In this document: one piece after another, positions 1 to 64,000 of the stretch
How the letters are laid out: each line of letters starts with the position of its first letter
Numbering within the stretch: position 1 is the first letter of the stretch
Assembly (NCBI GenBank): GCA_964437495.1
Contig: CAYTGV010000009.1
Location: 6,983 to 70,982 of the forward strand
Length of the DNA stretch: 64,000 nucleotides
Reading direction: 5' to 3'
From: an uncultured Planctomycetia bacterium
GTDB taxonomy: Bacteria > Omnitrophota > Gorgyraeia > B26-G9
Position numbers and translations under genes: made by a program
The notes under the pieces: model-generated
Seen by the model: only the letters and a program-made list of their open reading frames with translations
The model's database searches: none
Told to the model about the DNA's origin: nothing

Positions 1-782
1 AACCGCTTAATGTTGCTTTGATCGGCAGGCCGAATGTAGGAAAATCATCATTTTTGAATAAGCTTTTAAGAGAAGAGCGGGTTATTGTAAATAGTCAGCC
101 TGGAACTACCCGCGACAGTGTTGATACTGCCTTGGAATTTGAGGGGCAAAAGTATATTATGATCGATACTGCAGGAATTCGCAGAAAGAAAAAACAGCAG
201 GAGACGATTGATGTTTATTCGCGTTCAAGGACAATTTCGGCGATAAAACGCAGTGATGTATGTATAATGCTGGTTGACGCCATTGAAGGTATTAGGAGGG
301 ATGATCTGCATATTTTCAGCGTGATCAAAGAAGAAGAAAAGTGCTGTGTTATCGCAATAAATAAATGTGATCTGATTAAATTGGACCTTACAGAATGTAT
401 TATGGCGATAGACAGAAAGGCAGCTTTTATGAATTTTGCTCTTTGTGAGATAGTGTCTGCTAAAAACGGCAAAAATGTTCATAATACACTTAAGATGGTT
501 CAGCATGCATATGCTAATGGACAGAAAAAGATCAAAGTAAATAAATTGGCAAAAACACTTGATAGAATAGTTGAGCATTGTAAAAAACAGAGCTCTTTTG
601 CATCACTTAAACTTCAATTTTTGACCCAGCTTAAAACAATGCCTCCGGTTTTTGCTTTTGTGGTTAATCGCCCGGAATTGATAAAGGACTCTTTTATACG
701 CTTTCTTGAAAATAAGTTAAGGAATGAATATGATTTTAAGGGTACTCCAATAAAAATTTTGTTTAGAAAAAAGAAAAGGTAG
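1..782 (+). CDS. der: GTPase Der/EngA, C-terminal half (second GTP-binding domain + KH-like domain); 5' end lies outside the window
   Basis: Frame 3 is open from the window edge. P-loop VALIGRPNVGKSS, DTAGIRR (G3) and NKCD (G4) motifs, then a KH-like C-terminus typical of EngA. Confidence 0.8.
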   Translation, partial: PLNVALIGRPNVGKSSFLNKLLREERVIVNSQPGTTRDSVDTALEFEGQKYIMIDTAGIRRKKKQQETIDVYSRSRTISAIKRSDVCIMLVDAIEGIRRDDLHIFSVIKEEEKCCVIAINKCDLIKLDLTECIMAIDRKAAFMNFALCEIVSAKNGKNVHNTLKMVQHAYANGQKKIKVNKLAKTLDRIVEHCKKQSSFASLKLQFLTQLKTMPPVFAFVVNRPELIKDSFIRFLENKLRNEYDFKGTPIKILFRKKKR

Positions 783-788
783 TGATTC

Positions 789-1406
789 ATGAATATTTTT
801 TGGATAATCGTGGGATCGATTTTAAGTTATCTGCTAGGCGCCATACCCAGTGCCTATCTTATTACCAAACTTCTCTCGGGCAAGGATATTAGAAATATTG
901 GAAGCGGCAATGTCGGAGCGACTAATGCGCTTCGCATATTAGGAAAGCTGCCAGGATTCATCGTCTTATGTGTTGATATTCTCAAGGGGCTGGCTGCGGT
1001 AACGATTCTGGTGGCTTTTATTGCCATGAAAGTTAATATCTCTGTTGAACTGCTCAGGGCCTTATTTGGATTAATAGCTGTAACCGGGCATATATCCAAT
1101 GTATTTCTGAAATTCAAGGGAGGTAAGGGCGTGGCTACAAGCGTGGGTGTAATACTTGGAATTGCCCCCATGAGTTTACTGGGGGCAGCTATATGCTTTG
1201 TTATTATTGTCGCGGCTACAAAGTATGTGTCTTTAGGTTCAATAATCAGTTCTATTCTTATCCCGTTTTTTCTTTTATGGACTAAGGCGCATGCAAGCTA
1301 TGTAGTGCTTAGTGCCCTGTTGTGCATAATAATAGTTGCCAAACATAAAGCTAATATCAAGCGCCTGTTGTGCGGCAGAGAAAGAAAGGCCTTTGAAGAA
1401 AAATGA
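789..1406 (+). CDS. plsY: Glycerol-3-phosphate acyltransferase PlsY
   Basis: 205-aa polytopic membrane protein. N-terminus LLGAIPSAYL...GSGNVGATNALR is the PlsY signature. Conserved plsY-gpsA neighbourhood. Confidence 0.85.
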   Translation: MNIFWIIVGSILSYLLGAIPSAYLITKLLSGKDIRNIGSGNVGATNALRILGKLPGFIVLCVDILKGLAAVTILVAFIAMKVNISVELLRALFGLIAVTGHISNVFLKFKGGKGVATSVGVILGIAPMSLLGAAICFVIIVAATKYVSLGSIISSILIPFFLLWTKAHASYVVLSALLCIIIVAKHKANIKRLLCGRERKAFEEK

Positions 1407-2392
1407 AGATTGCGATAATCGGTGACGGTGGATGGGGAACTGCGCTTGCTGTTCTTTTGAATAATAATAAATATTCTGTAAATCTTTGGGGCGCTTTCCC
1501 GGATTATGTCCAGAAAGTGAAAAAAACTAGAAAAAATAATAAATTTCTCCCGGGGATACTGATCCCAGAATCTATTGTGATTACAGATGCCTTGGAGGAT
1601 GCATTGAAAGACGCAAGACTGATTATACTTGCGGTTCCTTCACAATATATGCGCGGGGTGTTAAAAAAAATCAAAAAGTATAATACTAGGTCTTCGATAT
1701 TTTTAAGTGTAGCTAAGGGGTTGGAATATAAAAGTAATATTATTATGTCCGAGGTTATTAAGCATGAAATCCAAACACAGGAGGTGGCTGTACTTTCCGG
1801 TCCGAATATAGCTTATGAAGTTGCCAGGGGTATTCCTTCAGCGGCTGTATGTGCCAGTTCTAGAAAAAATACCGCAAGCATAGTTCAGAATATTTTAATG
1901 AGCAATAGTTTTCGTGTTTATACAGCTAGTGATGTGCTGGGGGTGGAGCTTGCCGGTGCATTTAAAAATATAATTGCTATAGCCTGCGGCATATCTGACG
2001 GATTAGGTTTTGGAACTAATACCAAGTCAGCTTTGCTGACAAGAGGGCTAGCTGAAATCACACGTCTTGGCATAGCAATGGGCGCAAAGCATAAAACATT
2101 CAGTGGGCTTTCCGGCATGGGAGACCTGGTAACCACATGTATGAGCTCAAGAAGCCGAAATAGAAATTTAGGAGAACAACTCGGAAGTGGAAAACAGCTT
2201 GACCAGGTTTTAAAAAAAACCGAAATGGTTGTTGAGGGAATCATGGCTGCTAAAATCGCCTTAAAGCTAGCTAAGAAATATAAGGTTTATATGCCAATTA
2301 CTTATGAGGTTTGTAGCGTATTGTATAAGCATAAAAAGCCAAAGGCGGCAATGCAGTCTTTAATGCAAAGAGGAAAAAAAAACGAACTATAG
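1403..2392 (+). CDS. gpsA: NAD(P)H-dependent glycerol-3-phosphate dehydrogenase
   Basis: MKIAIIGDGGWGTALA Rossmann N-terminus. 329 aa. Overlaps the plsY stop by 4 nt (coupled). Confidence 0.9.
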   Translation: MKIAIIGDGGWGTALAVLLNNNKYSVNLWGAFPDYVQKVKKTRKNNKFLPGILIPESIVITDALEDALKDARLIILAVPSQYMRGVLKKIKKYNTRSSIFLSVAKGLEYKSNIIMSEVIKHEIQTQEVAVLSGPNIAYEVARGIPSAAVCASSRKNTASIVQNILMSNSFRVYTASDVLGVELAGAFKNIIAIACGISDGLGFGTNTKSALLTRGLAEITRLGIAMGAKHKTFSGLSGMGDLVTTCMSSRSRNRNLGEQLGSGKQLDQVLKKTEMVVEGIMAAKIALKLAKKYKVYMPITYEVCSVLYKHKKPKAAMQSLMQRGKKNEL

Positions 2393-2589
2393 CTTATTTA
2401 TAATCACAGCCTGTTTGATAACTGTTGTAGATAATGTAAGTTAAGTGGATAAATGCGAATATTGTCTTGAATTTCAGGGTGTTTTGTAGTAATCTATGAT
2501 TTATATATTTGTAAGTGAGAATAAAAGCCATTAAACTTTTATTCTGGCTGTAATAAAATCAATAAAAAGTAATCCTTTGTATTGTACTG

Positions 2590-2667
2590 CGGGGCGTGGC
2601 GCAGTTTGGCTAGCGCGCTTGAATGGGGTTCAAGAGGTCGGTGGTTCGAGTCCACTCGCCCCGACCA
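2590..2667 (+). tRNA. tRNA-Pro (anticodon GGG)
   Basis: Cloverleaf folded by hand. Acceptor CGGGGCG/CGCCCCG (7 bp), U8, D-stem GCGC/GCGC, anticodon stem CUUGA/UCAAG with loop AU-GGG-GU, T-stem GGUGG/CCACU with loop UUCGAGU, discriminator A, encoded CCA. Confidence 0.8.
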
Positions 2668-2721
2668 TTATTGCAAGAATTTAAGGCGGTTGCAAACCGG
2701 AAAGAAAATTTAAAAAACAAT

Positions 2722-3126
2722 ATGAGCGATTCTGAAAGAAGAAATTTCGTACGCATTAATGCTAACTTTGTTGTAAGTTATTATGTGTATCCTGGGCATG
2801 TTAACCGAACTGATATGACGCTTACGAGAAATGTCAGTGTGGGAGGAATTTGTTTTACAACTGATAAGCATTTTCCACCGGGTACAATTCTACATATTAC
2901 CTTAAGACTGCCGAAAGTAAAAAATTTGGTTGAAATCCTGGGAGAAGTTATGTATGTTAAGCAAGAGACAAATAAAAAACTTCTTTTCGATATTGGTGTT
3001 AAATTTGTGCAGTGTAAGGATGATGACCTGCATATAATTGATAAGATAATAAGTGTCTGCGCAAGTTCAGAGACTAAACTGGATATGATTTACAAAATTA
3101 AAAAAAATGAAGATAAAAAAAATTAA
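2722..3126 (+). CDS. PilZ-domain protein (c-di-GMP receptor)
   Basis: RRNFVRI (RxxxR) followed by NVSVGGICF (D/NxSxGG) PilZ motifs. The tracked ORF started at 2623 inside the tRNA, so I trimmed to the first ATG downstream (MSDSERRNF...). Confidence 0.6.
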   Translation: MSDSERRNFVRINANFVVSYYVYPGHVNRTDMTLTRNVSVGGICFTTDKHFPPGTILHITLRLPKVKNLVEILGEVMYVKQETNKKLLFDIGVKFVQCKDDDLHIIDKIISVCASSETKLDMIYKIKKNEDKKN

Positions 3127-4408
3127 TTTAGGACTTATTGGTTTTGGGACTATTGGTTCAGGTGTCATAAGCGTATTGCAGAAAAAATCTGCTTTACTTG
3201 AAAATAAGCTGGGAGTAAAAATCAGATTAAAAAGGGTTTGCGAAGTTAATCCCGTGCTTGTAAGAAAACTGAAATCAAAAAAAGTCGATATATGCAAAAA
3301 TGCGGATAAAATCATTGAAGATCCGGATATTGACATAGTCATAGAGCTTATGGGAGGAATTCATCCAGCAAAGGAATATATACTCAAAGCCCTGCGTAAT
3401 AAGAAATATGTAATAACCGCTAATAAAGCACTGCTTGCAGAAGAAGGTGAGGAGATATTCAAAACTGCTAAAGCCAATGGAGTTGATGTTTATTTTGAGG
3501 CAAGTGTTGGCGGAGGCATCCCCATAATTAGAAGCCTGAGAGAGGGACTGATTGCCAATAAGATTGAAAGCATTTATGGTATTATTAACGGAACTAGTAA
3601 TTATATTCTAAGCCGAATGTCAGAATGCGCAGTTGAATTTAAAAGCGCGCTTATTGAGGCGCAAAAAAAAGGCTATGCTGAAAAAAATCCCCATTTTGAT
3701 ATAAGCGGTATTGATTGTGCTCACAAAATTGCGATACTTGCTAGAATTTGTTTCAATCAGAGCGTTAATTTTAAGGATATTTATATCGAGGGCATAAATA
3801 ATATTGAATTAAGTGATCTTAATTATGCCGAAGACCTTGGTTTTTGCGTGAAATTACTGGCAATAGCTAAAAGGGTACCCCACGGATTACAAATCAGAGT
3901 GCATCCGTGTTTAGTGCCTAAAGGTCATTTGCTTGCTAATGTAAAAGGTGTCTATAATGCCGTGTTTATCAAAGCGGATTTAATCGGCAGGGCCCTGCTT
4001 CAGGGCGAGGGAGCCGGAGCATTACCTACGGCCAGCGCGGTGGTAGGAGATATAATTTCAATAGCACAGAAGATTCCGCAGAAAAACCAGATTGATTTCC
4101 TTAATATTAAAGACAGGAAGATAAGTGAAAAAATAATTTCTGTCGATGAGCTGTTAACCAGATATTATTTTCGTTTTACTGCTTTGGATAAACCGGAGGT
4201 TCTGTCTAAAATTTCAAGCATTCTAGGTAAATTTAAAATAAGTATCTATAGTGTTATTCAAAAAGGCAGGCAACAATCACAGGCTGTTCCAATTGTAATG
4301 ATGACACATGAGGCCAGGGAAAAGGATATTCAAAGTGCCCTGGCACAGATAAATAGATTACCTTTTATAAAGAAAAAGACAGTAGCTATACGGGTTGAAA
4401 GGATATAG
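3107..4408 (+). CDS. hom: Homoserine dehydrogenase with C-terminal ACT domain
   Basis: [16 protein letters not shown]-binding N-terminus. 433 aa. ACT-like C-terminal ~80 aa. Sits next to thrC. Confidence 0.85.
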
Positions 4409-4413
4409 ATATA

Positions 4414-5487
4414 ATGAACTCTAATTGGCAGGGATTGATAGAAAAATATAGAGAGTTTCTACCGGTAACAGAAATTACTCCTGTAATTACCTTGCTTGAA
4501 GGAAATACGCCTTTAATATATGCTAAAAAACTTAGTGCAATTGTCGGAACTGATATTTCCATATATATTAAATATGAAGGCCTGAATCCGACCGGTTCGT
4601 TTAAAGACCGCGGTATGACTATGGCGATAACAAAGGCTAAAGAAGTAGGTGCTCAAGCAGTAATGTGTGCATCTACTGGAAACACATCTGCATCTGCGGC
4701 AGCATATAGTGCCAAGGCTGATTTAAAGTGTATTGTTTTGATACCTAAAGGATCCATTGCTTTAGGCAAGCTGGCTCAGTCACTTATTCATGGTGCTCAT
4801 GTCCTGGCAGTTGATGGAAATTTTGATCAGGCACTTGAACTGGTCAGGGAAATCACAGATAGCTATCCTATTACACTGGTCAATTCGCTGAATCCTTTTA
4901 GAATCGAAGGGCAAAAAACTGCAGCTTTTGAGGTCTGTGACACACTAGGCAAGGCTCCGGATTTTTTGGCTATCCCGGTTGGCAATGCGGGAAATATTAC
5001 TGCTTACTGGAAGGGTTTTAATGAGTATTTTCAAAAGACCAAGATATCTTCTCTGCCTAAAATACTTGGCTTTCAGGCCGCAGGATCAGCTCCGATAGTA
5101 TATGGAAAAATAATTAAGGATCCAAAGACAATTGCTACGGCAATTAAGATCGGTAATCCGGCAAGCTGGAAAAAAGCGGAACAGGCTCGTGATGATTCTG
5201 GCGGTTTAATTGATATGGTTAGTGATGATGAGATTTTAAAGGCTTATTTACTTTTAGCTCAAACCGAAGGTATTTTTGTGGAGCCAGCTTCCGCGGCATC
5301 AGTAGCTGGGGTTTTAAAACTGGCGGATTCAGGTTATTTCAAGAATACAGGTCAGGTTACTCTGGTTTGTGTTGTAACAGGACATGGGTTAAAGGATCCT
5401 GATCGGGCGATAAAATGTGTCCAAGAGCCGCAGGTCATTGCCCCAACAATAGAGTCTGTACTGGAGAAAGCAGGAATAAATAAATGA
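4414..5487 (+). CDS. thrC: Threonine synthase
   Basis: PLP-lysine motif GSFKDRGMT. 357 aa. Fold-type II PLP enzyme signature [10 protein letters not shown]. Confidence 0.9.
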
Positions 5488-6698
5488 AAAAAGAAATAAA
5501 ATATATTGTAATTGTGCCGGATGGTATGGCTGACAATTCCTTGGCAGAATTCGGCGGCAAAACTCCTTTAGCAGTAGCCAGAACTCCGAACATGGATTTT
5601 ATGGCTGTGAACGGTAAAATCGGGTTATCTTCTTTTATTCCGCAGGGAATGACGCCGGGAAGTGATGTGGCTAATCTGGCTATTTTCGGTTATGATCCAA
5701 AAAAGTACTTTTCTGGAAGAGCGTCTTTTGAGGCCACAAATTTAGGCATAAAAATCAAGGAGGGTGAAATCGCTTTTCGCTGTAATTTCATTACAGAAGA
5801 AAACGATATTCTTATAGATTATAGTGCTGGGCATATTAAAACAAAAGAGGCGCATGTCTTGATCAAAGTTTTAAATAATAGGTTGGGAAATGATATTTTT
5901 AGATTCTATCCGGGAACAAGCTATAGGCATATATTGGTAATAAAGGATCCAAACCACGCTTATGAGGCGCTGAAATGTTTTCCACCGCATGATATTATGG
6001 GTAAAAGCGTAGCTGAGCACTTGCCGCATTTAAAAGCTGATGATAAATTGCTCATTCTGCTTAAGCAGGCAAAGGAGGTCCTGGATGAACATGAAGTTAA
6101 TATGGTACGCAGAGATTTAAGTGAAAATCCGGCAAATATGATCTGGCTATGGGGACAGGGAAAAAAACATGACCTTCCCTTTTTTAAAAAAAAATATGGG
6201 GCAGGCGGCAGTGTAATTTCTGCGGTTGATTTGATCAAGGGAATAGGAAAATCTATAGGGTTAATGCCGATTGATGTTCCGGGTGCAACCGGATATTATG
6301 ATACAGATTATGCTGCTAAGGCAAAATATGCCTTAATGAGCCTGGAGCGGGAAAATTTTGTTTTTATTCATGTTGAAGCAACTGACGAGGCTGGGCATAA
6401 TGGTGATGCTAGAGCTAAAATAATTGCGATTGAGAACATAGACAGATTGATCATTGGAAAAATCCTTGAAGAATATAAGGATAGAGACGATTTTCGGATC
6501 CTGGTATTGCCTGATCATCCTACACCGGTAGCATTAAAAACACATACAAGTGATCCTGTATGCTTTTTAATGTATGGACACGGAGTTGCGAAAGATGAAT
6601 TTTTATGGTATAATGAATTAGAGGCTGGGAAAAGCGATTTTAGGTTTAAAAATGGCTTTGAGCTTATGGATTGGTTTATGGGAAGGGATAGCTTTTAA
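5484..6698 (+). CDS. Cofactor-independent phosphoglycerate mutase, archaeal-type (ApgM family) homolog; by context a candidate non-orthologous homoserine kinase
   Basis: 404 aa. N-terminus [10 protein letters not shown] and C-terminal metal-binding region [12 protein letters not shown]...PDHPTP, typical of ApgM/metalloenzyme-superfamily mutases. Translationally coupled to thrC. Confidence 0.75.
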
Positions 6699-6826
6699 AA
6701 AATTATAAAAAATATTATACATATTATTTTCAAAATACGCATTCATTAGTCCCGTCCAATCCGCATAAAAAGTAGCAAGCCTAATTATTCACTTTCTAAC
6801 TCATTACGTTACAGTATATTAGAGAT

Positions 6827-6855
6827 TTGACTTAATTGATGTATTGTGATATACT
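6827..6855 (+). promoter_or_regulatory. Sigma70-like promoter (TTGACT-17 nt-TATACT) for the riboswitch-giant gene transcript
   Basis: Near-consensus -35 and -10 hexamers with a 17-nt spacer, read directly. About 80 nt upstream of the aptamer. Confidence 0.35.
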
Positions 6856-6929
6856 TAATGTAGCATTTTTAAAAGCATTTAATTAGTTTATAGTTATATC
6901 CGAAAATCCGTGAATAACGGAACTGCTAA

Positions 6930-7017
6930 ATTTAGCAGGGGCAACTCTAAGGGAAATCTTGGGGACGCAAAGCTACGGGTCTAAAGCATGTGCAAAGATC
7001 GCCGGGCGTACCGACAA
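6930..7017 (+). promoter_or_regulatory. c-di-GMP-I (GEMM) riboswitch aptamer
   Basis: CAGGGGCAACUCUAAGG-GAAA-UCUUGGGGACGCAAAGCUACGGGUCUAAAGC...GCCGGGCGUACCGAC. Nearly co-linear with V. cholerae Vc2 (CAGGGCAAACC...GAAA...GGGACGCAAAGCCUCCGGCCUAAACC...GCGGGGUUACCGAUGG). Its P2-like stem CUAAGG/UCUUGG is capped by a GNRA GAAA tetraloop. It is a GC-rich island inside an AT-rich 520-nt leader. Confidence 0.55.
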
Positions 7018-7097
7018 CGACTTTACACGCTATTGATAGCCGGGCTACCGAGATATAAGCAGTTCGGCTTTTATATTATAAGGAGGAAAGGAGGAAC

Positions 7098-7169
7098 ATG
7101 AGAAAACCTAAAAAAACATTGCACTTATTTATATTTTATACATTCTTAAAAGTTCAGTGTATGCGTTAG
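7098..7169 (+). CDS. Small leader ORF (23 aa, MRKPKKTLHLFIFYTFLKVQCMR) with a tandem Shine-Dalgarno
   Basis: AAGGAGGAAAGGAGG ends 4 nt before the ATG. Located between the riboswitch and the giant gene. Below the ORF-track size cut-off. Confidence 0.3.
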   Translation: MRKPKKTLHLFIFYTFLKVQCMR

Positions 7170-7219
7170 ATATCATTGTTTTATAACTATTTTATTTAAA
7201 TGTTTGAGAGGAGGCAGTT

Positions 7220-10200
7220 ATGTTTAATAGTATCCGCAGTTATACATATATTGTATTAGTAAGTTTTTTAGTAAACGCGTTGACTTTGGGCAATGCATTT
7301 GCATTGGATCTGGAGGCATGGCAAGACATGCTCATGTCTGATGAGGTCATCCAGGGTGTATTCGGAGGCGTAATCAGCTCTCAGAGTGAGTCTGGAGAAA
7401 TGGACACAGCAGTTGCTCCGGCACCTCGCGTGATCGAGCAGTCAAATGGCGATATAGCCATAAGGTTTAGTGATTCCGCACAAGCTAGTGTTTCCACAAC
7501 CACAGAAGGCCTTACAAAAGTAACATATTCAATGAGTGGCGCTAGAGTAAAAGTAAAGGATCTGGAAACTAATGAGGAATTTGAGTTTCAGTATGAGCTT
7601 GAGGGTTCTGTAGTTAAACTGGTTAACTCAAGCGGAGCGGTTGTGCGTCAGGAAACCTATAATAATTTTGGTCAGCTTTTGACAACTAAAGCGCAGGGCA
7701 CAAATACAAATGTGTATTCTTCCGATGGATTAAATACACTTGTTAAATCTATTGACCAGTGGGGCAATGAAACAATCTATGATGACGAGAGCCGTCCTGA
7801 TTTTGCGCAATATATAGAGGTTGACGGTACAGTAGTTGTTTTTAGAAATTATACCTTTGACAACATTGGAATACTTGAAAGCATCGTAGATGAAAACGGT
7901 AATAGCATTACTTTTCTGGCTGACGGAATAAGAGTTGATGAGATAAGAAACTTTGCCGGTACACTTACTAGTTCTTATCAATATGATGACGTCTCAGGTA
8001 ATCTTATAAGCGTTACAGATCATGTGTCTGATTCAATTACGATAGTTGATGGCGGTCAGTATACCCAGACTTATGATATTGTTCCGGTTTTAGATGATAA
8101 CAATAATCCAGTGCTTGATGCAGGCAATGAACCTGTGACAGAATTGGTTTTAAAGGGAACTTATAATTATGATGTAGCCGGGAATGTGTCTGCTATTACC
8201 AATATTGGTGAAGAGGGCTGTGTTACCGGATGGACAGATTATGATGAGTTCGGCCGAATATCCGGAACATATAACCATGAAGGTGCATTGGTACAATCTT
8301 ATATGTATAATGATCATGGTTTTTTACAGCAAACTATGAGCTTAGGCGATGCTCAGACTGTGGTGTCGGTTACGAAGTTTGACCTTAAAGGCCGTCCTAT
8401 GGAAGTTTGGCAGATCGGCAACGGGGGGAATAAAGTAAAAATTCAGGAATATGTCTATAAGGAAAATGGACTCCTTGATACTACTTTCTCATTAGGAATT
8501 CTTAGAGGTACGGATGAAACAAATGAGACAACTTTTAATAAGCCTATAGACACAAATGGAAACCTTGTCACAGACGGCAGATTTACTTACTTTACAACAT
8601 CAACGACTGAGTATGATAAAAAAGGTAGGCCATCGACAGTATATTCAATAGTGCGAAATGACAATGGGGATTATATCTCCGGCTATGATGATAACGGCGA
8701 TGTGATTACAACAGCTGATTCTACTCAGGCATTGCTTGAAAAACAGCAGTCTTACAGCTATGACAAAAGAGGATTTCTTTCTAAAACAACCAGCTATGGC
8801 TTTAACAACCGCGCGACTTCAACAACACAATTTGACCGCTATGGCAGACCTGAGAAGTCTTTTAATGCTCAAGGTGAGCAAACGCAGGAATATGTATATA
8901 ATCTTGATGGTTTTCTTGTCCAGACAAAAAATTTCGGCGAAAATGGTGTGCAAACTGGATATACTAATTACGATGCCAAGGGAAAACCAACAGACGTATA
9001 TAATCATCTAGACACTCTTACCCAAAAATACGTTTACGATGAAAACGGCTTAATGGTTATGAGTTTAAATCTTAACGGTACTGATGGTGTTAATTCTGAA
9101 ATAATATCAACAATGTCTGATGTAGAATTAATCGCAGCTATGTGGGATGATAGTTTTAGCGCTGAAGTATTAGCGGGTATCGGTGCTTATAATGAGATAG
9201 AGGGCGATGGTATCCCGGCATTAAATGAGGCATTAATGACTGCTATTTGGGATGAAAATAATGAACATACTACAGATTTCAAAAAGAAATGCGCAATGAT
9301 GCTTATAAAGACTTTTAGTGATGGCGCAAAGGGCGGCAATCAGTATTTAATTAATGATGTCGGCAGTGCTTATCATATGCTTGGCCAGTTTCTTGAAGAA
9401 GAAGGCAATAATGAAGGAGCAGTTGCGGCTTATAAGATTCAGGCATCTGAATTTACAGGCGCGATGGCTATAGCTGATGGTGTTAGCGTTTCTGTTACAG
9501 CCTGGTCAACAGACAGACTTGTAAATATGACAGATGCCAATGGGGATCCAGTAGCAGTAAATACTGCTGTTGTAACCGGATATACCATTTTTGGCGGAGA
9601 CTCAAAACCAATATCCTCTTATCAATGCTATGATGATGGGGTAAATGGTCTGCAGGTTACCAAGGTACAGGATTATGATTACTCCTATGAAGCAACAAAG
9701 AAAATTATCGTAGGTTATGATACAGATAATAAACCAATATATGAAAAAATAACCTTTACACAATTTTCTAACTTTGTTAGAAAAACTATTAATTACGGTG
9801 ATTATGAAGATACAAATGCAAATGGTACTGTAGGCGATGCCGGTGATGTTCAGGTAACAACAGGATTTACAGTATTTGATAACTACGGCAGACAGCTTGA
9901 AACCTATAATGAAGATGGCAATGTTGTTCAAAAATATTCTTATTCAAAGTCAGGATTTTTGAATTTTACTTACTCTTACGGTAAAGACAAGGCTCTTACC
10001 GGAACAACTGTTTTTGACAATTACTCTAGACCAATTGCCAGTTTTAATGCATACGGAAAAGCAACCAGGATACCGGCTGACCTTATCGCTGCATTAGCTG
10101 ACGGTCTTAGCATAGCAGATATTGAAAATCCGGAATGGCAGCCATTTTTAAAAGGACTGACTCAGACCTTTGAATACGGAACAGACGGCCTACTGGCAAC

Positions 10201-13200
10201 CAGTAAGTCCTGGGGAGAAGCAGTAGTGGTCGATGTCAGTGATTTAAGCGGTTTTGCTGAGGCCCTGGGCAGTGTTAAAGGTGATGAGAACTATGAAGTT
10301 GAGTTTGATTTCAACGAAGATGGCGAAATTAATCAGGCTGATATGGATATTTTAGAGGAAGATTTTACTGGTTCTGAAAATATGGTAAATCAGTTCATTA
10401 ACCTTACTGCAGAAAAATCTGATTTAAAAGATTTCGCTAATACTTTTGAATCAAAGGTACTATATAAGGCAACACAAACCGGATATACTGTATATGACAA
10501 ATACGGAAAAGCATCAGAGGTTTATAATTCTGAGCCTATTATTGTTGATGGAGTTACAGTAGCAGACGGTGTTTTAAATCAGAAATATGTTTACAATGAA
10601 AGAGGCTTCATGACCAGATCCGAGTCATATGGGATCAATATGGATGAATACGGAAATGTGCAAATGCAGGAAGATATCCCTGAGGCCTTACTGACTGGTT
10701 ATACCTTGTTTGATGCCGGTTCAAAGCCTACGGAAACCTATTCAGTTTATAATAGTCAGGAACTTGACGATCAAGGTAATCCTTCTATTGATGTAATGTC
10801 TAAAGTACAGGATTATACATATGAAGACGGTTTTCTGATCCAAACAAACAATTATGCCAGAAACGGCGCAGATGCAGGTTATACAACATTTGATAAATAC
10901 GGACGCCAAGAGGCATCATATAATGAAAATGAAGAGCCCCAGAAAACATCAACATATCAGTATTCTAAACAGGGATTTCTTACACAGACAAACAGCTATG
11001 GTTTAAATGGCGCCTATCTTGGAAAAACATTATTTAACAAAAAAAGCAGACCAATTGAATCCTACAACATGACGGGATCAAAAAATACGGAAAAGGGGCT
11101 GACCCAGAAATTTGTATATAATGATTATGGGTTTTTGACAAACAGCATAAGTTATGGAGAAGACCAGATTTTAACCGGACAGACATTTTATAACGGTTAT
11201 GGAAAAGCAATGTATAGCTCTAATGATGTGGGAATTACCAATTCAGCCTATGTATATGATTCAGCTGGATTTCTTGATCACACTCTGGCTCTGTCTTTTG
11301 AAGTAGGCGCAGGGCCTGATGAGGCAACGCATAATAACTTAAATGATTCAGAAGATACATTAAACACTCAGGTGCCTGAGAGCGGTTATTATGTAATCAC
11401 TGGCTATACAGTCTTCGGTGATACATCCAAGCCTGAGGCTGCTTATCAATGCTGGGGATGGACAGGCGATAATCTGCCGGCATACGGCGATGGTGCTAAA
11501 GTACAGGAATACAACTATACAGATGGTTTTCTTACAAGCACTTCAAATTACGGTAAGGATGAAACATTTATAGGTACAACTGTATTTGATAAATACGGAC
11601 GCCAGGAGGCATCATATAATGAAGTTGATGTTGATGGAGACGGCTTAGGTGAGCTTACGACAAAATTCAAATATTCAAAACAGGGTTTTATGAATACATC
11701 CTACAATTATGGCGCAAAAGGTTCTCTTGTTGGAACTACAACTTTCAATAGCTTGGGTAGACCGGAACAAAGCATTAACCAAAGAAAAGCGGTTACTCAA
11801 ACCTTCCATTACAATGAATTTACTGGAGCATTGGATGAAAGTTATTCCTGGGGTGAACCGACAGAGGTTGACGGTGTATCTACTCCAACCTTAACCGGAA
11901 CAACTGAATATGACACCTGGGGAAAAGCACAGACTCAGTTTAATTCCGAAGGCAGCATTGTTGCTAAATATGACTATGATGTGCATGGATTTATGACCCG
12001 CGCGTTTTCGTTCAGCGGCGGTACTGCTACTGATGTAGGAGTATGTACAGGATTTACAAATTATAACGCAGCCGGAAGACCGGAAGGGGCATATTCGGTA
12101 TTTAATCCGACAACTGCGAGCGGCGACTTAATGGGTAGTTGGTACGATGATTATTTCTATCTCGGGGTTGATGAGAATACCATTGGAGTTACAAAGGTAC
12201 AAGATTTCATCTATAACACAGAGGCTGAAGTTGGCGGAGATATCTTGGGGTATATCGGAACTTCTGATACCGGATTTTTGACAATGACAGTCAGTTATGG
12301 TGATAATTACAATGCGGATAACCCATCTGAATCTTTTATGGGATATACGACATTCAATAGATACGGACAACAGGATTATTCCTATAATGAACTAAATGAA
12401 CAGACAACCAAATTTAATTATTCAAGCTCAGGGTTTTTAAGTGAAACCTATAACTATGGTATAGACAAAACATTGACAGGAAAAACTGTTTTCAATGCTA
12501 CGGGAAGACCGGAAGCCTCATATAATGAGAAAGGCGCTTTACTGCAGACTTTCGAATATGTTGGCGGATTTCTTACAGCCAGTACAAGCTATGGTGATCC
12601 TGGAGATTTAGAAGTAGGCGGAATAACAGGAACTACTTCTTATGATATATACGGCAAACAAGACCAATCGCTCAATGCGGAGGGCACCCTTGTAGGTACA
12701 TTTGAATACTCAGTAAACGGTTTTATGACCAAATCCAATACCTGGGGTTATGGATTGGATAATACTACCGGAGAAACTGGCTCTACGATTACTGGCTTTA
12801 CAAATTACGATAACAAGGTCAGACCTGAAAACAGTTATGCTGTATATGAAAGTTGGCTTGGCTACAATGAATCGCTTTCTCAGGTGTTTTCATATGACAA
12901 CGATGGAGAACAAACAGGGTTTGTAACCGGCGCTCAGACATATGTTGTCAATAATGACCATAATTTTGGAACCGATAATATTGCCAATGATATTGATACT
13001 GGAGAGGTATTGCTATCAGGAACTGTCGAATATAACCACTATGGCAGACCAGAACAGACATACAATAAAGAAGGCGCAATAGTCTCAAAGAATATTTATA
13101 GTTCCAATGGTTTTATTACCAAGACTGATAACTATGGTGAGGATGGAAAAAAAGTCGGGTCTCTGTATTTTAGCGATGTTGGCAGGCCTCTTTATGCAAC

Positions 13201-14104
13201 CAATCATTCTGGTGGTGTTACAACAGAATATGTTTACAATAACGCTGGATTCTTGAATCAGACAATCGGATATATCGGCGGATCGATCAATGAAGAAACC
13301 GGAGATATCGAAGGAGTTATGAGCTCATATACAACATTTGATGTCTATTCTAAAGCTCAGGAAACCTTTCAATTGTGGACAATGAGTGAATCATCTGTTA
13401 ACTCGGAATACTATCAATTTGATGAAAATGGTACGGCTAACTATACTATAAACGGTGATGGATCTATCAGCGATGGCGGATTGACCTCAGTGAATCAGAA
13501 TGCTGATATCAGTCACTACAACGCTTTTGGATCGCTATTACAGACTGATAATAAAGGCCGACAGGGAAGCACTGTCAGTTCAACTATGTATGACTCTTTT
13601 TCTAAGCCGACATCTATCTGGAATGATAAAGGTTCGCTTGTTCAGGTTTACCATTATTCCGCACAGGGATTCCTGGATTACTCTATCAGCTATGCTACGA
13701 TGAAGAGCTATAATGATAGAGGAAACCCGGTTGATGATGGTGACTGGGATACAACAACAGAAACCTCAATAACGTTCTTTAACACGTATGGTCAGCAGAC
13801 AAATGGCTATGTTCTTAGCAATGACAGCAGCAGCGGCCAAGAAGGTTGGGACCTGGTTAACTATGTCCAGAATATTGACAATCAAACAGGCCTGGAATTG
13901 GGCGCAAAGCAGAGCGAGTATAAATATGATAATAACGGCTTCTTGTCCCAGACCAAGAACTATCAGGACAAACAGTATATTGGTTATACAACATTCGATC
14001 TAAGCGGAAGACAAGATGAATCATTTAACCAATCAGGTACATTGACCACCACTTACTTATATGATTTAAACGGCTTCTTGAACAAAAGCGCTTCGCATGG
14101 TTAA
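7220..14104 (+). CDS. Giant secreted repeat protein (2,294 aa) built from ~25 divergent YD-like repeats; likely surface/adhesin-type protein
   Basis: RBS GAGAGGAGG. N-terminal signal peptide (IVLVSFLVNALTLGNAFA). ~38-40-aa periodic unit [YxYxxxGF(L/M)xxTxxYG...GxTx(F/Y)DxxGRPxxSYNxxG] recurring along almost the whole length, with a non-repeat insert at ~9100-9560. Confidence 0.85.
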   Translation: MFNSIRSYTYIVLVSFLVNALTLGNAFALDLEAWQDMLMSDEVIQGVFGGVISSQSESGEMDTAVAPAPRVIEQSNGDIAIRFSDSAQASVSTTTEGLTKVTYSMSGARVKVKDLETNEEFEFQYELEGSVVKLVNSSGAVVRQETYNNFGQLLTTKAQGTNTNVYSSDGLNTLVKSIDQWGNETIYDDESRPDFAQYIEVDGTVVVFRNYTFDNIGILESIVDENGNSITFLADGIRVDEIRNFAGTLTSSYQYDDVSGNLISVTDHVSDSITIVDGGQYTQTYDIVPVLDDNNNPVLDAGNEPVTELVLKGTYNYDVAGNVSAITNIGEEGCVTGWTDYDEFGRISGTYNHEGALVQSYMYNDHGFLQQTMSLGDAQTVVSVTKFDLKGRPMEVWQIGNGGNKVKIQEYVYKENGLLDTTFSLGILRGTDETNETTFNKPIDTNGNLVTDGRFTYFTTSTTEYDKKGRPSTVYSIVRNDNGDYISGYDDNGDVITTADSTQALLEKQQSYSYDKRGFLSKTTSYGFNNRATSTTQFDRYGRPEKSFNAQGEQTQEYVYNLDGFLVQTKNFGENGVQTGYTNYDAKGKPTDVYNHLDTLTQKYVYDENGLMVMSLNLNGTDGVNSEIISTMSDVELIAAMWDDSFSAEVLAGIGAYNEIEGDGIPALNEALMTAIWDENNEHTTDFKKKCAMMLIKTFSDGAKGGNQYLINDVGSAYHMLGQFLEEEGNNEGAVAAYKIQASEFTGAMAIADGVSVSVTAWSTDRLVNMTDANGDPVAVNTAVVTGYTIFGGDSKPISSYQCYDDGVNGLQVTKVQDYDYSYEATKKIIVGYDTDNKPIYEKITFTQFSNFVRKTINYGDYEDTNANGTVGDAGDVQVTTGFTVFDNYGRQLETYNEDGNVVQKYSYSKSGFLNFTYSYGKDKALTGTTVFDNYSRPIASFNAYGKATRIPADLIAALADGLSIADIENPEWQPFLKGLTQTFEYGTDGLLATSKSWGEAVVVDVSDLSGFAEALGSVKGDENYEVEFDFNEDGEINQADMDILEEDFTGSENMVNQFINLTAEKSDLKDFANTFESKVLYKATQTGYTVYDKYGKASEVYNSEPIIVDGVTVADGVLNQKYVYNERGFMTRSESYGINMDEYGNVQMQEDIPEALLTGYTLFDAGSKPTETYSVYNSQELDDQGNPSIDVMSKVQDYTYEDGFLIQTNNYARNGADAGYTTFDKYGRQEASYNENEEPQKTSTYQYSKQGFLTQTNSYGLNGAYLGKTLFNKKSRPIESYNMTGSKNTEKGLTQKFVYNDYGFLTNSISYGEDQILTGQTFYNGYGKAMYSSNDVGITNSAYVYDSAGFLDHTLALSFEVGAGPDEATHNNLNDSEDTLNTQVPESGYYVITGYTVFGDTSKPEAAYQCWGWTGDNLPAYGDGAKVQEYNYTDGFLTSTSNYGKDETFIGTTVFDKYGRQEASYNEVDVDGDGLGELTTKFKYSKQGFMNTSYNYGAKGSLVGTTTFNSLGRPEQSINQRKAVTQTFHYNEFTGALDESYSWGEPTEVDGVSTPTLTGTTEYDTWGKAQTQFNSEGSIVAKYDYDVHGFMTRAFSFSGGTATDVGVCTGFTNYNAAGRPEGAYSVFNPTTASGDLMGSWYDDYFYLGVDENTIGVTKVQDFIYNTEAEVGGDILGYIGTSDTGFLTMTVSYGDNYNADNPSESFMGYTTFNRYGQQDYSYNELNEQTTKFNYSSSGFLSETYNYGIDKTLTGKTVFNATGRPEASYNEKGALLQTFEYVGGFLTASTSYGDPGDLEVGGITGTTSYDIYGKQDQSLNAEGTLVGTFEYSVNGFMTKSNTWGYGLDNTTGETGSTITGFTNYDNKVRPENSYAVYESWLGYNESLSQVFSYDNDGEQTGFVTGAQTYVVNNDHNFGTDNIANDIDTGEVLLSGTVEYNHYGRPEQTYNKEGAIVSKNIYSSNGFITKTDNYGEDGKKVGSLYFSDVGRPLYATNHSGGVTTEYVYNNAGFLNQTIGYIGGSINEETGDIEGVMSSYTTFDVYSKAQETFQLWTMSESSVNSEYYQFDENGTANYTINGDGSISDGGLTSVNQNADISHYNAFGSLLQTDNKGRQGSTVSSTMYDSFSKPTSIWNDKGSLVQVYHYSAQGFLDYSISYATMKSYNDRGNPVDDGDWDTTTETSITFFNTYGQQTNGYVLSNDSSSGQEGWDLVNYVQNIDNQTGLELGAKQSEYKYDNNGFLSQTKNYQDKQYIGYTTFDLSGRQDESFNQSGTLTTTYLYDLNGFLNKSASHG

Positions 14105-14140
14105 TTAAAAGCAGATTGAATGTCCAATATCAATTCTCAC

Positions 14141-14176
14141 AACCCCCTGCCCTTAGGGCAGGGGGTTGTATTTTAT
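14141..14176 (+). terminator. Rho-independent terminator of the giant gene
   Basis: AACCCCCTGCCC-TTA-GGGCAGGGGGTT, a 12-bp GC-rich stem, followed by GTATTTT. Confidence 0.7.
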
Positions 14177-14402
14177 ATATCTTTTGGTTAAGTAAGCTAA
14201 AGGAAGATTGTCTGATGGGAATTCTTAATTGGTTAAAATAATTCATAAATCATTAAGCCATAGAGCCCTATTTAACCTAATTAAGGATGTCCCTCTTTTT
14301 TACTTGAATAAAACCCATTCTTGTTGTAAAATAATGAGTCTGATAGAAAATTTTATATGTTGAATTATTTTTATTGCCTTCCTTGATTTAAGGAAAACTA
14401 AC

Positions 14403-15245
14403 ATGCTAATTTTACAGGTAGTTATGAATTTTAATTTTAGGGATATTTTTTTAGAAAAAAAAAGCCGCAGTAAATTGTTTTTGATCTGTGGGCCTTGTGT
14501 GATTGAATCCGAAAAAATTGCTTTAGAACACGCGGCAATTTTAAAGGATATTTGCACTAAGCTTAATATTCTTTTTATTTTTAAATCCAGCTTTGACAAG
14601 GCTAATCGAACCTCAATTAATTCCTTCCGGGGGCCCGGGATAAAAAAGGGGTTGAGTATTCTCAAGAAAATCAGAACTCAAATCCGTGTGCCTGTTACCA
14701 GCGATGTCCATCAGGTAAGCGAAGTAGCGGCGGCTAAATCTGTTCTGGATATTATACAAATTCCGGCATTACTCTCAAGGCAAACCGATTTATTAGTAGC
14801 TGCGGCTAAAAGCAAAAAAATTGTAAATGTAAAAAAGGGGCAGTTCATGGCTCCGGATGATATGAAAAATGTAATAAAAAAGATTGAATCATCGGGAAAT
14901 AAAAAAATCATTATTACTGAGCGGGGCACAAGCTTCGGCTATCATAATCTGGTTAGCGACATGCGTTCAATAGCGATTATGAACAATTTCGGGTATCCGG
15001 TTGTATTTGACGCAACTCATAGTGTACAGCTGCCAAGTGCAGGTAATGGTATTTCCAGCGGTCAGAGAGAATTTGCGCCGGTTTTGAGCCTGAGTGCTGT
15101 TGCCGCAGGCGCACAGGGATTATTTCTTGAAGTACACAAATCACCTGAAAAAGCCCTATGTGACGGTCCAAATATGCTAACTCCACATGAACTTGAGAGG
15201 CTGCTGGTAAAAGCAATTAAAATACGGGAGATTGTCAATGATTGA
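14403..15245 (+). CDS. kdsA: 2-dehydro-3-deoxyphosphooctonate aldolase (KDO-8-P synthase); the start may be the in-frame ATG at 14424
   Basis: LFLICGPCVIESE...VPVTSDVH...DATHSVQLP motifs of KdsA. Confidence 0.9.
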   Translation: MLILQVVMNFNFRDIFLEKKSRSKLFLICGPCVIESEKIALEHAAILKDICTKLNILFIFKSSFDKANRTSINSFRGPGIKKGLSILKKIRTQIRVPVTSDVHQVSEVAAAKSVLDIIQIPALLSRQTDLLVAAAKSKKIVNVKKGQFMAPDDMKNVIKKIESSGNKKIIITERGTSFGYHNLVSDMRSIAIMNNFGYPVVFDATHSVQLPSAGNGISSGQREFAPVLSLSAVAAGAQGLFLEVHKSPEKALCDGPNMLTPHELERLLVKAIKIREIVND

Positions 15246-16206
15246 GAAAAATTCTTTAAAAATTGCTAAAAATGTCCTGCGCACGGAAGCAAAAGCAATA
15301 ATAGATCTACTGCCTAGTATAAATAAGGATTTTGAAAAAGCAGTTGAGGCAATTGCCAAATGTAGGGGCATGGTAGTTATTACCGGAATGGGGAAACCCG
15401 GACTTATTGGGGGCAAGATCTCTGCTACCCTGGCAAGCCTCGGGGTGCCAAGCCATTTTTTGCATCCTGCCGAGGCAGTCCATGGAGACCTTGGACGTGT
15501 TACCAGTGATGATCTAGTTATCGCAATTTCAAATAGCGGCAAAACAGAAGAAATAACAAGGCTACTGCCTTTAATAAAAAAAATAGGGGCAAAATTAATC
15601 GCCTTGACTGGCAATCTGAAATCTCCTTTGGCAAAATACAGCGATATTGTACTTAATGTCGGCGTAAAAAAAGAGGCATGTCCTTTTAATCTAGCGCCAA
15701 CGGCAAGCACTACAGCAACTTTAGCTATGGGAGATGCTCTTGCCGTAGCTGCCTTAATAAAAAGAGGGTTTAAGGTTGAAGATTATGCCTTTTATCATCC
15801 CGGAGGAAGCCTGGGTAAAAAGCTGCTTAAAGTTAAAGATCTTATGCGCAAAGGCAAACAGAGCCCGATTGTAAATAAAAAGACTACATTGAAAACAGTT
15901 TTGATCCAAATAACTAAGTCCCGCGCCGGCTCTGCAACTGTTGTTAATGATAAAAAACAGCTCTGCGGCATTTTTACAGACGGAGACCTGCGGCGTCATA
16001 TTGAAAACGATGAGCATATATTAAGCCGTCATGTCAATGATGTTATGACGAAAAACCCTGTCTCAATTAATAGGGAACATCTAGCTATTGAAGCTCTTAA
16101 AATTTTAAAAGACAAAAGGATCGATGAGATACCTGTAGTAGATGATAAAATGCGTCCGGTGGGTCTTTTAGATGTGCAGGATTTACTGAAAGCAGGAATT
16201 GTATGA
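15232..16206 (+). CDS. kdsD: Arabinose-5-phosphate isomerase (SIS domain + tandem CBS)
   Basis: SIS motif VVITGMGKPG. C-terminal CBS pair. Coupled to kdsA and kdsC. Confidence 0.9.
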   Translation: MSMIEKNSLKIAKNVLRTEAKAIIDLLPSINKDFEKAVEAIAKCRGMVVITGMGKPGLIGGKISATLASLGVPSHFLHPAEAVHGDLGRVTSDDLVIAISNSGKTEEITRLLPLIKKIGAKLIALTGNLKSPLAKYSDIVLNVGVKKEACPFNLAPTASTTATLAMGDALAVAALIKRGFKVEDYAFYHPGGSLGKKLLKVKDLMRKGKQSPIVNKKTTLKTVLIQITKSRAGSATVVNDKKQLCGIFTDGDLRRHIENDEHILSRHVNDVMTKNPVSINREHLAIEALKILKDKRIDEIPVVDDKMRPVGLLDVQDLLKAGIV

Positions 16207-16730
16207 ATGCATCTATCAAGGATAAGGCAAAAAAAATAAAGGTTGTTATTAGTGATGTTGACGGAGTGCTTACCAACGGCTTAATTGCTTACGGCAATTA
16301 TAAGGACGAATACAGAGAATTTAATGTGCATGATGGATTTGGATTTATACTGCTAAAAAAAACAGGGATAAAAACCGCTATTATAACAAGTAAATCCTCT
16401 AATGCACTAAGCCGGCGGGCAAAAGAGCTCTCGGTTAATATGCTTTGTCAAAACGCTAAGAAAAAATTACCTTTTTTTAAGAAAGTTCTGAAAAAATTAA
16501 AATTAAAACCTGAAGATGCCTGTTATATAGGAGATGATTTGCTTGACTTGGCAACGCTTAAGGCTGCCGGTTTTGCAGTAAGTCTACCGAATGCAAGTAA
16601 GGATGTTAAAAAATGCGCGGATTATATAACGGAAAAAAACGCAGGATGCGGAGCGTTCAGAGAGCTTGTTGAAATTATCTTAAAATCCCAGAATAAATGG
16701 ACAGGGATTGTTGAATATTATAGCAGTTAA
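16203..16730 (+). CDS. kdsC: KDO-8-phosphate phosphatase (HAD family)
   Basis: VVISDVDGVLTNG HAD motif I. 175 aa. Confidence 0.85.
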   Translation: MNASIKDKAKKIKVVISDVDGVLTNGLIAYGNYKDEYREFNVHDGFGFILLKKTGIKTAIITSKSSNALSRRAKELSVNMLCQNAKKKLPFFKKVLKKLKLKPEDACYIGDDLLDLATLKAAGFAVSLPNASKDVKKCADYITEKNAGCGAFRELVEIILKSQNKWTGIVEYYSS

Positions 16731-16756
16731 TCAAGATTTTAGGAATAGGATATATA

Positions 16757-17485
16757 ATGGAAAATCACTTGCTTCGTACTGAACAAATCGCAAAAGCATA
16801 TAAAAAGAAGCAGATTGTTAGAGAAGTAGATATCTCCATTGGCAGGGCTGAGGTTGTGGGGCTTTTAGGCCCAAATGGGGCCGGCAAAACAACTACGTTT
16901 TATATGATCGTAGGCTTAATCACTCCGGATAAGGGTAAAATATTTTTTGATAATCGCGAAATTACACATATGGCCATGTATAAGCGCGCGCGTTACGGGA
17001 TCGGCTACCTTTCTCAAGAGCCTTCAATCTTCAGAAAACTTTCTGTGGAAGAAAATATTATGTCTGTATTGGAAACCCTGCCTATTCGAAAAGCAGAACG
17101 AAAAAAACGCCTTGAACAGCTTTTAGAAGAATTACACATGAGCCAATTAGCAAAAAGCAAGGCCTATACATTATCCGGCGGTGAAAGAAGACGCCTAGAG
17201 ATCACCAGATGCCTGGTTACAAACCCTTCTTTTATTTTGCTTGATGAGCCTTTCAGCGGAGTGGATCCGATCGCTGTATTTGAAGTGCAACAAATCATTG
17301 CCGATCTAAAGAAAAAAGGATTAGGCATTTTACTTACAGACCATAATGTCAGGGAAACCCTAAGTATCACAGACCGGAGCTATATTATGCATGAAGGAAA
17401 AATACTTCTTTCCGGGACTGCACAGGAATTGATAGACAATCCTGAAGCTAAGAAAATTTATTTGGGTGAAAAATTTGCTATGTAG
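16757..17485 (+). CDS. lptB: LPS export ABC transporter ATP-binding protein
   Basis: Matches E. coli LptB along its length (GLLGPNGAGKTTTFYM...ARYGIGYLSQEPSIFRKLSVEEN...LSGGERRRLEI). Confidence 0.9.
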   Translation: MENHLLRTEQIAKAYKKKQIVREVDISIGRAEVVGLLGPNGAGKTTTFYMIVGLITPDKGKIFFDNREITHMAMYKRARYGIGYLSQEPSIFRKLSVEENIMSVLETLPIRKAERKKRLEQLLEELHMSQLAKSKAYTLSGGERRRLEITRCLVTNPSFILLDEPFSGVDPIAVFEVQQIIADLKKKGLGILLTDHNVRETLSITDRSYIMHEGKILLSGTAQELIDNPEAKKIYLGEKFAM

Positions 17486-17556
17486 CACTCTTCTTGACGA
17501 ATAAATAGAAAGATGCTATGATTGCAACAATGTTTAGTAAAAAAGGAGGGAATGCA

Positions 17557-17913
17557 GTGGAACTTAGAATCAGTGGAAGACATTTTGAAATAACAGATAA
17601 TTTAAAAGAGCATGTGCGGAAAAAGACAGAAGGCTTCGAAAAATACCTGCATAATATTATTGATGTGCATGCTATTTTAAGTGTGGAAAAATACAGAAAA
17701 ACCGCTGAAATATCTGTGTTAGGAAAAAAGCTCAAGATCACGGAAAAAAGTATGGATACAGATATGTTTGCTTCAATTGATAAGGTTTGTACACGTATTG
17801 AAAAAACTCTGCGCAGGCATAAAGAAAAAACCAAGACGCATCGAATAAAAAATAATATCAAATCTTCCGACTTTGTCTCTGATGAGACAAACGAAGAAAG
17901 GGGTGAATCATGA
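17557..17913 (+). CDS. hpf: Ribosome hibernation promoting factor (HPF/RaiA), short form
   Basis: ELRISGRHFEITDNLKEHV matches the Hpf N-terminus. I chose the GTG start 7 nt after AAGGAGG. The tracked ORF begins at 17518. Confidence 0.8.
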   Translation: MELRISGRHFEITDNLKEHVRKKTEGFEKYLHNIIDVHAILSVEKYRKTAEISVLGKKLKITEKSMDTDMFASIDKVCTRIEKTLRRHKEKTKTHRIKNNIKSSDFVSDETNEERGES

Positions 17914-18371
17914 AAATAATGGATTTTTTAAACGAAAATGCAGTTTGTGCTAATGTTAAAGCAACAACAAAGGACGAAGTAATTGAAGAATTACTTGAGC
18001 TGCTTTTAAAAGCGCATGTTATAAAAGACAAGAAAAAATTAATCAAGATACTTCTTGACCGCGAAGCATTAGGATCAACAGGGATCGGTCAGGGTGTAGC
18101 TATTCCTCATGGTAAATCCTCAAGCGTTAAACAGCTAGTCGCTGCCTTTGGGATTTCGGAAAAAGGAGTCGACTTTGATTCTCTTGACGGTGAAAAGGTT
18201 TATATTTTCTTTTTACTGGTTGCTCCAGAGGATTCAGCCGGACCTCATCTTAAGGCCTTGGCAAGGATTTCGCGTCTTTTGAAAGATAGGTACTTTAGAG
18301 ATACTTTAAAACTAGCAAAAGATGAAAAGACTTTGCTTAAGATACTTAAAGAGGAAGACTCTAAAAAGTAG
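17910..18371 (+). CDS. ptsN: PTS IIA-Ntr (nitrogen regulatory EIIA)
   Basis: EIIA type-2 fold with active-site GQGVAIPHGK. Conserved hpf-ptsN order. Confidence 0.8.
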   Translation: MKIMDFLNENAVCANVKATTKDEVIEELLELLLKAHVIKDKKKLIKILLDREALGSTGIGQGVAIPHGKSSSVKQLVAAFGISEKGVDFDSLDGEKVYIFFLLVAPEDSAGPHLKALARISRLLKDRYFRDTLKLAKDEKTLLKILKEEDSKK

Positions 18372-18378
18372 GCCTAAA

Positions 18379-19629
18379 ATGCGAATGCTAAAGTGGTTAT
18401 ATCCTGGAATGGGGGTTAAACGCTGGATAATCCTGAGTACTTTGGGGATTATGTTAGTCGTTTTAGGCACAATTGACAGTGTTAATGAGTTTAAAAATCA
18501 AAGTATTCCGGTTATAGGAATACTGTTGGTGATTTTCGGAATAATACTAATATTTACCGGCATTAAAAGAATGGTTAAATCATTTGTAGGAATTTTCATG
18601 CCGGTTCATAAAGAAAATGAACTAGTTGATCTGATTTATAAAAAAAGACAGCTAAGCCGAGGCCCAAAAATCGTTGTTATGGGCGGCGGTACCGGGCTAT
18701 CTGTTCTTTTACATGGATTAAAGGAGTACACATCAAACCTGACTGCAATTGTCACTGTTTCTGATGATGGCGGAAGTTCCGGACGATTAAGGCAGCAATT
18801 TAATATTTTACCGCCTGGGGATATTCGAAACTGCCTGGTAGCGCTTGCTGATGCTGAGCCATTAATGCGAGATTTATTTCAGTTCCGGTTTCAGGAAGGA
18901 ACAGAATTAGCCGGACACAATTTTGGTAACCTATTTATTACTGTTATGACCCAGGTTATCGGTGACTTTGACAAGGCAATAAAAGAATCCAGCAAGGTTT
19001 TGGCTATCAGGGGACAGGTAATACCTTCAACTTTAAAAAGAATAATCTTAATGGCAAAGCATGTTGATGGTACCAAGACCTATGGGGAAACCAAGATATC
19101 AAAAAGTACCAGCCCGATTAAAAGAGTACATCTTATGCCAGAGAATTGTCTGCCTACAGATGATGCTCTGAATGCTATAGCAGATGCTGAGGCAATTATT
19201 CTCGGCCCCGGTAGCCTATATACAAGTGTTTTACCGAATCTGCTGGTTAGAAACATCCCTGATGCCATAGCGGCATCAAGTGCTGTAAAGGTTTATATTT
19301 GTAATGTAATGACTCAGTCCGGTGAAACAGATAGTTTTACGGCCTATGACCATGTTAAAGCTATTCAAGAGCACACGGAAAAGAATATTATAGATTATTG
19401 TATTGTAAATAAGGGAGTTGTGCCGAACAGATTTCTCGAAAAATACAAAAGAGAGAATGCAGTTCCTGTGAAACCGGATATTGAAAAGATCAGAAGTGCC
19501 GGCATTAAGGTGCTTGCGGATAATGTTATCAACACCGAAGATCATGTGCGCCATGACGCGGAAAAAATTGCCAAAAATATAATTAAATTAATATTGGAGC
19601 TCAAAGAAAAAGGCTCTGTATTTGTATAA
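18379..19629 (+). CDS. YvcK/CofD-like gluconeogenesis-factor family protein (UPF0052) with an N-terminal two-helix membrane anchor
   Basis: KIVVMGGGTGLSVLLHGLK...VSDDGGSSGRLR core, preceded by ~90 aa with two hydrophobic helices. Start trimmed to the ATG after the ptsN stop. Confidence 0.75.
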   Translation: MRMLKWLYPGMGVKRWIILSTLGIMLVVLGTIDSVNEFKNQSIPVIGILLVIFGIILIFTGIKRMVKSFVGIFMPVHKENELVDLIYKKRQLSRGPKIVVMGGGTGLSVLLHGLKEYTSNLTAIVTVSDDGGSSGRLRQQFNILPPGDIRNCLVALADAEPLMRDLFQFRFQEGTELAGHNFGNLFITVMTQVIGDFDKAIKESSKVLAIRGQVIPSTLKRIILMAKHVDGTKTYGETKISKSTSPIKRVHLMPENCLPTDDALNAIADAEAIILGPGSLYTSVLPNLLVRNIPDAIAASSAVKVYICNVMTQSGETDSFTAYDHVKAIQEHTEKNIIDYCIVNKGVVPNRFLEKYKRENAVPVKPDIEKIRSAGIKVLADNVINTEDHVRHDAEKIAKNIIKLILELKEKGSVFV

Positions 19630-19653
19630 AAGAAAGGGATTGATTTAATAATA

Positions 19654-19932
19654 ATGAGTAACCCTATCCAAAAAGTCGAAAGAAAAGTCACAATATTAAA
19701 TAAAACAGGACTGCATGCAAGACCCGCGGCTGTTTTTGTACAGATAGCGAATAAATTTGATTCTGAGGTTTCTGTAAAAAAAGGGAAACAAAAAGTTAAC
19801 GGAAAATCAATAATGGGAATTTTGATGCTGGCCGCAGGCCAGGGACAGCAAGTTACAATTTCAGCGGTTGGTATTGATGCCGAGCAGACGGTTAACGAAC
19901 TGGAGAAACTTTTATTAAGCAATGAAAAGTAA
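19654..19932 (+). CDS. ptsH: Phosphocarrier protein HPr/NPr
   Basis: Active-site His in GLHARPA. 92 aa. Confidence 0.85.
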   Translation: MSNPIQKVERKVTILNKTGLHARPAAVFVQIANKFDSEVSVKKGKQKVNGKSIMGILMLAAGQGQQVTISAVGIDAEQTVNELEKLLLSNEK

Positions 19933-21694
19933 AGAATATACAAAAAATCCTAAGAAATTGATCAATGGAATAGCTGCTTCACCTGGTATTGCCATAGGTA
20001 GAGTTTTTATCTGGGATAGCGAAGAATATACCATAAGCAAGCATATTGTTTCTGAAAACAAGCTCGCAGTAGAAATCAGCCGCTTTGAAGATGCACTGAT
20101 AAAAACTCGATCAGAGATACTAGAAATCCAAAAACAGATTTCCAAAGAAATGGGTGTAGAACACGCGGAAATTTTTAATGCTCATTTGCTTGTGCTTGAA
20201 GACCGCATGCTGATCGAGGAAGTTATAAATAAGATCAGAAAGGAAAAAGTTAATGTCGAACATGCTTTTGTCGTTGTAATAAAAAAATATGCGGATATAT
20301 TTTCGAAGATGGACGATGAATATCTAAGAGAGCGTCTTGCTGATATACAGGATGTCGGCAAAAGGATAATCCGGAATTTATTAGGCAAACAAAAGCAGGG
20401 ATTAGCTGATGTTACAGAGAAAGTTATAGTTGTCGCTACTAATCTTTCCCCCTCTGATACGGCTTTGATGCATAAAGAAAAGGTTGTTGGCTTTGCGACC
20501 GATATGGGAGGCAGGACCTCTCATACGGCAATTTTGGCCAGGTCCGGCGAAATACCCGCAGTTGTCGGGCTCAAAACCATTACGCCATTTGTAAAAAATG
20601 GCGATATTATCATTATCGATGGAAATAATGGCAATGTAATAATTAATCCGCAAAGATCGGTAATAAAAAAATACCAAAAAGAAAAAAAGAAATTTAAGGA
20701 TTTTGAAAAAGGACTTTCCCGCTATAAATCCCTGCCGGCAGTAACTAAAGACGGCCGCAGTATTGTAATCGGAGCTAATATAGAATTTCCTGATGAGCTG
20801 CTATCTGTTATTGCTCATGGAGCTCAGGGAATAGGGCTTTACCGGACAGAATATATGTATCTTAACCGTACGGATATTCCTTCGGAAGAAGAACATTTCC
20901 AGGCTTACAAGAAGGTTGCTCAAACATTAAAAAAGAACCCAGCTGTTATTAGAACTATGGATATCGGGGGTGATAAATTTGTTTCCCATTTAGAGATACC
21001 CAGAGAAATGAATCCGCTTATGGGCAGAAGGGCGATACGTTTTTGTCTGGCCAGGCCTGAAATCTTTAAAACACAGCTTAGAGGAATCCTAAGAGCAAGT
21101 ATTTATGGTAATCTAAAGATCATGTATCCTATGATTTCAGGTTTAGAGGAGCTACGTCAGGCAAATGAAATCCTAAAAGAAGTAATGCATGAACTTAGCC
21201 AAAAACACATTCCCTTTGATAGGGATATTGAAGTCGGGATTATGATCGAGGTGCCCTCAGCGGCATTGATCGCGGATATTCTGGCCAAAGAAGTGTCTTT
21301 TTTTAGTATTGGAACTAATGATCTGATCCAATACTCACTGGCAGTAGACAGAATCAATGAAAAAATCGCTTATCTGTATGAGCCGGCGCATCCGGCTGTC
21401 CTTAGACTTATAAAATATATAATCGATGCCGGACATAATCAGGGTATCTGGGTAGGTATGTGCGGAGAGATGGCAGCAGAGCCTGTTTTTACGCTTGTGT
21501 TATTGGGATTAGGCCTTGATGAATTTAGCGCCAGCGCAGTAGCCGTGCCGGAAATCAAGAAGATCATCCGGTCTGTTAATTTTGAACAAGCTCAGGAAAT
21601 CGCAACAAAGATTCTCACACTTGAATCTGCTGAAGAAATCCAAAAATTCGCAAGTACCAGATTGCACAAGCTGATCGATAATAGTAAAAATTAG
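19922..21694 (+). CDS. ptsI: Phosphoenolpyruvate-protein phosphotransferase (PTS Enzyme I), no GAF domain
   Basis: 590 aa. GGRTSHTAILAR phospho-His region. PEP-utilising C-terminal TIM barrel. Confidence 0.85.
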   Translation: MKSKEYTKNPKKLINGIAASPGIAIGRVFIWDSEEYTISKHIVSENKLAVEISRFEDALIKTRSEILEIQKQISKEMGVEHAEIFNAHLLVLEDRMLIEEVINKIRKEKVNVEHAFVVVIKKYADIFSKMDDEYLRERLADIQDVGKRIIRNLLGKQKQGLADVTEKVIVVATNLSPSDTALMHKEKVVGFATDMGGRTSHTAILARSGEIPAVVGLKTITPFVKNGDIIIIDGNNGNVIINPQRSVIKKYQKEKKKFKDFEKGLSRYKSLPAVTKDGRSIVIGANIEFPDELLSVIAHGAQGIGLYRTEYMYLNRTDIPSEEEHFQAYKKVAQTLKKNPAVIRTMDIGGDKFVSHLEIPREMNPLMGRRAIRFCLARPEIFKTQLRGILRASIYGNLKIMYPMISGLEELRQANEILKEVMHELSQKHIPFDRDIEVGIMIEVPSAALIADILAKEVSFFSIGTNDLIQYSLAVDRINEKIAYLYEPAHPAVLRLIKYIIDAGHNQGIWVGMCGEMAAEPVFTLVLLGLGLDEFSASAVAVPEIKKIIRSVNFEQAQEIATKILTLESAEEIQKFASTRLHKLIDNSKN

Positions 21695-21705
21695 AAGTAA
21701 TACAT

Positions 21706-22443
21706 ATGAAAACACTTATTTTAGCTGCAGGATATGCAACAAGACTCTATCCGCTGACAAAGCATTGGCCTAAGCCTTTATTGGTTGTGAAAGAGAAACC
21801 GATAATTAATTATATAATTGAGAAAGTTGATATATTAGATAAAAACAATGAAATTATTGTTATAACTAATGAAAAGTTCTTTGATCAGTTTTCATACTGG
21901 GCTGAAAAAACTCAGATCAAAACTAAATTAACCGTAATTAGTGATAAGACAAGCTCGGCTGAAGACAGGCTGGGAGCAATTGGCGACATAAATTTTGCCT
22001 TAAATAAGCAGTCAATAGATGATGATTTGCTTGTGATCGGCGGAGACAACCTTTTTGCTTTTGATCTAAATGCTTTTATAAAAACTATACGCCAGGAGAA
22101 ATTAGCTGCCGCTGTGGGTCTTTATGATATTAAAGATCCGGCAATGGTTAGGCATTACGGGGTTGTGAGTATTGATAATAAGAACAAAATCATTGATTTT
22201 CAAGAGAAACCGGATAAGAGTACATCTACTCTTATCTCAATGTGTATTTATTATTTTGCTAAAGAAAATATTAAATTAATAAAAAAATATATAAATAGTA
22301 AGGATTCCCATGACACATCAGGCGATTACATAAAGTGGCTCTCAAAAGAGCTTGATGTATGCGGATATACTTTTGATGGAACATGGTATGACATTGGGGA
22401 TATAATTACTTTTTATCATGCCAGTGTCGCGTTTAACGGTTAG
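21706..22443 (+). CDS. Sugar-phosphate nucleotidyltransferase (NTP_transferase family)
   Basis: LILAAGYATRLYPLT...KPLL N-terminal nucleotide-binding signature. Confidence 0.6.
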   Translation: MKTLILAAGYATRLYPLTKHWPKPLLVVKEKPIINYIIEKVDILDKNNEIIVITNEKFFDQFSYWAEKTQIKTKLTVISDKTSSAEDRLGAIGDINFALNKQSIDDDLLVIGGDNLFAFDLNAFIKTIRQEKLAAAVGLYDIKDPAMVRHYGVVSIDNKNKIIDFQEKPDKSTSTLISMCIYYFAKENIKLIKKYINSKDSHDTSGDYIKWLSKELDVCGYTFDGTWYDIGDIITFYHASVAFNG

Positions 22444-22458
22444 AAAGGAGTAGGGTGA

Positions 22459-23619
22459 ATGGAAAAGAATTATTTAATGACATCAGAATCTGTTGCTTGC
22501 GGACATCCTGACAAATTATGTGATCAGGTTTCTGATGGTGTTCTTGATGATTTGCTGCGCCAGGATAAATACAGCAGGGTTGCATGTGAAACGTATGTAA
22601 CAATGGGCATGATTATTGTCGGTGGGGAAATCACAACAAAAGGTTTTGTCAATATCCATAATATAGTAAGAAGGGTCGTTAAAGAAATCGGCTATAATAA
22701 CCCGGCATTTGGGTTTGATTATAATACATGCGCTATTTTGAATGCGATAAATACACAATCACCTGATATCGCCATGGGTGTGGATACTGGCGGAGCAGGA
22801 GACCAGGGGATGATGACTGGTTTTGCCACAAACGAAACTCCTGAACTTATGCCATTACCTTTAATGCTCGCTCAAAAGCTGGTACGCAGGATGAAGGAAG
22901 TTAGAGAAAAAAAAATATTAAAATATCTTGCGCCTGATGGTAAGGCCCAGGTAACGGTTGCCTATGTTAACGGAAAACCGAAAAAGGTAACAGCCGTTGT
23001 ACTAGCCGTTCAACATACTGAGACAATACTCAACAAGGCCAAAACCCATATAACCGATAAATCCCGTAAAGAAATGATTGATAAAATTGCTAAGCCGATT
23101 TTAGGCAAATGGGTAGATAAGAATACGGAATACTTTGTAAACCAAACCGGAAAATTTTTAGTCGGCGGACCTCAGTCTGATACTGGTATGACAGGAAGAA
23201 AAATTGTCGTTGATACTTACGGCGGATTTGCTCCGGTTGGCGGGGGCGCTTTTTCCGGTAAAGATCCTACCAAAGTTGACCGCTCAGCTGCTTATATGGG
23301 CAGATATATTGCTAAGAATATCGTTGCGGCAGGGCTTGCAGATGTTTGTCATCTTCAAGTAGCCTATTGTATCGGTAAAAAAGAACCTGTATCTGTGGTT
23401 ATCGATACTCGGGGAACCGGAAAAATATCAGATGAGAAGATCGCTAAACTGGTAAAGAAATATTTTCCTTTATATCCTCAGGCGATTATTAAGAAGCTTG
23501 ATCTGCTTAAACCTATTTATCAAAAAACTGCCTGTCACGGACATTTTGGCAGAAATGAATTTACTTGGGAAAAAACTGATATGGCCGCAACATTGAAAAA
23601 AGCAGCAAAGTCATTATGA
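22459..23619 (+). CDS. metK: S-adenosylmethionine synthetase
   Basis: [17 protein letters not shown]...GAGDQGMM...[19 protein letters not shown]. Confidence 0.95.
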
Positions 23620-25049
23620 ATAAGGAGAGTGTGATGCCAAAACTGGATAATGATTATAAGGTGAACGATTTAGGCCTTGCTGATTTCGGCAGAAAAGAGA
23701 TTGAAATCGCCGAGCACGAGATGCCGGGGCTTATGTCGGTTCGGAAGAAATATGCCGCGTCCCTACCGCTTAAAGGCGTTAGAATTATGGGATCCTTGCA
23801 TATGACTATTCAGACTGCGGTATTGATCGAGACCTTAGTTGATTTAGGAGCTGATGTACGCTGGGCCAGCTGCAATATATTCTCCACCCAGGATCACGCG
23901 GCAGCCGCGATCGCAAAAAGCGGTGTGCCTGTTTTTGCCTGGAAAGGTGAGACACTCGAGGAGTTCTGGTGGTGCACTGAGCAGGCATTGACATTTCCCG
24001 GTGATTTAGGACCGCAATTGATTGTTGATGACGGCGGAGATGCTACATTGATGATGCAGCTGGGATATAAGGCGGAAAAAGATCCCTTAATTCTCAATAA
24101 GCAGCCCGGCGGAGAAGATGAGGCATTTCTACTTGCTTTACTTAAAGCGCGTCAGAGTGATAGGCCGCAAAAGTGGACGGCTATGGTTAGGCAATGGAAG
24201 GGTGTTTCTGAGGAAACAACAACCGGCGTGAATAGACTTTACCAAATGGTAGAAAAAGGAGAACTGCTGGTTCCTGCGATAAATGTCAATGACTCGGTAA
24301 CAAAGTCAAAATTTGACAATCTCTATGGGTGCCGTGAATCCCTTAATGATGGAATAAAACGCGCTACAGATGTAATGATTGCCGGAAAAGTTGCTGTTGT
24401 CTGCGGATATGGTGATGTTGGCAAGGGCTCTTCAGCATCTCTGCGCGGTTTAGGCGCAAGAGTTATTGTAACTGAGATCGATCCTATCTGCGCCTTGCAG
24501 GCTGCGATGGAAGGCTATGAGGTTAAGCCAATTGAGGATACGCTGGGAATCGGAGATATCTATGTAACGGCTACTGGTAACCGCGATGTACTAAGGGTTG
24601 AACATATAGAAAAAATGAAAAATCAGGCGATAATATGCAATATCGGTCATTTTGATAATGAAATTCAGGTTGCGGGACTTGAAAGCTATAAGGGAATTAA
24701 AAAGGTAAATATAAAGCCTCAGGTTGATAAGTTTGTTTTTCCGGATGGAAAGGAGGTTTATTTATTAGCTGAGGGCAGATTAGTAAATCTGGGCTGTGCT
24801 ACCGGGCATCCTTCATTTGTGATGTCAAATTCTTTTACAAATCAAGTTTTGGCTCAGCTAGACCTTTGGAAAAATAAAGACAGTTATGAAGTAAAGGTAT
24901 ATTGCCTGCCTAAGGATCTTGATGAAGAAGTTGCCCGATTGCATCTTGAGCGTATAGGAGTTAAGCTGACTAAATTGACTAAGGAGCAATCAGAATATCT
25001 TGGAATACCGATAGAAGGTCCTTATAAGCCGGGCCATTATCGATATTAA
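23616..25049 (+). CDS. ahcY: Adenosylhomocysteinase (start possibly at 23634)
   Basis: DYKVNDL...[21 protein letters not shown]...[13 protein letters not shown] motif. Confidence 0.95.
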
Positions 25050-25180
25050 ACAGCCTATATTAATTAGTAAAATTACAAGTTATAAGTGACAAAATATTTA
25101 TTCTATGTGATTGTTTGTAACCACTAGTAACTAATTGTAACTTTCAATAACCAATTAAAAAAATAAAAGGAGAAAAACTT

Positions 25181-26188
25181 ATGGTTTCGTATAAGGATCT
25201 GGGATTAGTAGATACAAAGGAAATGTTTAAAAAGGCAATGGAAGGTAAATATGCCGTCCCTGCTTATAATTTTAATAATATGGAGCAGATTCAGGCAATA
25301 GTAATCGCCTGTGTGGAAACGCAATCACCAGTAATTTTACAGGTCTCAAGCGGAGCACGTAAATACGCCAACCAGACCCTGCTGCAATATCTCGGACAAG
25401 GAGCAGTAGCGATGATGCAGGATCTGGCCAGAGAAAAGGGCCTGAAAAATATTCCAATAGCTTTGCATCTTGATCACGGCGATACTTTTGAGCTTGCCAA
25501 GTCATGTGTTGATTCTGGATTTTCCTCGATAATGATCGACGGTTCACATCACTCCTTTGAAAAGAATATTGCCTTGACTAAACAGGTGGTTGAATATGCA
25601 CATGTTAAAGATGTGACTGTAGAAGGTGAACTGGGCGTACTTGCCGGGATTGAAGATGATGTTGTAGCTGAAAAATCAACATATACTCAGCCGAAAGATG
25701 TTATAGAATTCGTAAATAAAACCGGAGTCGATTCCCTGGCAATCTCGATTGGAACTTCACATGGTGCAAATAAATTTAAACCTGAGCAATGCACGAAAAA
25801 TGAACAGGGCGTTTATATTCCGCCTGCACTCCGATTTGATATTTTGGAGGAGATAGAAAAGAAAATATCTGGATTTCCGATTGTTCTCCATGGCTCTTCT
25901 TCCGTACCAGTAGAAGCAGTTAAGATAATTAATGCAAACGGTGGCGCATTAAAGGATACTGTGGGGATTCCTGAAGAGCAGCTAAGAAAAGCAACTAAAT
26001 CAGCTGTATGTAAAGTAAATATTGATTCAGACGGAAGACTGTGGATGACAGCAGCGATAAGAAAGCATATGGCCGAAAAGCCTGCTGATTTTGATCCGCG
26101 TCAATATTTAGGGCCTGCGAGAATTGCCTTGATAAAAATGTACAAGCATAAGAATGAACATGTACTTGGCTCAAACAACAGGGTTTAA
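25181..26188 (+). CDS. fba: Fructose-bisphosphate aldolase, class II
   Basis: YAVPAYNFNNMEQ...LHLDHG...HGSSSVP motifs. Confidence 0.85.
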   Translation: MVSYKDLGLVDTKEMFKKAMEGKYAVPAYNFNNMEQIQAIVIACVETQSPVILQVSSGARKYANQTLLQYLGQGAVAMMQDLAREKGLKNIPIALHLDHGDTFELAKSCVDSGFSSIMIDGSHHSFEKNIALTKQVVEYAHVKDVTVEGELGVLAGIEDDVVAEKSTYTQPKDVIEFVNKTGVDSLAISIGTSHGANKFKPEQCTKNEQGVYIPPALRFDILEEIEKKISGFPIVLHGSSSVPVEAVKIINANGGALKDTVGIPEEQLRKATKSAVCKVNIDSDGRLWMTAAIRKHMAEKPADFDPRQYLGPARIALIKMYKHKNEHVLGSNNRV

Positions 26189-26209
26189 TATTTAAGGCAT
26201 TAAAAAACA

Positions 26210-26250
26210 AAATAACTCCTCTGCATATTCAGTAGCGGAGTTATTTTTTG
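26210..26250 (+). terminator. Intrinsic terminator after fba
   Basis: AAATAACTCC...GGAGTTATTT stem followed by TTTTTTG. Confidence 0.45.
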
Positions 26251-26312
26251 GGCCATTCTTGATTAATTTAAAGTGGCTTATATAATTTAATGCTTTGTAA
26301 GTTATTGAAATA

Positions 26313-26356
26313 AGGTTCTTTCAATCAACTTAAAATAAGAAAGAACCTTATTTTTT
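26313..26356. terminator. Probable bidirectional terminator between convergent fba and lptG (overlaps the lptG stop)
   Basis: Perfect 11-bp stem AAGGTTCTTTC/GAAAGAACCTT, flanked by A/T runs on both sides. Confidence 0.45.
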
Positions 26357-27436
26357 AACTGATTCTATAAGCCAGATACCTATAAAAAGAAATACAATAT
26401 TGGTTATCCAGGCAGACAGGAGGGGGGGGATAAAGCCGATTTTACCCAAGGATAGACTCACCGCATTAAGCCCCCAGTAACTGAAACTTATAGCAATACT
26501 TGTTGCCACCCCAAGAAAAAGGCTTTCACTTCTACTTCGAGTTAAGGTGAAGGGAACGGCAAAGAAAATAATAATAAAATTAGCCAGGGGAAAAGCAATT
26601 TTACTATAAAGAATCACCAGCTCTTTATTCGCCTTAAAGCCTCCGCGCTTTAAACGCCTTACATATTTTTTGAGCTGCCAATAACTCATTAAATCCGGCT
26701 GAAGATTTGCCCTCTGGATATCTTCTGGTTTTTCATCGATTTTAATTACCTTTTCCGCAAAGTTCTGCGGTGCGAACTGTATCTTGCCATCAGCATAATC
26801 GGTAATAATGCAATCATAGAATATCCAGAACCCTTCAATCCATTGCGCACGTTTTGCTACGATCAATCGGGTTAATTCATTTAACTTATTACTTTCAGAT
26901 ATTGTTATATTTGTCATCTGCTGCCGTTTTACATCATAGCTATTAATAATAAATATTCGGTTATGTGTTCCATGTAAAGCAATATCGTTCATTATATGGT
27001 TTTCTTCTTTATTGGCATGGGGTTTAAAATATTGCTCTTTAAGCTCTATTGAATGCAAATATGAATTAGGCTTTACCAGCTCATTTACACTGAAACTGGC
27101 AATGCTCATAAGAATACCAAAGCCTAGGAATATCCATATAATAGACCAGAGATTAACCCCAATAGCTTTTATCGCCATTATCTCATTGTTGCGATTAAGG
27201 GTTCCAAGAGTGAAAATCGTTGCCAGGATTATTATGATCGGAGAGATGTTTACAAAGATGAAAGGAGTCAGAGAGAAATAATAATCACAAAGTACAAAAA
27301 GCGGCACCTTAGCTTTCATGATCTCATCGAGTGAGTCAAAAAGATCAATTATCCAGGAAAGACTGATAAAAAGTATGAAACAGCCGATAAAAGGTTTTAA
27401 AAATTCACCTAATATATATTCTCTTATAATTCTCAT
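26348..27436 (-). CDS. lptG: LPS export permease (LptF/LptG, YjgP/YjgQ family), second of a pair
   Basis: 362 aa. Three N-terminal TM helices, a periplasmic beta-jellyroll region, three C-terminal TM helices. Adjacent paralog. Confidence 0.7.
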   Translation of the reverse strand: MRIIREYILGEFLKPFIGCFILFISLSWIIDLFDSLDEIMKAKVPLFVLCDYYFSLTPFIFVNISPIIIILATIFTLGTLNRNNEIMAIKAIGVNLWSIIWIFLGFGILMSIASFSVNELVKPNSYLHSIELKEQYFKPHANKEENHIMNDIALHGTHNRIFIINSYDVKRQQMTNITISESNKLNELTRLIVAKRAQWIEGFWIFYDCIITDYADGKIQFAPQNFAEKVIKIDEKPEDIQRANLQPDLMSYWQLKKYVRRLKRGGFKANKELVILYSKIAFPLANFIIIFFAVPFTLTRSRSESLFLGVATSIAISFSYWGLNAVSLSLGKIGFIPPLLSAWITNIVFLFIGIWLIESVKK

Positions 27437-27439
27437 GGT

Positions 27440-28534
27440 TTATTCTTCCAGAACCTTGTAACTCAAACACAATCCTATAGTTAAAAATATCATATTCGGC
27501 AACCAGACACCGACCACAGGTAAGATCTTATTGCGCAAAGCCAGGCTTTCACCAAAAGCCATAAGTAAATAGTATAACAGGCAAATCCCTATACTCAAAG
27601 CAAAACCTAGAGATCGTTCACGGCTTTTGACTCGTATCGCAAGGGGAGTTCCAATAAAGATAAATATCAGACTGCTGAATGCGAGTGAATACTTTCTATA
27701 TAAACCGACCTGCAAAGGGCGATAATCGATTTTAAGTCCTTTCATTTTCTTTATATCAGACTCAATTTCCTTAATCGTCATGTCAGAAACTTTTTTATCA
27801 AGTTTGCTAAGTGCTTGCTTTTCCTTTAAATCCAGGGTTATATGATAATTTTTAAAGTTTAGTTTATAAAATACCCCAGAATCTGCAAAACTTGGTTCAT
27901 CAGCCGAACCGTTTTTAAGCACAAGTTTTACTGCGCTTTTTTCAGGAATGAAGATAAATTCACCCCGCTCGGCAATAATAGTCCTGGTCGGTTTATCGGT
28001 TTGCGGCTGATATATACGAATATCCTCAAGATATTCACCCCTAATCTTGTAAATGAACATAATGTGATCCTTAAAAGCTTTTATAAATGTTTTTTCTTCC
28101 AAATAGGCCGTTGGTTTTTTAATGCCAATTTCCTGCAATGTAGTGCGCATTAAATAATGTGCTTTTGGAATAATAGAGTCATTAAAATAAAGACAAAGCA
28201 GGCTGAACATAATGCCAATAAGTAAAATAATCCCAACTATGGGGTACAAGCTTATACCGCTTGATCGCATAGCCGTGATTTCATTATCATATGCCATGCG
28301 TCCAAAACAGAGCAGGCTGGCACACAGAATAGATATCGGGATAGAGAAAACAAACAGGCTGGGTAAAAGATACATGAACAGCCGCAAAACAACAAGTATA
28401 TTAACGCCCTTAGCTATGACCATATCAACCATCTTAACCATATTGCCAACCACAAGTATAAAACTGATAATAACAAGCGCCAACGCAAAAACAGTTAACC
28501 ACTCAGAAAGCACATATTTTTTCAAAATCCGCAT
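27440..28534 (-). CDS. lptF: LPS export permease (LptF/LptG family), first of a pair
   Basis: 364 aa with the same architecture. 3-nt gap to the paralog. Confidence 0.7.
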   Translation of the reverse strand: MRILKKYVLSEWLTVFALALVIISFILVVGNMVKMVDMVIAKGVNILVVLRLFMYLLPSLFVFSIPISILCASLLCFGRMAYDNEITAMRSSGISLYPIVGIILLIGIMFSLLCLYFNDSIIPKAHYLMRTTLQEIGIKKPTAYLEEKTFIKAFKDHIMFIYKIRGEYLEDIRIYQPQTDKPTRTIIAERGEFIFIPEKSAVKLVLKNGSADEPSFADSGVFYKLNFKNYHITLDLKEKQALSKLDKKVSDMTIKEIESDIKKMKGLKIDYRPLQVGLYRKYSLAFSSLIFIFIGTPLAIRVKSRERSLGFALSIGICLLYYLLMAFGESLALRNKILPVVGVWLPNMIFLTIGLCLSYKVLEE

Positions 28535-28541
28535 TATTTTT

Positions 28542-29276
28542 TTACCTTGCCATTGTTAGAGTATAGACTTTTTTTGCTCCTGCATTTTTTAGCACGCGTG
28601 AGCATTCGTTTAGAGTAGCTCCAGTAGTGAATATATCATCGACAATCAGTACTGATTTATTTTTAAAAAAGGACTTATCATTACAGTCAAAGGCGTCTTT
28701 TATATTTAGCTGTCTTTTCTCAAGCGAGAGCTGATACTGCGACAGAGTATTTCTCACGCGCCTAAGGTTATTGAATGATGCTGGTAAATTTAAATTCAAT
28801 CTGATAAAATCCGCAAACAATTCGGATTGATTGAATCCGCGTTCCTTTAATTTCGTTTTATGCAACGGAACCGCCGTAATCAGATCAATACTAGCGATGT
28901 TAAAATGTGCCTTTAGAAATTCCAGCATAATTCTCGAAAGATTTTTACCGATTTTCAATTTTCTTTTATATTTTAACAATTGGATGCACTTTTTTGTAAT
29001 CCCACTATACTCAGAGACACTCAATGCTCTATCAAAATAATATAACTTATTGCGACATTTACTACAGGAACCGTTTTTTGCACTAACGCCTTTTAGGGGA
29101 AATCCGCATTTATTACACAATGGTGATACATTTATACAAATCTTTTCCAAACAGGCTTTGCAGGCGCTCTCATATGAACTATCAATAATAGCTTCAGAGC
29201 ATATCAGGCAATGCTGGGGATAAAGTAGATCAACAAGAGATTGGAAAAACAGCTTTAATTTTAATAAATCAAGCAT
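28542..29276 (-). CDS. ComF family protein (ComFC-like phosphoribosyltransferase-fold, N-terminal Cys4 zinc finger)
   Basis: CLICSE...CKAC...CNKCG...CSKC zinc ribbon. C-terminal PRT motif VLIVDDIFTTGATL. Confidence 0.7.
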   Translation of the reverse strand: MLDLLKLKLFFQSLVDLLYPQHCLICSEAIIDSSYESACKACLEKICINVSPLCNKCGFPLKGVSAKNGSCSKCRNKLYYFDRALSVSEYSGITKKCIQLLKYKRKLKIGKNLSRIMLEFLKAHFNIASIDLITAVPLHKTKLKERGFNQSELFADFIRLNLNLPASFNNLRRVRNTLSQYQLSLEKRQLNIKDAFDCNDKSFFKNKSVLIVDDIFTTGATLNECSRVLKNAGAKKVYTLTMAR

Positions 29277-29511
29277 TTTTTTTACCTCTTATCAGCAGAT
29301 ATTTACCATTTTAGAAAAACATATATGCATATACTACTCGCTTCTTTGAATATTTTACTCAAACGGACTAAAAGATAAATATCCCTAATGTGCTTTACTA
29401 TACCATAAATAATCAGGATTTACAAAATAAACCCCTCAAGGGTACCGCTTTAAACCAATTAAATTGTTTAAAGGATAATGGACTGGAGACTTGCTTTTGT
29501 TTAAGCTGTGT

Positions 29512-30669
29512 TTAAAAGCTCGGCTCAATGCAGAAGGTCTTAAACTCCTTTGAACGCTTTAAACCGCCGATAATAAACATTAGATTTGTCATATATTTCA
29601 TCTTACACCAGGTAAAAAAGTGTTTATGCGGCTTCATCAAAAAACAAACATCAAAGTATTTTCTCATAAAATACAGAGTAAACATGCTCATTATAACCGT
29701 TAATCCGATAACAAAACCGCCAATTATTCCACTAAGCATTAGAATTAGACCAATCAGGGCGATAAGCGCACTCAAATGCATCATCTGAAAATTGCCGATA
29801 TAGATAAATCCTTTAACAGGGGAATTTATACTTATTAAAGGCAGCTTAGGCCAGGCACCAAAAATCTGAAAAACAATATCAAGTTTTTGGCTGGCATGTT
29901 TCACCAGCAAAGGCCCATGAGCCATGCCGTAGGTAACCCACACCTTTTTAAGTGCAGGGAAGTCTGCGCGGTGCATATGGTCGACTTTAGCATTGGGTTC
30001 AAAATAAAGCTTCCAGCCTTTTTGCTGTACTTGAAGTCCAAATTCCATATCTTCACCAGTTTTTTCATTCCAAAAGCGAGCATTTGCCTGATCTATAGCT
30101 ACTTTCCTGTATGCTGCATTAGCTGTAACAAAGAAATATGCTCGATGCCCGGCAATCTGAGTTGGGGATTTATCGCTCAAAGCAGGAAAATATCCGTCTT
30201 TAATTGTAAATCCATAACGCGGAGCAACCATATTAAAACGGAAATGTTCGCAATATAACTCAGTAAGATTATCCGGTTCAACCATAAGCGTATAAATTTC
30301 CCCGCCGACAATGCCAACATCAGCGTATTTGTCAAAGACAGCAAGCATATCTGTTATCCAGGTTTTACAGGGAGCACAGTCACCATCAGTAAAGAAAATA
30401 TATTCGCCTTTAACGACATCCAAGGCCTTATTTCTGGCAAATCCCGGCGATGGGCAATCCGGCACTTCTACAAGTTTTATAAAAGAATGTTTTTGTTGCC
30501 ATTTCTTAATCAATTCCAATGTAGAATCAGTGCTGCCGCCATCGGCAATCACCATTTCCATTTTCTCTCTAGGATAATCAACATTAAGTATATATTCAAA
30601 TGTCTTTTCAAGTGTACGTTCAGCGTTACGAACTGGAATGATAAGTGAAATAAATGGATTAATAGCCAA
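29512..30669 (-). CDS. Family 2 glycosyltransferase with C-terminal membrane helices
   Basis: SLIIPVRN...DGGSTD...FTDGDC (DXD-type GT-A motifs). ~4 hydrophobic helices in the last 100 aa. Confidence 0.7.
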   Translation of the reverse strand: MAINPFISLIIPVRNAERTLEKTFEYILNVDYPREKMEMVIADGGSTDSTLELIKKWQQKHSFIKLVEVPDCPSPGFARNKALDVVKGEYIFFTDGDCAPCKTWITDMLAVFDKYADVGIVGGEIYTLMVEPDNLTELYCEHFRFNMVAPRYGFTIKDGYFPALSDKSPTQIAGHRAYFFVTANAAYRKVAIDQANARFWNEKTGEDMEFGLQVQQKGWKLYFEPNAKVDHMHRADFPALKKVWVTYGMAHGPLLVKHASQKLDIVFQIFGAWPKLPLISINSPVKGFIYIGNFQMMHLSALIALIGLILMLSGIIGGFVIGLTVIMSMFTLYFMRKYFDVCFLMKPHKHFFTWCKMKYMTNLMFIIGGLKRSKEFKTFCIEPSF

Positions 30670-30943
30670 CGTGTCCTCCTTGTTTTAAGTTTAAATTGTG
30701 AACATATATTATAAAATAATTAGCAGGCGAATGTCAATAAAAAACAGCAATTACTTTTAAAATAGAGCATATACCCATGGTTAGCCTGAAAATATGGACT
30801 CAAAGTATTGCGTCATATATTGAGAAATTTCAAAAATATAATAAGGGTTTTATAGGTCAAGACAGTGGCCCAAATATGCTAATTTAACTATTGACTTGGT
30901 AAGAGCTTAGAGGTATACTTTTATTTAAGGAGTAAACTCAAGG

Positions 30944-31630
30944 ATGGGATCCACAAGTAACTTATTCAAAATTACTTTTTTATTTTCTTTGCTAGTGCAT
31001 GCTATTTTTTTCTTACCAATGCCTGAGCTAAAAAAACCAAAACAGTCTCAAATAAAAGAGCTCAAATTATCTTATTTAAGAGTGGATGCACCCCTTAAGA
31101 AAAGAACCGCTAAATTCCGGTATAAGAAGATCAAGCCTGAAGATAAACAGTCTCTAATTAAAAAACAACTTAATGCTAAATTGCCGAAAAATAAAGCTAT
31201 CAAAAAAAAATCCCTAAATAAAATCACTTCTAAAAAAGTAGAAAAAATCATCACGAAGCCGGATAATATTGTAAAGATTCAGTCCAATAATCAGCTATTA
31301 GCAAGCAAAGACGAGCTTGAGAAAAAAGATCTTTTTAAGAACAAAAGCTATATCAGTTATTATAAATTGATTAATGAACAACTGCGCCAGTCAGTGATTT
31401 ACCCATCTCATTTTTCTGAAGGAGAAATCGGCTTGAGTTTTGTGCTTGGCTCTGATGGAAAATTAAAAAATGTGCAGGTTATCAATAGCACTTCAAAAGA
31501 AAGTGAAATTCTTAAAGAAACCGCAATGCAAATTGTCAAAAGAGCATCGCCTTTTCCGCCATTTCCAAAAAATCTGCAACAAACACAGCTGACGTTTAAT
31601 ATTGTTTTTTGTTTTAAAGAGAACAGCTAA
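30944..31630 (+). CDS. TonB-like energy-transducer protein (N-terminal TM anchor, Lys-rich linker, TonB_C domain)
   Basis: TM helix TFLFSLLVHAIFFLP. K-rich linker. C-terminal YPSHFSEGEIGLSFVLGSDGKLKNVQVINSTS TonB_C-like. Confidence 0.55.
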   Translation: MGSTSNLFKITFLFSLLVHAIFFLPMPELKKPKQSQIKELKLSYLRVDAPLKKRTAKFRYKKIKPEDKQSLIKKQLNAKLPKNKAIKKKSLNKITSKKVEKIITKPDNIVKIQSNNQLLASKDELEKKDLFKNKSYISYYKLINEQLRQSVIYPSHFSEGEIGLSFVLGSDGKLKNVQVINSTSKESEILKETAMQIVKRASPFPPFPKNLQQTQLTFNIVFCFKENS

Positions 31631-31665
31631 TTAAAATCTAAATCACGCATTTTAAAAATTAGATC

Positions 31666-32388
31666 ATGTACAAAAAAAGATTTTACCGTACCCAAAATGT
31701 TGACCTGATTACTTTCAAGATAGAACATTTTGAAAGTAATCTGCAAATCTGCGCACAAACTGATCTAAGTAAAATTTCTCTTAAATATCTGCGAGGCTTT
31801 CATAAACAGGTAAGGAATTATTGTCAAGCCTATCCTGAGTTTGGAAAATCGCTCCAGCCGCTCAAGCTTAAAAGAGACGCGCCTGAAATTATTAGGACAA
31901 TGCATAAAGCCTCAAAGCTGGCAGCTGTCGGACCTATGGCTACTGTTGCCGGTGCAATAGCTGAAGCATTGGGTAGAAAACTCCTGAAACACAGCAGCGA
32001 AATAATTATTGAAAATGGCGGAGATCTTTTTATTGCTAGTGCAAAGGCAAGGAAAATAGGTATTTTTGCAGGCATAGGTAATGTTTATAACCAATTGGTA
32101 ATAAACATTAATCCTAAACAAAGTCCATGCGGCATATGCACATCAAGCGGTAAATTCGGGCACTCATTAAGCCTCGGGCAAAGTTGCGCAACAATAATTG
32201 TCTCAAAGTCATCGGCATTAGCTGATGGCTATGCAACAGCCTTTGGCAATATGGTAAAAACAGATGCTGATATTGCTTTTGCTTTAAAATCTGCGCGTAA
32301 TGAAAAAGATATTGATGGCATTATTATCATAACTAACTCAAAAATGGCAGCTTATGGTGATTTGGACTTTGATGTTCTTGACAAGTAG
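31666..32388 (+). CDS. UPF0280/ApbE-like family protein (assignment tentative)
   Basis: 240 aa. Recognised only by overall resemblance to UPF0280 proteins; no catalytic motif identified. Confidence 0.35.
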   Translation: MYKKRFYRTQNVDLITFKIEHFESNLQICAQTDLSKISLKYLRGFHKQVRNYCQAYPEFGKSLQPLKLKRDAPEIIRTMHKASKLAAVGPMATVAGAIAEALGRKLLKHSSEIIIENGGDLFIASAKARKIGIFAGIGNVYNQLVININPKQSPCGICTSSGKFGHSLSLGQSCATIIVSKSSALADGYATAFGNMVKTDADIAFALKSARNEKDIDGIIIITNSKMAAYGDLDFDVLDK

Positions 32389-32468
32389 GCTTTTAATTGT
32401 TATAATCAAGAAACTTGTGTTTTTTCATTAAATATTTACTGATAAATATTTAAAATAAATAAAAAGGG

Positions 32469-32651
32469 GTGAGCAAATTGGCAAAAGTAAGAGTTTCTAA
32501 AGGAGAACCGCTTGAAAAAGCGCTGAGGATCTTTAAGAAAAAGCTGGATAGGGAAGGCACACTCAAAGAGATGAGAGCCAAAAAACATTATGAAAAACCC
32601 AGCGAAAAGAAAAAAAGAAAAGCAAAAAATGCTAGAAGTGGACGAAGATAA
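32469..32651 (+). CDS. rpsU: 30S ribosomal protein S21 (may start at TTG 32478)
   Basis: AKVRVSKGEPLEKALRIFKKKLDREGTLKEMRAKKHYEKPSEKKKRKAK matches S21 (VKVxENEP...ALRRFKR...REFYEKPT). Confidence 0.85.
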   Translation: MSKLAKVRVSKGEPLEKALRIFKKKLDREGTLKEMRAKKHYEKPSEKKKRKAKNARSGRR

Positions 32652-32668
32652 CAACCTCAACTGCAAAT

Positions 32669-35299
32669 ATGTACAAAAAAAATAAATCCTACAGCTGCGC
32701 ACTTTTCCTGAGTATATTTTTAAGTCTTTATACCACCTCAGGGAATTGTGCGCAAAATTCTCTCTTTAATGTTGAAGCATCTGTTCCTGAAATACATGAA
32801 TATAATCTGAAAAATGGTTTGAATGTTTTAATGCAGGAAAAAGATGAAAACAATCTAGTTGCATTTGAAATTATTGTTAAAACCGGCAGCTTGTTTGAAG
32901 CAAATAAGCAGGGTTCCGGATTAGCCCATTTGCTTGAGCATATGGTCTTTAAAGGCACACACACTCGCGATGCGCTTGAAATAGATAATGATATCAAGGC
33001 ACTCGGCGGCTCAATTAATGGCTACACTTCATATCAGTTCACGGGTTTTACGCTGATACTTCCATCTGAAAACTTTGAGGCTGGTCTTGAGATATTAAGT
33101 GATATGCTAAAGGATCCGGTTTTTGATGAAAATGAGCTTAAAAAAGAAAAAGATGTGATCTTAAGCGAAATTAAGATGAACCGTGATAATCCACAAAGGT
33201 ATTTTCAAAGAGAATTCTGGAAACACGCATTCCCGATTTCTCCCTACAATTTGCCGGTTATCGGATTTAAACCATTATTTGCAGCGCTTACCAGGCAGGA
33301 TTTAGTAGAGTTTCACAATAAATGGTATATTCCTAACAATATGATTATTGCTGTTGCTGGAAATATTGACCCTGATGATGCTTTTATCAAAATAAAAGAG
33401 CATTTCAATGATCTCCCCATGGGAAATTTTCCGCAAATAACGCTACCGCAGATTCCACCTTTAAAATTAAGACAAAATTTTGAGATTGAATATAATGTTA
33501 CAATCGCACGTTTAATGCTTGGCTTTGCCAGTGTAGAACTTACTCACAAGGATTCCGCTGCACTTGATATAATAGCGACGCTTTTAGGCGCAGGCGAGAG
33601 TTCGCGTCTTTATACCCCTATTGTAAAACAAAAACAATTGGCTTATTCCATAAATGCTTTTAATTATACGCCCGGATTCCGAGGGGTTTTCGCCATAAAT
33701 TCAATACTAGATTTCAAAAACAAAGATATAGCCATAAAAGAGATTTTTAAAATCATAAATGACCTTAAAAGTAAACCAGTTACAAAATACGAACTGGAAA
33801 AAGCTAAAAATATCTATATTAGCGACTATGTATATTCCCAGGAGACAGTCGCCTCATTAGCCGGAACTCTAGCCAGCGATAAGGCCTATAGTAATAATGC
33901 CAATTTTTCGCAGAATTATTTAAAAGACCTCGCATCCATTACTCCAGAGGATATAAAGAGGTGCGCAAAAAAATATTTAACCGAGAGCGATTTTATTACG
34001 GTTATTTTAAAACCGCTTTCTACTAAAGCAATTGATCCACCCCCACAGATTAAAGAAAAAGCAACTGGGAAGGTAAGAAAAATAAAATTGGCGAACGGCC
34101 TGAGAGTTCTATTGAAAAAGGATAGCTCAATCCCGGCATTTTCTATGCAGGCAAGCTTCGGCGGCGGGACAAGATGGGAAAACAATTCAACAAACGGACT
34201 ATTTAATCTTCTGAGTGAAATGCTCTTAAGGGGCACAAAAAAACGAACGGCTGATAAGATTGCGCAGGAATTCGAGCAAATGGGTGCAGATATTTCCTCT
34301 TTTAGCGGATATAATAGTTTTGGCCTAAACATAAAAGCACTTAGTAAAGATATGACTATTGCCTTTGATGTTTTTTCCGACCTGATCTTGAATTCAAATT
34401 TTCCTGTTTCTGAGTTTGAAAATCAAAAACGATTGGCAGTCAAAGGCCTTGCACTTGAAGCTGATGATATTTTCCAAAACACTTTCAATTTACTAAAGGC
34501 TAATTTGTTTAATAATTACCCTTATCGATTAAGTTCCCTTGGCAATGCACAGGCAATAGAGGAGCTAAACACAACCGATCTTGAACTTGCTTATCAAAAA
34601 TTTGTTAATCCCGAAAATCTTATCCTGAGTATTTTTGGTGATTTTGATGAGAAAATAGTTGAAGAAATGATAAGACATAGGTTTTCAAAATTTAAATCAG
34701 TTTCCCTTCCAGAGACTCCTGTATTCAATGAAAAAACAATGCCAGGCCGTAAAATCGTCAACAATAAGCAGGCTAAAAAACAGGCCATATTAATGCTCGC
34801 ATTTCCAGGCTGCGATTTAAAGAGTCCTGATCGAGTACGCCTTGAATTCCTCAGTTCTCTGCTTAGCGACCCAGCATCTATCCTTTATGAAAATATTAGA
34901 GAAAAATATGGTTTTTCCTATACGCTTGGCGGAAGCACAATCTCAGGGTTAGATACCGGTTTTTTTTACATCTATGTGGCCACAAAACCTGACCTTATTG
35001 AGAAAGTAAATAAAATTGTTCTTGAGGAAATAGACAAGATCAAAAACGGAAACATTGATGAGGCGGATATCGCTTCAACAAAAGATTTTCTAATAGCTAG
35101 AAAAAGAATTGCGTCTGAATCAAATTTTGCATTAGGTTTCACTGTCTCTTTAAATGAACTTTACGGTTTAGGTATAGATTATCATGAAAGATACGAAGAA
35201 TTTATAAAAGAAATTGATAAAAACATGCTTATTGATACCGCTAACAAATACCTGGATATTAAAAAAAGTGTGACGATTATTACAAAGGATGAATTCTGA
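32669..35299 (+). CDS. Secreted M16-family zinc peptidase with two tandem M16 units (first active, second inactive)
   Basis: Signal peptide. Inverted zinc motif HLLEHMVFKGT in unit 1. Unit 2 (from ~aa 460) lacks HxxEH. 876 aa. Confidence 0.8.
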   Translation: MYKKNKSYSCALFLSIFLSLYTTSGNCAQNSLFNVEASVPEIHEYNLKNGLNVLMQEKDENNLVAFEIIVKTGSLFEANKQGSGLAHLLEHMVFKGTHTRDALEIDNDIKALGGSINGYTSYQFTGFTLILPSENFEAGLEILSDMLKDPVFDENELKKEKDVILSEIKMNRDNPQRYFQREFWKHAFPISPYNLPVIGFKPLFAALTRQDLVEFHNKWYIPNNMIIAVAGNIDPDDAFIKIKEHFNDLPMGNFPQITLPQIPPLKLRQNFEIEYNVTIARLMLGFASVELTHKDSAALDIIATLLGAGESSRLYTPIVKQKQLAYSINAFNYTPGFRGVFAINSILDFKNKDIAIKEIFKIINDLKSKPVTKYELEKAKNIYISDYVYSQETVASLAGTLASDKAYSNNANFSQNYLKDLASITPEDIKRCAKKYLTESDFITVILKPLSTKAIDPPPQIKEKATGKVRKIKLANGLRVLLKKDSSIPAFSMQASFGGGTRWENNSTNGLFNLLSEMLLRGTKKRTADKIAQEFEQMGADISSFSGYNSFGLNIKALSKDMTIAFDVFSDLILNSNFPVSEFENQKRLAVKGLALEADDIFQNTFNLLKANLFNNYPYRLSSLGNAQAIEELNTTDLELAYQKFVNPENLILSIFGDFDEKIVEEMIRHRFSKFKSVSLPETPVFNEKTMPGRKIVNNKQAKKQAILMLAFPGCDLKSPDRVRLEFLSSLLSDPASILYENIREKYGFSYTLGGSTISGLDTGFFYIYVATKPDLIEKVNKIVLEEIDKIKNGNIDEADIASTKDFLIARKRIASESNFALGFTVSLNELYGLGIDYHERYEEFIKEIDKNMLIDTANKYLDIKKSVTIITKDEF

Positions 35300-36228
35300 T
35301 GTTTAGCCTGTCTACATCATGGAACTGGGCCCAGTATAAAAACGGCCGTCAGCTTTTAGAAGAAATCAAAGGCCTTGGTTTTAAAAGTTTAGAGCTGGGT
35401 TATTCATTGTCAGAAGATATCATCGATGAAGTTATACGCATCAGGTCAGACAGTTCATTGAAAGTGTCCAGTATTCATAATTTTTGTCCAGTCCCCAAAG
35501 GCTATGTGCCTGGAAAATTCCTTCCAGATACTTTTTCTTTGTCAAGCCCGGATGATATACAGAGAAAAAAAGCCGTTGATCTAACTCTTAATTCTATGGA
35601 AACAGCAAAAAAGCTCCAGACCAAGGCGCTTATCATTCATGCCGGACGAGTAGAAATACCTTCGCGGACTAAAGACCTTATTACTCTTTATAAACAAGGG
35701 GCTTGGGGCCAACCGGTTTATGATGAACTGCTTAATGATATTAAAGCTCAAAGGGAGCAAAAGAAGTCAGTATATATCTGTGCAATAAAGCGGTCGCTTG
35801 AAACTTTATTAAAAAGAGCTAGTATCATGGATCTAATGCTTTGTATTGAAAACCGCTATTATTGGAGGGAAATACCATTATTAAGTGAAATCGGGGAATT
35901 ACTGGATGAATTCTCCACAAGCTCGAATCTTGGCTATTGGCATGATGTCGGACATGCTCAAGTAAATGATAATCTCGGCCTTGAAAGACATTTTGATTTT
36001 TTGGATAAATACCATACCTTTATGGTCGGCATGCATTTGCACGATATTCAAGGGGCTCAGGATCATCTGCCCCCGGGTACAGGAGTTTTTGATTTTACTC
36101 ACTTGAAACCTTACATAAAAAATAATACAATAAAGGTGCTCGAGATCCATCAACCGGCTACAGCCGCACAGGTCAAGGCATCATTAGGTTTTTTAAACGA
36201 TTTAGGGCTTGATATTACTGAAAAATGA
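35299..36228 (+). CDS. Sugar-phosphate isomerase/epimerase-like TIM-barrel protein (xylose isomerase-like fold)
   Basis: Overall resemblance (LELGYSL...IIHAG...IENRYYW...HLHD metal-ligand pattern). Coupled to the M16 gene (TGATG overlap). Confidence 0.55.
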   Translation: MFSLSTSWNWAQYKNGRQLLEEIKGLGFKSLELGYSLSEDIIDEVIRIRSDSSLKVSSIHNFCPVPKGYVPGKFLPDTFSLSSPDDIQRKKAVDLTLNSMETAKKLQTKALIIHAGRVEIPSRTKDLITLYKQGAWGQPVYDELLNDIKAQREQKKSVYICAIKRSLETLLKRASIMDLMLCIENRYYWREIPLLSEIGELLDEFSTSSNLGYWHDVGHAQVNDNLGLERHFDFLDKYHTFMVGMHLHDIQGAQDHLPPGTGVFDFTHLKPYIKNNTIKVLEIHQPATAAQVKASLGFLNDLGLDITEK

Positions 36229-36236
36229 GACTTTAG

Positions 36237-37049
36237 ATGATTAGAAAAACTGTTTGGGCAGGACCAAGAAATTTTTATCCAGACAACCCTGAGTTCCTTA
36301 AAAAAACTATTCAAGAGTTGATTGACCCGAACCAAAAAAAAGAAGATTGTCTGGCTGTTTTAATGCCGCATGCAGGCTATATTTATTCAGGTAATGTTGC
36401 CGGCAAGACTATATCGGCTGTAAATATTCCGGATACAATAATCGTTTTAGCCCCGAATCATACGGGGCTGGGATTGCCTTACAGCCTACTTAGTAAAGGA
36501 TCCTGGCAGACTCCATTTGGGGATTTAAGCATACAAGAAGAATTAGCAGGCTTGATACTGGAAAACTCCGCATATTTCAGGTATGAAAAAGCTCCGCATA
36601 TAAAAGAACATGCAATTGAAGTGGAGATTCCTTTTCTGCAGTTCTTTAATAAAAATATTTCTATAGTACCGATCATTATTTCCGACTTTATATTGAGTAA
36701 CTATAAAAAGGCCGGACAGGAAATAGCAAATGCAATAAAAAAATTCGGCAAGCCGGTTCTGATTGTTATCAGTTCTGACCTAACGCATTATGAAACACAG
36801 GAGAATGCAAAAGAAAAAGATGCACAGGTTATTGAGGCCATCAAAGAGCTCGATGAAGATAAATTGTATAAAAGAGTAAATGCAAATAATATCTCTATGT
36901 GCGGATGCGCTCCGGCATGCGTGGGTATATATGCGGCTAAAAAACTCGGAGCAACACAGGCAGATTTAATCGATTATAAGACCAGCGGTGATGTAACTGG
37001 TGATTTTTCAAGTGTTGTTGGATATGCAGGCTTAATTATTAAACAGTAA
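36237..37049 (+). CDS. MEMO1-family protein (AmmeMemoRadiSam system protein B)
   Basis: AGPRNFYPDNPEFL...LMPHAGYIYSG...SSDLTHYE motifs of MEMO1/Mho1. Confidence 0.75.
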   Translation: MIRKTVWAGPRNFYPDNPEFLKKTIQELIDPNQKKEDCLAVLMPHAGYIYSGNVAGKTISAVNIPDTIIVLAPNHTGLGLPYSLLSKGSWQTPFGDLSIQEELAGLILENSAYFRYEKAPHIKEHAIEVEIPFLQFFNKNISIVPIIISDFILSNYKKAGQEIANAIKKFGKPVLIVISSDLTHYETQENAKEKDAQVIEAIKELDEDKLYKRVNANNISMCGCAPACVGIYAAKKLGATQADLIDYKTSGDVTGDFSSVVGYAGLIIKQ

Positions 37050-37167
37050 TAAAATGCTTCATGTTAAATACATAAAACATTGAAAACTTCATTCAATAAT
37101 TTCTATTAAACCATGTCTTTAATTTTACGTATTAGGCGTGATATTAAAGGCGACTAAGGAGGATTTC

Positions 37168-37554
37168 ATGAGCGGAAAAAAGGTAGACGAAAGCTGGAAA
37201 GAGAAAGTGATACAGGAACAATCTACAGCACATCCGGAAGATGCCCCAACCAGCACAGAAAAAAATACGCAAGAGCCAAAAAAAGAAAATGATAATTTTG
37301 AGATGCCTCCGGTGGATTTTAATTTATTTATCAGCAGCTTGGGAATGCAGGCCTTAATGGCCCTGGGAGAAATTGAAAATCCTATGGACGGCAAGAAGGA
37401 TATTCAGCTACCGCAGGGAAAATACCTGGTCGATACACTGGAAATGCTGCAAGTAAAAACTAAGGGGAATCTTAGTCCACAAGAAGCTAATATGATCGAG
37501 AGTATGTTGTATGAGATACGCATGAAGTATCTCTCTCTTTCTAAGGATAAATAA
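37168..37554 (+). CDS. DUF1844-like small acidic protein
   Basis: PPVDFNLFISSLGMQALMALGEIENP core resembles DUF1844. Start trimmed to the ATG 5 nt after AAGGAGGA. Confidence 0.4.
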   Translation: MSGKKVDESWKEKVIQEQSTAHPEDAPTSTEKNTQEPKKENDNFEMPPVDFNLFISSLGMQALMALGEIENPMDGKKDIQLPQGKYLVDTLEMLQVKTKGNLSPQEANMIESMLYEIRMKYLSLSKDK

Positions 37555-37609
37555 ATAATTGTAAAATAAGGATGTTATAGATATAATAATGAAAACTACG
37601 GAGGGGAAA

Positions 37610-38641
37610 ATGCAGAAAAAAAATAAAAAAACAGAGGCTCAGAATAATAGCACAGAAAACTCAGCTAAAGCAAAGGCTCTAGAGCTAGCGCTTAGTCATA
37701 TTGAAAAGCAATTTGGTAAAGGCTCAATAATGAAGCTTGGCCAAAATACTAAATTGGATATTGGAGTGATTCCCTCAGGAGCCTTAGGTCTAGATATTGC
37801 ACTAGGTGTCGGCGGCCTTCCTCGCGGCCGGGTAATTGAAATATATGGACCTGAAGCAAGCGGAAAAACTACCCTTTGTTTAAGCGCAGCGGCGGAGGCA
37901 CAAAAAACAGGCGGAGTTGCCGCGATTATTGATGCCGAACATGCTTTTGATCCAACCTATGCTAAAAAAATTGGATTAAATCTTGATGAATTACTTATTT
38001 CACAACCTGATACAGGAGAGCAGGCGTTGGAGATAGCTGAAACCCTGGTAAGAAGTAATGCCGTTGATATAATTATTATTGATTCTGTGGCAGCTTTAAC
38101 CCCAAGAGCGGAGATCGAAGGTGATATGGGAGATTCCCATATGGGATTACATGCCCGATTAATGTCACAGGCACTTCGGAAATTAACCGGGGCTATTTCT
38201 AAATCTAAAACCTGCGTAGTTTTCATTAATCAACTTAGAATGAAAATCGGTGTAATGTTTGGAAATCCGGAAACAACGACCGGGGGAAATGCCTTAAAAT
38301 TTTACGCATCAGTTCGTTTGGACATAAGAAGAATAGAAACGTTAAAGACACAAGACAGTGTTATCGGTTCACGTGTGAGGGTAAAAGTAGTCAAAAATAA
38401 GGTTGCTGCACCTTTTAAACAAGCTGAATTTGATATTATGTATTCTGAGGGAATATCCAAGGAATCAAATTTGCTTGATTTGGGGATCCGTAATGGGATG
38501 ATTCTTAAATCCGGCGCATGGTTTACAAGCGGCGAAGAAAAACTCGGACAAGGCAAGGAGAATGCTAAGGATTTTATAAGGGAAAATAAAAAGTTCGCTG
38601 CTGATCTCGAGAAAAAAATCAAACAGGCAGTTAAACTTTAA
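37610..38641 (+). CDS. recA: Recombinase RecA
   Basis: [10 protein letters not shown] Walker A...IIIDSVAAL...[31 protein letters not shown]. Start chosen after GGAGGGG. The tracked ORF begins at 37589. Confidence 0.95.
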
Positions 38642-38665
38642 TACCTCTTAAAAACAGGAGAAAAC

Positions 38666-40183
38666 TTGTTAAAGAAATCTAATAAATCAATCAGTTTATT
38701 CCTAATATTTGTTATTTATGTTTTTTTCACAGCTGTTGCACCGGCATACCCCCAGCAGCAAGACAAAAAAACTCTTACTGCTATGCAACAGTTAGAAGAT
38801 GCGGTTTCTAATGTGGCTGAAAACGCAGGCAACACAGTTGTGGGCATCAGTACACAAAGGAATAGACATGTAATATCATATTTCAGGAATCATGGTCATG
38901 AATTCCTTAATGATTTTTTCCGTACTTTCTTTTTTGGAGATTCCTCCAGTCCTGAGTATAAACAATTCGGCCTTGGATCCGGAGTGATCATAAGCCATGA
39001 TGGATATATAATAACAAATGAGCATGTTATATCCGGAGCTGATAAGATCATTGTAATCCTGGCTGACGGGCGTGAGTTTCAAGCAAAATTAAAGGGAGCT
39101 GAGTACCGAACGGATATTGCATTATTAAAAATAGATGTGTCTGATCTGCCTTATGCTGAGCTTGGGGATTCAAAGACTCTCAGAAGCGGTCAATGGGCTA
39201 TAGCAATCGGCAATCCTTATAGTTATGAAGTCTCCAGCTATAAGCCTGTGGCTACCTTTGGTATTATAAGCGCCTTAGGCAGAACTTTGCCCAAGTCTAA
39301 CAATTTAACCCGGGGATATCTTGACCTGATCCAAACTGACGCAGCTATAAACCCGGGAAATTCAGGGGGCCCATTGCTAAACATCCTGGGTGAAGTCATT
39401 GGAATTAATGTAGCTATTTCAAACAGTAATTCCTCTGGGATTGGTTTTGCCATTCCTATAAATGATGCCAAATCAGTTATTGAGAAGCTTTTACAAGGAG
39501 AAAAAATCCTCGGGGGATCACTTGGCATAGGCATTAGAGACATTAACTATATTATGGCAGAGCTCTTTGACCTGAAAAGAGCACAAGGTGCCTTAGTCCT
39601 AAAGGTATTAAAAGGCAGTCTAGCTGATAGCGCTGGATTGCGCTCACAGGATATAATCCTAAAATTTAACTCTGAGAAAGTTGAGAATACAATAGATTTT
39701 ATGAAAAAAATCAGCCGCGCAAAACAAGGAGATGAGATCAGACTTAAGATTCTTCGCAACTCCTTGCCCCGTCTAATAAGGATAAAACTCAGCGAAATAC
39801 CTAAAGAAATAGCCTCAGAACAAAGCCATGAGCTCTTGAGGGTCAAAAAGAAAAAAGCAGCGCCATCCAGAACTCTCAGGAATGATCAAAACAACAAAGA
39901 AACTTCCAAGACTCCGCTTAAAACCTGGAGGGGTATGAAAGTCGCTGAAATAACTAAGGAATTTGCTAATAATTTTGAAATCGATACAGATATTGGAGTT
40001 ATTGTAACTAAAGTGATTGAGGGCACTCCGGCAGAGCAGGCAGGAATAAAAGTAAAGGATATTATTACCCAAATAAATACTTTTAATATACAAACACTGG
40101 AAGATTACCTGTTTGCCACTTCAAAGGCTTTGGGCAAAGTGCTGATTAAAACTAATAGAGCATATTTAATGATACACGACTAA
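38666..40183 (+). CDS. htrA: Periplasmic serine endoprotease DegP/HtrA family (trypsin domain + two PDZ domains), TTG start
   Basis: Signal peptide. Catalytic triad contexts ITNEHV, RTDIALLK, GNSGGPL. Two PDZ-like regions. Confidence 0.85.
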   Translation: MLKKSNKSISLFLIFVIYVFFTAVAPAYPQQQDKKTLTAMQQLEDAVSNVAENAGNTVVGISTQRNRHVISYFRNHGHEFLNDFFRTFFFGDSSSPEYKQFGLGSGVIISHDGYIITNEHVISGADKIIVILADGREFQAKLKGAEYRTDIALLKIDVSDLPYAELGDSKTLRSGQWAIAIGNPYSYEVSSYKPVATFGIISALGRTLPKSNNLTRGYLDLIQTDAAINPGNSGGPLLNILGEVIGINVAISNSNSSGIGFAIPINDAKSVIEKLLQGEKILGGSLGIGIRDINYIMAELFDLKRAQGALVLKVLKGSLADSAGLRSQDIILKFNSEKVENTIDFMKKISRAKQGDEIRLKILRNSLPRLIRIKLSEIPKEIASEQSHELLRVKKKKAAPSRTLRNDQNNKETSKTPLKTWRGMKVAEITKEFANNFEIDTDIGVIVTKVIEGTPAEQAGIKVKDIITQINTFNIQTLEDYLFATSKALGKVLIKTNRAYLMIHD

Positions 40184-40276
40184 CAAAGCAGTTCGTGATC
40201 TTGCGATGCACGACTAACAAAGCAGTTCATGATTTTGCGATGCACGACTAACAAAGCAGTTCGTGATCTTGCGATG
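40175..40276 (+). repeat. Three tandem 34-bp direct repeats (CACGACTAACAAAGCAGTTCGTGATCTTGCGATG), each able to form a 7-bp hairpin
   Basis: Read directly. Copies 1 and 3 are identical; copy 2 has 3 substitutions. Copy 1 supplies the htrA stop codon. Confidence 0.9.
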
Positions 40277-40307
40277 CATAAGCAATAGGAAAGGTTTATC
40301 GCATCAT

Positions 40308-40766
40308 ATGCCAAATGAATTAGAGTCTGCTAAAAATTTTGCTTTGAGACTGATAAAGTTTCGGATGCGCTCAAAGCATGAACTCCAAAGCCGCTTAAAA
40401 AGAAAACAGTTTTCAGAAAAGATAATAAAACAAGTTCTTGATTTTTTAAGCGATTTAGGGTATGTTAATGACTTAACCTTTGCCAAGACATGGGTTAATG
40501 ACAGATTGCAATTTAACCCCCGCAGTAGAAAACTGTTGGTTTATGAACTAAAGAATAAGGGCATAGATGAGACTATAATTAAACAATCAATTGCCGGGCT
40601 AAGCTCTGAAATCGAAGAGCAAATGGCCAGGGAGCTAGTATTAAAAAGACTGCCAAAATTAAAGGGATTATCCAGAGAAATTAAACAAAGACGTTTGAGC
40701 GGATATTTAAACAGACGCGGATTTTCAGCTGGAATTTTGTTTAAAATTATAAAGGAATTGGAATAA
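40308..40766 (+). CDS. recX: Recombination regulator RecX
   Basis: AKNFALRLIKFRMRSKHELQSRLKRK...LGYVNDLTFAKTWVNDRL three-repeat RecX pattern. The tracked ORF started inside the repeat array; I trimmed to the ATG at 40308. Confidence 0.8.
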   Translation: MPNELESAKNFALRLIKFRMRSKHELQSRLKRKQFSEKIIKQVLDFLSDLGYVNDLTFAKTWVNDRLQFNPRSRKLLVYELKNKGIDETIIKQSIAGLSSEIEEQMARELVLKRLPKLKGLSREIKQRRLSGYLNRRGFSAGILFKIIKELE

Positions 40767-40768
40767 CT

Positions 40769-43429
40769 GTGAACAGCGATACAATCAGAAAAAATTTTTT
40801 AGATTTTTTTGCCAACTATGGTCATAAAATAGTTGAAAGCGACTCTATTGCACCTGCAAATGATAAATCAGTTTTGTTCACATCCGCTGGTATGAATCAG
40901 TTTAAAGAACAATTTATGGGGAATATCACTGATTTCAGAAGAGCCGCAAGTTCACAAAAGTGTATGCGAACTGCTGATCTGATAAATGTAGGGAAAAGCC
41001 CGACGCATCATACTTTTTTTGAAATGCTCGGTAATTTTTCTTTTGGAGATTATTTTAAAAAAGAGGCAATCCAGTGGGCATGGGAATTTATTACAGAGAT
41101 ATTATCTCTGCCTAAAGACAGACTGTGGGTTTCTGTGCATAAGGCTGATACAGAGGCTTATAATATCTGGATTGACATTATAAAAATTGCGCCAAAGCGA
41201 ATCGTTAAGCTTGGCGACATCGATAATTTCTGGCCGGCTGATGCGCCCAAACAGGGCCCGAATGGCCCTTGCGGCCCGTGTTCTGAAATATTTTATGACT
41301 GGGGTGAGGATGCCGGATGCAAAAGGCCTGGCTGCAACCCTGCCTGTGATTGCAAAAGATTCACAGAAATTTGGAATTTGGTTTTTACCCAATATGACCG
41401 CCAGTCAGACGGAACACTTAATGCGCTTCCCAGTAAGAATATAGATACGGGCATGGGGCTTGAACGTATTGTAAGTGTAATGCAAAATAAACGCAGCAAT
41501 TACGAGACAGATCTATTCATGCCTATATTGGAATCTCTTGAAAAAATATTAGCTAAAGAAAATATATCAGCTGATAATATGTGGTTAACTACTAAGGCAC
41601 GCGCAATCGCAGATCATATCAGAGCAGCATCATTTGCGATTGCTGATGGTATTGTACCGTCTAATGAAGCACGGGGTTATGTAATCAGAAAGCTTATTAG
41701 ACGCTCAATAATGTACCTGAAGCAAATCGGTGTAAATAGGCCGCTTTGCTTTGGCCTTGTTTACAGTATCGGTAAGGTCATGAAAAATGCCTACCCGGAA
41801 ATAATACGCAGACATGAAACAATTGCCGGCATTATAAAAAAAGAGGAAGAAATGTTCTGGACTATTCTTAGAGAAAGAGCTCAGGAGAATGAATCTAAAT
41901 TCAAGGAGCTATCTATGAATACAAGTGATAACATTACAACAGCGCAAATTGCTTTTAATCAGTACGATACCTATGGCGTACCGCTTGAGATAAGCAAAGA
42001 AAATGCACAAAAGTTCGGATTGGCTATAAACGACGAGGAATTTGAAAAGCTAATGGAAAAACAGAGAGAACGATCAAGAAGCTCAACTCAGATTTCCTCT
42101 AATATTTTTTCTAAAAGTATCGGCCATTTGTTAAAGAATATGCGCAGCGAATTTATCGGATATGATAATCTAGAGGCAAAAGCCAAGGTATTAGCTATTA
42201 TAAATAAAGATGTATTAGTTGAATCCGCCAATAAAGATGATCAGATAGACATTGCACTTGATATCACGCCTTTTTATGCTGAGGCTGGCGGTCAAATAGG
42301 TGACACAGGTCTTATTAAAACTGAATCTGGTGCATACATAAGCGTAGAGCAAACAATAAAGACAGACAATGCGATCCTACATAGATGCCGGATAGTTAAG
42401 GGAGAAATAAACAAAGGCGATGAAGTAATCGCACAGGTTACAACACAAGAGCGAAGATCCACAGCGAGAAATCACACGGCAACACATCTGCTGCAATATG
42501 CCCTGAGAAAGGTTTTGGGAACTGATGTTGAGCAATCCGGGTCTTTTGTTTCGAGCATTAAACTTCGCTTTGATTTCAACCATTTAAACCAGATAAATTC
42601 ACAGAGTTTAAATGAGATTGAGGATATTGTTAATGCCTGCATCCTGGACAATATTTCCGTCAAGACTAAGATAATGGGAATTAATGAGGCAAAAAATAGC
42701 GGCGCGCTGGCTTTCTTTGGTGAGAAATACTCTCAATCTGTGCGCGTTCTTTCAATTGGTGATAAGTCAAAAGAGCTTTGCGGAGGTACGCATGTCAGCG
42801 CCACAGGAGAAATAGGGTGCTTTAAGATAATCTCTGAGAGCTCTGTGGCCCAGGGTATCCGAAGAATAGAAGCTATTACCGGAATTGAGGCTTTAAGAGC
42901 TATGAAGGCCAATGAAAGATATTTATCAGATTTATGTCAGACATTTAAAGTCTCAAAAGAAAAGATAGTGAGTACGGCGCAAAAAACACTAAGTCAGATA
43001 AAGTCATTTGAAAAAGAAATCGCAAAATTAAAATCAGGCAATATTGCTGGGGAATCTGATACACTGATCAAGCAGGCACAAAGCGTGAACAATGTCTGCA
43101 TTGTAATAAAAGAGTTCAGGAATTATGACATGGTAGCCTTGCGTAAAATGAGCGACTTGTTACGATTAAAAAAGGATCCGATCATCTGTGTATTAGGAGC
43201 TGTGGGAGGAAACAAGCCATTACTGCTTGTTGGAATAAGTAAAACTCTTACACAAAGAGGATTGGATGCAGTTAGTATAATTAAGGAAATAACCGCAATC
43301 TGCGGAGGCGGTGGTGGAGGGAAAAAGGAACTTGCCCAGGCAGGGGCAAAGGATGATGCTCTCCTGCTAAAGGCAATAAAGGGAGCTGAAAAAATAATAA
43401 ACGATCATTTAAAGAACATTCAAATATGA
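40769..43429 (+). CDS. alaS: Alanine--tRNA ligase (GTG start)
   Basis: IRKNFLDFFANYGHKIVESDSI...FTSAGMNQFK...HHTFFEMLGNFSFGDYFK. Editing-domain HTATHLL. C-terminal DHHA1 GGGGGG. Confidence 0.95.
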   Translation: MNSDTIRKNFLDFFANYGHKIVESDSIAPANDKSVLFTSAGMNQFKEQFMGNITDFRRAASSQKCMRTADLINVGKSPTHHTFFEMLGNFSFGDYFKKEAIQWAWEFITEILSLPKDRLWVSVHKADTEAYNIWIDIIKIAPKRIVKLGDIDNFWPADAPKQGPNGPCGPCSEIFYDWGEDAGCKRPGCNPACDCKRFTEIWNLVFTQYDRQSDGTLNALPSKNIDTGMGLERIVSVMQNKRSNYETDLFMPILESLEKILAKENISADNMWLTTKARAIADHIRAASFAIADGIVPSNEARGYVIRKLIRRSIMYLKQIGVNRPLCFGLVYSIGKVMKNAYPEIIRRHETIAGIIKKEEEMFWTILRERAQENESKFKELSMNTSDNITTAQIAFNQYDTYGVPLEISKENAQKFGLAINDEEFEKLMEKQRERSRSSTQISSNIFSKSIGHLLKNMRSEFIGYDNLEAKAKVLAIINKDVLVESANKDDQIDIALDITPFYAEAGGQIGDTGLIKTESGAYISVEQTIKTDNAILHRCRIVKGEINKGDEVIAQVTTQERRSTARNHTATHLLQYALRKVLGTDVEQSGSFVSSIKLRFDFNHLNQINSQSLNEIEDIVNACILDNISVKTKIMGINEAKNSGALAFFGEKYSQSVRVLSIGDKSKELCGGTHVSATGEIGCFKIISESSVAQGIRRIEAITGIEALRAMKANERYLSDLCQTFKVSKEKIVSTAQKTLSQIKSFEKEIAKLKSGNIAGESDTLIKQAQSVNNVCIVIKEFRNYDMVALRKMSDLLRLKKDPIICVLGAVGGNKPLLLVGISKTLTQRGLDAVSIIKEITAICGGGGGGKKELAQAGAKDDALLLKAIKGAEKIINDHLKNIQI

Positions 43430-43441
43430 ACAATGAGGTAA

Positions 43442-44665
43442 ATGATGAAAGTCATAAAGTTTTCAGGCAAAACATTGGAGAAAGTCTACAGCAGACTTGC
43501 TAAGCGCAAAGTACGGGTAAAGAAAAAAGTTGAAAAGATTCTTCAAGATGTAAGAACCAAGGGAGATGAGGCGCTGATTTATTACTCTAAAAAACTTGAT
43601 AAGGCAACCTTAACACCTCGACAGTTAAAGGTCAGTGAATCAGAGACCAGCGAAGCTTATCAGAATATTGATGCGGCATTTATCTCCAGTCTAAAGCTGG
43701 CAATCAATAATGTTACCCGTTTTTATAAAAACCAAATAAAAAAATCCTGGAAAATCAAGGGGGAGGACGGCATTACCCTAGGGGAAATCATACGTCCTTT
43801 AGAAAAAGTCGGGGTATATGTACCAAGCGGAACCGCACCGCTGGTTTCCTCTGTTTATATGAGTGTTCTGCCGGCTAAGATCGCTGGAGTAGAGGAAATA
43901 TATTTAGCCACGCCGCCTAATGCTAACGGTGAAGTGAATCCATATATACTGGCTGTGGCTAATTTGCTTAAAGTCAAGGCGGTTTATAAACTGGGTGGAG
44001 CGCAGGCAATAGGGGCTATGGCCTTTGGCACAAAAACCGTACCAAAAGTAGATAAGATCGTAGGTCCGGGAAATGATTATGTTACCGAGGCAAAAAGACA
44101 GGTATTCGGATATTGTGCTATTGATATGCTTGCCGGTCCCAGCGAGGTAGTTATCATTGCTAATAATTTTGCAAATCCCGCACATGTAATAGCTGATTTG
44201 CATGCTCAAGCTGAACATAAAAACGGAATTGCGATTTTGATAACTACATCAAAAAAACTTGCGTTTATAGTGAGAAAGGAAGTTGCCAACGGTTTTGTCA
44301 TAATGGTCAAAAACCTCGAGGAAGCGATAAGCGTTTCTAACCGAATTGCTCCGGAACATCTAGAAATAATGGTAAAACAGCCGGAAAAAATACTTAAAAA
44401 AATAAAGAATGCGGGAGCTGTATTTGTCGGGGCATATTCACCTGTGGTCCTAGGAGATTATATTTCAGGTCCAAGCCATGTATTGCCGACATCAGGCACA
44501 GCCAGATTTTTCTCTGGGCTTGGAACATCTGATTTCATGAAAAGTACCCATGTGATTAGCTACACAAAAAAAGCGCTTGAAAAAGTAGCTCCGGCAGTTG
44601 AGAAAATAGCTTCACTTGAGGGGATGAAAAAACATATGCAGTCTTTAAAATCAAGATTGGAATAG
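43442..44665 (+). CDS. hisD: Histidinol dehydrogenase
   Basis: 407 aa. GVYVPSGTAPL...GPSEVV...HAQAEH zinc/NAD motifs. Confidence 0.9.
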   Translation: MMKVIKFSGKTLEKVYSRLAKRKVRVKKKVEKILQDVRTKGDEALIYYSKKLDKATLTPRQLKVSESETSEAYQNIDAAFISSLKLAINNVTRFYKNQIKKSWKIKGEDGITLGEIIRPLEKVGVYVPSGTAPLVSSVYMSVLPAKIAGVEEIYLATPPNANGEVNPYILAVANLLKVKAVYKLGGAQAIGAMAFGTKTVPKVDKIVGPGNDYVTEAKRQVFGYCAIDMLAGPSEVVIIANNFANPAHVIADLHAQAEHKNGIAILITTSKKLAFIVRKEVANGFVIMVKNLEEAISVSNRIAPEHLEIMVKQPEKILKKIKNAGAVFVGAYSPVVLGDYISGPSHVLPTSGTARFFSGLGTSDFMKSTHVISYTKKALEKVAPAVEKIASLEGMKKHMQSLKSRLE

Positions 44666-44676
44666 GAGAGCTTATT

Positions 44677-45303
44677 ATGGCAAATCAAAGATCAAGCCTT
44701 ATTAAAAGAAAAACCAATGAAGTTGATATCAATGGCAATCTAAACATTGATGGAATAGGAAAAACTGACATAAAAACCGGTTTTGAGCCGCTGAACCATC
44801 TTTTAACCCTATTTTCTTTCCATGGATTTTTTGATCTTGAAATAAACGCTCAGGGGGATCTCCCACATCATATTATTGAGGATCTCGGAATTGCCATTGG
44901 CAAGGCCCTTAAACAGGCTTTAGGAGAAAAAGAAGGCATAAAGCGATACGGTTGTTTTACGGTTGCCATGGATAAGGTGGCAGTTGAAGCTGTAATTGAT
45001 ATTAGCGGCAGGCCGTCTCTGCAGGGGGTAAATATTGAATCTACAGGTTCCAAAATAGCCAATAAGCTAAATAATGATACCTTTGACAATACGAAGTTTA
45101 CTTTTAAGCACGCAGAGGAATTTCTGGAATCATTTTTACAGCATGCCGGTATCAGCCTGGTATATATAATTAAATCAGGCGAGGGAGACCTGCACCATAT
45201 ATTAGAGGCACTTTTTAAAGCCATGGGCAAGGCCCTTGATCAGGCAACATCTATAGATATTCGGCGCAAAGGCATACCATCGACTAAAGGAATAATTGAT
45301 TAA
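44677..45303 (+). CDS. hisB: Imidazoleglycerol-phosphate dehydratase
   Basis: DINGNLNIDGIGKTDIKTGF...HHIIEDLGIALG motifs. Confidence 0.9.
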   Translation: MANQRSSLIKRKTNEVDINGNLNIDGIGKTDIKTGFEPLNHLLTLFSFHGFFDLEINAQGDLPHHIIEDLGIAIGKALKQALGEKEGIKRYGCFTVAMDKVAVEAVIDISGRPSLQGVNIESTGSKIANKLNNDTFDNTKFTFKHAEEFLESFLQHAGISLVYIIKSGEGDLHHILEALFKAMGKALDQATSIDIRRKGIPSTKGIID

Positions 45304-46039
45304 TAATATGTTAACAGTCAACCCGGCAATAGATCTGAGAAACGGTAATGTAGTTCGATTATATAAAGGACTTTATAATCAAGAGACAATTTATTCTGAT
45401 GATCCTCTTAAGATTGCTGAAAAATGGATGGATGCCGGGGCGCAAACCCTTCATATTATTGATTTGGATGGAGCGCGGACTGGCAAATTAGTAAATCTTA
45501 ACATAGTAAAGAAAATTATAAATGCCTGCGACTTAAAGATTCAGCTTGGCGGAGGTATCCGCTCTAAAGAAGCAATCGAAGAAGCGATTAATGCCGGTGT
45601 TCACAGAGTTATTATGAGCACGCGGATATTTCAGGATAACAATTTTCTGGCAAGTCTAAGCCATGAATTAAAAAAACGGATCATTGTAAGCATTGACTGC
45701 AAAGACGGGATAGTAATGGACAAGGGCTGGAGTAGGCAAACAAGCCTAAGCGTCCTGCAGGCAATTAAAATAGTGGAGGACTCGGGTATCAAGACATGCG
45801 TTGTAACAGATGTAGCTCAGGACGGAACCTTAAAAGGCCCTAATGTAGAATTGATTAAAAATATCCTCAGCTCAACCAAGATGGATATAATAGCTGCGGG
45901 GGGAATGTCAACAATAGATGATGTTAAAACGATGACCGCGATTGGAAATAAATATGTTAATTTAAACGGAGTAATTATCGGGAAAGCCCTATATGAGGGA
46001 AAAATAGATCTAAAGGAGGCAATTAATTGTGCAAGTTAA
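45296..46039 (+). CDS. hisA: ProFAR isomerase HisA (start possibly 45308)
   Basis: [14 protein letters not shown]...LHIIDLDGA...GGGIRS. The IPAIDL-type N-terminus distinguishes it from HisF. Confidence 0.8.
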
Positions 46040-46394
46040 AAGACCTAAATTAAAATCTTTAAAATTAAAAAATTTAAAATCAATTAATGATTTAAAATTC
46101 GATGATAAAGGACTAATACCAGCCATTGTCCAAGATGTGAAGAATAAGGAAATTTTAATGGTAGCTTATATGAATGCGGTATCATTAAAAAAAACTCTCT
46201 CAACCGGACTAGCTACATATTGGTCACGCTCGAGAAAATGCCTTTGGCTAAAAGGTGATACTTCCGGACATTTTCAAATAGTAAAGAAAATTCACTTCGA
46301 TTGCGATAAGGACACTCTACTTCTTGAGGTCAGGCAAATCGGAGTCGCCTGTCATACCGGGGCACGATCTTGTTTTTACACTCGGATGATATAG
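46029..46394 (+). CDS. hisI: Phosphoribosyl-AMP cyclohydrolase (HisI only, GTG start)
   Basis: LIPAIVQD...YWSRSR..LW.KG.TSGH...D.D.DTLLL.V...G.ACHTG..SCFY. Confidence 0.85.
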
Positions 46395-46557
46395 ACATAT
46401 ATAAAAGCGCTGTTGCAAAATATGCAGAAATACCACCCCTCGGGGCACAGACAAGACATTCGAGGCAAACGCGCAGGCGTACAATTCAAGTGAGCAACCG
46501 AATAACAACAAAATGTGCGTTTTTTAGCAGTGATTTAAAAGAAAAAGGTATACAGCT

Positions 46558-48066
46558 ATGTATAAACCAAGTAGAGCAGAGTTCAAAAAATTAAGCAAAA
46601 AAGGCAATTTAATCCCTGTTTACAGAGAACTGCTCGCGGATCTGGAAACACCTGTATCCGCATTTATGAAAATTGATAACAGCCCATATTCCTATCTGCT
46701 TGAATCTGTCGAAGGAGGAGAAAAGATAGCGCGCTATTCTTTTCTCGGTTCTAATCCCTCTTTAATATTTCAAAGCAAGGCAGACCGAATTGAAATTTTG
46801 CAAAAAAACGGCTCAAGATTCAAAAAAAAATCTTATGAGATAAAAACTGATCCCCTGGAAGAAATAAAAAAAATAATAAACGCGTATGAATTTGTCAGCG
46901 TAGATGGCCTGCCGCGTTTTTGCGGCGGCCTTGTGGGTTATATGAGTTATGATTCAATAAGATTTTTTGAAGATATCCCCGATAAAAACCCTGATGACTT
47001 AAAGCTTAATGATTGTATTTTCGTTCTAACAGATACAATACTGATATTTGACCATATTGCGCACAAAATCAAGGTTGTTTCCAATGTCCATCTTGACTCA
47101 AAGCATGGCAGGCTTACATCCGCTGCCCTTGATAAAATCTATAACGTGGCTCTTAAAAAAATAGATTCTCTTGTTGAAATGATGCAAAAACCGCTTAAGT
47201 TAGCTAAAAGGGCAGGGAAATCCAAGCCCTTTAAAGTCACCTCAAATATAAGTAAAGCAGCTTTTAAAAAGTCAGTCACCCGTGCAAAGGAATATATAAA
47301 AGCAGGGGATATAATCCAAACCGTGCTTTCGCAGCGATTTAAGACAGATATTCATGTCGAGGAATTTGATATTTATCGAGCCCTGCGCATGGTAAACCCA
47401 TCGCCGTACATGTATTATTTAAAATTTGGAGATACAAAGCTTATAGGATCATCTCCGGAAGTAATGTTGCGATGTGAAAAAAATATTGCTGAAGTCAGAC
47501 CGATAGCAGGCACGCGTATAAGAGGCAGGGATGAAAAAGCCGATATGGCATTAGCTAAGGATTTGCTTACTGATCCAAAAGAGCGGGCTGAACATATAAT
47601 GCTGCTTGATTTGGGCCGTAATGATCTGGGGAGAGTATGCGACTATGGAAGTGTCAAAGTAAGTGAACTGATGAAAATTGAAAAATACTCCCATGTAATG
47701 CATATTGTCAGTGATATTCAGGGTAAGATCAAGCTTGGAATAGAAAATCTAGATGTGCTCAAAGCCACTTTTCCTGCGGGCACGGTTTCGGGCGCGCCTA
47801 AGATAAGGGCCATGGAAATCATTGATGAACTAGAAACTGTGCGCAGAGGACCCTATGCAGGTTGTGTTGGATACCTTAGTTTTTCCGGAAACCTTGATTC
47901 TTGTATTACGATACGAACTATTATTGTAAAAGGAAAAACCGCTTATGTTCAGGCAGGCGCAGGAATTGTCGCTGACTCAAAACCGGAAAAAGAGTATCAG
48001 GAGACTGTAAATAAGGCCATGGCTCTTTTAAAAGCCATAGAGCTCTCACAAAAGGGGATGTTATGA
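46558..48066 (+). CDS. trpE: Anthranilate synthase component I
   Basis: 502 aa. LLESVEGGE...GAGIVADS chorismate-binding C-terminus. Confidence 0.9.
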   Translation: MYKPSRAEFKKLSKKGNLIPVYRELLADLETPVSAFMKIDNSPYSYLLESVEGGEKIARYSFLGSNPSLIFQSKADRIEILQKNGSRFKKKSYEIKTDPLEEIKKIINAYEFVSVDGLPRFCGGLVGYMSYDSIRFFEDIPDKNPDDLKLNDCIFVLTDTILIFDHIAHKIKVVSNVHLDSKHGRLTSAALDKIYNVALKKIDSLVEMMQKPLKLAKRAGKSKPFKVTSNISKAAFKKSVTRAKEYIKAGDIIQTVLSQRFKTDIHVEEFDIYRALRMVNPSPYMYYLKFGDTKLIGSSPEVMLRCEKNIAEVRPIAGTRIRGRDEKADMALAKDLLTDPKERAEHIMLLDLGRNDLGRVCDYGSVKVSELMKIEKYSHVMHIVSDIQGKIKLGIENLDVLKATFPAGTVSGAPKIRAMEIIDELETVRRGPYAGCVGYLSFSGNLDSCITIRTIIVKGKTAYVQAGAGIVADSKPEKEYQETVNKAMALLKAIELSQKGML

Positions 48067-48638
48067 TTCTGGTTATTGATAATTACGATTCTTTTACCTA
48101 TAATCTGGTTCAGTATTTTGGGGAATTAAATCAGAAAGTTGAGGTTATCAGAAACGATAAAATCAGTATTGCTCAAATTAAAAAATTAAGACCAAGGCAG
48201 ATCGTGATTTCACCCGGACCATGTACACCTAAGAAAGCCGGGATCTCGGTAGAAGTAATTTTAAATTTTTATAAAAAACTACCGCTGCTTGGAGTTTGTC
48301 TAGGACATCAATGCCTGGGCTATGCATTTGGGGCGAATATTGTACAGGCAAAAACATTAATGCACGGCAAAACATCAAAAATATTCCATGACCGTCAAAA
48401 AATTTTTAAAGGTATTCCCAACCCATTTGTGGCTACACGATATCACTCTCTTTCCATTGAAGAGCGCAGTCTACCAAAAACATTTAAGATAACCGCAAGA
48501 GCTGATGACGGAGAAATAATGGCTATAGAGCATTTACATCTGCCTGTTTTTGGTGTACAGTTCCATCCGGAATCAATACTCACTAAAGAGGGAAAAAATA
48601 TATTGGAAAATTTTTTAAAACAAAGGCGAAAAAAATGA
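48063..48638 (+). CDS. trpG: Anthranilate synthase component II (class I glutamine amidotransferase)
   Basis: MILVIDNYDSFTYNLVQYF...GVCLGHQ...FHPES triad. Confidence 0.85.
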   Translation: MILVIDNYDSFTYNLVQYFGELNQKVEVIRNDKISIAQIKKLRPRQIVISPGPCTPKKAGISVEVILNFYKKLPLLGVCLGHQCLGYAFGANIVQAKTLMHGKTSKIFHDRQKIFKGIPNPFVATRYHSLSIEERSLPKTFKITARADDGEIMAIEHLHLPVFGVQFHPESILTKEGKNILENFLKQRRKK

Positions 48639-49654
48639 TTTCTGAATCTATGAAAAAAATAATCCTGTCTCAGAACTTAAGCCGCCAGGAAACAGAGGAC
48701 GCATTTAGCCAGATTATGCAAGGCAATACTACTGATGCCCAGATTGCTGCATTTTTAACAGCCCTGATGATAAAAGGCGAAACCGTTGATGAAATTACCG
48801 GAGCCGCAACGATTATGCGTAAATTGGCTACTGCGATACATGTAAAGAATAAGGTCATTTTGGATACCTGCGGCACAGGAGGATCTCAGAAACACGGATT
48901 TAATGTCTCTACATTAACCGCATTAGTCGTTAGCGCCGTAGGAGTCACAGTGGCTAAACATGGAAACCGCAGCATGACCAGTAAATCGGGAAGCGCAGAT
49001 CTGCTTGAGGCTTTAGGCGTTAATATAAATGTTGAACCCCGGATTACAGAAAAGTGCATTAATGAAATCGGCATTGGATTTATGTTTGCCCCGCTTTTTC
49101 ATAAGGCCATGAAATATGCTATCGGAGTGCGCAGGGAATTAGGCTTTAGAACGATTTTTAACATTCTCGGGCCTTTAACCAACCCAGCGCACACAACACA
49201 TCAATTATTGGGTGTTTTTAATCCTGCTCTGTGTAAACCCATGTCAATGGTGCTGGGAAATCTTGGTCTAAAGCGGGCACTTGTTGTCCATGGAAACGAC
49301 GGACTTGATGAAGTTACCTTATCAGATTCAACGATTGTTTATGAAATGAACAATGGGAAAACAGATAATTACACTATAACACCTGAGCAATTTGGATTAA
49401 AAAGAGTACAGCTTGAAGACATTCAGATCAGCGGCCTTGAAGAAAGCAAAAAAGTTTCCCTTGAAATACTTAATGGTATTAGCAGCCCCAAATATGATTT
49501 TGTTGTACTTAATTCAGCCTTTGCTTTGTATGCCGCAGAATATGTTTCTTCGATCAATGCCGGCATTGAAATTGCTATTGAAATGCTTAAAAAAAAGAAA
49601 GCATTAGACAAACTTGAACTTTTAAAGAAAATGACAAATGCAGACAATACTTAA
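48635..49654 (+). CDS. trpD: Anthranilate phosphoribosyltransferase
   Basis: LDTCGTGGSQKHGFNVST...KHGNRSMTSKSGSADLLEALG. Confidence 0.9.
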   Translation: MISESMKKIILSQNLSRQETEDAFSQIMQGNTTDAQIAAFLTALMIKGETVDEITGAATIMRKLATAIHVKNKVILDTCGTGGSQKHGFNVSTLTALVVSAVGVTVAKHGNRSMTSKSGSADLLEALGVNINVEPRITEKCINEIGIGFMFAPLFHKAMKYAIGVRRELGFRTIFNILGPLTNPAHTTHQLLGVFNPALCKPMSMVLGNLGLKRALVVHGNDGLDEVTLSDSTIVYEMNNGKTDNYTITPEQFGLKRVQLEDIQISGLEESKKVSLEILNGISSPKYDFVVLNSAFALYAAEYVSSINAGIEIAIEMLKKKKALDKLELLKKMTNADNT

Positions 49655-50429
49655 AAAAATAATAGAGGTAAAAAAAATTGAAATACGCAAAGCAAAGAGC
49701 ATTCTTTCTCTTAAAGATCTAAAGCAAAAGGTAAACAACCAAAAAATCGTCACCAGAGATTTTAAAAGCGCGTTAACAAAAAAGGGACAGATCACATGCA
49801 TTGGTGAGCTTAAGATAGCCTCGCCTTCAAAAGGTTTTTTAAATAAGAATTTAAACCTGGCTAAAACAGCAAAGATTTATGAAAAAGAAGGTATCAACGC
49901 AATATCAGTATTAACAGACATGCATTTTAAGGGCAAGCTATCTGATTTGAGACTTGTAAAGGACCAAGTAAATATTCCTATCTTGCGCAAGGATTTCATA
50001 ATTGAAGATTATCAGGTATATGAGTCTTTATTTCATGGAGCTGATGCTATTTTACTGATTGGCGCTGTTTTAAGCAAGAAACTACTTGGTGAGCTGCTGG
50101 GGCTAACACATCAATTAAAGATGAATGCAATTATTGAAGTTCATACTCCGGATGATCTTGAGAAAATTGATTTCTCCGCAGCACGGATCATAGGTATAAA
50201 TAACAGGAATCTAAAAGATTTTTCTGTAGACCTTAAAAGGACAAAGCAGCTATGTTTAAGTATTCCGGCAAGGATAAGAACGATCAGTGAAAGCGGGATC
50301 AATTGCAGAGCGGACATGCTCTATTTAAAAAAGCTAAAAATTAACTCTGTACTTATTGGGGAAGGAATTGTTCGGGCAAAAAACATTCCTTTAAAAATCA
50401 GAGAATTATTAGGTAAAAAAATATGCTGA
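49638..50429 (+). CDS. trpC: Indole-3-glycerol-phosphate synthase
   Basis: IGELKIASPSKG...ILRKDFIIEDYQV...EVHT. Confidence 0.85.
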   Translation: MQTILKKIIEVKKIEIRKAKSILSLKDLKQKVNNQKIVTRDFKSALTKKGQITCIGELKIASPSKGFLNKNLNLAKTAKIYEKEGINAISVLTDMHFKGKLSDLRLVKDQVNIPILRKDFIIEDYQVYESLFHGADAILLIGAVLSKKLLGELLGLTHQLKMNAIIEVHTPDDLEKIDFSAARIIGINNRNLKDFSVDLKRTKQLCLSIPARIRTISESGINCRADMLYLKKLKINSVLIGEGIVRAKNIPLKIRELLGKKIC

Positions 50430-51049
50430 AAATTAAAATCTGCGGCATTACCAACGCTGAAGATGCTCAAAGAGCCTGTGAATACGGTGCGGATGCCCTA
50501 GGATTTGTTTTTGCCAAGAGTCCGCGCATGATTAACCCGGAAAATGCGAGCAGAATAACCAGGCAAATTCCGCCTTTCATAGCCAAAGTCGGGGTTTTTG
50601 TCGATGCGGATAAAGCATTTGTGATCAAAGCTATAAAAAAATGCAAACTTGATACCTTGCAGTTTCACGGGCATGAATCTGATAAGTATTGTTCTTTTTT
50701 TCGAAAATATTGTAAAATAATAAAGGCGTTTAGAATAAAGGAGTCATCTGACATGGAATCAATTGAAAAATATATCCATGTGAACGCTTATTTATTTGAT
50801 TCCTATTCAAGGGATATATACGGCGGGACAGGGATTGCTTTTGCGCATGGTCTATTGAAGAACAGGAATTTTAAAAGACCGATAATAATCGCCGGAGGAA
50901 TCAATGAAAAAAATTGCGGTCAAATAGCAGCTTTGCTGCGTCCGTTTGCGTTTGATGTTTCAAGCTCTATAGAGTCAAATCCAGGCAAGAAAGATTTAGG
51001 GAAAATGAAAAATATAATTAAAAAAGTAAAATTGATTAAAAATTCTTAA
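50423..51049 (+). CDS. trpF: Phosphoribosylanthranilate isomerase
   Basis: LKIKICGITNAEDAQRACEYGADALGFVF. Confidence 0.8.
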   Translation: MLKIKICGITNAEDAQRACEYGADALGFVFAKSPRMINPENASRITRQIPPFIAKVGVFVDADKAFVIKAIKKCKLDTLQFHGHESDKYCSFFRKYCKIIKAFRIKESSDMESIEKYIHVNAYLFDSYSRDIYGGTGIAFAHGLLKNRNFKRPIIIAGGINEKNCGQIAALLRPFAFDVSSSIESNPGKKDLGKMKNIIKKVKLIKNS

Positions 51050-51067
51050 TAACTAAAAAGGGAAATC

Positions 51068-51940
51068 ATGAAAAAAAGAAACAAAAAAAGGAATCAGATA
51101 AGTATCTCAGAAAAAGATATCAAGAATAAGCTTTATGGTGCGTCTCCAGAATCGGTACAAAAAGAGACCGTTCAAGAATCTATGATCACAGAAAAAGATA
51201 TAATAAAGAAGCTTTATCCGGCTAAGATAAGTTCTGATATAAAACCAGCCGCTAAATCTAAGGCCAGCCTTGAACCTAAAGAAAAAACAGCTGATTTATT
51301 CGAACATATAAAACCTATGCAGCCGGGAATTCATGAAGAAATAGAAATCCTGAGGAAATCAATCCAGAGCCTGGAAGATAAACTAAAGGCCTCAATTGAT
51401 CAAAAAGAACGCCTGAAAGTAAAATTAGTGCAAAAAAGAAAGTTAATAAATATTAGAGAAAGGCTGGCCGATCTAATCCTAAACCGTATGCCTGAAAAGT
51501 TCATTATACTCTTGATCGTTTTTCTGATCTTAGGCATATTCATAGTAATGAAAGGCTTAAAACCTGAGTCAGGTAAAAAGGTTAAACAAGTGAGTATTGT
51601 TGAACAAGTTATCGAACCTGAGGTTGAAAACGCTACTGTTGAGATAGAGAAAAAAAGCATCCCAGTCATTCAACCTGCCACCACAGTAAACAAGCGATAT
51701 ACTATTCAGGCTGCGGAATATGCTGATGAACAGGCAGCGCAGCGTTTTATAGACACTTTAAAAACGCAGGGCTATATTGTGAACATAGATACTATTTACC
51801 GGGATAAGAATAAAACTAAGGCATATTTTAAGATCAATGTCGGAGCATATGAAACTTTAAATGAAGCAAAGAAATTTAATAAAATATTCAGAAAAAAAAC
51901 CAATATCAATGATTCCTTCATTAAGGAGCTAAAACAATAA
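51068..51940 (+). CDS. SPOR-domain membrane protein (single TM, C-terminal peptidoglycan-binding SPOR domain) inserted in the trp operon
   Basis: TM helix [17 protein letters not shown]-terminal [18 protein letters not shown]...[22 protein letters not shown]-like. Confidence 0.55.
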
Positions 51941-53118
51941 TGAATTTAAAACCAAATAAAAAAGGTTATTTCGGTGATTTTGGCGGTAAATATGTACCGG
52001 AAACCCTTATCGGCGCGCTTAAAGAATTAGAAACTGTTTATACTAATGCAAAAAAAAGCATCGAGTTTAAACGTGAATTAAATTATTATTTAAGGGAATT
52101 TGCCGGCAGAGCTACCCCTTTATACTTTGCTTCCAGATTGAGTAAAATGCTGGGTGTTAAAATTTATCTTAAAAGAGAAGATCTACTGCATACCGGTGCT
52201 CACAAAATAAATAATACGATCGGCCAGGCGCTGTTATGCCTTAAGATGAAAAAGAAAAGGGTAATTGCCGAGACCGGAGCTGGACAACATGGAGTGGCCA
52301 CAGCCGTTGCCGCAGCCCAGTTTGGACTTAAATGTGAAGTATTCATGGGGCAGGAGGATATCGACAGACAGGGATTGAATGTATTCAGAATGCGTTTACT
52401 GGGAGCTAAAGTAACTCCTGTAAATTCCGGAAGCAGAACTTTGAAAGACGCCACGAACGAAGCCATGCGCAATTGGGTAAGCACTGTTAGAGACACGCAT
52501 TATATTATTGGTTCTGTAGTAGGACCGCATCCTTTTCCGATGATCGTGCGTGATTTTCAAACAGTCATCGGTAATGAAGCCAAAAGGCAAATATTAAAAA
52601 AAGAAAAGCGACTGCCTGATTATCTTATAGCCTGTGTTGGCGGAGGAAGTAATGCAATTGGTCTTTTCCATTGTTTTTACAATGATAAAAAAGTAAAGTT
52701 TATCGGAGTAGAGGCGGGCGGATACGGCATTAAAACAAATAAACACGGTGCCGCCCTTTGCACCGGAACGCCGGGAATACTACATGGCAGTAAAAGCTAT
52801 TTACTTCAAAATAATGATGGTCAAATAAAAATCGCCCATTCCATATCCGCAGGGCTTGATTATCCGGGGGTAGGCCCTGAACATGCGTTTTACAAGAAAA
52901 CAAAAAGAGCCCAATATGTCTCTGTTACTGATACCGAGGCAGTGGAGGCCTTAAAGCTTTTAAGTAAAACAGAGGGTATTATTCCGGCGCTTGAATCAGC
53001 GCATGCGATTGCTTATATTAAAAAAGCAGCAAAAAAAATGAAACCAAATGCGCTTGTCGTATTATGCCTCTCCGGACGCGGAGACAAAGATATGAATTTG
53101 ATCTCGGAGCTTATTTAA
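51940..53118 (+). CDS. trpB: Tryptophan synthase beta chain
   Basis: GGKYVPETL...[10 protein letters not shown] (PLP lysine)...GGGSNAIG. Confidence 0.95.
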
Positions 53119-53120
53119 AA

Positions 53121-53915
53121 ATGATTAATAATAGAATTAGCCGCAAAAACGAGCAACTGTCTAAGGAAAAAAAGAAAGCCTTTGTGGCTTACCTTAGCGC
53201 TGGATTTCCTGATATAAGTCTAACCCGTGAATTAGTAGATATACTCCAGCAAAACAATGTTGATTACATAGAGTTGGGTATGCCTTTTTCTGATCCTGTT
53301 GCTGACGGGGCGATAATCCAGCAATCTTCTGCAATAGCTTTGCAAAAAGGCATGGATATGATTGAGTACCTCAAACTGATTAAAACTTTGAGGAAAAAGA
53401 CCGATATTCCGTTAATAATGATGAGTTATTTTAATCCAATCTTCAAATACGGCATTAAAAAATTTGCCAAAGATGCCTCTTTGGCCGGACTCGATGGAGT
53501 AATTGTTCCTGATTTACCTCCTGAAGAATCTGTTCAGTTAAACAAAACGCTAATAGATCACTCTATTTCACAAATTTTCTTAATTTCTCCTTTAACCGCT
53601 ACCCAAAGAATCAAGAAGATTTGCCGGATGTCCAGCGGGTTTATTTACTATGTAAGCCTCACCGGAGTTACCGGAACACGAAATACTATGGATGCAGATT
53701 TATCAAAACAAATACGGATAATAAAGAAATACTCTAAAATCCCTGTGTTTATCGGTTTTGGGATTTCAAAGCCTGAGCATGTTAAAAAAGTCAATAACCT
53801 AGCTGATGGAGTGATTGTCGGCAGCGCTATTATAAAAATTATAAATAATTGCATTAACAAAAAACAGCTCCGGGCAAAAATAAGTCAGTTTATCCGTTCA
53901 ATGCAAGGCAACTAA
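53121..53915 (+). CDS. trpA: Tryptophan synthase alpha chain
   Basis: AFVAYLSAGFPD...IELGMPFSDPVADG...GFGIS. Start trimmed from the overlapping tracked ORF. Confidence 0.85.
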   Translation: MINNRISRKNEQLSKEKKKAFVAYLSAGFPDISLTRELVDILQQNNVDYIELGMPFSDPVADGAIIQQSSAIALQKGMDMIEYLKLIKTLRKKTDIPLIMMSYFNPIFKYGIKKFAKDASLAGLDGVIVPDLPPEESVQLNKTLIDHSISQIFLISPLTATQRIKKICRMSSGFIYYVSLTGVTGTRNTMDADLSKQIRIIKKYSKIPVFIGFGISKPEHVKKVNNLADGVIVGSAIIKIINNCINKKQLRAKISQFIRSMQGN

Positions 53916-53934
53916 TACAAGTTGGAGGACTCTT

Positions 53935-55644
53935 ATGGCGAGCAATCAAAAACTGGGCGAATTACTGGTGCAAAAAAAAATAATCACCCAGGAACAGCTC
54001 AACAGCGCGCTTATTAGACAAAAAAAAACAAATCTGCGGATAGGAGAAGAGCTGATCCGCAGCGGAATTGTCAGCGAAGAAAGCATTATTTCTACTCTTG
54101 CGGAATTAATGGATATTCCTTTTATTAGAATTCGTACCGCTAATATCGATCAACAAGTTATCAATAAAGTGCCCGCTAGGTTTGTAACTCATTACAATTT
54201 TTTCCCCCTGCGTGAAGACGAGGGAATTCTGGGCATTGCCGTAAGCGATCCTCTGGATCTTTATTCACTGGACGAAATAAAGCTTATGCTTAAGCAGCCT
54301 ATAAAAATATCTCTGGCGACTTCCCTTGAAATTAACGAAGCAATAAAAAGATATTACGGTGTCGGCGCTAAAACCATGGCCCAAATGGTTGATGATACAC
54401 CTCATTTACAAATACTTTCAAAAGCAAATGAGAATAATGAGGAGATTCAGATGGAAGCAGCAACTGATGACCCTTCGGTAATTAAATTTCTAGATCAGAT
54501 AATTCAGCAGGCTGTAAGAGAAAGAGCTACGGATATACATATTGAGCCATTTGAGGATAATCTCAGAGTGCGTTACCGTATTGACGGACTACTTTACGAA
54601 GTGCCTGTACCGGCCGCTATTGCCCACTTTCAGTCATCAATTATTGTGCGCATGAAAATAATGGCTGAGCTTGATATTGCAGAAAAGCGGCTGCCTCAGG
54701 ATGGCAGAATACAGATTAGAATTAATAATGAAGATTTTGATTTTAGAATTTCAATTCTGCCGACTGCTTTCGGAGAAAGCATAGAAATAAGAATATTATC
54801 CAGAAAGCAGATATTTTTTACTCTTTCTGACTTGGGATTAGACACTAAAGGTATGGATATTCTGAATTCTATGCTCAAAAAACCGCATGGCATTATTCTG
54901 GTCACCGGGCCGACCGGAAGCGGAAAAACAACCACACTTTATTCGTGCCTAAACAGAATTAATGCTATGGAAAGAAAAATTATCACTATTGAAGACCCGA
55001 TCGAATATAAACTGCACGGTATTACTCAGGTTCAAGTTCATCCCAAGATTAATTTAACTTTCGCAAACGGCCTGCGTTCCATGCTTCGCCATGACCCTGA
55101 TATCATGATGGTCGGAGAAATCAGGGATCTTGAAACTGCTGAGCTTTCTATCAGAACGGCCTTGACCGGGCATCTTGTTTTCAGCACCTTACATACAAAT
55201 GACGCGCCTGGGGCTATAGCTAGATTGCTTGACATGGGTATTGAACCTTATCTAGTCGCCAGCTCCCTAAACTGCGTTATTGCGCAGCGCCTAGTGCGGG
55301 TCATTTGCCCGGCCTGCAAACAACCTTATGAAGGACATGAGGAATTAATGGATGAATTCGGTATACATAAAAACAGATTTCAGGGAAAAACTCTGTACAA
55401 GGGAGCAGGCTGTGAAAATTGTAAGTTCACTGGATATTTAGGCCGAACAGCTATATTTGAGATATTGAATATTAATGATATTATTAAGGAAATGATCCTT
55501 GATCACAGCCCTTCTAACCTGATCAAGCAAAAAGCTATAACTCAGGGTATGCAGACATTGCGCTTAAGCGGCTGGGAAAAAGTTGTCAGCGGAATAACTA
55601 CACCTGAAGAAGTAATCCGGGTAACTCAACAGGATTCAGAATAG
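53935..55644 (+). CDS. GspE/PilB/MshE-family secretion ATPase with an N-terminal MshEN (c-di-GMP-binding T2SSE_N) domain
   Basis: Two tandem 24-aa MshEN motifs (KLGELLVQKKIITQEQLNSALIRQ and RIGEELIRSGIVSEESIISTLAEL) with a 5-aa spacer. Walker A GPTGSGKTTT. Asp box. Tetracysteine CPACK...CENCK. Confidence 0.85.
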   Translation: MASNQKLGELLVQKKIITQEQLNSALIRQKKTNLRIGEELIRSGIVSEESIISTLAELMDIPFIRIRTANIDQQVINKVPARFVTHYNFFPLREDEGILGIAVSDPLDLYSLDEIKLMLKQPIKISLATSLEINEAIKRYYGVGAKTMAQMVDDTPHLQILSKANENNEEIQMEAATDDPSVIKFLDQIIQQAVRERATDIHIEPFEDNLRVRYRIDGLLYEVPVPAAIAHFQSSIIVRMKIMAELDIAEKRLPQDGRIQIRINNEDFDFRISILPTAFGESIEIRILSRKQIFFTLSDLGLDTKGMDILNSMLKKPHGIILVTGPTGSGKTTTLYSCLNRINAMERKIITIEDPIEYKLHGITQVQVHPKINLTFANGLRSMLRHDPDIMMVGEIRDLETAELSIRTALTGHLVFSTLHTNDAPGAIARLLDMGIEPYLVASSLNCVIAQRLVRVICPACKQPYEGHEELMDEFGIHKNRFQGKTLYKGAGCENCKFTGYLGRTAIFEILNINDIIKEMILDHSPSNLIKQKAITQGMQTLRLSGWEKVVSGITTPEEVIRVTQQDSE

Positions 55645-55742
55645 CGCAGAAACAAAAAAATTATGAATGACGAATTATAGGTTACGAGTGAAGAGAAAAG
55701 AAAGAATTAATAAATATCAATTCAGGGATTTTCCTTCTAAAC

Positions 55743-55897
55743 AATAACTTGTGATTCATAACTAATAACTCATGACTCGTAATTTTTAACTATCGACCAT
55801 GGACTATTGACCATTGACCGTTTTTGTTCTTTTATCTTTTAACTTGTAACTTGTAACTTGTAATTCATAACTCGTAACCCATAACTCATAACTAAAT
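55743..55897 (+). repeat. Degenerate heptanucleotide tandem-repeat tract (ACTTGTA-like units, ~19 units in two blocks) ending at the pilC start codon
   Basis: Read directly. 55842-55897 = ACTTGTA x3, then ATTCATA, ACTCGTA, ACCCATA, ACTCATA, ACTAAAT, then ATG. 55743-55819 holds 11 further 7-nt units ending in ACT/ACC. Confidence 0.7.
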
Positions 55898-57103
55898 ATG
55901 CCTATATATAAATATAAAGCTAAGGTTAAGCCAGACACTTTCCGCAACGGAACCATAGAGGCAGAAAGTGAAAAAGCAGCTATAAATAAGCTTTTACTGC
56001 TTAATTATCATCCGGTATCCTTAAAAATAAAAACAGAGGATACCGAGAGAAAATTTTCTTTTTCTAAAAAGATTACATCTAAAGATATTTATATTTTTTT
56101 GCGACAGCTTGCAAATCTAAATATTGCCGGACTTCCAATAGTAAAATCCCTAGCCAATATCAGTTCACAGTCACATAATCCAAGATTGCGCTTGATTGTT
56201 CTGGATTTAAAAGAAAAGCTTCAGAAGGGAAATACATTTTCTGAAGCGCTGACATTTTATCCACATGTATTTGGCCAATTTGAAATCAATATGATAAAGG
56301 CCGCGGAAAACACAGGAACACTTCCTGAGGTAATAGAAAAAATTGCTGATCTTAAGGAGCATGATATAGCTTTTAATCAAAGAGTACGCTCGGCACTTGC
56401 TTATCCGGTTTTACTTTTAAGCGTAGGAGTGATTACACTGCTGATATTAACAACATTTGTTCTGCCGAAATTTATAACTCTTTTCAATGACTTAGACCAG
56501 CAATTGCCGATTTTGACCCAGATGCTCATAAATACAAGTATATTTTTGAAAAATTACTGGATAATTTTAAGTGCAATAATCGGCTTTATTGTTTTCTTTG
56601 CCCAAAGGCAGTTAAGAACACAAAAGGGACGTTTTATTTTTGACGATTTAAAATTAAAAATCCCTTTACTTAAAGACATTGTTTTAAAAATTCAAATCGC
56701 CCGGTTTGCCAGAACCCTGGCAAGCCTGATTGAAAATGGAGTACCTATTATAAACTCATTGAAAATAACTGCAGAAATAGCTACTAACCTTGTTTTTTCT
56801 GCTGAAATAAAGCATGTGCATACTCAGGTTACCAAAGGACAGCATATAAGTGCGGCTTTGAAAGACAGCACTATATTTGATAAAAATACGCTTGATTTGA
56901 TCAGTGTTGGGGAGGAAAGCGGAAGACTTGATGAAATGCTTTTCCGTATTGCCAAAATGAACGAAAACGAATCTTCCGGATTAATTGAAACCCTGTTATT
57001 TCTTATCGAACCGGCTTTGATTCTTATTTTAGGTATTGTTGTTGCGATTATAGTAATGGCAATTTTACTACCGATTTTTCAGATGAATTTTTTGGTTCAG
57101 TAA
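55898..57103 (+). CDS. Type IV pilus/T2SS platform protein (PilC/GspF family)
   Basis: 401 aa. Two GspF repeats, three TM helices. N-terminus MPIYKYKA..DTFRNGTIEAESEKAAINKL is PilC-like. Confidence 0.85.
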   Translation: MPIYKYKAKVKPDTFRNGTIEAESEKAAINKLLLLNYHPVSLKIKTEDTERKFSFSKKITSKDIYIFLRQLANLNIAGLPIVKSLANISSQSHNPRLRLIVLDLKEKLQKGNTFSEALTFYPHVFGQFEINMIKAAENTGTLPEVIEKIADLKEHDIAFNQRVRSALAYPVLLLSVGVITLLILTTFVLPKFITLFNDLDQQLPILTQMLINTSIFLKNYWIILSAIIGFIVFFAQRQLRTQKGRFIFDDLKLKIPLLKDIVLKIQIARFARTLASLIENGVPIINSLKITAEIATNLVFSAEIKHVHTQVTKGQHISAALKDSTIFDKNTLDLISVGEESGRLDEMLFRIAKMNENESSGLIETLLFLIEPALILILGIVVAIIVMAILLPIFQMNFLVQ

Positions 57104-57120
57104 AAACATAAAGGAGAAAA

Positions 57121-57666
57121 ATGAAAAATAAATTCTTTATCCCGTTTAGTACTTACAAAGATGAGAAGGAATGTGTATCCCCGAGCATGGAAAAAAAGAC
57201 AAAACACTTTCAGGATAAAAACCGTAGATTAATTCTGCCAAGGATCAGGCTATCTCTAAGGGGGTTTACCTTGATCGAATTAATGCTTGTGGTAATAATT
57301 ATCGGCACTCTTGCTGCTTTAGTTATTCCCCGCTTAGCCGGCCGAGCTGAACAGGCGCGTAATACAGCTGTCAAAGCTGATATATTATCAAACATTCCTC
57401 TAGCTCTTGACCTTTATGAGCTTGATAACGGTTTCTATCCCTCAAGTCAGCAGGGACTAGAGGCATTGATTGAAAAACCGACAACCCAGCCTTTAGCAAA
57501 AAACTGGAACGGTCCTTATCTTAAAAAAAAGCCGGTTGATCCCTGGGGTAATCAATACCGATACATATGTCCCGGGGTTCATAATACTGCGGATTATGAT
57601 CTTTTCTCGGTTGGTAAAGACGGATCTGAAGGCGGTAATGATGATATTGGCAATTGGGAGGACTAA
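57121..57666 (+). CDS. GspG-like major pseudopilin/pilin with an unusually long (~48-aa) leader before the G|FTLIEL processing site
   Basis: Strong RBS AAGGAG. ...RLILPRIRLSLRG|FTLIELMLVVIIIGTLAALVIPR, then a GspG-like body (NWNGPYL...DPWGNQYRY). Confidence 0.75.
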   Translation: MKNKFFIPFSTYKDEKECVSPSMEKKTKHFQDKNRRLILPRIRLSLRGFTLIELMLVVIIIGTLAALVIPRLAGRAEQARNTAVKADILSNIPLALDLYELDNGFYPSSQQGLEALIEKPTTQPLAKNWNGPYLKKKPVDPWGNQYRYICPGVHNTADYDLFSVGKDGSEGGNDDIGNWED

Positions 57667-57673
57667 TCTGCCA

Positions 57674-58207
57674 ATGAAAAATAAAACAAAACGCTTTGCG
57701 GATAAAAAGCTTAGATTAGTTCTGCCAAAAGGCAGGCTATCACTAAGGGGGTTTACCCTTATAGAGCTACTGTGCGTAATTGTCATAATAGCTGTATTTT
57801 TTTCAATGAGTATCCCCAAATTATCTAAAACAGCCGGGAATTTTTATCTTAGAAGTAAAGCAGCTAAAATCCGGGCTTTGTGTGAATTAATAAAAAGAAC
57901 TGCAATCACTGAAAACAAGACCTATAAGTTGTTAATTGATTATTCAAACAACTCCTATTCAGTTCTTCAGAACTCTATTGATGCTATTGATGAGTTTTCG
58001 CCTGCAAGTGACTCCTTACTAAGAAAACATACTCTTCCTGAGAGCTTGTCCTTTTTTTCCCCTGAGATTCAAACCGGTATCCATGAAATAATTTTCTCAC
58101 AAAGCGGGAGTATATCTTCAGCTGCTTTTTTTATTACTAACAACAAAGACACTCCGGCCAAATTATCAACAACTTTAAGCGGAGAGATCATTTTAGAATA
58201 TATATGA
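57674..58207 (+). CDS. Minor pseudopilin (GspH-like) with a 26-aa leader homologous to the preceding gene's leader
   Basis: MKNKTKRFADKKLRLVLPKGRLSLRG|FTLIELLCVIVIIAV. Start trimmed to the ATG at 57674 (the tracked ORF starts at 57536, inside the previous gene). Confidence 0.6.
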   Translation: MKNKTKRFADKKLRLVLPKGRLSLRGFTLIELLCVIVIIAVFFSMSIPKLSKTAGNFYLRSKAAKIRALCELIKRTAITENKTYKLLIDYSNNSYSVLQNSIDAIDEFSPASDSLLRKHTLPESLSFFSPEIQTGIHEIIFSQSGSISSAAFFITNNKDTPAKLSTTLSGEIILEYI

Positions 58208-58569
58208 AAAATAAAACAAAAAATACCCCAGGATTCATTTTAATCGAAATACTTGTATCACTGTTATTGATGACTACCGGAATTCTTTTTTTGATCAATT
58301 CTCTGTCTACAATTACAAAAAGCAACCATAAGATACGAAACAACCGCCTTGCCTATACTTTGCTGGATAATGTTTTTAATCAGCTCTATTCCGGAGAGGC
58401 CATTATTCCAGGTAAAGTTGTTTTAAATAATAAAGAGTTTTTTTGGGACTTTGCAGAAAATAAAACAGATGATGGATTGAGCCATATCCTCATCAATGTT
58501 AGCTGGGGCAAAAATAATTCCGCCTCAACTGCCAGCCTATCTCATACTACAATTGACTTAAACCGATAA
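58204..58569 (+). CDS. Minor pseudopilin (GspI-like), conventional short prepilin leader
   Basis: MKNKTKNTPG|FILIEILVSLLLMTTG. 121 aa. Confidence 0.6.
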   Translation: MKNKTKNTPGFILIEILVSLLLMTTGILFLINSLSTITKSNHKIRNNRLAYTLLDNVFNQLYSGEAIIPGKVVLNNKEFFWDFAENKTDDGLSHILINVSWGKNNSASTASLSHTTIDLNR

Positions 58570-58633
58570 TGAATTCAGAATTCTTCGATAACCTAGTTGA
58601 CTTTTTACCTGAGTGGCTATAAACTAAGAAGCT

Positions 58634-59824
58634 ATGGCGATATCAGTAGGGGTGGGAACTAGTAAAGAATTTGAATCTTTTGCAGCGGGTACATTAGCTG
58701 CAAAGAATGCTTTGGATAAATTAGGAAGCAATGATCCTGATATATTATTTTGCTTTGCGTCCTCGCGTTTTGATCATATACAGCTAATACGCGGCATTAA
58801 AAGTATTCTGCCGAACGCACCGCTTATCGGGTGCACAACAGCTGGCGAAATCACCAGTGCCGGCACAGAAAAAAAATCTGTAAGTATATTGGCCATAAAG
58901 TCAAACAGCCTGCATGCTGCTATAGGCATTGGTAAGAACGTGAGTAAGAACTCCCGCGGAGCCGGCCAAGAGGTAGCCCGAGATACGATAATAAAAACGA
59001 AAAAAGGGGCTATTCGCCATGCCTTTATGATGCTTCCGGACGGACTCAATGGAAACGGAGTAGAGATCATCAGGGGAGTTCAGGAAGTACTGGGTACAAG
59101 TTTCCCCATAGTCGGCGGATCTTCAGCTGACGAATTTATGTTTAAAAAAACTTTTCAGTATTATGAGGAAAGTGTATTAACTGACTGTGTCGGAGGGATT
59201 CTTTTCTCCGGAGACATTAGTGTTGGCATCGGAGCTCGGCACGGCTGGTACCCCCTTGGCAAACCGAGAATCGTAACTGAGGCAGATCACAACATAATTA
59301 AAAAACTTGACGGGAAGCCGGCAGCAAGAATTTATGAGGATTATTTCGGCAAAAGAGCCGCTGATCTAAATAATGAGCCTCTGGCCAGAATGTCTGTAAT
59401 GTATCCGCTTGGCATGTCGATACCAGAAGAAGAAGAGTGTATTATCCGTAACGCACTCAGCGTTGACAAAAACGGAGCTTTGATTTGCGCAGGTGAGGTT
59501 TCCTGCGGTTCAGAAATTAGAATAATGATGGGATCTAAGGAAGCCGCATTAAAAGCTGCTAAAAAAGCGGCAGAAATAGCCCTTAGCGGTCTCAGAAAAC
59601 AAAAAGCTGATATTGTATTTGTATTTGATTCCGTCTCACGGGAAAGACTCTTTGGACGCAAAAGTGAAGAAGAAATAGAGGTTATCAAAAGTATATTCGG
59701 CAAAGACACTCCGATAATTGGTTTTTATACATACGGAGAACAGGCTCCTCTGGGTGCAACGATAAACCTCGGACAAACATTTTTTCATAATGAAACAATA
59801 GTAGTTTTCGCAATTGGAGAATAG
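58634..59824 (+). CDS. FIST-domain sensory protein (FIST_N + FIST_C)
   Basis: 396-aa soluble protein. Recognised by overall FIST pattern (ILFCFASSRFD...GCTTAGEI...); no TM helices. Confidence 0.6.
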   Translation: MAISVGVGTSKEFESFAAGTLAAKNALDKLGSNDPDILFCFASSRFDHIQLIRGIKSILPNAPLIGCTTAGEITSAGTEKKSVSILAIKSNSLHAAIGIGKNVSKNSRGAGQEVARDTIIKTKKGAIRHAFMMLPDGLNGNGVEIIRGVQEVLGTSFPIVGGSSADEFMFKKTFQYYEESVLTDCVGGILFSGDISVGIGARHGWYPLGKPRIVTEADHNIIKKLDGKPAARIYEDYFGKRAADLNNEPLARMSVMYPLGMSIPEEEECIIRNALSVDKNGALICAGEVSCGSEIRIMMGSKEAALKAAKKAAEIALSGLRKQKADIVFVFDSVSRERLFGRKSEEEIEVIKSIFGKDTPIIGFYTYGEQAPLGATINLGQTFFHNETIVVFAIGE

Positions 59825-59830
59825 TATAGT

Positions 59831-61411
59831 ATGAAAATTAATATATGGCTGATACTCATCATCGGAGCAGCGGTATTGAGTGTTGTTGTTATTGTTGACA
59901 ATATGGTCGCTAAGCTTATGGGCGGTTTTATCCTGCTTGTTCTGCTTGCTTATCTTGCTGAAATATCGCGTGAGGAGCGGGAACAAATTGATAAAATGCA
60001 GCATGCCTTGGATAAACTGAGAAATGCTTATGGCGAACTTGATGAACAGGCAAAAATTATTATTCGTACTGATTTAGAGTTAAATCGGACGCAAGAACAG
60101 CTTGATAAAAAAATCAATGGGCTTTACACTTTACACGAACTAGGTAAATTGATAAGTGCTACCCTAGATACAGAGAAGCTTTTTTCTCAAATCACGGAAC
60201 CGCTTATTCTTAAGCTTGGATTTGAAAAAACAATAATATTTCTAAAAAATGAATCAAAACAAAATCTTGAATGTAAAGCAGCTATCGGACTTTCCTCATT
60301 GCAAATAGACAAGATAGAACAGGCAAATATAGAGCAAGACTTTCTTCAAACTGTTCTAAAAAATGGTTCTTCTGTATGGGTTAAAAATTCTGAAGCTGCT
60401 ACAGAGGAGCAAAAAGCTTGGCTGAATTTATTTGAAGTCTCTTCATTTGTAATTGTGCCTATGGTTGTCAAGGAGTCTGTTGAGGGATATATTTTTGTTG
60501 GTAATCAGACAAATTATAATTCTGTCTCTGAAGGAGATATAGATTCTCTTTTTATACTTTCTAATCAGTTGGGCATTGCCCTTGATAATGCCCAACTTTA
60601 TGCCCAGTTAAAGCGTTCGCATGATCAATTAGAGATTCGTGTAGAAGAACGCACAAGAGAATTAGCCGCGGCAAACAAAAAGCTGATCGAGCTTGATCAA
60701 ATGAAATCCGACTTTGTTTCTGCAGTTTCTCATGAATTGCGAACACCGCTGACATCAATTAAAGGCTATGCGGCAATTCTAAGTGCAGGCCGTTTAGGTG
60801 AGGTCAGTACGGTTCAGGCAGAGAAGCTTAATAAAATAAATATTCACAGTGATGAATTGATAAAACTTGTAAATGACCTTTTAGATATTGCCCGCATTGA
60901 ATCTGGCAAGATCAGTATGAGTATTAAGCATGCTTCTCTTAATGAGATCGTCAAGAGTATCGCAGATCTATTCTTCCCGCAAACTGATGAAAAGAATATT
61001 GATCTCAAACTTGATATACCGGAACAAGATATTGCTGTATGGATGGACCCCAGCCAGATATCACGTGTATTCATAAATCTTATCGGTAATGCAATGAAAT
61101 TCACCCCTGAAAAAGGCATAATAACAATAGTGTTAAAACCTGCTGAAAAATTTATTAATGTCGAAATCATTGACTCTGGTATCGGCATAAGCGAAGAGGA
61201 TATACCTCGTTTATTTAATGAATTCTATCGTGTAGACAATGCCATTAATGCTGAGAAAAAAGGTACCGGACTGGGACTGCCGCTTGTTAAAAAGATCATT
61301 GAGGCGCATAAAGGTCAGATCTGGGTCACAAGTGAAGTCGGCAAGGGAACTACTTTCCATTTCACTTTATCTGTTGAACAAATTGATGATTCGCAAATAG
61401 CCATAAACTGA
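59831..61411 (+). CDS. Sensor histidine kinase (2 TM helices, coiled coil, GAF, HisKA, HATPase_c)
   Basis: H-box SAVSHELRTPLTSIKGYA. N, G1 and G2 boxes (GNAMKFT, DSGIGI, GTGLGL). Confidence 0.85.
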   Translation: MKINIWLILIIGAAVLSVVVIVDNMVAKLMGGFILLVLLAYLAEISREEREQIDKMQHALDKLRNAYGELDEQAKIIIRTDLELNRTQEQLDKKINGLYTLHELGKLISATLDTEKLFSQITEPLILKLGFEKTIIFLKNESKQNLECKAAIGLSSLQIDKIEQANIEQDFLQTVLKNGSSVWVKNSEAATEEQKAWLNLFEVSSFVIVPMVVKESVEGYIFVGNQTNYNSVSEGDIDSLFILSNQLGIALDNAQLYAQLKRSHDQLEIRVEERTRELAAANKKLIELDQMKSDFVSAVSHELRTPLTSIKGYAAILSAGRLGEVSTVQAEKLNKINIHSDELIKLVNDLLDIARIESGKISMSIKHASLNEIVKSIADLFFPQTDEKNIDLKLDIPEQDIAVWMDPSQISRVFINLIGNAMKFTPEKGIITIVLKPAEKFINVEIIDSGIGISEEDIPRLFNEFYRVDNAINAEKKGTGLGLPLVKKIIEAHKGQIWVTSEVGKGTTFHFTLSVEQIDDSQIAIN

Positions 61412-61429
61412 ACATAGGCAAGGAGCATA

Positions 61430-62359
61430 ATGACAAAACCTAAGATATTAATAGTTGATGATGAACCTGATATAAGAGATGTCTTAAAGATCACTTTAGA
61501 ATGCGAAGGGTTTGAGGTTCATGAGGCAAAAGACGGAGTAGAAGGACTTGAAAAGGTGCATAAAACCTCGCCGGATCTTGTTATCCTTGATTATAAAATG
61601 CCGAAAATGGATGGGCACGAAGTTTGTCAAATACTAAAAAAGGATATTCTATTGCGCCATATGCCGATCATTATGCTTACTGGCAAAGGAGAGACACAGG
61701 ATAAGATAAAAGGTATAAATGCAGGAGCAGATGATTATCTTGTAAAGCCATTTGATCCTCAAGAGCTTGTAGCACGTATAAAAATGATTGTCAGACGCAG
61801 CACACGTGATCTTGATGCCAATCCACTCAGCCGCTTACCAGGCAATGTAACGATAATGACGGAACTTGACGCGGCAATCAAAGGCACTTCGCCATTTGCC
61901 ATTTGCTATGTAGATCTGGATAAGTTTAAGGCCTTTAACGATACCTATGGATTCGAACACGGTGATGAGGTTATTCGTGAGACAGCACGTATTATTTTAA
62001 ATGGTGTCCATGAGCTTGGCAATAGAGAGGATTTTGTCGGACATATCGGTGGAGATGATTTTGTTTTTCTTACAACTACCAATCTGTCTGAGACAATCTG
62101 TAATAAGATAATCAATGACTTTGACAAGATTGCTCCTTCTTTTTACAATCAGGTTGACCGGGAACGAGGTTATACTGTGGCTAAAGACAGGCAGGGTAAT
62201 GAGCAGCATATTAAACTGCTGTCAGTTTCTATAGGTATTGTAACCAACGAATTCCGTCAAATAAATCATGTTGTGGAAATCGGTGAGATCGGGGCTGAAT
62301 TGAAAAAACTCGCCAAAGCAACTGAGGGCAGCAACTTTGTCAAAGACAGCAGAAAGTAA
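61430..62359 (+). CDS. Response regulator (REC) fused to a GGDEF-type diguanylate-cyclase domain with a variant GGDDF motif
   Basis: REC (ILIVDDEPD...LDYKMP...phospho-Asp D54 context). GGDEF fold landmarks NPLSRLPGN, YVDLDKFKAFNDTYGFEHGDEV, HIGGDDFVFL. Confidence 0.8.
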   Translation: MTKPKILIVDDEPDIRDVLKITLECEGFEVHEAKDGVEGLEKVHKTSPDLVILDYKMPKMDGHEVCQILKKDILLRHMPIIMLTGKGETQDKIKGINAGADDYLVKPFDPQELVARIKMIVRRSTRDLDANPLSRLPGNVTIMTELDAAIKGTSPFAICYVDLDKFKAFNDTYGFEHGDEVIRETARIILNGVHELGNREDFVGHIGGDDFVFLTTTNLSETICNKIINDFDKIAPSFYNQVDRERGYTVAKDRQGNEQHIKLLSVSIGIVTNEFRQINHVVEIGEIGAELKKLAKATEGSNFVKDSRK

Positions 62360-62380
62360 GAATAGTATCAAAACTATATT

Positions 62381-63421
62381 TCAAGCAAAAGCATGCTTTT
62401 CAAAGGCATATTTCCTGGCAGTGCGCTGATCGATCTTATTACTTTTCATTAAAAAATTCAGCGATTGGTCCATTGTCTGCATTCCCTCTTTACCGCAGGA
62501 TTCAATTATATTCTTTATCTGAAATGTTTTACTTTCCCGAATAAGATTCCTAATAGCCGTATTGTTAACCATGACCTCTGTAGCAAGATGATTGCTCGAA
62601 CCATCACGCGAAGGAATAAGGGTTTGAGAAACCACTACTGCAACTGCCTCGGCAAATTGCACTCTTATCTGTGCCTGTTGTTCTGCTGGGAAAACATCAA
62701 TAATACGGCTTACAGATTGAGAAGCATTACGGGTATGTAAAGTAGCAAATACAAGGTGTCCGGTCTCAGCCGCAGTTACAGCATTAGAAATAGTATCCAG
62801 ATCTCTCATTTCACCTACGAGAATGATATCCGGGTCTTCTCTTAAAGCGGCACGCAGACCGCTAGAAAAACTTTTGGTCTCTGAACCTACTTCACGCTGA
62901 TTGATTATACAGCGTTTATGCTCATGCAAATATTCAATTGGATCTTCAAGCGTAATAATATGAGCGCTTCTTTCCAAATTTATTTTATTAATGATCGAAG
63001 CCAGGGTGGTGGATTTTCCGCTTCCAGTCGGACCGGTAACTAATACAAGACCTCTTTGCAAGTTACAGACATTTTTTACTGCCGCAGGAAGCCCCAGGGA
63101 ATCAAGCGGTTTTATTCTTTGCGGCACCAATCTAAAGGCAGCGCATATTCCTTTTCTGTCTTTATAAATATTAATCCTAAACCTTGCAAAATTTCCTATA
63201 TTAATCCCCATATCTATTTCTTTGCCCTTATCTATAGAACTCAATCTTTCTTCCGGCATAATATCCAAAAGAATTTTTCTAATATCAGCATCTTGTAAAG
63301 CAATGTCCGTCAGCGGCTGCATCTCTGTAGGTCGTCTTATCATCGGAGGTAATCCAACACAAAGATGCATATCTGAAATATCTCTGGTAACAATCTCTTG
63401 AAAAAGCTTTTCTGAATCCAT
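62381..63421 (-). CDS. pilT: Twitching-motility retraction ATPase PilT
   Basis: Aligns with P. aeruginosa PilT (ISDMHLCVGLPPMIR...GLVLVTGPTGSGKSTTLAS...REDPDIILVGEMRDLDT...AETGHLVFATLHT). Confidence 0.9.
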   Translation of the reverse strand: MDSEKLFQEIVTRDISDMHLCVGLPPMIRRPTEMQPLTDIALQDADIRKILLDIMPEERLSSIDKGKEIDMGINIGNFARFRINIYKDRKGICAAFRLVPQRIKPLDSLGLPAAVKNVCNLQRGLVLVTGPTGSGKSTTLASIINKINLERSAHIITLEDPIEYLHEHKRCIINQREVGSETKSFSSGLRAALREDPDIILVGEMRDLDTISNAVTAAETGHLVFATLHTRNASQSVSRIIDVFPAEQQAQIRVQFAEAVAVVVSQTLIPSRDGSSNHLATEVMVNNTAIRNLIRESKTFQIKNIIESCGKEGMQTMDQSLNFLMKSNKIDQRTARKYAFEKHAFA

Positions 63422-63562
63422 TATACTTCCCCCAGTTAATAGTTTATAATTACTATGCTAAATATTTTATATTAAATGAGTTATGAAGTCAAATATTTTC
63501 ATTTTATTGACTTTTAAAGTCTTAGAATCTATACTATTAGCTCATCTTAAAAAGAGGGGAAT

Positions 63563-64000
63563 TTGAAGAAAATTAAAACAATATCTCTAGTGATAGCTTT
63601 TTTATGTTTGTATTGCAACGCCTTATCCTATGCTATGGATTGGAAATCGCTGCATGAAAAAGCCAATAATATATCTATAGAACAGGCCGCAGCACAGCCA
63701 AATGTCCAGAAAAATAAAGAAGGCCTTTATATACTGGCTATTGCATATTTCAACAATCATATGGATAAGAAGGCATTGGATTGCTTTGAGCGCATACTTG
63801 AACTTGATCCTGATTCTATTAGTGCAAAATGGGGAATTGCCGAGTTTCAAAGAAGAATTTATAAATATGATATTGCTGAGGAGTCACTTAAAAAGATCAT
63901 AAACGACAGGCCTGATTTTTGCCCAGCCTACATCAGCCTGGCTTATATTAAATACATACAAACTGACTTTGAAGAAGTGGTCAAGCTAATGGCTACTGTT
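63563..64000 (+). CDS. TPR-repeat protein with signal peptide; TTG start, 3' end outside the window
   Basis: Frame hand-translated with no stop through the window end. RBS AGAGGGGA. Signal-like TISLVIAFLCLYCNALSYA. TPR-like helices (YILAIAYFNNHMDKKALDCFERILELDP). Confidence 0.45.
   Translation, partial: MKKIKTISLVIAFLCLYCNALSYAMDWKSLHEKANNISIEQAAAQPNVQKNKEGLYILAIAYFNNHMDKKALDCFERILELDPDSISAKWGIAEFQRRIYKYDIAEESLKKIINDRPDFCPAYISLAYIKYIQTDFEEVVKLMATV

Follow-up and report, generated by a model that had tools for sequence, protein, structure and literature searches.

A predicted c-di-GMP-I riboswitch with two competing 3' strands upstream of a giant gene of Candidatus Omnitrophota

The type example of the c-di-GMP-I (GEMM-I) riboswitches is reportedly Vc2 of Vibrio cholerae, which is said to have been described by Sudarsan and colleagues in 2008, with crystal structures following in 2009. 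No member of Candidatus Omnitrophota is in culture, and these bacteria stand out for their very large genes, the function of which is unknown. Riboswitches of the c-di-GMP-I class can also occur in tandem: one review counts 347 doublets and 12 triplets, among them a triplet in B. thuringiensis (PMC9481103). The Bc1 riboswitch of the Bacillus cereus group has a long expression platform with two terminators (PMC11218506), and the yxjA guanine riboswitch of B. subtilis, which acts as an OFF switch, passes through a 'central helix' intermediate (PMC9756952).

Here we describe an element from a stretch of Omnitrophota DNA of 64,000 nucleotides, hereafter the window. Judged from its sequence, the leader of a giant gene in this window very probably carries a c-di-GMP-I riboswitch. 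The element belongs to a familiar riboswitch class, of which it is a structurally new and unusually built form: two 3' halves compete for one strand, 6971-6981. Literature searches for a c-di-GMP riboswitch in Omnitrophota (Omnitrophica), or for nested aptamers, returned no description.

Class, extent and genomic setting

A preliminary description of this DNA had placed a c-di-GMP-I riboswitch at 6921-7080 and named the Rfam model RF01051 as the way to check it. When both strands of the whole 64-kb window were searched with 4227 families, RF01051 matched at 6930-7052 of the forward strand with 50.0 bits, above the gathering score of 35 (E = 8.8e-07). This is the sole riboswitch match in the window, and RF01051 is the best-scoring member of its clan there, RF03167 and the other clan models being suppressed as lower-scoring. 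The motifs that had been quoted are found in the sequence at the places given, and so are the landmarks, namely the GAAA tetraloop (6953-6956), the GACGCAAAGC junction (6964-6973) and the CUAAA receptor strand (6981-6985). The start at 6921 has to be moved, since the 5' strand of P1 puts it at about 6894; the full element, about 6894-7079, then consists of P1, a pair of inserted hairpins, P2 with its GAAA cap, a long P3 and a predicted intrinsic terminator (Table 1). The '520-nt leader' is correct as an intergenic distance (6699-7219) but not as a transcribed leader, which measures about 360 nt from the predicted promoter.

Table 1. Features of the riboswitch, its operon and related genes in the window.
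Feature	Position	Strand	Remarks
Predicted sigma-70-type promoter	6827-6855	+	TTGACT, 17-nt spacer with TG, TATACT
P1 5' strand UUAUAUC, then junction CGAAAA	6894-6900, 6901-6906	+	family-wide 5' motif AUC-CGAAAA
Inserted hairpin HP-a, UCCG(U)-loop-(A)CGGA	6907-6921	+	between P1 and ligand pocket; in the minimum free energy (MFE) fold
Inserted hairpin HP-b, CUGCUA-loop-UAGCAG	6923-6938	+	ends 1 nt before the G20-equivalent; in the MFE fold
Aptamer core, 5' part	6939-6970	+	RF01051 alignment
P3 5' strand AGCUACGGGUC, receptor 5' half UAAA and GC	6971-6987	+	able to pair with copy 1 or copy 2
Copy 1 GAUCGCCGGGCGUACCGA and tail CAACGA	6997-7020 (strand proper 6997-7014)	+	near-duplicate of the aptamer 3' half
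3' strand of the P3 extension helix (Ext) and receptor 3' half UAUU	7021-7034	+	Ext pairs with 6985-6997
Copy 2 GAUAGCCGGGCUACCGA	7035-7051	+	P3 3' strand; G83-equivalent G7039, C92-equivalent C7048
P1 3' strand GAUAUAA	7052-7058	+	inside the terminator loop
Predicted terminator 3' strand GCAGUUCGGCU; U-tract UUUAUAUUAU	7059-7069; 7070-7079	+	folding and covariation
Tandem Shine-Dalgarno GGAGG	7082-7086, 7090-7094	+	seen in the sequence; kept in all five orthologues
Small ORF, 23 codons, MRKPKKTLHLFIFYTFLKVQCMR	7098-7169	+	seen in the sequence
Giant gene, 2,294 aa, putative regulated gene	7220-14104	+	N-terminal signal-peptide-like segment; about 18-21 YD/RHS-like repeats
PilZ	2623-3126		context gene
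MshEN ATPase	53935-55644		context gene
REC-GGDEF	61430-62359		context gene; GGDEF motif reads GGDDF

The riboswitch is found upstream of homologues of the same giant gene in five of five orthologous Omnitrophota loci, all of which pass RF01051. L001-L004 score 47.9-56.7 bits, and L005, which carries extra inserted hairpins, scores 36.5 bits. The ligand contacts, which we take to be G20, A47 and C92 in Vc2 numbering, correspond in the RF01051 alignment to G6940, A6969 and C7048. Across 39 family sequences position 6969 is A without exception and position 7048 is C in 37, and the contact positions read G, A, C as in c-di-GMP binders, not the A20 of cGAMP variants. In the core, G6941-C6942 pairs with G6967-C6968, and C6966 is the C44-equivalent. 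The sequence of P2 (6945-6952 with 6957-6964) varies among the orthologues with its pairing kept. The predicted tetraloop receptor, C-UAAA-G (6981-6986) with C-UAUU-G (7030-7035), aligns to the receptor columns of RF01051 and departs from the canonical 11-nt receptor in its 5' half, where A replaces G. What the sequences show directly is family membership by covariance model, conservation, covariation of the P3 extension and the terminator, and energetics.

The promoter claimed earlier was recovered by a consensus scan, with 10 of 12 consensus matches plus an extended -10 TG, and the predicted transcription start lies near 6862. Both hexamers are kept in L001-L004, and the promoter of L005 is similar. 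P1 is predicted de novo with p = 0.93 and is part of the unconstrained minimum free energy fold (z = -3.7; none of 200 shuffles folds as well). Its length is 7 bp both in the window and in L002, L001 and L121 having 6 bp each, and in L001 the pairing is kept through a change from U-A to U-G. The segment 6894-6906 is invariant in five of five close orthologues, and the motif AUC-CGAAAA is found across the family. P1 itself is AU-rich and has no two-sided covariation; it is convincing only in the clade to which the window belongs and in a few others, and weak or unclear elsewhere. The stem of HP-a covaries across the family by inspection (UCCG:CGGA, UCCAC:GUGGA, CCCAG:CUGGG). In HP-b the fifth pair changes from U-A to C-G among the orthologues, and elsewhere in the family other stems occur, such as CACCA:UGGUG and CCGCCA:UGGCGG.

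The tandem Shine-Dalgarno sequence and the small ORF of the preliminary description both exist, the ORF with corrected coordinates. Intact versions of 23-42 aa are found in the window, L001, L002 and L004, and L003 has a truncated one. RNAalifold gives no support for a conserved RNA structure around the small ORF (-1.08 kcal/mol, no covariation). A perfect 9-nt inverted repeat, 6890-6898 with 7182-7190, is by inspection not kept in L001 and was treated as chance in AT-rich DNA.

The giant secreted repeat protein claimed for this locus could be confirmed as an ORF with a signal-peptide-like segment and YD/RHS-like repeat motifs, 18 of which follow the pattern Y-x-Y-[DNS]-x-x-G-F-[LM]. Against RHS_repeat (PF05593, threshold 22 bits) it scores 18.9 bits, which is sub-threshold, while its homologues P0040, P0041 and P0052 pass with 61.6, 22.1 and 22.2 bits. 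Searches of Pfam at 1e-3, of NCBIfam and of PDB sequences at E <= 0.001 gave no matches, so that the YD/RHS-like identity of the protein comes from its homologues only; neither an Rhs core nor a toxin domain was found. The protein family has just 16 representatives among 1.84 billion. Genes for PilZ, an MshEN ATPase and a REC-GGDEF protein, which had been named as context, are all present in the window, and only the GGDEF motif is not as named.

The two-copy module is found in at least 39 distinct sequences, either upstream of giant YD/RHS-like proteins or at the head of a second operon type, in which genes for a 160-aa protein and for a PilZ protein follow the riboswitch, together with huge ORFs. 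Relatives retrieved through the 160-aa gene comprise five at 72.6-77.6 bits and a sixth, L132, at 38.4 bits. Because members with extra junction hairpins (L005 and L132) barely pass RF01051 and other members flip to RF03167 (one of these, L128, reaching 28 bits only), the subfamily is under-called or misplaced by standard annotation, and this includes the 3' strand that is reported. All two-copy members may belong to one clade, in which case the co-occurrence of features may be due to descent rather than to function.

One 5' strand and two 3' strands

A duplicated 3' box had been seen downstream of the proposed aptamer. The duplication is real, with 91% identity between 6997-7007 and 7035-7045, but the second box is not something added downstream of the aptamer: it probably supplies the 3' strand of the aptamer itself and, at the same time, the 5' strand of the terminator. 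The aptamer had also been drawn as closed by the first box (copy 1), and here the evidence favours copy 2 instead, with copy 1 inside an extended P3. The window holds one RF01051 match and one 5' half, and not the two full aptamers that define a tandem riboswitch.

From alignment scores and pairing, copy 2 is more likely than copy 1 to be the canonical 3' strand of the aptamer. The best RF01051 alignments use copy 2 in the window and in all orthologues. The scores in the window are a near tie (50.0 bits with copy 2, against 49.0 with copy 1 once copy 2 is cut off); in L002, the sole orthologue so compared, copy 2 gives 56.7 bits and copy 1, when it alone is available, 50.2. The partner of the P1 5' strand follows copy 2 only. 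Pairing to the P3 5' strand is 99.5% standard for copy 2 and 95% for copy 1, where the changes are wobble-compatible only. Further, the C92-equivalent is C in 37 of 39 sequences in copy 2 but in 27 of 39 in copy 1, which has U in the other 12. This change from C to U tracks a change from G to A across a local hairpin (GC 20, AU 7, GU 5, other 7). In the fold that we prefer, copy 1 contributes two parts to the P3 extension, its inner stem (6999-7001 with 7018-7020) and its apical hairpin (7003-7005 with 7011-7013). Pair 7005:7011 of the apical hairpin covaries, and pair 7000:7019 of the inner stem changes without loss of pairing.

Only the P3 5' strand is more conserved than copy 1. P2 and the inserted hairpins drift across the family while the P3 5' strand stays frozen: the 21-mer 6967-6987 is identical in 36 of the 39 distinct family sequences, the other three differing at 6984 only. 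The identical ones include 14 of the 15 loci retrieved through protein homology alone, the exception being L005 (UACAGC). Family members with an altered P3 5' strand were sought with a covariance-model search of 123 loci, a scan of viral contigs with the copy-1 motif and 13 more protein-guided loci, and no variation was found at any paired position. The lone viral-contig match to the copy-1 motif, L124, is a chance match in GC-rich coding DNA. The strand is an invariant side of both its pairings, that with copy 1 (H_A) and that with copy 2 (H_B).

The presumed ligand-binding fold, conformer B, would be a five-way junction of P1, HP-a, HP-b, P2 and the long P3, in which the P3 5' strand 6971-6981 would pair with 7035-7046 of copy 2. 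Conformer B is under selection. In the 39 sequences nine of its pairs are altered on both sides, none of 500 shuffles reaches its covariation score, and 84.6% of the cells are paired against 18-37% in slid controls. It should be noted that such pair counts on alignment A4 lean towards B, because A4 was fitted to structure B. Within Ext, pairs are altered on both sides, for example from A-U to U-A at 6994:7024.

The terminator stem joins 7038-7048, within copy 2, to 7059-7069 and is followed by the U-tract. We assessed it by explicit folding and covariation; a simple terminator scan had missed the hairpin because its loop has 10 nt and the scan is limited to 8 nt. Alone the hairpin folds with -12.1 kcal/mol (z = -2.0). 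In 18 sequences the stem is 94% paired with three pairs altered on both sides, and the stem of the window has one A-C mismatch. The terminator strand is complementary to copy 2 at 10 of 11 positions in the window, and at 10 of 11 or more in 26 of 29 family members. It is likely that this predicted terminator is the expression platform. The ligand-free terminator state is more stable than conformer B in 21 of 25 relatives, by a median of 5.8 kcal/mol, while in the window the two are isoenergetic (+0.5 kcal/mol) and the equilibrium probability of the terminator is 0.02-0.14.

Two other pairings were considered as antiterminators and rejected. One would have made a second antiterminator out of copy 1 and the terminator 3' strand. 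Compared by eye, the substitutions fit copy 2 instead, and copy 1 has mismatches wherever the terminator strand varies. Pairing of CCGAA in the leader (6900-6904) with UUCGG (7063-7067) comprises 5 bp only and is lost in L001.

Proposed mechanism and rival readings

The reading that we prefer, with moderate confidence, is a transcriptional c-di-GMP-I ON switch at 6894-7079 with copy 2 as the sensor strand. It would control an operon of the small ORF and the gene for the 2,294-aa secreted protein with YD/RHS-like repeats. In the absence of ligand, the terminator strand would displace the P3 5' strand from copy 2, and transcription would stop at about 7075-7079. With c-di-GMP bound, P1, P3 and C7048 would be held in the aptamer, the terminator could not nucleate and transcription would read through into the giant gene. 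Ligand binding, the direction of control and the role of copy 1 are what we infer here. The ON direction, which we consider reasonably probable, is the most likely one because the terminator state is the more stable in 21 of 25 relatives, so that ligand would be needed to hold B.

Copy 1 is transcribed first and could pair with the same P3 5' strand. Rather than sensing the ligand, it would more likely be a transient or OFF-state partner of that strand in an exchange among four strands, a role that we assign to it tentatively. About 10 nt of transcription separate the completion of conformer B from the emergence of the terminator strand, and binding of c-di-GMP by the Vc2 aptamer is slow; the ON mechanism is therefore kinetically demanding, which keeps sensing by a copy-1 aptamer in play.

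More speculative, and on the doubtful side, is the idea that one 5' half alternating between two 3' halves is a conserved exchange device made of the P3 5' strand, copy 1, copy 2 and the terminator 3' strand. Copy 1 might then serve as a short-lived aptamer-like fold, pre-organising the pocket or catching c-di-GMP before the real 3' strand is made, or alternatively as a built-in decoy that sets the basal level of termination. Such a design would account for the lack of change in a 21-nt strand among at least 39 diverged riboswitches. Should both folds bind ligand, one RNA could have opposite outputs, according to the moment at which it captures c-di-GMP. A limited literature search gave no description of such a design with two 3' halves for any riboswitch class.

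The roles could also be reversed, with copy 1 as the sensor of an OFF switch. A compact aptamer, 6930-7015, would form first, bind c-di-GMP and lock the P3 5' strand, so that copy 2 would be available for pairing with 7059-7069 as the terminator. In the ligand-free case the P3 extension, together with copy 2, would invade, conformer B would be an antiterminator only, and high c-di-GMP would shut the gene off. OFF-acting GEMM-I riboswitches exist, for instance Cd1 of C. difficile, and the copy-1 aptamer alone passes RF01051 both in the window (49.0 bits, with copy 2 at 50.0) and in L002 (50.2 bits). Copy 1 is made about 40 nt earlier, which would give a decision window of normal length, its conservation is second only to that of the P3 5' strand, and in the window B is stable without ligand (H_B probability 0.7-0.9, terminator at most 0.14). 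We nevertheless regard this reading as quite unlikely. Copy 1 has no P1 partner, has an additional nucleotide, G7008, beside the pocket, and has U at the C92-equivalent in 12 of 39 sequences, tracking the local hairpin. H_A reaches an equilibrium probability of about 0.5 at most, and only for transcripts ending at 7008-7012. As the terminator is already favoured without ligand in 21 of 25 relatives, little would be left to switch, and copy 2 retains features that an antiterminator does not need: its GCUGCCGAAG tail, the G83-equivalent and P1.

Unlikely too, though a somewhat stronger contender, is an ordinary ON riboswitch whose copy 1 takes no part in switching. Copy 1 would then be the remnant of an internal duplication, kept only for building the inner stem and the apical hairpin in a long P3, where it might also make a tertiary contact. 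Every nucleotide of copy 1 has a place in the covarying P3 extension, the combination of copy-1 pairing with the terminator is never the minimum-energy state, H_A is favoured only fleetingly, and other GEMM-I relatives (L011, L058) have long P3 insertions without copy 1. A remnant does not readily explain why copy 1 has invariant bases in its loop and at unpaired positions (C7002, G7006 and A7010, wherever the position exists; G7008 in all but one sequence), or why copy-1 pairs never flip when changes from UA to AU are common in Ext. Only purines occur at position 7005, which is what a pair with U6974 requires, and the P3 5' strand is frozen family-wide while other helices drift. A terminator overlapping the P3 3' strand occurs only alongside copy 1, in 26 of the 29 members with two copies and in 0-2 of 72 single-copy relatives, an association that shared descent could explain. 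Finally, the ligand might be 3'3'-cGAMP or an unknown one, as in some GEMM-I variants: L131, L134 and L135 score best against RF03167 with 60-62 bits (gathering score 59), and two extra junction hairpins adjoin the pocket. This is very improbable for the window, where no other clan member scores as well as RF01051, the nucleotide at the specificity position is G (G6940) and not A, A6969 and C7048 are canonical, and c-di-GMP receptors (PilZ, MshEN) are encoded nearby. According to PMC9481103, G at the specificity position marks c-di-GMP binders and A marks c-AMP-GMP binders.

Significance and comparison with known systems

In our preferred reading c-di-GMP would directly control the giant gene, and the giant secreted proteins would be part of a c-di-GMP-controlled surface or attachment programme. 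A riboswitch of the c-di-GMP class before giant Omnitrophota genes, in two operon types of which one includes a PilZ receptor, would offer a direct experimental handle on the timing of their production. The nested duplicate of the 3' half, together with the frozen shared strand, would be a compact natural system for studying cotranscriptional strand exchange.

In general there is a close resemblance to RF01051 and Vc2: the score is above gathering, the GAAA-capped P2 has a predicted docking site on the P3 receptor, the GACGCAAAG junction is shared, the G20, A47 and C92 contacts and the C44 and G83 equivalents are present, and the element lies upstream of a gene for a surface or secreted protein. 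However, the window element has two hairpins between the CGAAAA junction and G20, which make a five-way junction, and its P3 has a 47-nt extension (6988-7034) that holds a near-copy of its own aptamer 3' half. The 5' half of its receptor is UAAA and not UAAG, and the P3 5' strand of the two-copy family is frozen instead of covarying.

As in tandem c-di-GMP-I riboswitches, aptamer sequence is repeated in one leader, often before genes for adhesins or surface proteins. Tandems are complete, independent aptamers, each ligand-competent, whereas here one 5' half faces two nested, exclusive 3' halves; because these are mutually exclusive, the window element can have at most one pocket at a time. A term search of the review on tandems (PMC9481103) found no nested, overlapping or shared-aptamer arrangement.

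With yxjA (PMC9756952) the element shares a proposed competition between strands during transcription, in which ligand stabilises an aptamer helix against invasion. Unlike in yxjA, the competing strand is a literal duplicate of the aptamer 3' half and the terminator directly overlaps the aptamer 3' strand. Bc1 (PMC11218506) likewise combines a GEMM-I aptamer with an elaborate terminator-based platform and suspected alternative structures. There it is the terminator that is duplicated, in another phylum and before other target genes, while in the Omnitrophota element it is a strand of the aptamer.

A c-di-GMP-I aptamer with two 3' halves

At 6921-7080 the preliminary description had proposed a c-di-GMP-I riboswitch, and the motifs it quoted agree with the sequence. 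The search with RF01051 that it suggested was run and gives a match at 6930-7052 on the forward strand with 50.0 bits (gathering score 35; E = 8.8e-07). When the whole 64-kb window is scanned with all 4227 Rfam families, two matches exceed the gathering score, this one and a tRNA, and a permissive scan of 6700-7300 found nothing credible beyond RF01051. At the level of sequence, each feature that can be tested agrees with membership in c-di-GMP-I. As Rfam detects the match, the riboswitch call is routine: the class is already known, and what we rate as new is the structural variant, which is associated with giant Omnitrophota genes.

Features of the riboswitch and neighbouring genes (positions in the window)
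Feature	Position	Strand	Remark
PilZ gene	2623-3126		named in the preliminary description, present
P1	UUAUAUC 6894-6900 with GAUAUAA 7052-7058	+	complementarity
AUC-CGAAAA motif	6898-6906	+	family 5' motif
Contact positions	G6940, A6969, C within ACCGA	+	expected places in RF01051 alignment
GAAA tetraloop	6953-6956	+	expected place in RF01051 alignment
Junction GACGCAAAG		+	expected place in RF01051 alignment
Receptor strand CUAAA		+	expected place in RF01051 alignment
Copy 1, GAUCGCCGGGCGUACCGA	6997-7014	+	box aligned in the preliminary description
Copy 2, GAUAGCCGGGCUACCGA	7035-7051	+	P3-closing strand in best RF01051 alignment
MshEN-T2SSE ATPase	53935-55644		named in the preliminary description, present
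REC-GGDEF protein	61430-62359		GGDDF motif

The duplicated 3' box had also been recognised, and the direct repeat (6997-7007 and 7035-7045) is indeed 91% identical. The aptamer had been closed with copy 1, but the best Rfam alignment closes P3 with copy 2 instead, and 41 nucleotides including copy 1 become an insertion in the P3 loop. When the search is ended at 7022, without copy 2, the same 5' half and copy 1 give 49.0 bits, which is above the threshold and nearly equal to the 50.0 bits with copy 2. Since either copy closes the same 5' half, the element has a single 5' half and two 3' halves that exclude each other.

Several features are evidence for copy 2, not copy 1, as the 3' half of the sensor. 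Copy 2 is chosen in all best Rfam alignments, in the window and in five orthologous loci of the giant gene (L001-L005), and in L002 it gives 56.7 bits versus 50.2 for copy 1 alone, despite the cost of the long insertion. Only copy 2 has a P1 partner; the tail of copy 1 has no complement to the P1 5' strand. Among 39 distinct sequences of the two-copy family the C92-equivalent is C in 37 for copy 2 and in 27 for copy 1, and copy 1 has an extra base, G7008, beside the pocket.

Relatives and putative target genes

Orthologues were sought in species-representative genomes with the N-terminal 700 aa of the giant protein. Four loci (L001-L004), all from Candidatus Omnitrophota MAGs, are 70-80% identical, and a fifth (L005), from an NCBI Omnitrophica MAG, is 50% identical and has the same hom-thrC-apgM synteny. 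RF01051 is found upstream of the giant gene in all five (L001-L004, 47.9-56.7 bits; L005, 36.5 bits), and both copies, the spacer, and the downstream stem and U-tract are conserved. In the window the riboswitch and giant gene lie between housekeeping genes, hom-thrC-apgM upstream (3107-6698) and kdsA-kdsD-kdsC-lptB downstream (14403-17485). As L005 shares the upstream synteny, this position is ancestral in the lineage, not a recent insertion.

When metagenomes were scanned for the P3 5' strand and receptor alone (GCAAAGCTACGGGTCTAMAGC), at least 118 stretches matched. Among the matches listed, 76 non-redundant sequences are ordinary single-copy GEMM-I aptamers and 29 have the two-copy layout: loop, copy 1 GAUCGCCGRGCG-YAYCGAYAAC, spacer, copy 2 GCUAUGAUAGCCGAGCUGCCGAAG, loop, GCAGUUCGGCU, U-tract. 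The filter for these 29 used the CGAYAAC tail, whose conservation there is partly by construction; the tail is also present in a separate sample of 13 loci (L125-L137), picked by identity to a ~160-aa secreted protein alone. This protein lies downstream of many two-copy members and has 37 homologues, every named one from Omnitrophica/Omnitrophota. All 13 loci contain the two-copy module, with full-length matches of 77-115 bits to our own family model (R1).

Within the family there is further variation. In many members, among them L005 (3352-3414), L007, L054, L056 and L078, two more hairpins lie between the junction GAC/GGC and GCAAAG, and some members have hairpins at both junction sites. Such members are easily overlooked by annotation, as the low Rfam score of L005 illustrates. 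L131, L134 and L135 (about 997-1143) match RF03167 (c-di-GMP-I-GGC; 60-62 bits, gathering score 59) rather than RF01051, and despite this have the identical P3 5' strand and the two-copy module. RF03167 is also the best model in L128, yet with 28 bits, far under the threshold.

The proposed promoter, TTGACT-17-TATACT with an extended -10 TG (6827-6855), is present and conserved in the orthologues, and the giant ORF has 2,294 codons (7220-14104) as described. The tandem GGAGG and 23-codon ORF are likewise there, although the coordinates of the ORF had to be corrected to 7098-7169. The tandem GGAGG and the ORF (MRKPKKTLHLFIFYTFLKVQCMR) together occupy 7082-7169, between terminator and giant gene; the tandem SD is kept in all five orthologues, and the small ORF is intact (23-42 aa) in four loci and truncated in L003. 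A look for RNA structure in 7082-7169 found nothing convincing. The small ORF could encode a leader peptide or serve for coupling.

The N-terminus of the giant protein is signal-peptide-like, and its sequence contains 18 Y-x-Y-[DNS]-x-x-G-F-[LM] and 21 [FY]-[DN]-x-x-[GS]-[RKQ] motifs. Sequence searches against Pfam, NCBIfam and PDB gave nothing significant; below threshold are RHS_repeat (18.9 bits, cut-off 22) and Tse5 (E = 0.37). An exhaustive HMMER search of 1.84 billion clustered representatives found only 16 relatives, of which three pass RHS_repeat (61.6, 22.1 and 22.2 bits). Repeat motifs, few relatives and these three matches point to a YD/RHS-like repeat protein that is divergent, restricted to its lineage and lacking a recognisable toxin domain. 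The protein ends within a repeat and its C-terminus is not toxin-like. A sub-threshold Dockerin_1-like (calcium-loop) match at residues ~1004-1046 recurs in the homologues P0040 and P0041.

In other Omnitrophota the same two-copy riboswitch is found upstream of a second putative target, a conserved operon (L125-L137, e.g. L125:1023-2877). It encodes the ~160-aa secreted protein (with the motifs IQALLLTQVDFALA and S[TR]GPP) and a PilZ-domain protein, followed by a protein of ~220 aa and by very large ORFs (5,354, 2,094 and 1,740 aa). Upstream, 11 of the 13 loci have a ROK-family gene.

The context genes that had been named are present, except that the REC-GGDEF protein carries GGDDF in place of GGDEF. 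Because of this active-site motif and a Pfam match limited to profile positions 19-98 of 161, its cyclase activity is uncertain. It forms a cluster (58634-62359) with a FIST-domain protein and a GAF-HisKA-HATPase kinase. Further, a tRNA at 2590-2664 (58.2 bits) covers the first 42 nt of the PilZ ORF as mechanically listed. Since the PilZ domain begins at residue 38, translation probably starts downstream of the tRNA.

Fold, predicted terminator and proposed direction of the switch

The family-wide aptamer 5' end directly adjoins GGCAAAC in compact members; in the window two hairpins (6907-6921 and 6923-6938) part it from the core, and the stems of both covary among orthologues and family. The P1 3' strand lies directly 3' of the CCGAG of copy 2, and the helix has 7 bp in L002, as in the window, but 6 bp in L001 and L121. 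For transcripts that reach 7060, de novo prediction gives P1 a probability of 0.93. It is also part of the unconstrained minimum-energy fold of 6890-7060 (-53.2 kcal/mol, z = -3.7; 0 of 200 shuffles as stable), in which a five-way junction of P1, both hairpins, P2 and the copy-2-closed P3 with its extension is complete. Many other family members have a weak or unclear P1, and we therefore regard it as likely but short of proven.

In this fold closed by copy 2 (conformer B), nine pairs of the P3 extension, inner stem and apical hairpin are changed on both sides among the 39 sequences, 84.6% of cells are paired versus 18-37% with slid partners, and the covariation score is reached by 0 of 500 shuffles; the alignment (A4) was fitted to conformer B, so these counts are somewhat biased toward it. 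Covariation in this fold is also present in a separate MAFFT alignment of 18 sequences. Judged from these substitutions, the fold containing copy 2 is under selection as a whole.

Part of copy 2 (7038-7048, AGCCGGGCUAC) is complementary to the strand at 7059-7069 (GCAGUUCGGCU), with UUUAUAUUAU next to it on the 3' side. The predicted terminator hairpin alone has -12.1 kcal/mol. Pairing in its stem is 94% across 18 aligned relatives, and three pairs differ on both sides; at the base, for example, A-U becomes C-G, and inside the stem G-U becomes G-C or A-U. Complementarity of copy 2 to the terminator strand is at least 10/11 in 26 of 29 two-copy members among the matches listed. Because the terminator 5' strand consists of the P3 3' strand and C7048, and the terminator loop contains the P1 3' strand, aptamer and terminator are mutually exclusive. 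In L003 (2790-2840) and L004 (2521-2572) a ~47-nt terminator-loop insertion with a hairpin, CUCAGGA...UCCUGAG, lies between copy 2 and the P1 and terminator 3' strands; a hairpin in this loop also occurs in several members of the 160-aa operon, in L134 the same one.

Folding of full-length leaders under constraints favours the terminator state over conformer B in 21 of 25 relatives (median -5.8 kcal/mol); in the window the difference is +0.5 kcal/mol. Without ligand the RNA would prefer the terminator and c-di-GMP would stabilise the competing aptamer, which together would make an ON switch. That c-di-GMP raises expression is our preferred reading of these models. By analogy it agrees with usual c-di-GMP biology: c-di-GMP commonly switches on adhesins and surface proteins, as in Vc1/GbpA, Bc2/Cap and the class II riboswitch before C. 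difficile pilA1.

In addition, GAACUGCU at 6920-6927 spans parts of both inserted hairpins, HP-a (3' side) and HP-b (5' side). Its perfect complement is AGCAGUUC at 7058-7065, the first half of the terminator 3' strand (inverted repeat I1). Read by eye, L002-L004 retain this complementarity, L001 has a weaker form and L079 and L006 lack it. It may be coincidental, or it may provide one clade with a further competitor for the terminator strand.

In conformer B copy 1 pairs with itself and the spacer (6999-7001/7018-7020 and 7003-7005/7011-7013). C-to-U changes at its C92-equivalent accompany G-to-A at 7005 (GC 20, AU 7, GU 5, other 7) and are therefore structural, not ligand-related. Copy 1 is also 95% complementary to the P3 5' strand (6971-6981). 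Its substitutions are all wobble-compatible (U-G/U-A 25/14, G-U/G-C, G-C/G-U), and none of its pairs flips, while the neighbouring extension helix flips freely. The unpaired bases C7002, G7006 and A7010 are invariant wherever present, and G7008 in all sequences but one. Copy 1 thus behaves as a doubly constrained strand. The P3 5' 21-mer (6967-6987) is identical in 36 of 39 sequences, the other three differing at 6984 only, and in 14 of 15 loci found purely by protein homology; P2 and the inserted hairpins, in contrast, vary widely. A strand bound to match both copies, of which copy 2 also matches the terminator strand, would be unable to drift.

Following equilibrium folding along the growing transcript, the helix of the P3 5' strand with copy 1 (H_A) reaches only about p = 0.5, at transcript ends 7008-7012; after 7012 the apical hairpin, the extension, the helix with copy 2 (H_B) and P1 succeed one another. 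The state "A plus terminator" is never the minimum-energy state, and is within about 1 kcal/mol of it in some members. A terminator overlapping P3 accompanies copy 1 in 26 of 29 two-copy members and is essentially absent in 72 parsed single-copy relatives with the same P3, both among the matches listed; common descent could also cause this association. We infer, as the least certain part of our reading, that copy 1 may pair with the P3 5' strand transiently or in the OFF state, giving a four-strand exchange. It might hold or pre-organise this strand until copy 2 is made, or reduce leaky antitermination. That copy 1 is a mere remnant of an internal duplication we find doubtful.

The timing of transcription would suit the opposite direction, an OFF switch where the copy-1 aptamer is the sensor and conformer B only an antiterminator. 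Copy 1 emerges about 40 nt before copy 2, and only about 10 nt separate the completion of conformer B from the emergence of the terminator strand; c-di-GMP binding to the Vc2 aptamer is slow. In the window, conformer B is stable without ligand and the two copies nearly tie in Rfam score. However, copy 1 lacks P1 and its C92-equivalent is variable, copy 2 retains the aptamer features, and the family-wide preference without ligand is the terminator; we consider an OFF switch improbable. As to the ligand, three relatives (L131, L134, L135) score best as the RF03167 variant, but one other than c-di-GMP is unlikely because position 20 is G in the window, by the rule quoted in PMC9481103.

Comparison with known systems

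Tandem riboswitches have two 5' halves, whereas the window element has only one, with two 3' halves, and is therefore not tandem. A review of tandem architectures describes hundreds of complete c-di-GMP-I doublets and triplets, and a term search of it did not find a nested, overlapping or shared-aptamer arrangement (PMC9481103). A literature search on c-di-GMP riboswitches in Omnitrophota found no paper linking the two. The nearest mechanistic analogue is the yxjA riboswitch, which uses cotranscriptional strand exchange (PMC9756952).

Follow-up and report, generated by a model that had tools for sequence, protein, structure and literature searches.

The gene and its neighborhood

The window analyzed here, a stretch of 64,000 nucleotides, comes from an uncultured Omnitrophota bacterium and harbors an open reading frame of 2,294 codons plus a stop codon (7220..14104), the product of which is a giant protein built from YD-like repeats behind a signal peptide. 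All of the features described below lie, like this gene, on the + strand. Both the extent of the reading frame (ORF call and translation, matched by full-length orthologues) and the general nature of its product agree with the original prediction, which was made from the sequence alone. A promoter-like site, TTGACT-17-TATACT with a TG extension (6827..6855; 10/12 consensus matches, a consensus match only), is found about 75 nt upstream of a riboswitch aptamer. Right after the ORF there is a strong intrinsic terminator (14139..14179), as had been foreseen, in which a 14-bp stem with 10 G-C pairs is followed by a T-tract. The arrangement would represent a single-gene transcription unit that runs from the promoter through a c-di-GMP-I riboswitch and the ORF to the terminator and, since the gene appears to have both signals of its own, it is probably not co-transcribed with its neighbors.

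One-to-one orthologues, collinear over their full length and 37-80% identical, are present in around 18 independent Candidatus Omnitrophota MAGs, as intact ORFs of 2,115-2,303 aa in which each repeat is conserved position by position. The orthologue loci in species-representative genomes number 14, of which 13 are titled Candidatus Omnitrophota and one PVC group bacterium. Synteny is identical in all 12 retrieved loci, in each of which the gene keeps a fixed place beside kdsA-kpsF-kdsC-lptB and has kdsA, not an immunity gene, as its 3' neighbor; the order apgM-giant gene-kdsA is complete in the 11 loci with a recovered upstream flank, the apgM side being missing from locus L007, which is cut at that end. 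The giant gene belongs to a single Omnitrophota clade, in which it is inherited vertically and present in one copy.

Giant ORFs full of repeats are known to call for caution in MAGs, and this one might have been a collapsed or chimeric assembly, or else the decaying remnant of an Rhs gene. No support was found for either origin, to which we give next to no credence: the ORF contains no tandem DNA repeats, its longest near-identical DNA repeat is 45 nt, the identical protein is found on six contigs, and the MAGs carry collinear, intact ORFs with position-specific conservation of all repeats. On these observations, the giant ORF is real and not a collapsed-repeat artefact.

The riboswitch leader

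The riboswitch leader of the original prediction is a c-di-GMP-I (GEMM-I) aptamer (6930..7052), which scores 50 bits with RF01051 (gathering score 35) and has a P2 loop extended by 41 nt. It is followed by an expression platform (7038..7078) in the form of an intrinsic terminator, made up of an 11-bp stem (7038-7048 with 7059-7069), a 10-nt loop and a U-tract (7070-7078). The 5' strand of this terminator contains the 3' strand of aptamer P2 (7040-7046, from the cmscan alignment). Across nine loci 92.9% of the cells in the terminator stem are paired, compared with 24-50% when the partner strand is slid; the changes in the stem are one-sided only, with no double compensatory changes in these nine loci. 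The minimum-free-energy fold of 6930-7082 forms the terminator hairpin, which is therefore the in-silico default.

The overlap between the P2 strand and the conserved terminator, together with the in-silico fold, implies that the riboswitch acts as an ON switch. At low c-di-GMP the 3' strand of P2 would pair with its downstream complement to form the terminator, stopping transcription before the ORF, whereas with c-di-GMP bound the same strand would be locked within the aptamer, the terminator would not form and the 6.9-kb mRNA would be made. The aptamer is found upstream of the orthologous gene in around 15 of 18 evaluable loci and is missing at three (L004, L009 and L024), so c-di-GMP control is not obligatory for the gene. 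The platform is followed by a Shine-Dalgarno-like element, AAGGAGGAAAGGAGGAA (7081-7097), and a 23-codon ORF (7098-7169), together spanning 7081..7169. A purine element of the AAGGAGGAAAGGAGGAA type is kept in all of the orthologous leaders read out, including that of riboswitch-less L004, and the peptide of the leader ORF is not conserved among them.

The YD repeats

The repeats contain two alternating motifs, as had been noticed originally, with 23 occurrences of [YF]x[YF]x2-5G[FLA][LMIV] and 26 of [TS]x[FY][DNG]xx[GS][RKQ]. The period, given at first as 38-40 aa, is actually 46 aa, with a sub-period of 22-24 aa (autocorrelation peak at lag 46, z 5.8; motif spacing). Each 46-aa unit is a pair of alternating YD hairpins that keep to the canonical YxYDxxG(R/F)L register, the di-repeat consensus vQ.Y.Ys..GFL..T.nYG.ng..TG.T.FD.yGRP.eSYN..G aligning in register with canonical YtYDa.Gnlts.Tda.G..t.YtYDa.Grl. 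The earlier view of a different register and a different GFL..YG half therefore fails, as both halves are canonical-register hairpins.

Along the chain, the most canonical YD region is N-terminal (aa ~72-334; 7433..8221), where canonical Rhs proteins mostly align (profile positions ~65-340) and where a weak Tse5 alignment (aa 118-264) also falls. A first block of 46-aa di-repeats follows (aa 335-625; 8222..9094), with the sequence motifs and, in the structure model, regular beta-hairpins at pLDDT 80-93. A second stretch of YD repeats (aa 775-1002; 9542..10225), delimited by the model and motif spacing, has a short helical excursion at aa ~953-977. The C-terminal YD region (aa 1085-2294; 10472..14101; pLDDT 83.8) ends in a YD hairpin and holds about 5-6 super-repeats of ~220-256 aa, each of around five di-repeats or ten hairpins. 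This higher-order repeat of ~220-256 aa was overlooked in the original prediction; its copies are 31-43% identical (internal matches at offsets of 221-256 aa, E down to 1e-39), and autocorrelation peaks are found at lags 232 and 249.

The suggestion that these sequences represent a genuinely new repeat family, merely echoing YD repeats, finds some encouragement in single-sequence searches. Pfam RHS_repeat falls below its gathering score of 22 on the full-length window protein (18.9 bits), NCBIfam gives no match to the full-length protein, and a PDB sequence search returns only Tse5, at E 0.37. However, the Pfam comparison that the original prediction had proposed as a check gives 24.9 bits on the N half of the protein and matches in 10/12 orthologue N halves and 4/12 C halves (TIGR01643 matches 2/12 orthologues), and a family-profile search yields 10,399 matches at E <= 1e-3, thousands of them Rhs-type proteins. 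Canonical Rhs proteins are matched at E 1e-34 to 1e-50, including P0046, with 29 RHS_repeat stretches and an RHS core, at 5.7e-50 and P0019 at 1.5e-34. With the shared register, and with Foldseek neighbors that are all YD shells, these matches refute the new family, which we regard as very improbable. On the same grounds, namely the register, RHS_repeat on N halves, the Rhs profile matches and Foldseek matches to YD shells only, the giant protein is a branch of the YD/Rhs superfamily, divergent and without a toxin, and not a new fold.

Inserted modules

A non-repeat module had been predicted within the array, and it corresponds to a TPR-like, all-helical insert (aa 632-769; 9113..9526), modeled with 6-7 helices. 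Family-profile positions 622-730 match proteins that Pfam assigns as TPR, and with the insert profile E is 8e-7 for designed TPR proteins and 0.39 for MamA. The second insert is a predicted dockerin-like calcium-binding module (aa 1003-1078; 10226..10453). The dockerin or EF-hand idea was right, in that the calcium loop DFNEDGEINQAD, intact as loop 1 at aa 1030-1041 (nt 10307-10342), looks to be half of a dockerin, most orthologues having the complete module; from the alignment of two-loop and one-loop forms, loop 2 was lost through a 17-aa deletion in the window lineage. Dockerin_1 is below threshold on the window protein (E 0.06) and matches 8/12 orthologues (best E 3e-6), and the module profile matches the cellulosomal dockerin 2y3n_B at E 3e-7. 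Both modules interrupt the repeat array and probably serve in protein-protein docking.

Predicted structure and the C-terminal end

Structure prediction, also proposed at the outset, was run as two half-length AlphaFold models built from 12 sequences only, which gave pLDDT values of 75.2 and 83.8 and pTM values of 0.71 and 0.74. The best ~40 Foldseek matches of both models are all Rhs, Tc-BC, teneurin, TLP or SGS1 proteins (E 1e-29 to 1e-11), and both halves match YD-shell proteins locally, with poor global superposition. Around 80 YD beta-hairpins would form one long antiparallel sheet, the fold being seen locally and the assembly deduced from it, and the 23/46/~230 aa hierarchy would fit a spiral or tube that winds regularly through several turns, each of about ten hairpins. 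The periodicity and the poor superposition of the half-length models suggest an open spiral or tube, unlike the Rhs toxins, whose cocoon is closed and has three turns.

The predicted lack of an RHS core, a toxin and a recognisable anchor holds in the window protein, in which a motif scan found no PxxxxDPxGL, DPxG[hydrophobic] or LPxTG and in which Pfam and NCBIfam gave no anchor or toxin domains. The protein does end inside a repeat, as do all 18 full-length orthologues, whose termini lie 2-6 residues past a conserved YxYDxNGFL hairpin. Because this end is conserved, DPxGL is absent from 20 family members, TIGR03696 matches neither the window protein nor the orthologues tested, and kdsA rather than an immunity gene lies downstream, the giant protein is not a polymorphic toxin.

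Export and function

By eye, the N-terminus reads MFNSIR, a 17-residue hydrophobic stretch and NAFA|LD, which looks, as originally proposed, like a Sec-type signal peptide (aa 1-28, cleavage after NAFA; 7220..7303), in a pattern conserved in orthologues. The protein is acidic, rich in G/T/S/N/D/Y and Cys-poor, a composition typical of secreted proteins. No gene for a secretion system, no anchor motif and no partner cohesin was found near the giant gene.

We favor, with a probability of about 0.6, a c-di-GMP-induced, Sec-exported, cargo-less YD surface scaffold or adhesin that would be made on the switch to an attached state. Attachment or scaffolding is preferred to a role as a weapon because of the YD repeats, the missing toxin-release core and toxin, and the conserved riboswitch, and the adhesin role draws on analogy with c-di-GMP-riboswitch adhesins and on the proposed epibiotic lifestyle of Omnitrophota. 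The regulated surface or matrix role proposed originally thus stands as the most plausible function; its surface location we infer. A Sec signal peptide alone carries a protein only to the periplasm of a diderm, and the protein could instead be structural within the periplasm or envelope, for instance a spacer or scaffold linked to the biogenesis of LPS and the outer membrane, and never be exposed at the surface. This would suit both the fixed position beside kdsA-kpsF-kdsC-lptB and a protein in which only the Sec signal is recognisable, no outer-membrane targeting signal having been found by sequence, Pfam or NCBIfam. It is unlikely, however, given the secreted-type composition and the gene's apparent separation, by its own promoter and terminator, from its neighbors' transcripts. 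Furthermore, c-di-GMP riboswitches typically govern factors of the cell surface and of motility and not the housekeeping of the envelope, and to our knowledge all characterised dockerin modules and YD repeats lie outside the cell (cellulosomal dockerins, Rhs/WapA, teneurins).

An Rhs/Tc-like encapsulation device seems somewhat more doubtful still. Here the YD sheet would close into a very large cocoon, the cargo of which, either internal (the TPR-like/dockerin segment) or supplied in trans, would be delivered to prey or host cells. Every structural neighbor is a cargo-carrying YD shell, the length is near that of the TcdB2-TccC3 shell (TcB + TcC ~2,100 aa), itself among the Foldseek matches, and Omnitrophota have been proposed as predators or parasites (PMC10066038).

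Comparison with known systems

The Rhs polymorphic toxins (the T6SS effectors RhsA, Tse5, Tse15 and RhsP, and B. subtilis WapA) share the YD beta-hairpin and its register with the giant protein, and are both its best Foldseek neighbors (E to 1e-29) and its best profile-level sequence relatives, but it has neither the toxin-release core nor the toxin by which Rhs proteins are defined. The BC cocoon of Tc toxins (TcdB2-TccC3, YenB/YenC) is also made of YD hairpins and has a YD sheet of similar length (~2,100 aa); in contrast, the giant protein has no beta-propeller, core protease or hypervariable cargo, and TM-scores are 0.07-0.12.

Within the phylum, the Archaeovorin- and Dockerin-type proteins, for which long hollow 'antiparallel beta-helix' tubules are predicted, are dockerin-bearing giants that have been proposed as adhesins (PMC10066038; bioRxiv 10.1101/2023.11.21.568195). 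They likewise carry dockerin/EF-hand modules on huge exported proteins, a likeness by description, but they have >20,000-30,000 aa and many transmembrane segments, are poorly conserved and lie beside T2SS-like loci, whereas the YD giant has 2,294 aa, is strongly conserved and is riboswitch-controlled.

In regulation, the closest parallels are the large adhesins Cap (Bc2-Cap, PMC4933901) and CbpA (PMC7423583), switched on by c-di-GMP riboswitches in Bacillus thuringiensis, and several C. difficile surface proteins under such riboswitches (PMC6200980). As here, these adhesin systems combine a 5' UTR riboswitch, a terminator platform and inferred ON logic with a single large surface-protein gene, but the giant protein belongs to another phylum, the diderm Omnitrophota, and its fold is unrelated, with YD repeats in place of collagen-binding/Cna-B domains. 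We found no literature tying a c-di-GMP riboswitch to a YD/Rhs protein.

Finally, teneurins and the bacterial TLPs (PMC13018210, PDB 9ifo) also combine YD repeats with adhesion-type modules in proteins that are exported or at the surface. The giant protein has none of their FN-plug, NHL or TTR domains or cleaved C-terminal domain and, unlike TLPs, in which the cleavage site of the RHS core is retained along with a toxic C-terminal domain (PMC13018210), it carries neither. The teneurins demonstrate that a YD scaffold can serve adhesion.

Repeat organization of the giant protein

The giant YD protein is encoded on the plus strand by a single open reading frame (7220..14104) of 2,294 amino acids, with a size of about 250 kDa. 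As read from the sequence, its N-terminus harbors a Sec-type signal in which MFNSIR is followed by a 17-residue hydrophobic core and then by NAFA/LD. The repeat unit was originally described as 38-40 aa in length. The two half-motifs of that description occur 23 and 26 times, respectively, strictly alternating at a spacing of 22-24 aa. When the repeat region is autocorrelated with BLOSUM scores, the main peak falls at a lag of 46 (z 5.8), a sub-peak appears at 22, and others stand at 232 and 249. This sets the unit at 46 aa, a di-repeat of two hairpins. The original description also overlooked a second-order repeat of 220-256 aa, which is visible only when chunks of the protein are compared by BLAST with the masked remainder; self-BLAST of the whole protein returned nothing beyond the identity match. 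By the chunk-wise comparison, aa 1117-1330 resemble aa 1338-1570 (37% identity, E 2.5e-35), and aa 1451-1628 resemble aa 1707-1876 (43% identity, E 1.5e-39).

Membership of the YD/RHS superfamily

The YD/RHS superfamily encompasses proteins with repeated, HMM-detectable units of ~20-23 aa of the form YxYDxxG(R/N)L...G (PF05593, TIGR01643), and such units are found in the giant protein. The Pfam RHS_repeat model (PF05593) scores 18.9 bits with the full-length protein, just under the threshold of 22, whereas the N-terminal half alone reaches 24.9 bits against the gathering score of 22. Among 12 orthologues, the same model picks up 10 of the N halves and four of the C halves, and TIGR01643 matches two. 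With the full giant protein, NCBIfam returned no match and a sequence search of the PDB returned Tse5 alone (E 0.37).

A consensus drawn from 96 di-repeats in nine family members (vQ.Y.Ys..GFL..T.nYG.ng..TG.T.FD.yGRP.eSYN..G) aligns by hhalign in the same register as the canonical YD consensus of two true Rhs proteins (.t.YtYDa.Gnlts.Tda.G..t.YtYDa.Grl.s.tda.G.); the alignment, at 52.7% probability and E 1.4e-4, serves to define the register and is not a proof of homology. Judged by these consensus sequences, both halves of the di-repeat are YD repeats, one of an "A" flavour, YxY[DNS]xxGFL...T..YG, and the other of a "B" flavour, TxFDxxGRP..SYN..G. Homology to YD/Rhs proteins is instead drawn from the Pfam matches of the N halves and from the family profile. 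A profile of aa 30-1200 gave 10,399 matches at E <= 1e-3 among 1.84 billion representative proteins, and canonical Rhs proteins were matched at 1e-34 to 1e-50. The strong matches outside the family are giant proteins, two of which have domains on record: P0046 (E 5.7e-50) contains 29 RHS_repeat stretches, DUF6531, and an RHS core, and P0019 (E 1.5e-34) contains RHS_repeat, TEN_YD-shell, and DUF6531.

Predicted fold

The protein was modelled with AlphaFold2 as two half-length models from a 12-sequence alignment, giving a pLDDT of 75.2 and a pTM of 0.71 for aa 30-1200, and a pLDDT of 83.8 and a pTM of 0.74 for aa 1096-2294. By DSSP, both models consist almost wholly of beta-hairpins, with four strands per 46 aa and, in the two models together, a total of ~155-160 strands or ~80 hairpins. 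Each repeat is predicted to form a hairpin in a continuous antiparallel sheet, as in other members of the superfamily. Among the first ~40 Foldseek matches to the PDB for both halves, only YD-shell proteins are found (E 1e-29 to 1e-11), and these include T6SS Rhs, Tse5, Tse15, RhsP, TcB-TcC, YenBC, teneurins, bacterial TLP, and SGS1.

Absence of toxin-device features

The domains, motifs, and neighboring genes by which Rhs, Tc, or TLP toxin devices are recognized were not found. Rhs toxins contain an Rhs core, in which a PxxxxDPxGL aspartyl autoprotease motif closes the shell. A regular-expression search found DPxGL in none of 20 family members, whereas the control Rhs protein P0019 has PTRYMDPDGAW, and the giant protein itself lacks PxxxxDPxGL, DPxG followed by a hydrophobic residue, and LPxTG. 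The Rhs core model TIGR03696 matches neither the query nor any of the 12 C halves, and a weak match of PF03527 in one orthologue (E 1.3e-4) corresponds to a YD-like segment, not to the protease motif. Rhs toxins are further characterized by a variable C-terminal toxin and an adjacent immunity gene. Here, all full-length orthologues end 2-6 residues past a shared YxYDxNGFL hairpin; neither a polymorphic C-terminus nor an immunity gene was found, and the downstream neighbor is always kdsA. Within the giant protein, Pfam and NCBIfam revealed no toxin or anchor domain, and no PAAR, VgrG, plug, NHL, or beta-propeller domain was found, the propeller being covered by the Pfam scan and the secondary structure of the models. 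The teneurin/TLP superfold unites an FN-plug, an NHL beta-propeller, and a YD-shell, and Pfam detects no NHL, FN3, or TTR domain in the giant protein or the orthologue halves. Outside the helical TPR-like and dockerin-like modules, both models are unbroken YD-type hairpins. The original prediction that the protein has no RHS core, C-terminal toxin, or recognizable anchor, and ends within a repeat, is thus upheld.

In Rhs toxins, the shell is a closed hollow cocoon of about three spiral turns. Taken together, the missing toxin-device features and the regular ~230-aa super-repeat suggest that the giant protein, modelled here as half-lengths from a shallow alignment, may wind into a uniform spiral or tube of many turns and not into a cocoon that tapers and is capped.

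Strands of 10-13 residues, longer than the rest, occur once per ~230-aa super-repeat in the model (10568-13300, aa 1117-2027), around conserved TGYT.F..(S/G)(K/R)P..(S/A)Y and KVQ.Y.Y segments. In the proposed spiral, these strands may represent a seam or an inter-turn contact.

Inserted modules

The periodicity is broken by two modules, both of which had been noticed originally. The first, aa 632-769 (nt 9113-9526), is all-helical in the AlphaFold2 model and appears TPR-like, TPR repeats being tandem 34-aa helix-turn-helix pairs with their own consensus. Profile positions 622-730 match proteins that Pfam calls TPR, and the insert profile matches designed consensus-TPR proteins (E 8e-7) and MamA (E 0.39); Pfam TPR_8 itself is found in only one of 12 orthologues (E 0.002).

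The second is a ~75-aa module that contains the calcium loop DFNEDGEINQAD (aa 1030-1041), which had been likened to a dockerin or EF-hand. Type I dockerins (PF00404) have two tandem calcium-binding F-hand segments of ~22 aa. Only loop 1 is present in the window protein, in which Dockerin_1 gives an E of 0.06, below the cutoff. Both loops, and hence a complete dockerin, are found in orthologues P0008, P0010, and P0012-P0015; loop 2 has gone through a 17-aa deletion in the window's clade and in P0016, and the module is missing altogether in P0018 and P0023. Dockerin_1 matches eight of 12 orthologues (best E 3e-6), and a profile of the module matches solved cellulosomal dockerins at E 3e-7. Since one loop is present here, two are present in orthologues, and the profile matches dockerins, the window copy reads as a degenerate half-dockerin.

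Distribution and genomic neighborhood

A search of 5.8 billion proteins yielded 18 relatives, 17 of which are full-length and collinear (2,115-2,303 aa, 37-78% identity) and one of which is truncated (1,425 aa). All those with a named source are labelled Candidatus Omnitrophota or PVC group, and the next match is a true Rhs protein (E 1e-3). Conservation is even along the whole protein and each repeat has its own orthologue, which shows that the repeats are not a fast-evolving array.

A distant relative from the representative search, P0023 (2,981 aa), shares 28% identity over ~1,780 aligned columns. It retains the N-terminal region and the TPR-like insert but not the dockerin module, its repeats are more numerous, and its end is a different one, ...QAVLDLFLNNIWIR; it gave no Pfam matches.

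Loci with wide flanks share the order plsY-gpsA-tRNA-PilZ-hom-thrC-apgM(-cstA)-[giant gene]-kdsA-kpsF-kdsC-lptB-hpf-ptsN-cofD-HPr-ptsI, and those with short flanks have apgM or cstA immediately upstream and kdsA downstream. The gene is found amid housekeeping genes, with neither mobile elements nor immunity genes around it. When each GTDB species was scanned through a single genome, 14 loci emerged, 13 of them titled Candidatus Omnitrophota and one PVC group bacterium. The even conservation, the shared neighborhood, and the taxonomic spread of the loci indicate that the gene is single-copy and has been inherited vertically within one Omnitrophota clade.

Four genes upstream lies a gene for a small PilZ-domain protein, a c-di-GMP receptor (2623-3126, plus strand; Pfam E 3.4e-11), just after a tRNA (2590-2664), and its position is constant in orthologous loci with enough flank. 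Counting the riboswitch described below, there are two effectors of c-di-GMP in a span of 5 kb. Since the start listed for the PilZ frame overlaps the tRNA, the true start probably lies further downstream.

The riboswitch leader and terminators

The leader of the giant gene contains a c-di-GMP-I aptamer (RF01051) at 6930-7052, which lies in the 5' UTR on the same strand as the gene and scores 50 bits in Rfam against a gathering score of 35. A strong intrinsic terminator is found 3' of the stop codon, at 14139-14169. Both the riboswitch leader and the gene's own terminator had been predicted. A promoter-like sequence, TTGACT-17-TATACT, is located at 6827-6855. The aptamer is present in about 15 of 18 species, scores 36-68 bits in orthologous leaders, and precedes the giant gene in loci L002, L003, L005, L006, L008, L010, L011, L012, L013, L014, L016, L017, L022, and L025. 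None was detected upstream of the gene in L004, L009, or L024, the first two having been searched to E <= 1 (spans 5700-6000 in L004 and 1135-1500 in L009). Three lineages thus manage without the riboswitch. In L004, a near-consensus TTGACA-17-TATAAT promoter lies directly upstream of the gene, the product of which is P0018, also devoid of the dockerin module.

Orthologous aptamers range from 118 to 184 nt, with an extension of the P2 loop that is variable and always present; in the window (6980-7030), the P2 distal loop has a 41-nt insertion, compared with 8 nt in the Rfam consensus. The aptamer of L006 (5690-5811), from the most divergent riboswitch-bearing orthologue in a MAG labelled PVC group, is best matched by c-di-GMP-I-GGC (RF03167; 67.9 bits, gathering score 59) rather than by the standard c-di-GMP-I model, and the ligand specificity may differ in this lineage.

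The aptamer is followed by an 11-bp stem (7038-7048 with 7059-7069) and a U-tract, an arrangement that is possible in all nine aligned leaders. Across loci, 92.9% of stem cells are paired, as opposed to 24-50% when the partner strand is slid, and the changes in the stem are one-sided only. The 5' strand of this terminator contains the 3' strand of aptamer helix P2 (7040-7046 in the cmscan alignment), which makes the terminator and aptamer folds mutually exclusive. The unconstrained ViennaRNA fold of 6930-7082 contains the terminator, at -39.6 kcal/mol, or -32.5 with the downstream strand blocked; enforcing the terminator pairs gave -43.2 kcal/mol, a value that was discarded because an A-C pair is then forced. 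The leader terminator is clear only by the comparative alignment and this shorter fold, the fold of the whole leader being no better than shuffled (z -0.04). In the simplest reading of the sequence, the riboswitch would be an ON switch, in which the ligand-bound aptamer would prevent terminator formation and allow read-through.

About 10 nt past the riboswitch terminator is a strong Shine-Dalgarno-like element, AAGGAGGAAAGGAGGAA, followed by a 23-codon frame, MRKPKKTLHLFIFYTFLKVQCMR (7081-7169). Every orthologous leader read out has an AGGAGG-type element at this position, that of the riboswitch-less L004 (~5862-5870) among them, and in L005 the small frame is fused in frame to the giant one. 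A conserved leader peptide was rejected, as the peptide is kept only in the nearest relative; the element or small frame could be an mRNA-stabilizing 5' SD element or a regulatory uORF.

Proposed function and alternatives

The gene is a single-gene unit composed of a promoter-like site, riboswitch, terminator-type platform, open reading frame, and terminator. Its product combines a signal peptide, YD-superfamily repeats, and TPR-like and dockerin-like modules with vertical conservation and no toxin apparatus. High c-di-GMP would turn the gene on, and the exported protein would act as a surface scaffold or adhesin in the form of a long, cargo-free YD spiral, on which the dockerin and TPR modules could be docking sites. 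Tentatively, with a probability of roughly 0.3, we propose that the repeats form no cocoon but a long tube or fibre, open and regular, in which each ~230-aa turn consists of ten hairpins and the turns number ~8-9. The TPR-like and dockerin modules would decorate this tube, which would be used as a cargo-free attachment stalk, made as c-di-GMP rises, to hold the ultra-small cells of Omnitrophota on a host, prey, or surface.

Other explanations can be set against a surface scaffold or adhesin. Sec targeting is the only targeting recognizable in the giant protein. Where the Pfam scan covered the 64-kb window, which leaves out the ORFs at 44.7-64 kb, it showed no secretion genes, no GGDEF/EAL genes, and no cohesin, the partner that type I dockerins bind. 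With Sec targeting alone visible, the protein could be a periplasmic scaffold, which we consider unlikely. A giant encapsulation device is a still slimmer prospect, as every functional hallmark of one is absent. The original prediction held the repeats to be YD-like, which the HMM matches, register, and fold bear out, and also to constitute a new repeat family; this second claim is contradicted by the canonical register, the Pfam match of the N half, the Rhs profile matches, and the exclusively YD-shell neighbors in Foldseek, and is so improbable as to be effectively refuted. An artefact or pseudogene has next to no probability and is likewise effectively refuted. There are no tandem DNA repeats in the gene, similar DNA repeats do not exceed 45 nt, and an identical protein is recorded on six contigs, so that a collapse of repeats during assembly is excluded for practical purposes.

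Comparison with known systems

Large adhesins in Bacillus thuringiensis are switched on by c-di-GMP riboswitches (PMC4933901, PMC7423583). Omnitrophota have been proposed to be ultra-small epibionts or predators with giant dockerin-bearing proteins for attachment (PMC10066038; bioRxiv 10.1101/2023.11.21.568195), and hollow "antiparallel beta-helix" tubules have been predicted in their giant proteins (bioRxiv 10.1101/2023.11.21.568195). By analogy, these cases lend support to a scaffold or adhesin. Literature searches found nothing relevant on Omnitrophota with either c-di-GMP or YD repeats, no paper tying a c-di-GMP riboswitch to a YD/Rhs protein, and no description of this Omnitrophota giant-protein family. 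The repeat, the riboswitch class, and the regulatory theme are already known; what is unusual is the phylum and a YD architecture that is toxin-less, of double length, and repeated hierarchically.

Omnitrophota are suspected of alternating between free and attached (epibiotic or predatory) states, and to our knowledge have no cultured model organism. The giant gene could make such lifestyle switching testable. Its riboswitch, found in most of the species, ties second-messenger signalling to a putative surface structure in a concrete way that can be tested, and the leader, a compact candidate for an ON switch, is amenable to in vitro tests without culturing the organism. The stalk, if true, would put the Rhs/teneurin repeat to a use that is new in both structure and function, and would give a first molecular handle on how these uncultured bacteria switch lifestyle.

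With few exceptions, the known YD/Rhs repeats form closed shells around a toxin or, in teneurins, around the relic of one. In contrast to these shells, the giant YD protein is without core protease, cargo, immunity gene, and plug, while a strict repeat hierarchy and candidate docking modules have been gained. This combination of toxin features shed and repeat order and modules gained argues that the scaffold itself is functional.

Follow-up and report, generated by a model that had tools for sequence, protein, structure and literature searches.

A close counterpart of the ATPase analysed in this study is MshE of Vibrio cholerae (VcMshE, VC0405), the extension ATPase of the MSHA type IV pilus, with which it shares the MshEN_N and MshEN_C subdomains and a PilB/GspE core. 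In MshE, the glycine at position 3 of each 24-residue motif is essential, as mutants of G11 and G40 lose c-di-GMP binding, while Gln61, at position 24 of motif II, makes two hydrogen bonds to the ligand (PMC5013675). The ligand itself barely alters the ATPase activity of MshE in vitro (PMC5013675). Binding of c-di-GMP by a T2SS ATPase has been described for Pseudomonas aeruginosa PA14_29490, as cited in PMC5013675, which sets a precedent for c-di-GMP addressing a T2SS motor. Myxococcus xanthus PilB is reported as a further c-di-GMP binder. The Thermus thermophilus T4P/DNA-uptake ATPase PilF carries three tandem GSPII domains, of which GSPII-B (8PDK) binds with a Kd of 6 nM; its Q218E mutant, altered at position 24 of motif II, keeps binding at 460 nM, which is 77-fold weaker.

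The same fold is found in domains that do not bind the ligand. The N-domain of Xanthomonas XpsE (2D27/2D28) carries many key substitutions, including G11V, R38G, G40L and Q61V (PMC5013675), and PilF GSPII-A (9G1W) combines a degenerate motif II with an occluding N-cap (PMC12002112). A consensus motif alone is no guarantee of binding, as PilF GSPII-A demonstrates (PMC12002112); with its consensus restored, binding was still not recovered.

The locus analysed here lies in a 64-kb stretch of DNA, hereafter called the window, from Candidatus Omnitrophota. This is an uncultivated phylum for which a predatory or host-dependent way of life has been connected with T2SS-like systems. The ATPase gene fits its open reading frame exactly from ATG to stop and is preceded, at a distance of 7 nt, by a GGAGG ribosome-binding site. 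Its features are the following.

53935–55644, + strand, GspE/PilB-family assembly ATPase with an N-terminal MshEN domain (569-aa open reading frame; Pfam, TIGRFAM)
53950–54021, + strand, MshEN motif I, residues 6–29, KLGELLVQKKIITQEQLNSALIRQ (aligns to VcMshE R9–Q32; NF053729)
54022–54036, + strand, spacer KKTNL between the motifs, five residues, 30–34 (same length as VcMshE 33–37, KNTGR; PMC5013675)
54037–54108, + strand, MshEN motif II, residues 35–58, RIGEELIRSGIVSEESIISTLAEL (aligns to VcMshE R38–Q61)
54112–54363, + strand, MshEN C-terminal alpha/beta subdomain, residues 60–143 (PF05157, 70.6 bits, profile positions 2–86 of 90)
54460–55620, + strand, ATPase core, residues 176–562 (Pfam PF00437)

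The protein matched the Pfam profiles T2SSE (PF00437) and MshEN at 452 and 70.6 bits, respectively. It scored 621.7 bits against the GspE model TIGR02533, a marginal miss of the equivalog cut-off of 630.25, and 610 bits against the PilB model TIGR02538, under the equivalog cut-off of 675.65. The core contains a Walker A motif (GPTGSGKT, residues 325–332), an Asp box (350–358), a Walker B motif (387–398), a His box (412–424) and a tetracysteine motif (CPAC 458–461 and CENC 493–496). It is a complete hexameric secretion-superfamily (PilT-class) ATPase core in which all catalytic motifs are intact. Among solved structures, the M. xanthus and Geobacter PilB proteins (3JC8, 5TSG) matched best over the full length (514 and 502 bits).

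The original prediction placed two tandem 24-residue motifs with a 5-residue spacer near the N-terminus, and these were found as quoted, at residues 6–29 and 35–58. The motif length, the spacer and the register (VcMshE residues 9–61) are those of VcMshE, with a domain identity of about 29%. Alignment to PF05157 had been proposed as a check; the 70.6-bit match covers only the C-terminal subdomain (residues 60–143), and since it excludes the motif, NF053729 was used in its place. This NCBIfam model ('c-di-GMP_motif', curated cut-off 38 bits) spans the motif and matched residues 6–57 over profile positions 1–52 of 53 (61.1 bits, E 6e-17), while the motif as an isolated segment scored 65.8 bits. 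Proven binders lay at 62–86 bits (VcMshE 86.2, PilF GSPII-B 63.4, PilF GSPII-C 62.1, M. xanthus PilB 62.5). The proven non-binder PilF GSPII-A also exceeded the cut-off with 55.1 bits, about 10 below the window motif, and the model therefore separates binders from non-binders incompletely.

Across all six reading frames, the window gave a single hit to a regular expression for the tandem-motif core, at 53950, and none of 20,000 residue-shuffled versions of the ATPase gave any. A chance resemblance, or an open reading frame that is not a functional gene, would find support in two deviant motif positions only. Such a reading is effectively refuted by the E value and the shuffles, together with an identical protein on seven public contigs, orthologs of 66–88% identity that share the synteny, and the intact catalytic motifs.

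Positions 1–3 of both motifs read (R/K/L)-hydrophobic-Gly (K6-L7-G8 and R35-I36-G37), the extended consensus at these positions allowing R, K or L (PMC11731258). The hydrophobic positions 17 and 21, which belong to the guanine-stacking Leu clusters, are L22 and L26 in motif I and I51 and L55 in motif II. The equivalents of MshE L10, G11, G40, L25 and L54/L58, mutation of which severely impairs binding, were all intact and nearly invariant in orthologs; among 21 close orthologs, G8 and Q29 were retained in every one, and R35 and G37 in 20 of the 21. An MshEN-type N-terminal domain was borne out by the NF053729 match, the VcMshE alignment and the predicted fold, and the expected register held for Arg/Lys-Leu-Gly, the leucines and the first Gln, with the second Gln being Leu58.

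In comparison with VcMshE, the window ATPase carries the changes R9 to K6, G18 to K15 and Q61 to L58. A Lys at position 1 of motif I, as at K6, is seen in binders of nanomolar affinity and improves affinity (PMC11731258); it is shared with PilF GSPII-B, whose almost identical motif I begins KLGELLLQKG as against KLGELLVQKK here. Lys15 lies at position 10, in the inter-helix turn, where it replaces Gly (Ala and Ser are also allowed), while motif II keeps G44; the orthologs carry K or N at this position of motif I. Sequence comparison showed that the M. xanthus and Geobacter PilB proteins, which also miss this Gly, have Asn there, and because M. xanthus PilB is a proven binder, Gly is not strictly required.

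Leu58, at position 24 of motif II, replaces Gln or another polar residue, whereas motif I keeps Q29. In orthologs of the close clade, the residue at this position varies and may be S, A, L or Q. PilF GSPII-B keeps both Gln residues, unlike the window ATPase, and the loss of the second one is the only change that the latter shares with the non-binders XpsE and GSPII-A. The exchange to Leu would remove two hydrogen bonds, and binding is probably weakened and not abolished. With Leu58 instead of the second Gln, the affinity is probably below that of a site with Gln, an effect partly offset by the Lys at position 1. Only five residues (M-A-S-N-Q) precede motif I, judged from the sequence, which should be too few for an occluding N-cap such as that of GSPII-A (N'-Ncap-N1..N4; PMC12002112) to form.

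Wang et al. [quoted passage not shown] The pattern was dropped as a yes/no binding test because proven binders break it, namely M. xanthus PilB through its residue at position 10 and PilF GSPII-B in its Gln mutants. The failure of this pattern in both motifs, the two departures from the consensus, the drift at position 24 and the incomplete separation of GSPII-A from binders by NF053729 would all fit a domain whose MshEN fold is kept for protein docking or regulation only, c-di-GMP binding being lost or too weak to matter as a result of Lys15 and Leu58. Such a role has precedents in the N-domain of XpsE, which partners XpsL, in that of Xanthomonas citri PilB, which partners PilZ, and in PilF GSPII-A. 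We consider such a purely docking role rather improbable, given that the residues critical for MshE binding are intact and that the motif score falls inside the binder range. Binding of c-di-GMP by the N-domain of the window ATPase is likely and not assured, because Lys15 and Leu58 depart from the consensus.

The predicted fold bears on the same choice. The AF2 model of residues 1–150 (pLDDT 86.7) has helices at residues 7–13, 19–32, 36–42 and 48–58, forming a four-helix N-subdomain, and strands at 90–95, 98–103 and 123–127 in the C-subdomain. In the model, the first 58 residues are the four-helix MshEN_N bundle, which is followed by the MshEN_C subdomain. The best PDB matches were c-di-GMP-bound MshEN 5HTL (TM 0.80–0.86, rmsd 2.0–2.2 Å) and holo PilF GSPII-B. 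The non-binding domains 7LKO, 2D27/2D28 and 9G1W were also among the matches, which would suit a docking function, but the non-binders ranked lower (GSPII-A TM 0.62, XpsE TM 0.59–0.68) and the best matches were ligand-bound forms, which favours a binding domain.

Both motif cores were kept in 58 of 73 Omnitrophota GspE relatives, the genome scan covering the best 80 of 567 loci, and MshEN motifs are, on the basis of these sequences, the rule among Omnitrophota GspE. The complete T2SS operons of the phylum (L004–L006 and about 70 others) encode a GspE of 49–58% identity with the same MshEN N-terminus. They differ from the window in running on into GspJ/K/L/M/C/D, with no FIST, histidine kinase and REC-GGDEF module downstream, and in having mostly Phe or Leu at position 1 of motif II (Arg here) and mostly Gln at position 24 (Leu here). 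The MshEN motif on such ATPases is already known and is common in the phylum; the notable feature of the present locus is the adjacent conserved signalling module.

Between the ATPase gene and this module lie four genes of the assembly machinery.

55898–57103, + strand, GspF-like inner-membrane platform protein (two Pfam T2SSF domains; TIGR02120 338.8 bits, cut-off 424)
57121–57666, + strand, GspG major pseudopilin (TIGR01710 162.1 bits, cut-off 88.85; Pfam T2SSG)
57674–58207, + strand, minor pseudopilin, weakly GspH-like (N_methyl motif; TIGR01708 41 bits, below cut-off)
58204–58569, + strand, minor pseudopilin, weakly GspI/ComGE-like (TIGR01707 33.5 bits, cut-off 44)

GspF was the best-scoring family for the platform protein, though below its cut-off, and the true start of GspG is possibly Met23, at 57187. 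The weakly GspH-like pseudopilin matched the equivalent gene of L004 (tblastn, 9e-12). No secretin and no GspJ/K/L/C was found in the 64-kb window by tblastn with Omnitrophota GspJ/K/L/C/D queries, at E <= 0.01 or at E <= 10, and no GspJ/K/L/C/D was found by tblastn within 10 kb in nine orthologous loci. A GspM partner was not found in the window, and there were no PilM/N/O/Q genes near the ATPase gene. The spacer between gspE and gspF contained no Rfam RNA element and no + strand terminator, although the terminator scan was uninformative, as was a promoter scan around the cluster, which did no better than shuffles.

The machine is of the T2SS type, with GspF, GspG and two minor pseudopilins, and is not a classical pilus; the cluster is reduced. 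Of the original label of a pilus/secretion ATPase, the secretion-superfamily ATPase stood (PF00437 and the TIGR02533/TIGR02538 scores) and the pilus gave way to a T2SS-type apparatus (GspG, 162 against 89 bits). In these respects the locus differs from MshE, which works with MSHA pilins, and from the M. xanthus and Geobacter PilB proteins, which belong to complete T4aP machines with PilM/N/O/P/Q. It resembles PA14_29490 in placing an MshEN domain in a T2SS context, but that protein is part of a complete T2SS, whereas the window cluster has no local GspC/D/J/K/L/M.

The signalling genes, a two-component GGDD[F/Y] module that likewise sets the locus apart from MshE, follow directly.

58634–59824, + strand, FIST_N and FIST_C sensor protein (Pfam FIST 169.8 bits, FIST_C 107.9 bits)
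59831–61411, + strand, GAF-HisKA-HATPase histidine kinase, membrane-anchored (Pfam; sequence)
61430–62359, + strand, REC-GGDEF response regulator with the signature GGDDF (Pfam REC 119.5 bits, GGDEF 55.5 bits)

Identification of the FIST protein as the NO sensor NosP was rejected, as its score of 113.8 bits against NF041558 (cut-off 450) indicates a family resemblance only. Of the ten orthologous genomes whose sequence reaches far enough downstream, nine have the FIST, GAF-histidine kinase and REC-GGDD[F/Y] genes 3' of the cluster. The window and eight further genomes share one gene order, namely trp operon, gspE-F-G, two pseudopilins, FIST, histidine kinase and REC-GGDD[F/Y]. A different module downstream was seen in a single ortholog, L007, and its motif II reads RFI in place of R-h-G (G to I at position 3); the same change in VcMshE, G40I, abolishes binding (PMC5013675). 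It also has an Asp at position 10 of motif II and scored 32.1 bits against NF053729, below the cut-off. This decay of the motif precisely in the ortholog that has no adjacent GGDEF module, a correlation resting on one genome, is a further point against a docking-only domain.

As context for c-di-GMP control, the original prediction cited a PilZ protein, a GEMM riboswitch and the REC-GGDEF protein. All three are real, with the signature of the last corrected to GGDDF: the PilZ domain protein (2722–3126) is canonical, with RxxxR and NxSxxG, and the c-di-GMP-I riboswitch (6930–7052) scored 50 bits against a cut-off of 35. The PilZ gene and the riboswitch, 47–51 kb away, show only that the organism uses c-di-GMP. 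The synteny and the motif decay in L007 support the c-di-GMP link more strongly than these earlier arguments.

The GGDEF match of the response regulator covers profile positions 19–98 of 161 and aligns to PleD, and a GGDD[F/Y] signature was present in all 120 of its 120 best homologues. Proteins with GGDDF are usually deemed inactive, the single active precedent being a Hypr cGAMP synthase (PMC8835794), and the cyclase activity is uncertain because of this non-canonical signature. The precedent raises the alternative that the neighbouring GGDDF enzyme makes a different cyclic dinucleotide, for instance 3'3'-cGAMP, and that this is the ligand of the domain; a weak but discernible interaction of cGAMP with MshEN has been described (Wang et al.; PMC5013675). 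This alternative is very improbable: MshEN recognises O6/N7 of guanine in each half of the ligand (PMC5013675), and the c-di-GMP-I riboswitch and canonical PilZ protein occur in the same window. In the response regulator, moreover, the Asp that specifies guanine is retained (NDTYGFEHGD, aligned to PleD N335/D344) in place of the Hypr-diagnostic Ser, and Hypr/cGAMP was set aside as the main reading of the enzyme on account of this Asp.

The explanation that we favour, and regard as fairly probable, is that the protein is a c-di-GMP-responsive assembly ATPase serving a reduced endopilus module of the T2SS type in Candidatus Omnitrophota, with the ligand coming from the adjacent module. A single c-di-GMP molecule would span both 24-residue motifs, each guanine being flanked on one side by the side chain at position 1 (K6 or R35) and on the other by a cluster of Leu and Ile residues (L7, I51 and L55; I36, L22 and L26). 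The main-chain amides of G8/E9 and G37/E38 would recognise the Hoogsteen edges. One ribose-phosphate would be held by Q29, with Leu58 in place of the second Gln. The synteny suggests a local supply, in which the GAF-histidine kinase would act under the control of the FIST sensor and phosphorylate the REC-GGDDF regulator, a putative diguanylate cyclase. By analogy with MshE, M. xanthus PilB and T. thermophilus PilF, binding of the ligand may permit the ATPase to engage the GspF platform and to assemble GspG into a polymer. We infer from this analogy that c-di-GMP gates assembly, so that secretion or fibre assembly would track the c-di-GMP level and not ATPase chemistry as such.

A more far-reaching proposal, which we put forward tentatively, is that the clade has evolved a self-contained local c-di-GMP circuit, in which a reduced GspE-F-G-H-I set, with no secretin in its locus, is wired directly to its own FIST/GAF-kinase/REC-GGDD[F/Y] module. 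The large Omnitrophota GGDD[F/Y] family, with its invariant non-canonical signature, would then be an active class of cyclases, the MshEN site without its second Gln would be tuned to the local source, and gains and losses of the receptor motif would go hand in hand with those of the cyclase module.

With the favoured reading, a confident predicted MshEN receptor is added to Omnitrophota, and knowledge of how the MshEN domain works is unchanged. For specialists, the useful part is the conserved linkage of a receptor ATPase with FIST, kinase and REC-GGDD[F/Y] genes, plus a natural case that has lost both motif and module. This linkage makes local c-di-GMP signalling and GGDDF-type cyclase activity directly testable.

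One further ATPase gene lies convergent with the cluster, at the 3' end of the region described.

62381–63421, − strand, PilT/PilU-family ATPase (TIGR01420 444 bits, cut-off 319)

No exact match to this PilT protein, sought to extend past the 3' end of the window, was on record. A PilT/PilU-family gene was present at the equivalent position in L003, L008 and L011 and absent there in L001, L002 and L012; its association with the cluster is weak. Further downstream, L008 and L009 encode nothing but a TPR protein and one with NHL repeats.

The MshEN domain is already known to be widespread and to occur on T2SS ATPases (PMC5013675), and the window ATPase adds a member to this well-known receptor family. 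Its gene runs from ATG to stop and has a GGAGG ribosome-binding site upstream; 19 nt separate it from the trpA stop codon.

53935-55644, + strand, GspE/PilB-family secretion ATPase (569 aa)

The protein contains a PF00437 secretion-ATPase core (residues 176-562, 452 bits, Pfam), and its catalytic motifs are complete (Walker A at 325-332, Asp box, Walker B, His box and tetracysteine pair). An identical protein is encoded on seven public contigs, and the closest relatives with a name come from MAGs of Candidatus Omnitrophota. The original prediction of an MshEN-type N-terminal domain with two tandem motifs and a 5-residue spacer was borne out by the reading frame, the register and predicted fold described below, and the c-di-GMP motif model NF053729 ('cyclic di-GMP-binding domain, MshE-related'), which aligned residues 6-57 to profile positions 1-52/53 at 61.1 bits (E 6e-17; curated cut-off 38 bits). 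The Pfam 'MshEN' family PF05157, proposed as a check, did match at 70.6 bits, but it spans residues 60-143 only, which is the C-terminal subdomain and lies outside the motifs.

The register was established against the VcMshE sequence of structure 5HTL, taken from the PDB alignment. VcMshE 9-61 (RLGDLLVEEGIVSEAQLEQALNAQ / KNTGR / RLGDTLISLGFLSETQLLNFLAQQ) and residues 6-58 of the window ATPase (KLGELLVQKKIITQEQLNSALIRQ / KKTNL / RIGEELIRSGIVSEESIISTLAEL) align without gaps, both spacers having 5 residues. According to Wang et al., positions 1, 2, 3, 17, 21 and 24 of each motif contact the ligand (PMC5013675); these read K-L-G-L-L-Q in motif I and R-I-G-I-L-L in motif II. The anticipated Arg/Lys-Leu-Gly and first Gln are in place, but the strict consensus is broken at three positions. 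The first departure is R to K at motif I position 1, where Keller et al. found Lys in the nM binders PilF GSPII-B (an MshEN-type domain of Thermus thermophilus PilF), Ct-PilB and Dg-PilB2, reported lowered affinity for K167R and widened the consensus to R/K/L (PMC11731258). The second is G to K at motif I position 10, in the alpha1-alpha2 turn; Geobacter PilB and M. xanthus PilB, the latter reported as a c-di-GMP binder, have Asn there, whereas the window ATPase has Lys. The third is Q to L at motif II position 24, whose Gln in MshE and PilF hydrogen-bonds to a phosphate oxygen and a ribose hydroxyl. At this Gln, PilF GSPII-B Q218E kept binding at 460 nM, 77-fold weaker, and the non-binder XpsE carries Q61V among many changes (PMC5013675). 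Because of the departures at positions 10 and 24, the 'relaxed' pattern of Wang et al. matched neither motif of the window ATPase. A core tandem pattern that leaves out motif I position 10 and motif II position 24 had its sole match in all six frames of the window at 53950, and none in the residue-shuffled ATPase (0/20,000).

For calibration, isolated N-terminal segments were scored with NF053729. The 65.8-bit score places the window segment among the binders, with the caveat that the score does not cleanly split binders from non-binders.

NF053729 scores of isolated N-terminal segments
VcMshE, binder: 86.2 bits
Window ATPase, candidate binder: 65.8 bits
PilF GSPII-B, binder (6 nM): 63.4 bits
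M. xanthus PilB, binder: 62.5 bits
PilF GSPII-C, binder (~460 nM): 62.1 bits
PilF GSPII-A, proven non-binder: 55.1 bits

Neissner et al. showed that GSPII-A with its consensus restored is still non-binding; its site is occluded by inter-subdomain contacts and by an additional turn of helix alpha1 that an N-cap stabilises (PMC12002112). In the window ATPase, motif I follows a stretch of just five residues (MASNQ), which, judging by the sequence, is probably too short for such an N-cap. An AlphaFold2 model of residues 1-150 (alignment of 29 sequences, mean pLDDT 86.7) predicted helices at 7-13, 19-32, 36-42 and 48-58, followed by an alpha/beta subdomain. Its best Foldseek match in the PDB was c-di-GMP-bound MshEN 5HTL (TM 0.80-0.86, rmsd 2.0-2.2 A, ~139 columns), followed by holo PilF GSPII-B structures; the non-binders GSPII-A (TM 0.62) and XpsE N-domains (TM 0.59-0.68) ranked lower. 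The X. citri PilB-N/PilZ complex matched at TM ~0.75 with an identity of only ~15%.

The neighbouring genes bear on the identity of the machine.

55898-57103, GspF, 3' of the ATPase gene
57121-57666, GspG, 3' of the ATPase gene (TIGR01710 162 bits, cut-off 89)
62381-63421, convergent, PilT-family gene (444 bits, cut-off 319)

The ATPase had been called a pilus/secretion ATPase acting in pilus assembly; it does belong to the secretion superfamily, but its partners are T2SS-type. GspG has a typical C-terminus (...DLFSVGKDG..GGNDDIGNW), and two small prepilin-type genes downstream weakly resemble GspH and GspI. The ATPase scored slightly below two equivalog cut-offs, those of GspE (621.7 bits, cut-off 630.25) and PilB (610 bits, cut-off 675.65), and MshEN-bearing PilBs were its top full-length matches among solved structures. 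Neither a secretin nor GspC, GspJ, GspK or GspL/M was detected in the whole 64-kb window. This gene set is therefore better described as a 'T2SS-type endopilus module' than as a 'pilus'. The PilT-family gene occurs at the equivalent position in some orthologous loci only.

The 254-bp gspE-gspF spacer (55645-55897) holds heptamer-period repeat arrays at 55756-55893 (TCATAAC, GACCATT, CTTGTAA, TAACTCA); it gave no Rfam match, and its + strand has no terminator-like site. As the orthologous spacers are far shorter (few to few tens of bp), the repeats are a lineage-specific insertion within the operon. GspG (57121-57270, ..KKTKHFQDKNRRLILPRIRLSLRG) and the next pseudopilin (57674-57750, ..NKTKRFADKKLRLVLPKGRLSLRG) have long, basic and similar leaders ahead of the G|FTLIEL cleavage site; T2SS prepilin leaders are typically much shorter.

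Ninety-two loci, gathered from homolog look-ups and a GTDB species-genome scan (best 80 of 567 loci), were grouped by local tblastn and alignment analysis, and those listed fall cleanly into two groups. Group A (66-88% identity to the window ATPase) has the invariable order trp operon, gspE, gspF, gspG and two pseudopilins, with no GspK, GspL or secretin inside 10 kb. Downstream, the window and 8 other genomes encode a module of FIST sensor, GAF-HisKA-HATPase kinase and REC-GGDEF regulator, which is absent in one Group A genome among those with enough downstream sequence. The Group B genes (49-58% identity) are part of full T2SS operons (gspE...K, L/M, C, D), with neither trp linkage nor this module downstream. 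In Group A, the position-3 Gly of each motif, the position-24 Gln of motif I and the position-1 Arg of motif II are nearly invariant, and both motif cores are kept in 58/73 of the Group B loci listed. Given this high motif integrity in both groups, an MshEN-bearing GspE is the rule in Omnitrophota, and the finding is therefore less novel.

One Group A locus, L007 (66% identity), retains the trp-gspEFG synteny and replaces the module with a REC-sigma54 activator and a HATPase-FGE-sulfatase gene. In its motif II (RFIDELFRADIV...), position 10 is Asp and position 3 is Ile; the latter change equals VcMshE G40I, a mutation that abolished binding (PMC5013675). The NF053729 score of L007, 32.1, is under the cut-off. 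This joint loss of the motif II Gly and the GGDEF module is a single event and no more than suggestive.

A SPOR-domain gene (51068-51940) sits between trpF and trpB in the window, a position kept in all orthologous loci examined; in L007 the protein is fused to PRAI (TrpF). In L011 (439-2143, GCA_043814605.1), a frameshift divides gspE in two: a 104-aa N-terminal fragment, whose MshEN motif is intact, and an ATPase fragment of 471 aa. The gene is a pseudogene, unless the frameshift is an error of assembly. In seven Group B loci (L076, L080, L081, L084, L088, L089, L090), a distantly related REC-GGDEF-like gene (23-28% identity) precedes gspE by about 5.3-6.8 kb, so the association of GGDEF genes with T2SS may recur in the phylum in another arrangement.

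Three further c-di-GMP elements had been cited in support.

61430-62359, REC-GGDEF response regulator (REC and GGDEF output domain)
2722-3126, PilZ protein, putatively c-di-GMP-binding from its canonical RNFVR (RxxxR) and NVSVGG (NxSxxG) motifs
6930-7052, c-di-GMP-I riboswitch (50 bits, gathering score 35)

The response regulator is indeed present next to the cluster, but its signature is GGDDF, not GG(D/E)EF. Its REC domain has the usual acidic pocket, phospho-acceptor Asp and conserved Thr and Lys; the output domain is alignable to that of PleD and retains the guanine-contacting Asn/Asp (NDTYGFEHGD), and an RxxD I-site is absent from it. Since GGDD[F/Y] occurs in 120/120 best homologues (Omnitrophota, 63-92% identity; 108 F, 12 Y), all keeping the guanine contacts, the signature is no local accident but marks a large conserved Omnitrophota family. 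GGDD[F/Y] is usually scored inactive. Among GGDDF proteins, the literature search found a single enzyme shown to be active, GSU1937, whose products are cGAMP and c-di-GMP, and a GGDDF-EAL protein that has no cyclase phenotype (PMC8835794); cyclase activity of the window protein is thus plausible, the odds being about even. The likeness of the FIST protein to NosP is at family level only (113.8 bits, cut-off 450).

The PilZ gene and the riboswitch are both present, but they lie 47-51 kb from the ATPase gene and are evidence of c-di-GMP use by the organism, no more. The PilZ start at 2722 was upheld, since a tRNA gene (2590-2664) overlaps the first ATG (2623) of the longer frame. Overall, the original prediction was partly supported: the domain was right, while the machine and supporting cast were imprecise.

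The computational analysis places the protein in the MshEN family by score, register and predicted fold, finds its ATPase intact and its partners of T2SS type, and shows that its linkage to a two-component GGDD[F/Y] module is conserved. In the mechanism we propose, one c-di-GMP would bind across motifs I and II, the half-site whose Gln is missing contributing more weakly and Lys6 perhaps compensating in part. Synteny suggests that the ligand may be made locally under FIST/kinase control. By analogy with MshE, PilF and M. xanthus PilB, its occupancy would favour productive platform engagement and GspG polymerisation. For MshE, c-di-GMP is reported to promote MSHA pilus extension in vivo (PMC7096442), and ATPase activity in vitro is barely affected by it (PMC5013675). 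The value of the finding is modest and lies in the conserved linkage of receptor and putative cyclase and in the GGDD[F/Y] family.

Elsewhere in the window, a 2294-aa reading frame (7220-14104; no Pfam match) begins 168 nt downstream of the riboswitch, and this large, uncharacterised protein is apparently under c-di-GMP control. A 34-bp tandem repeat (40171-40278; 3.2 copies, 93% match) lies at the junction of an HtrA-like protease gene and the next reading frame.
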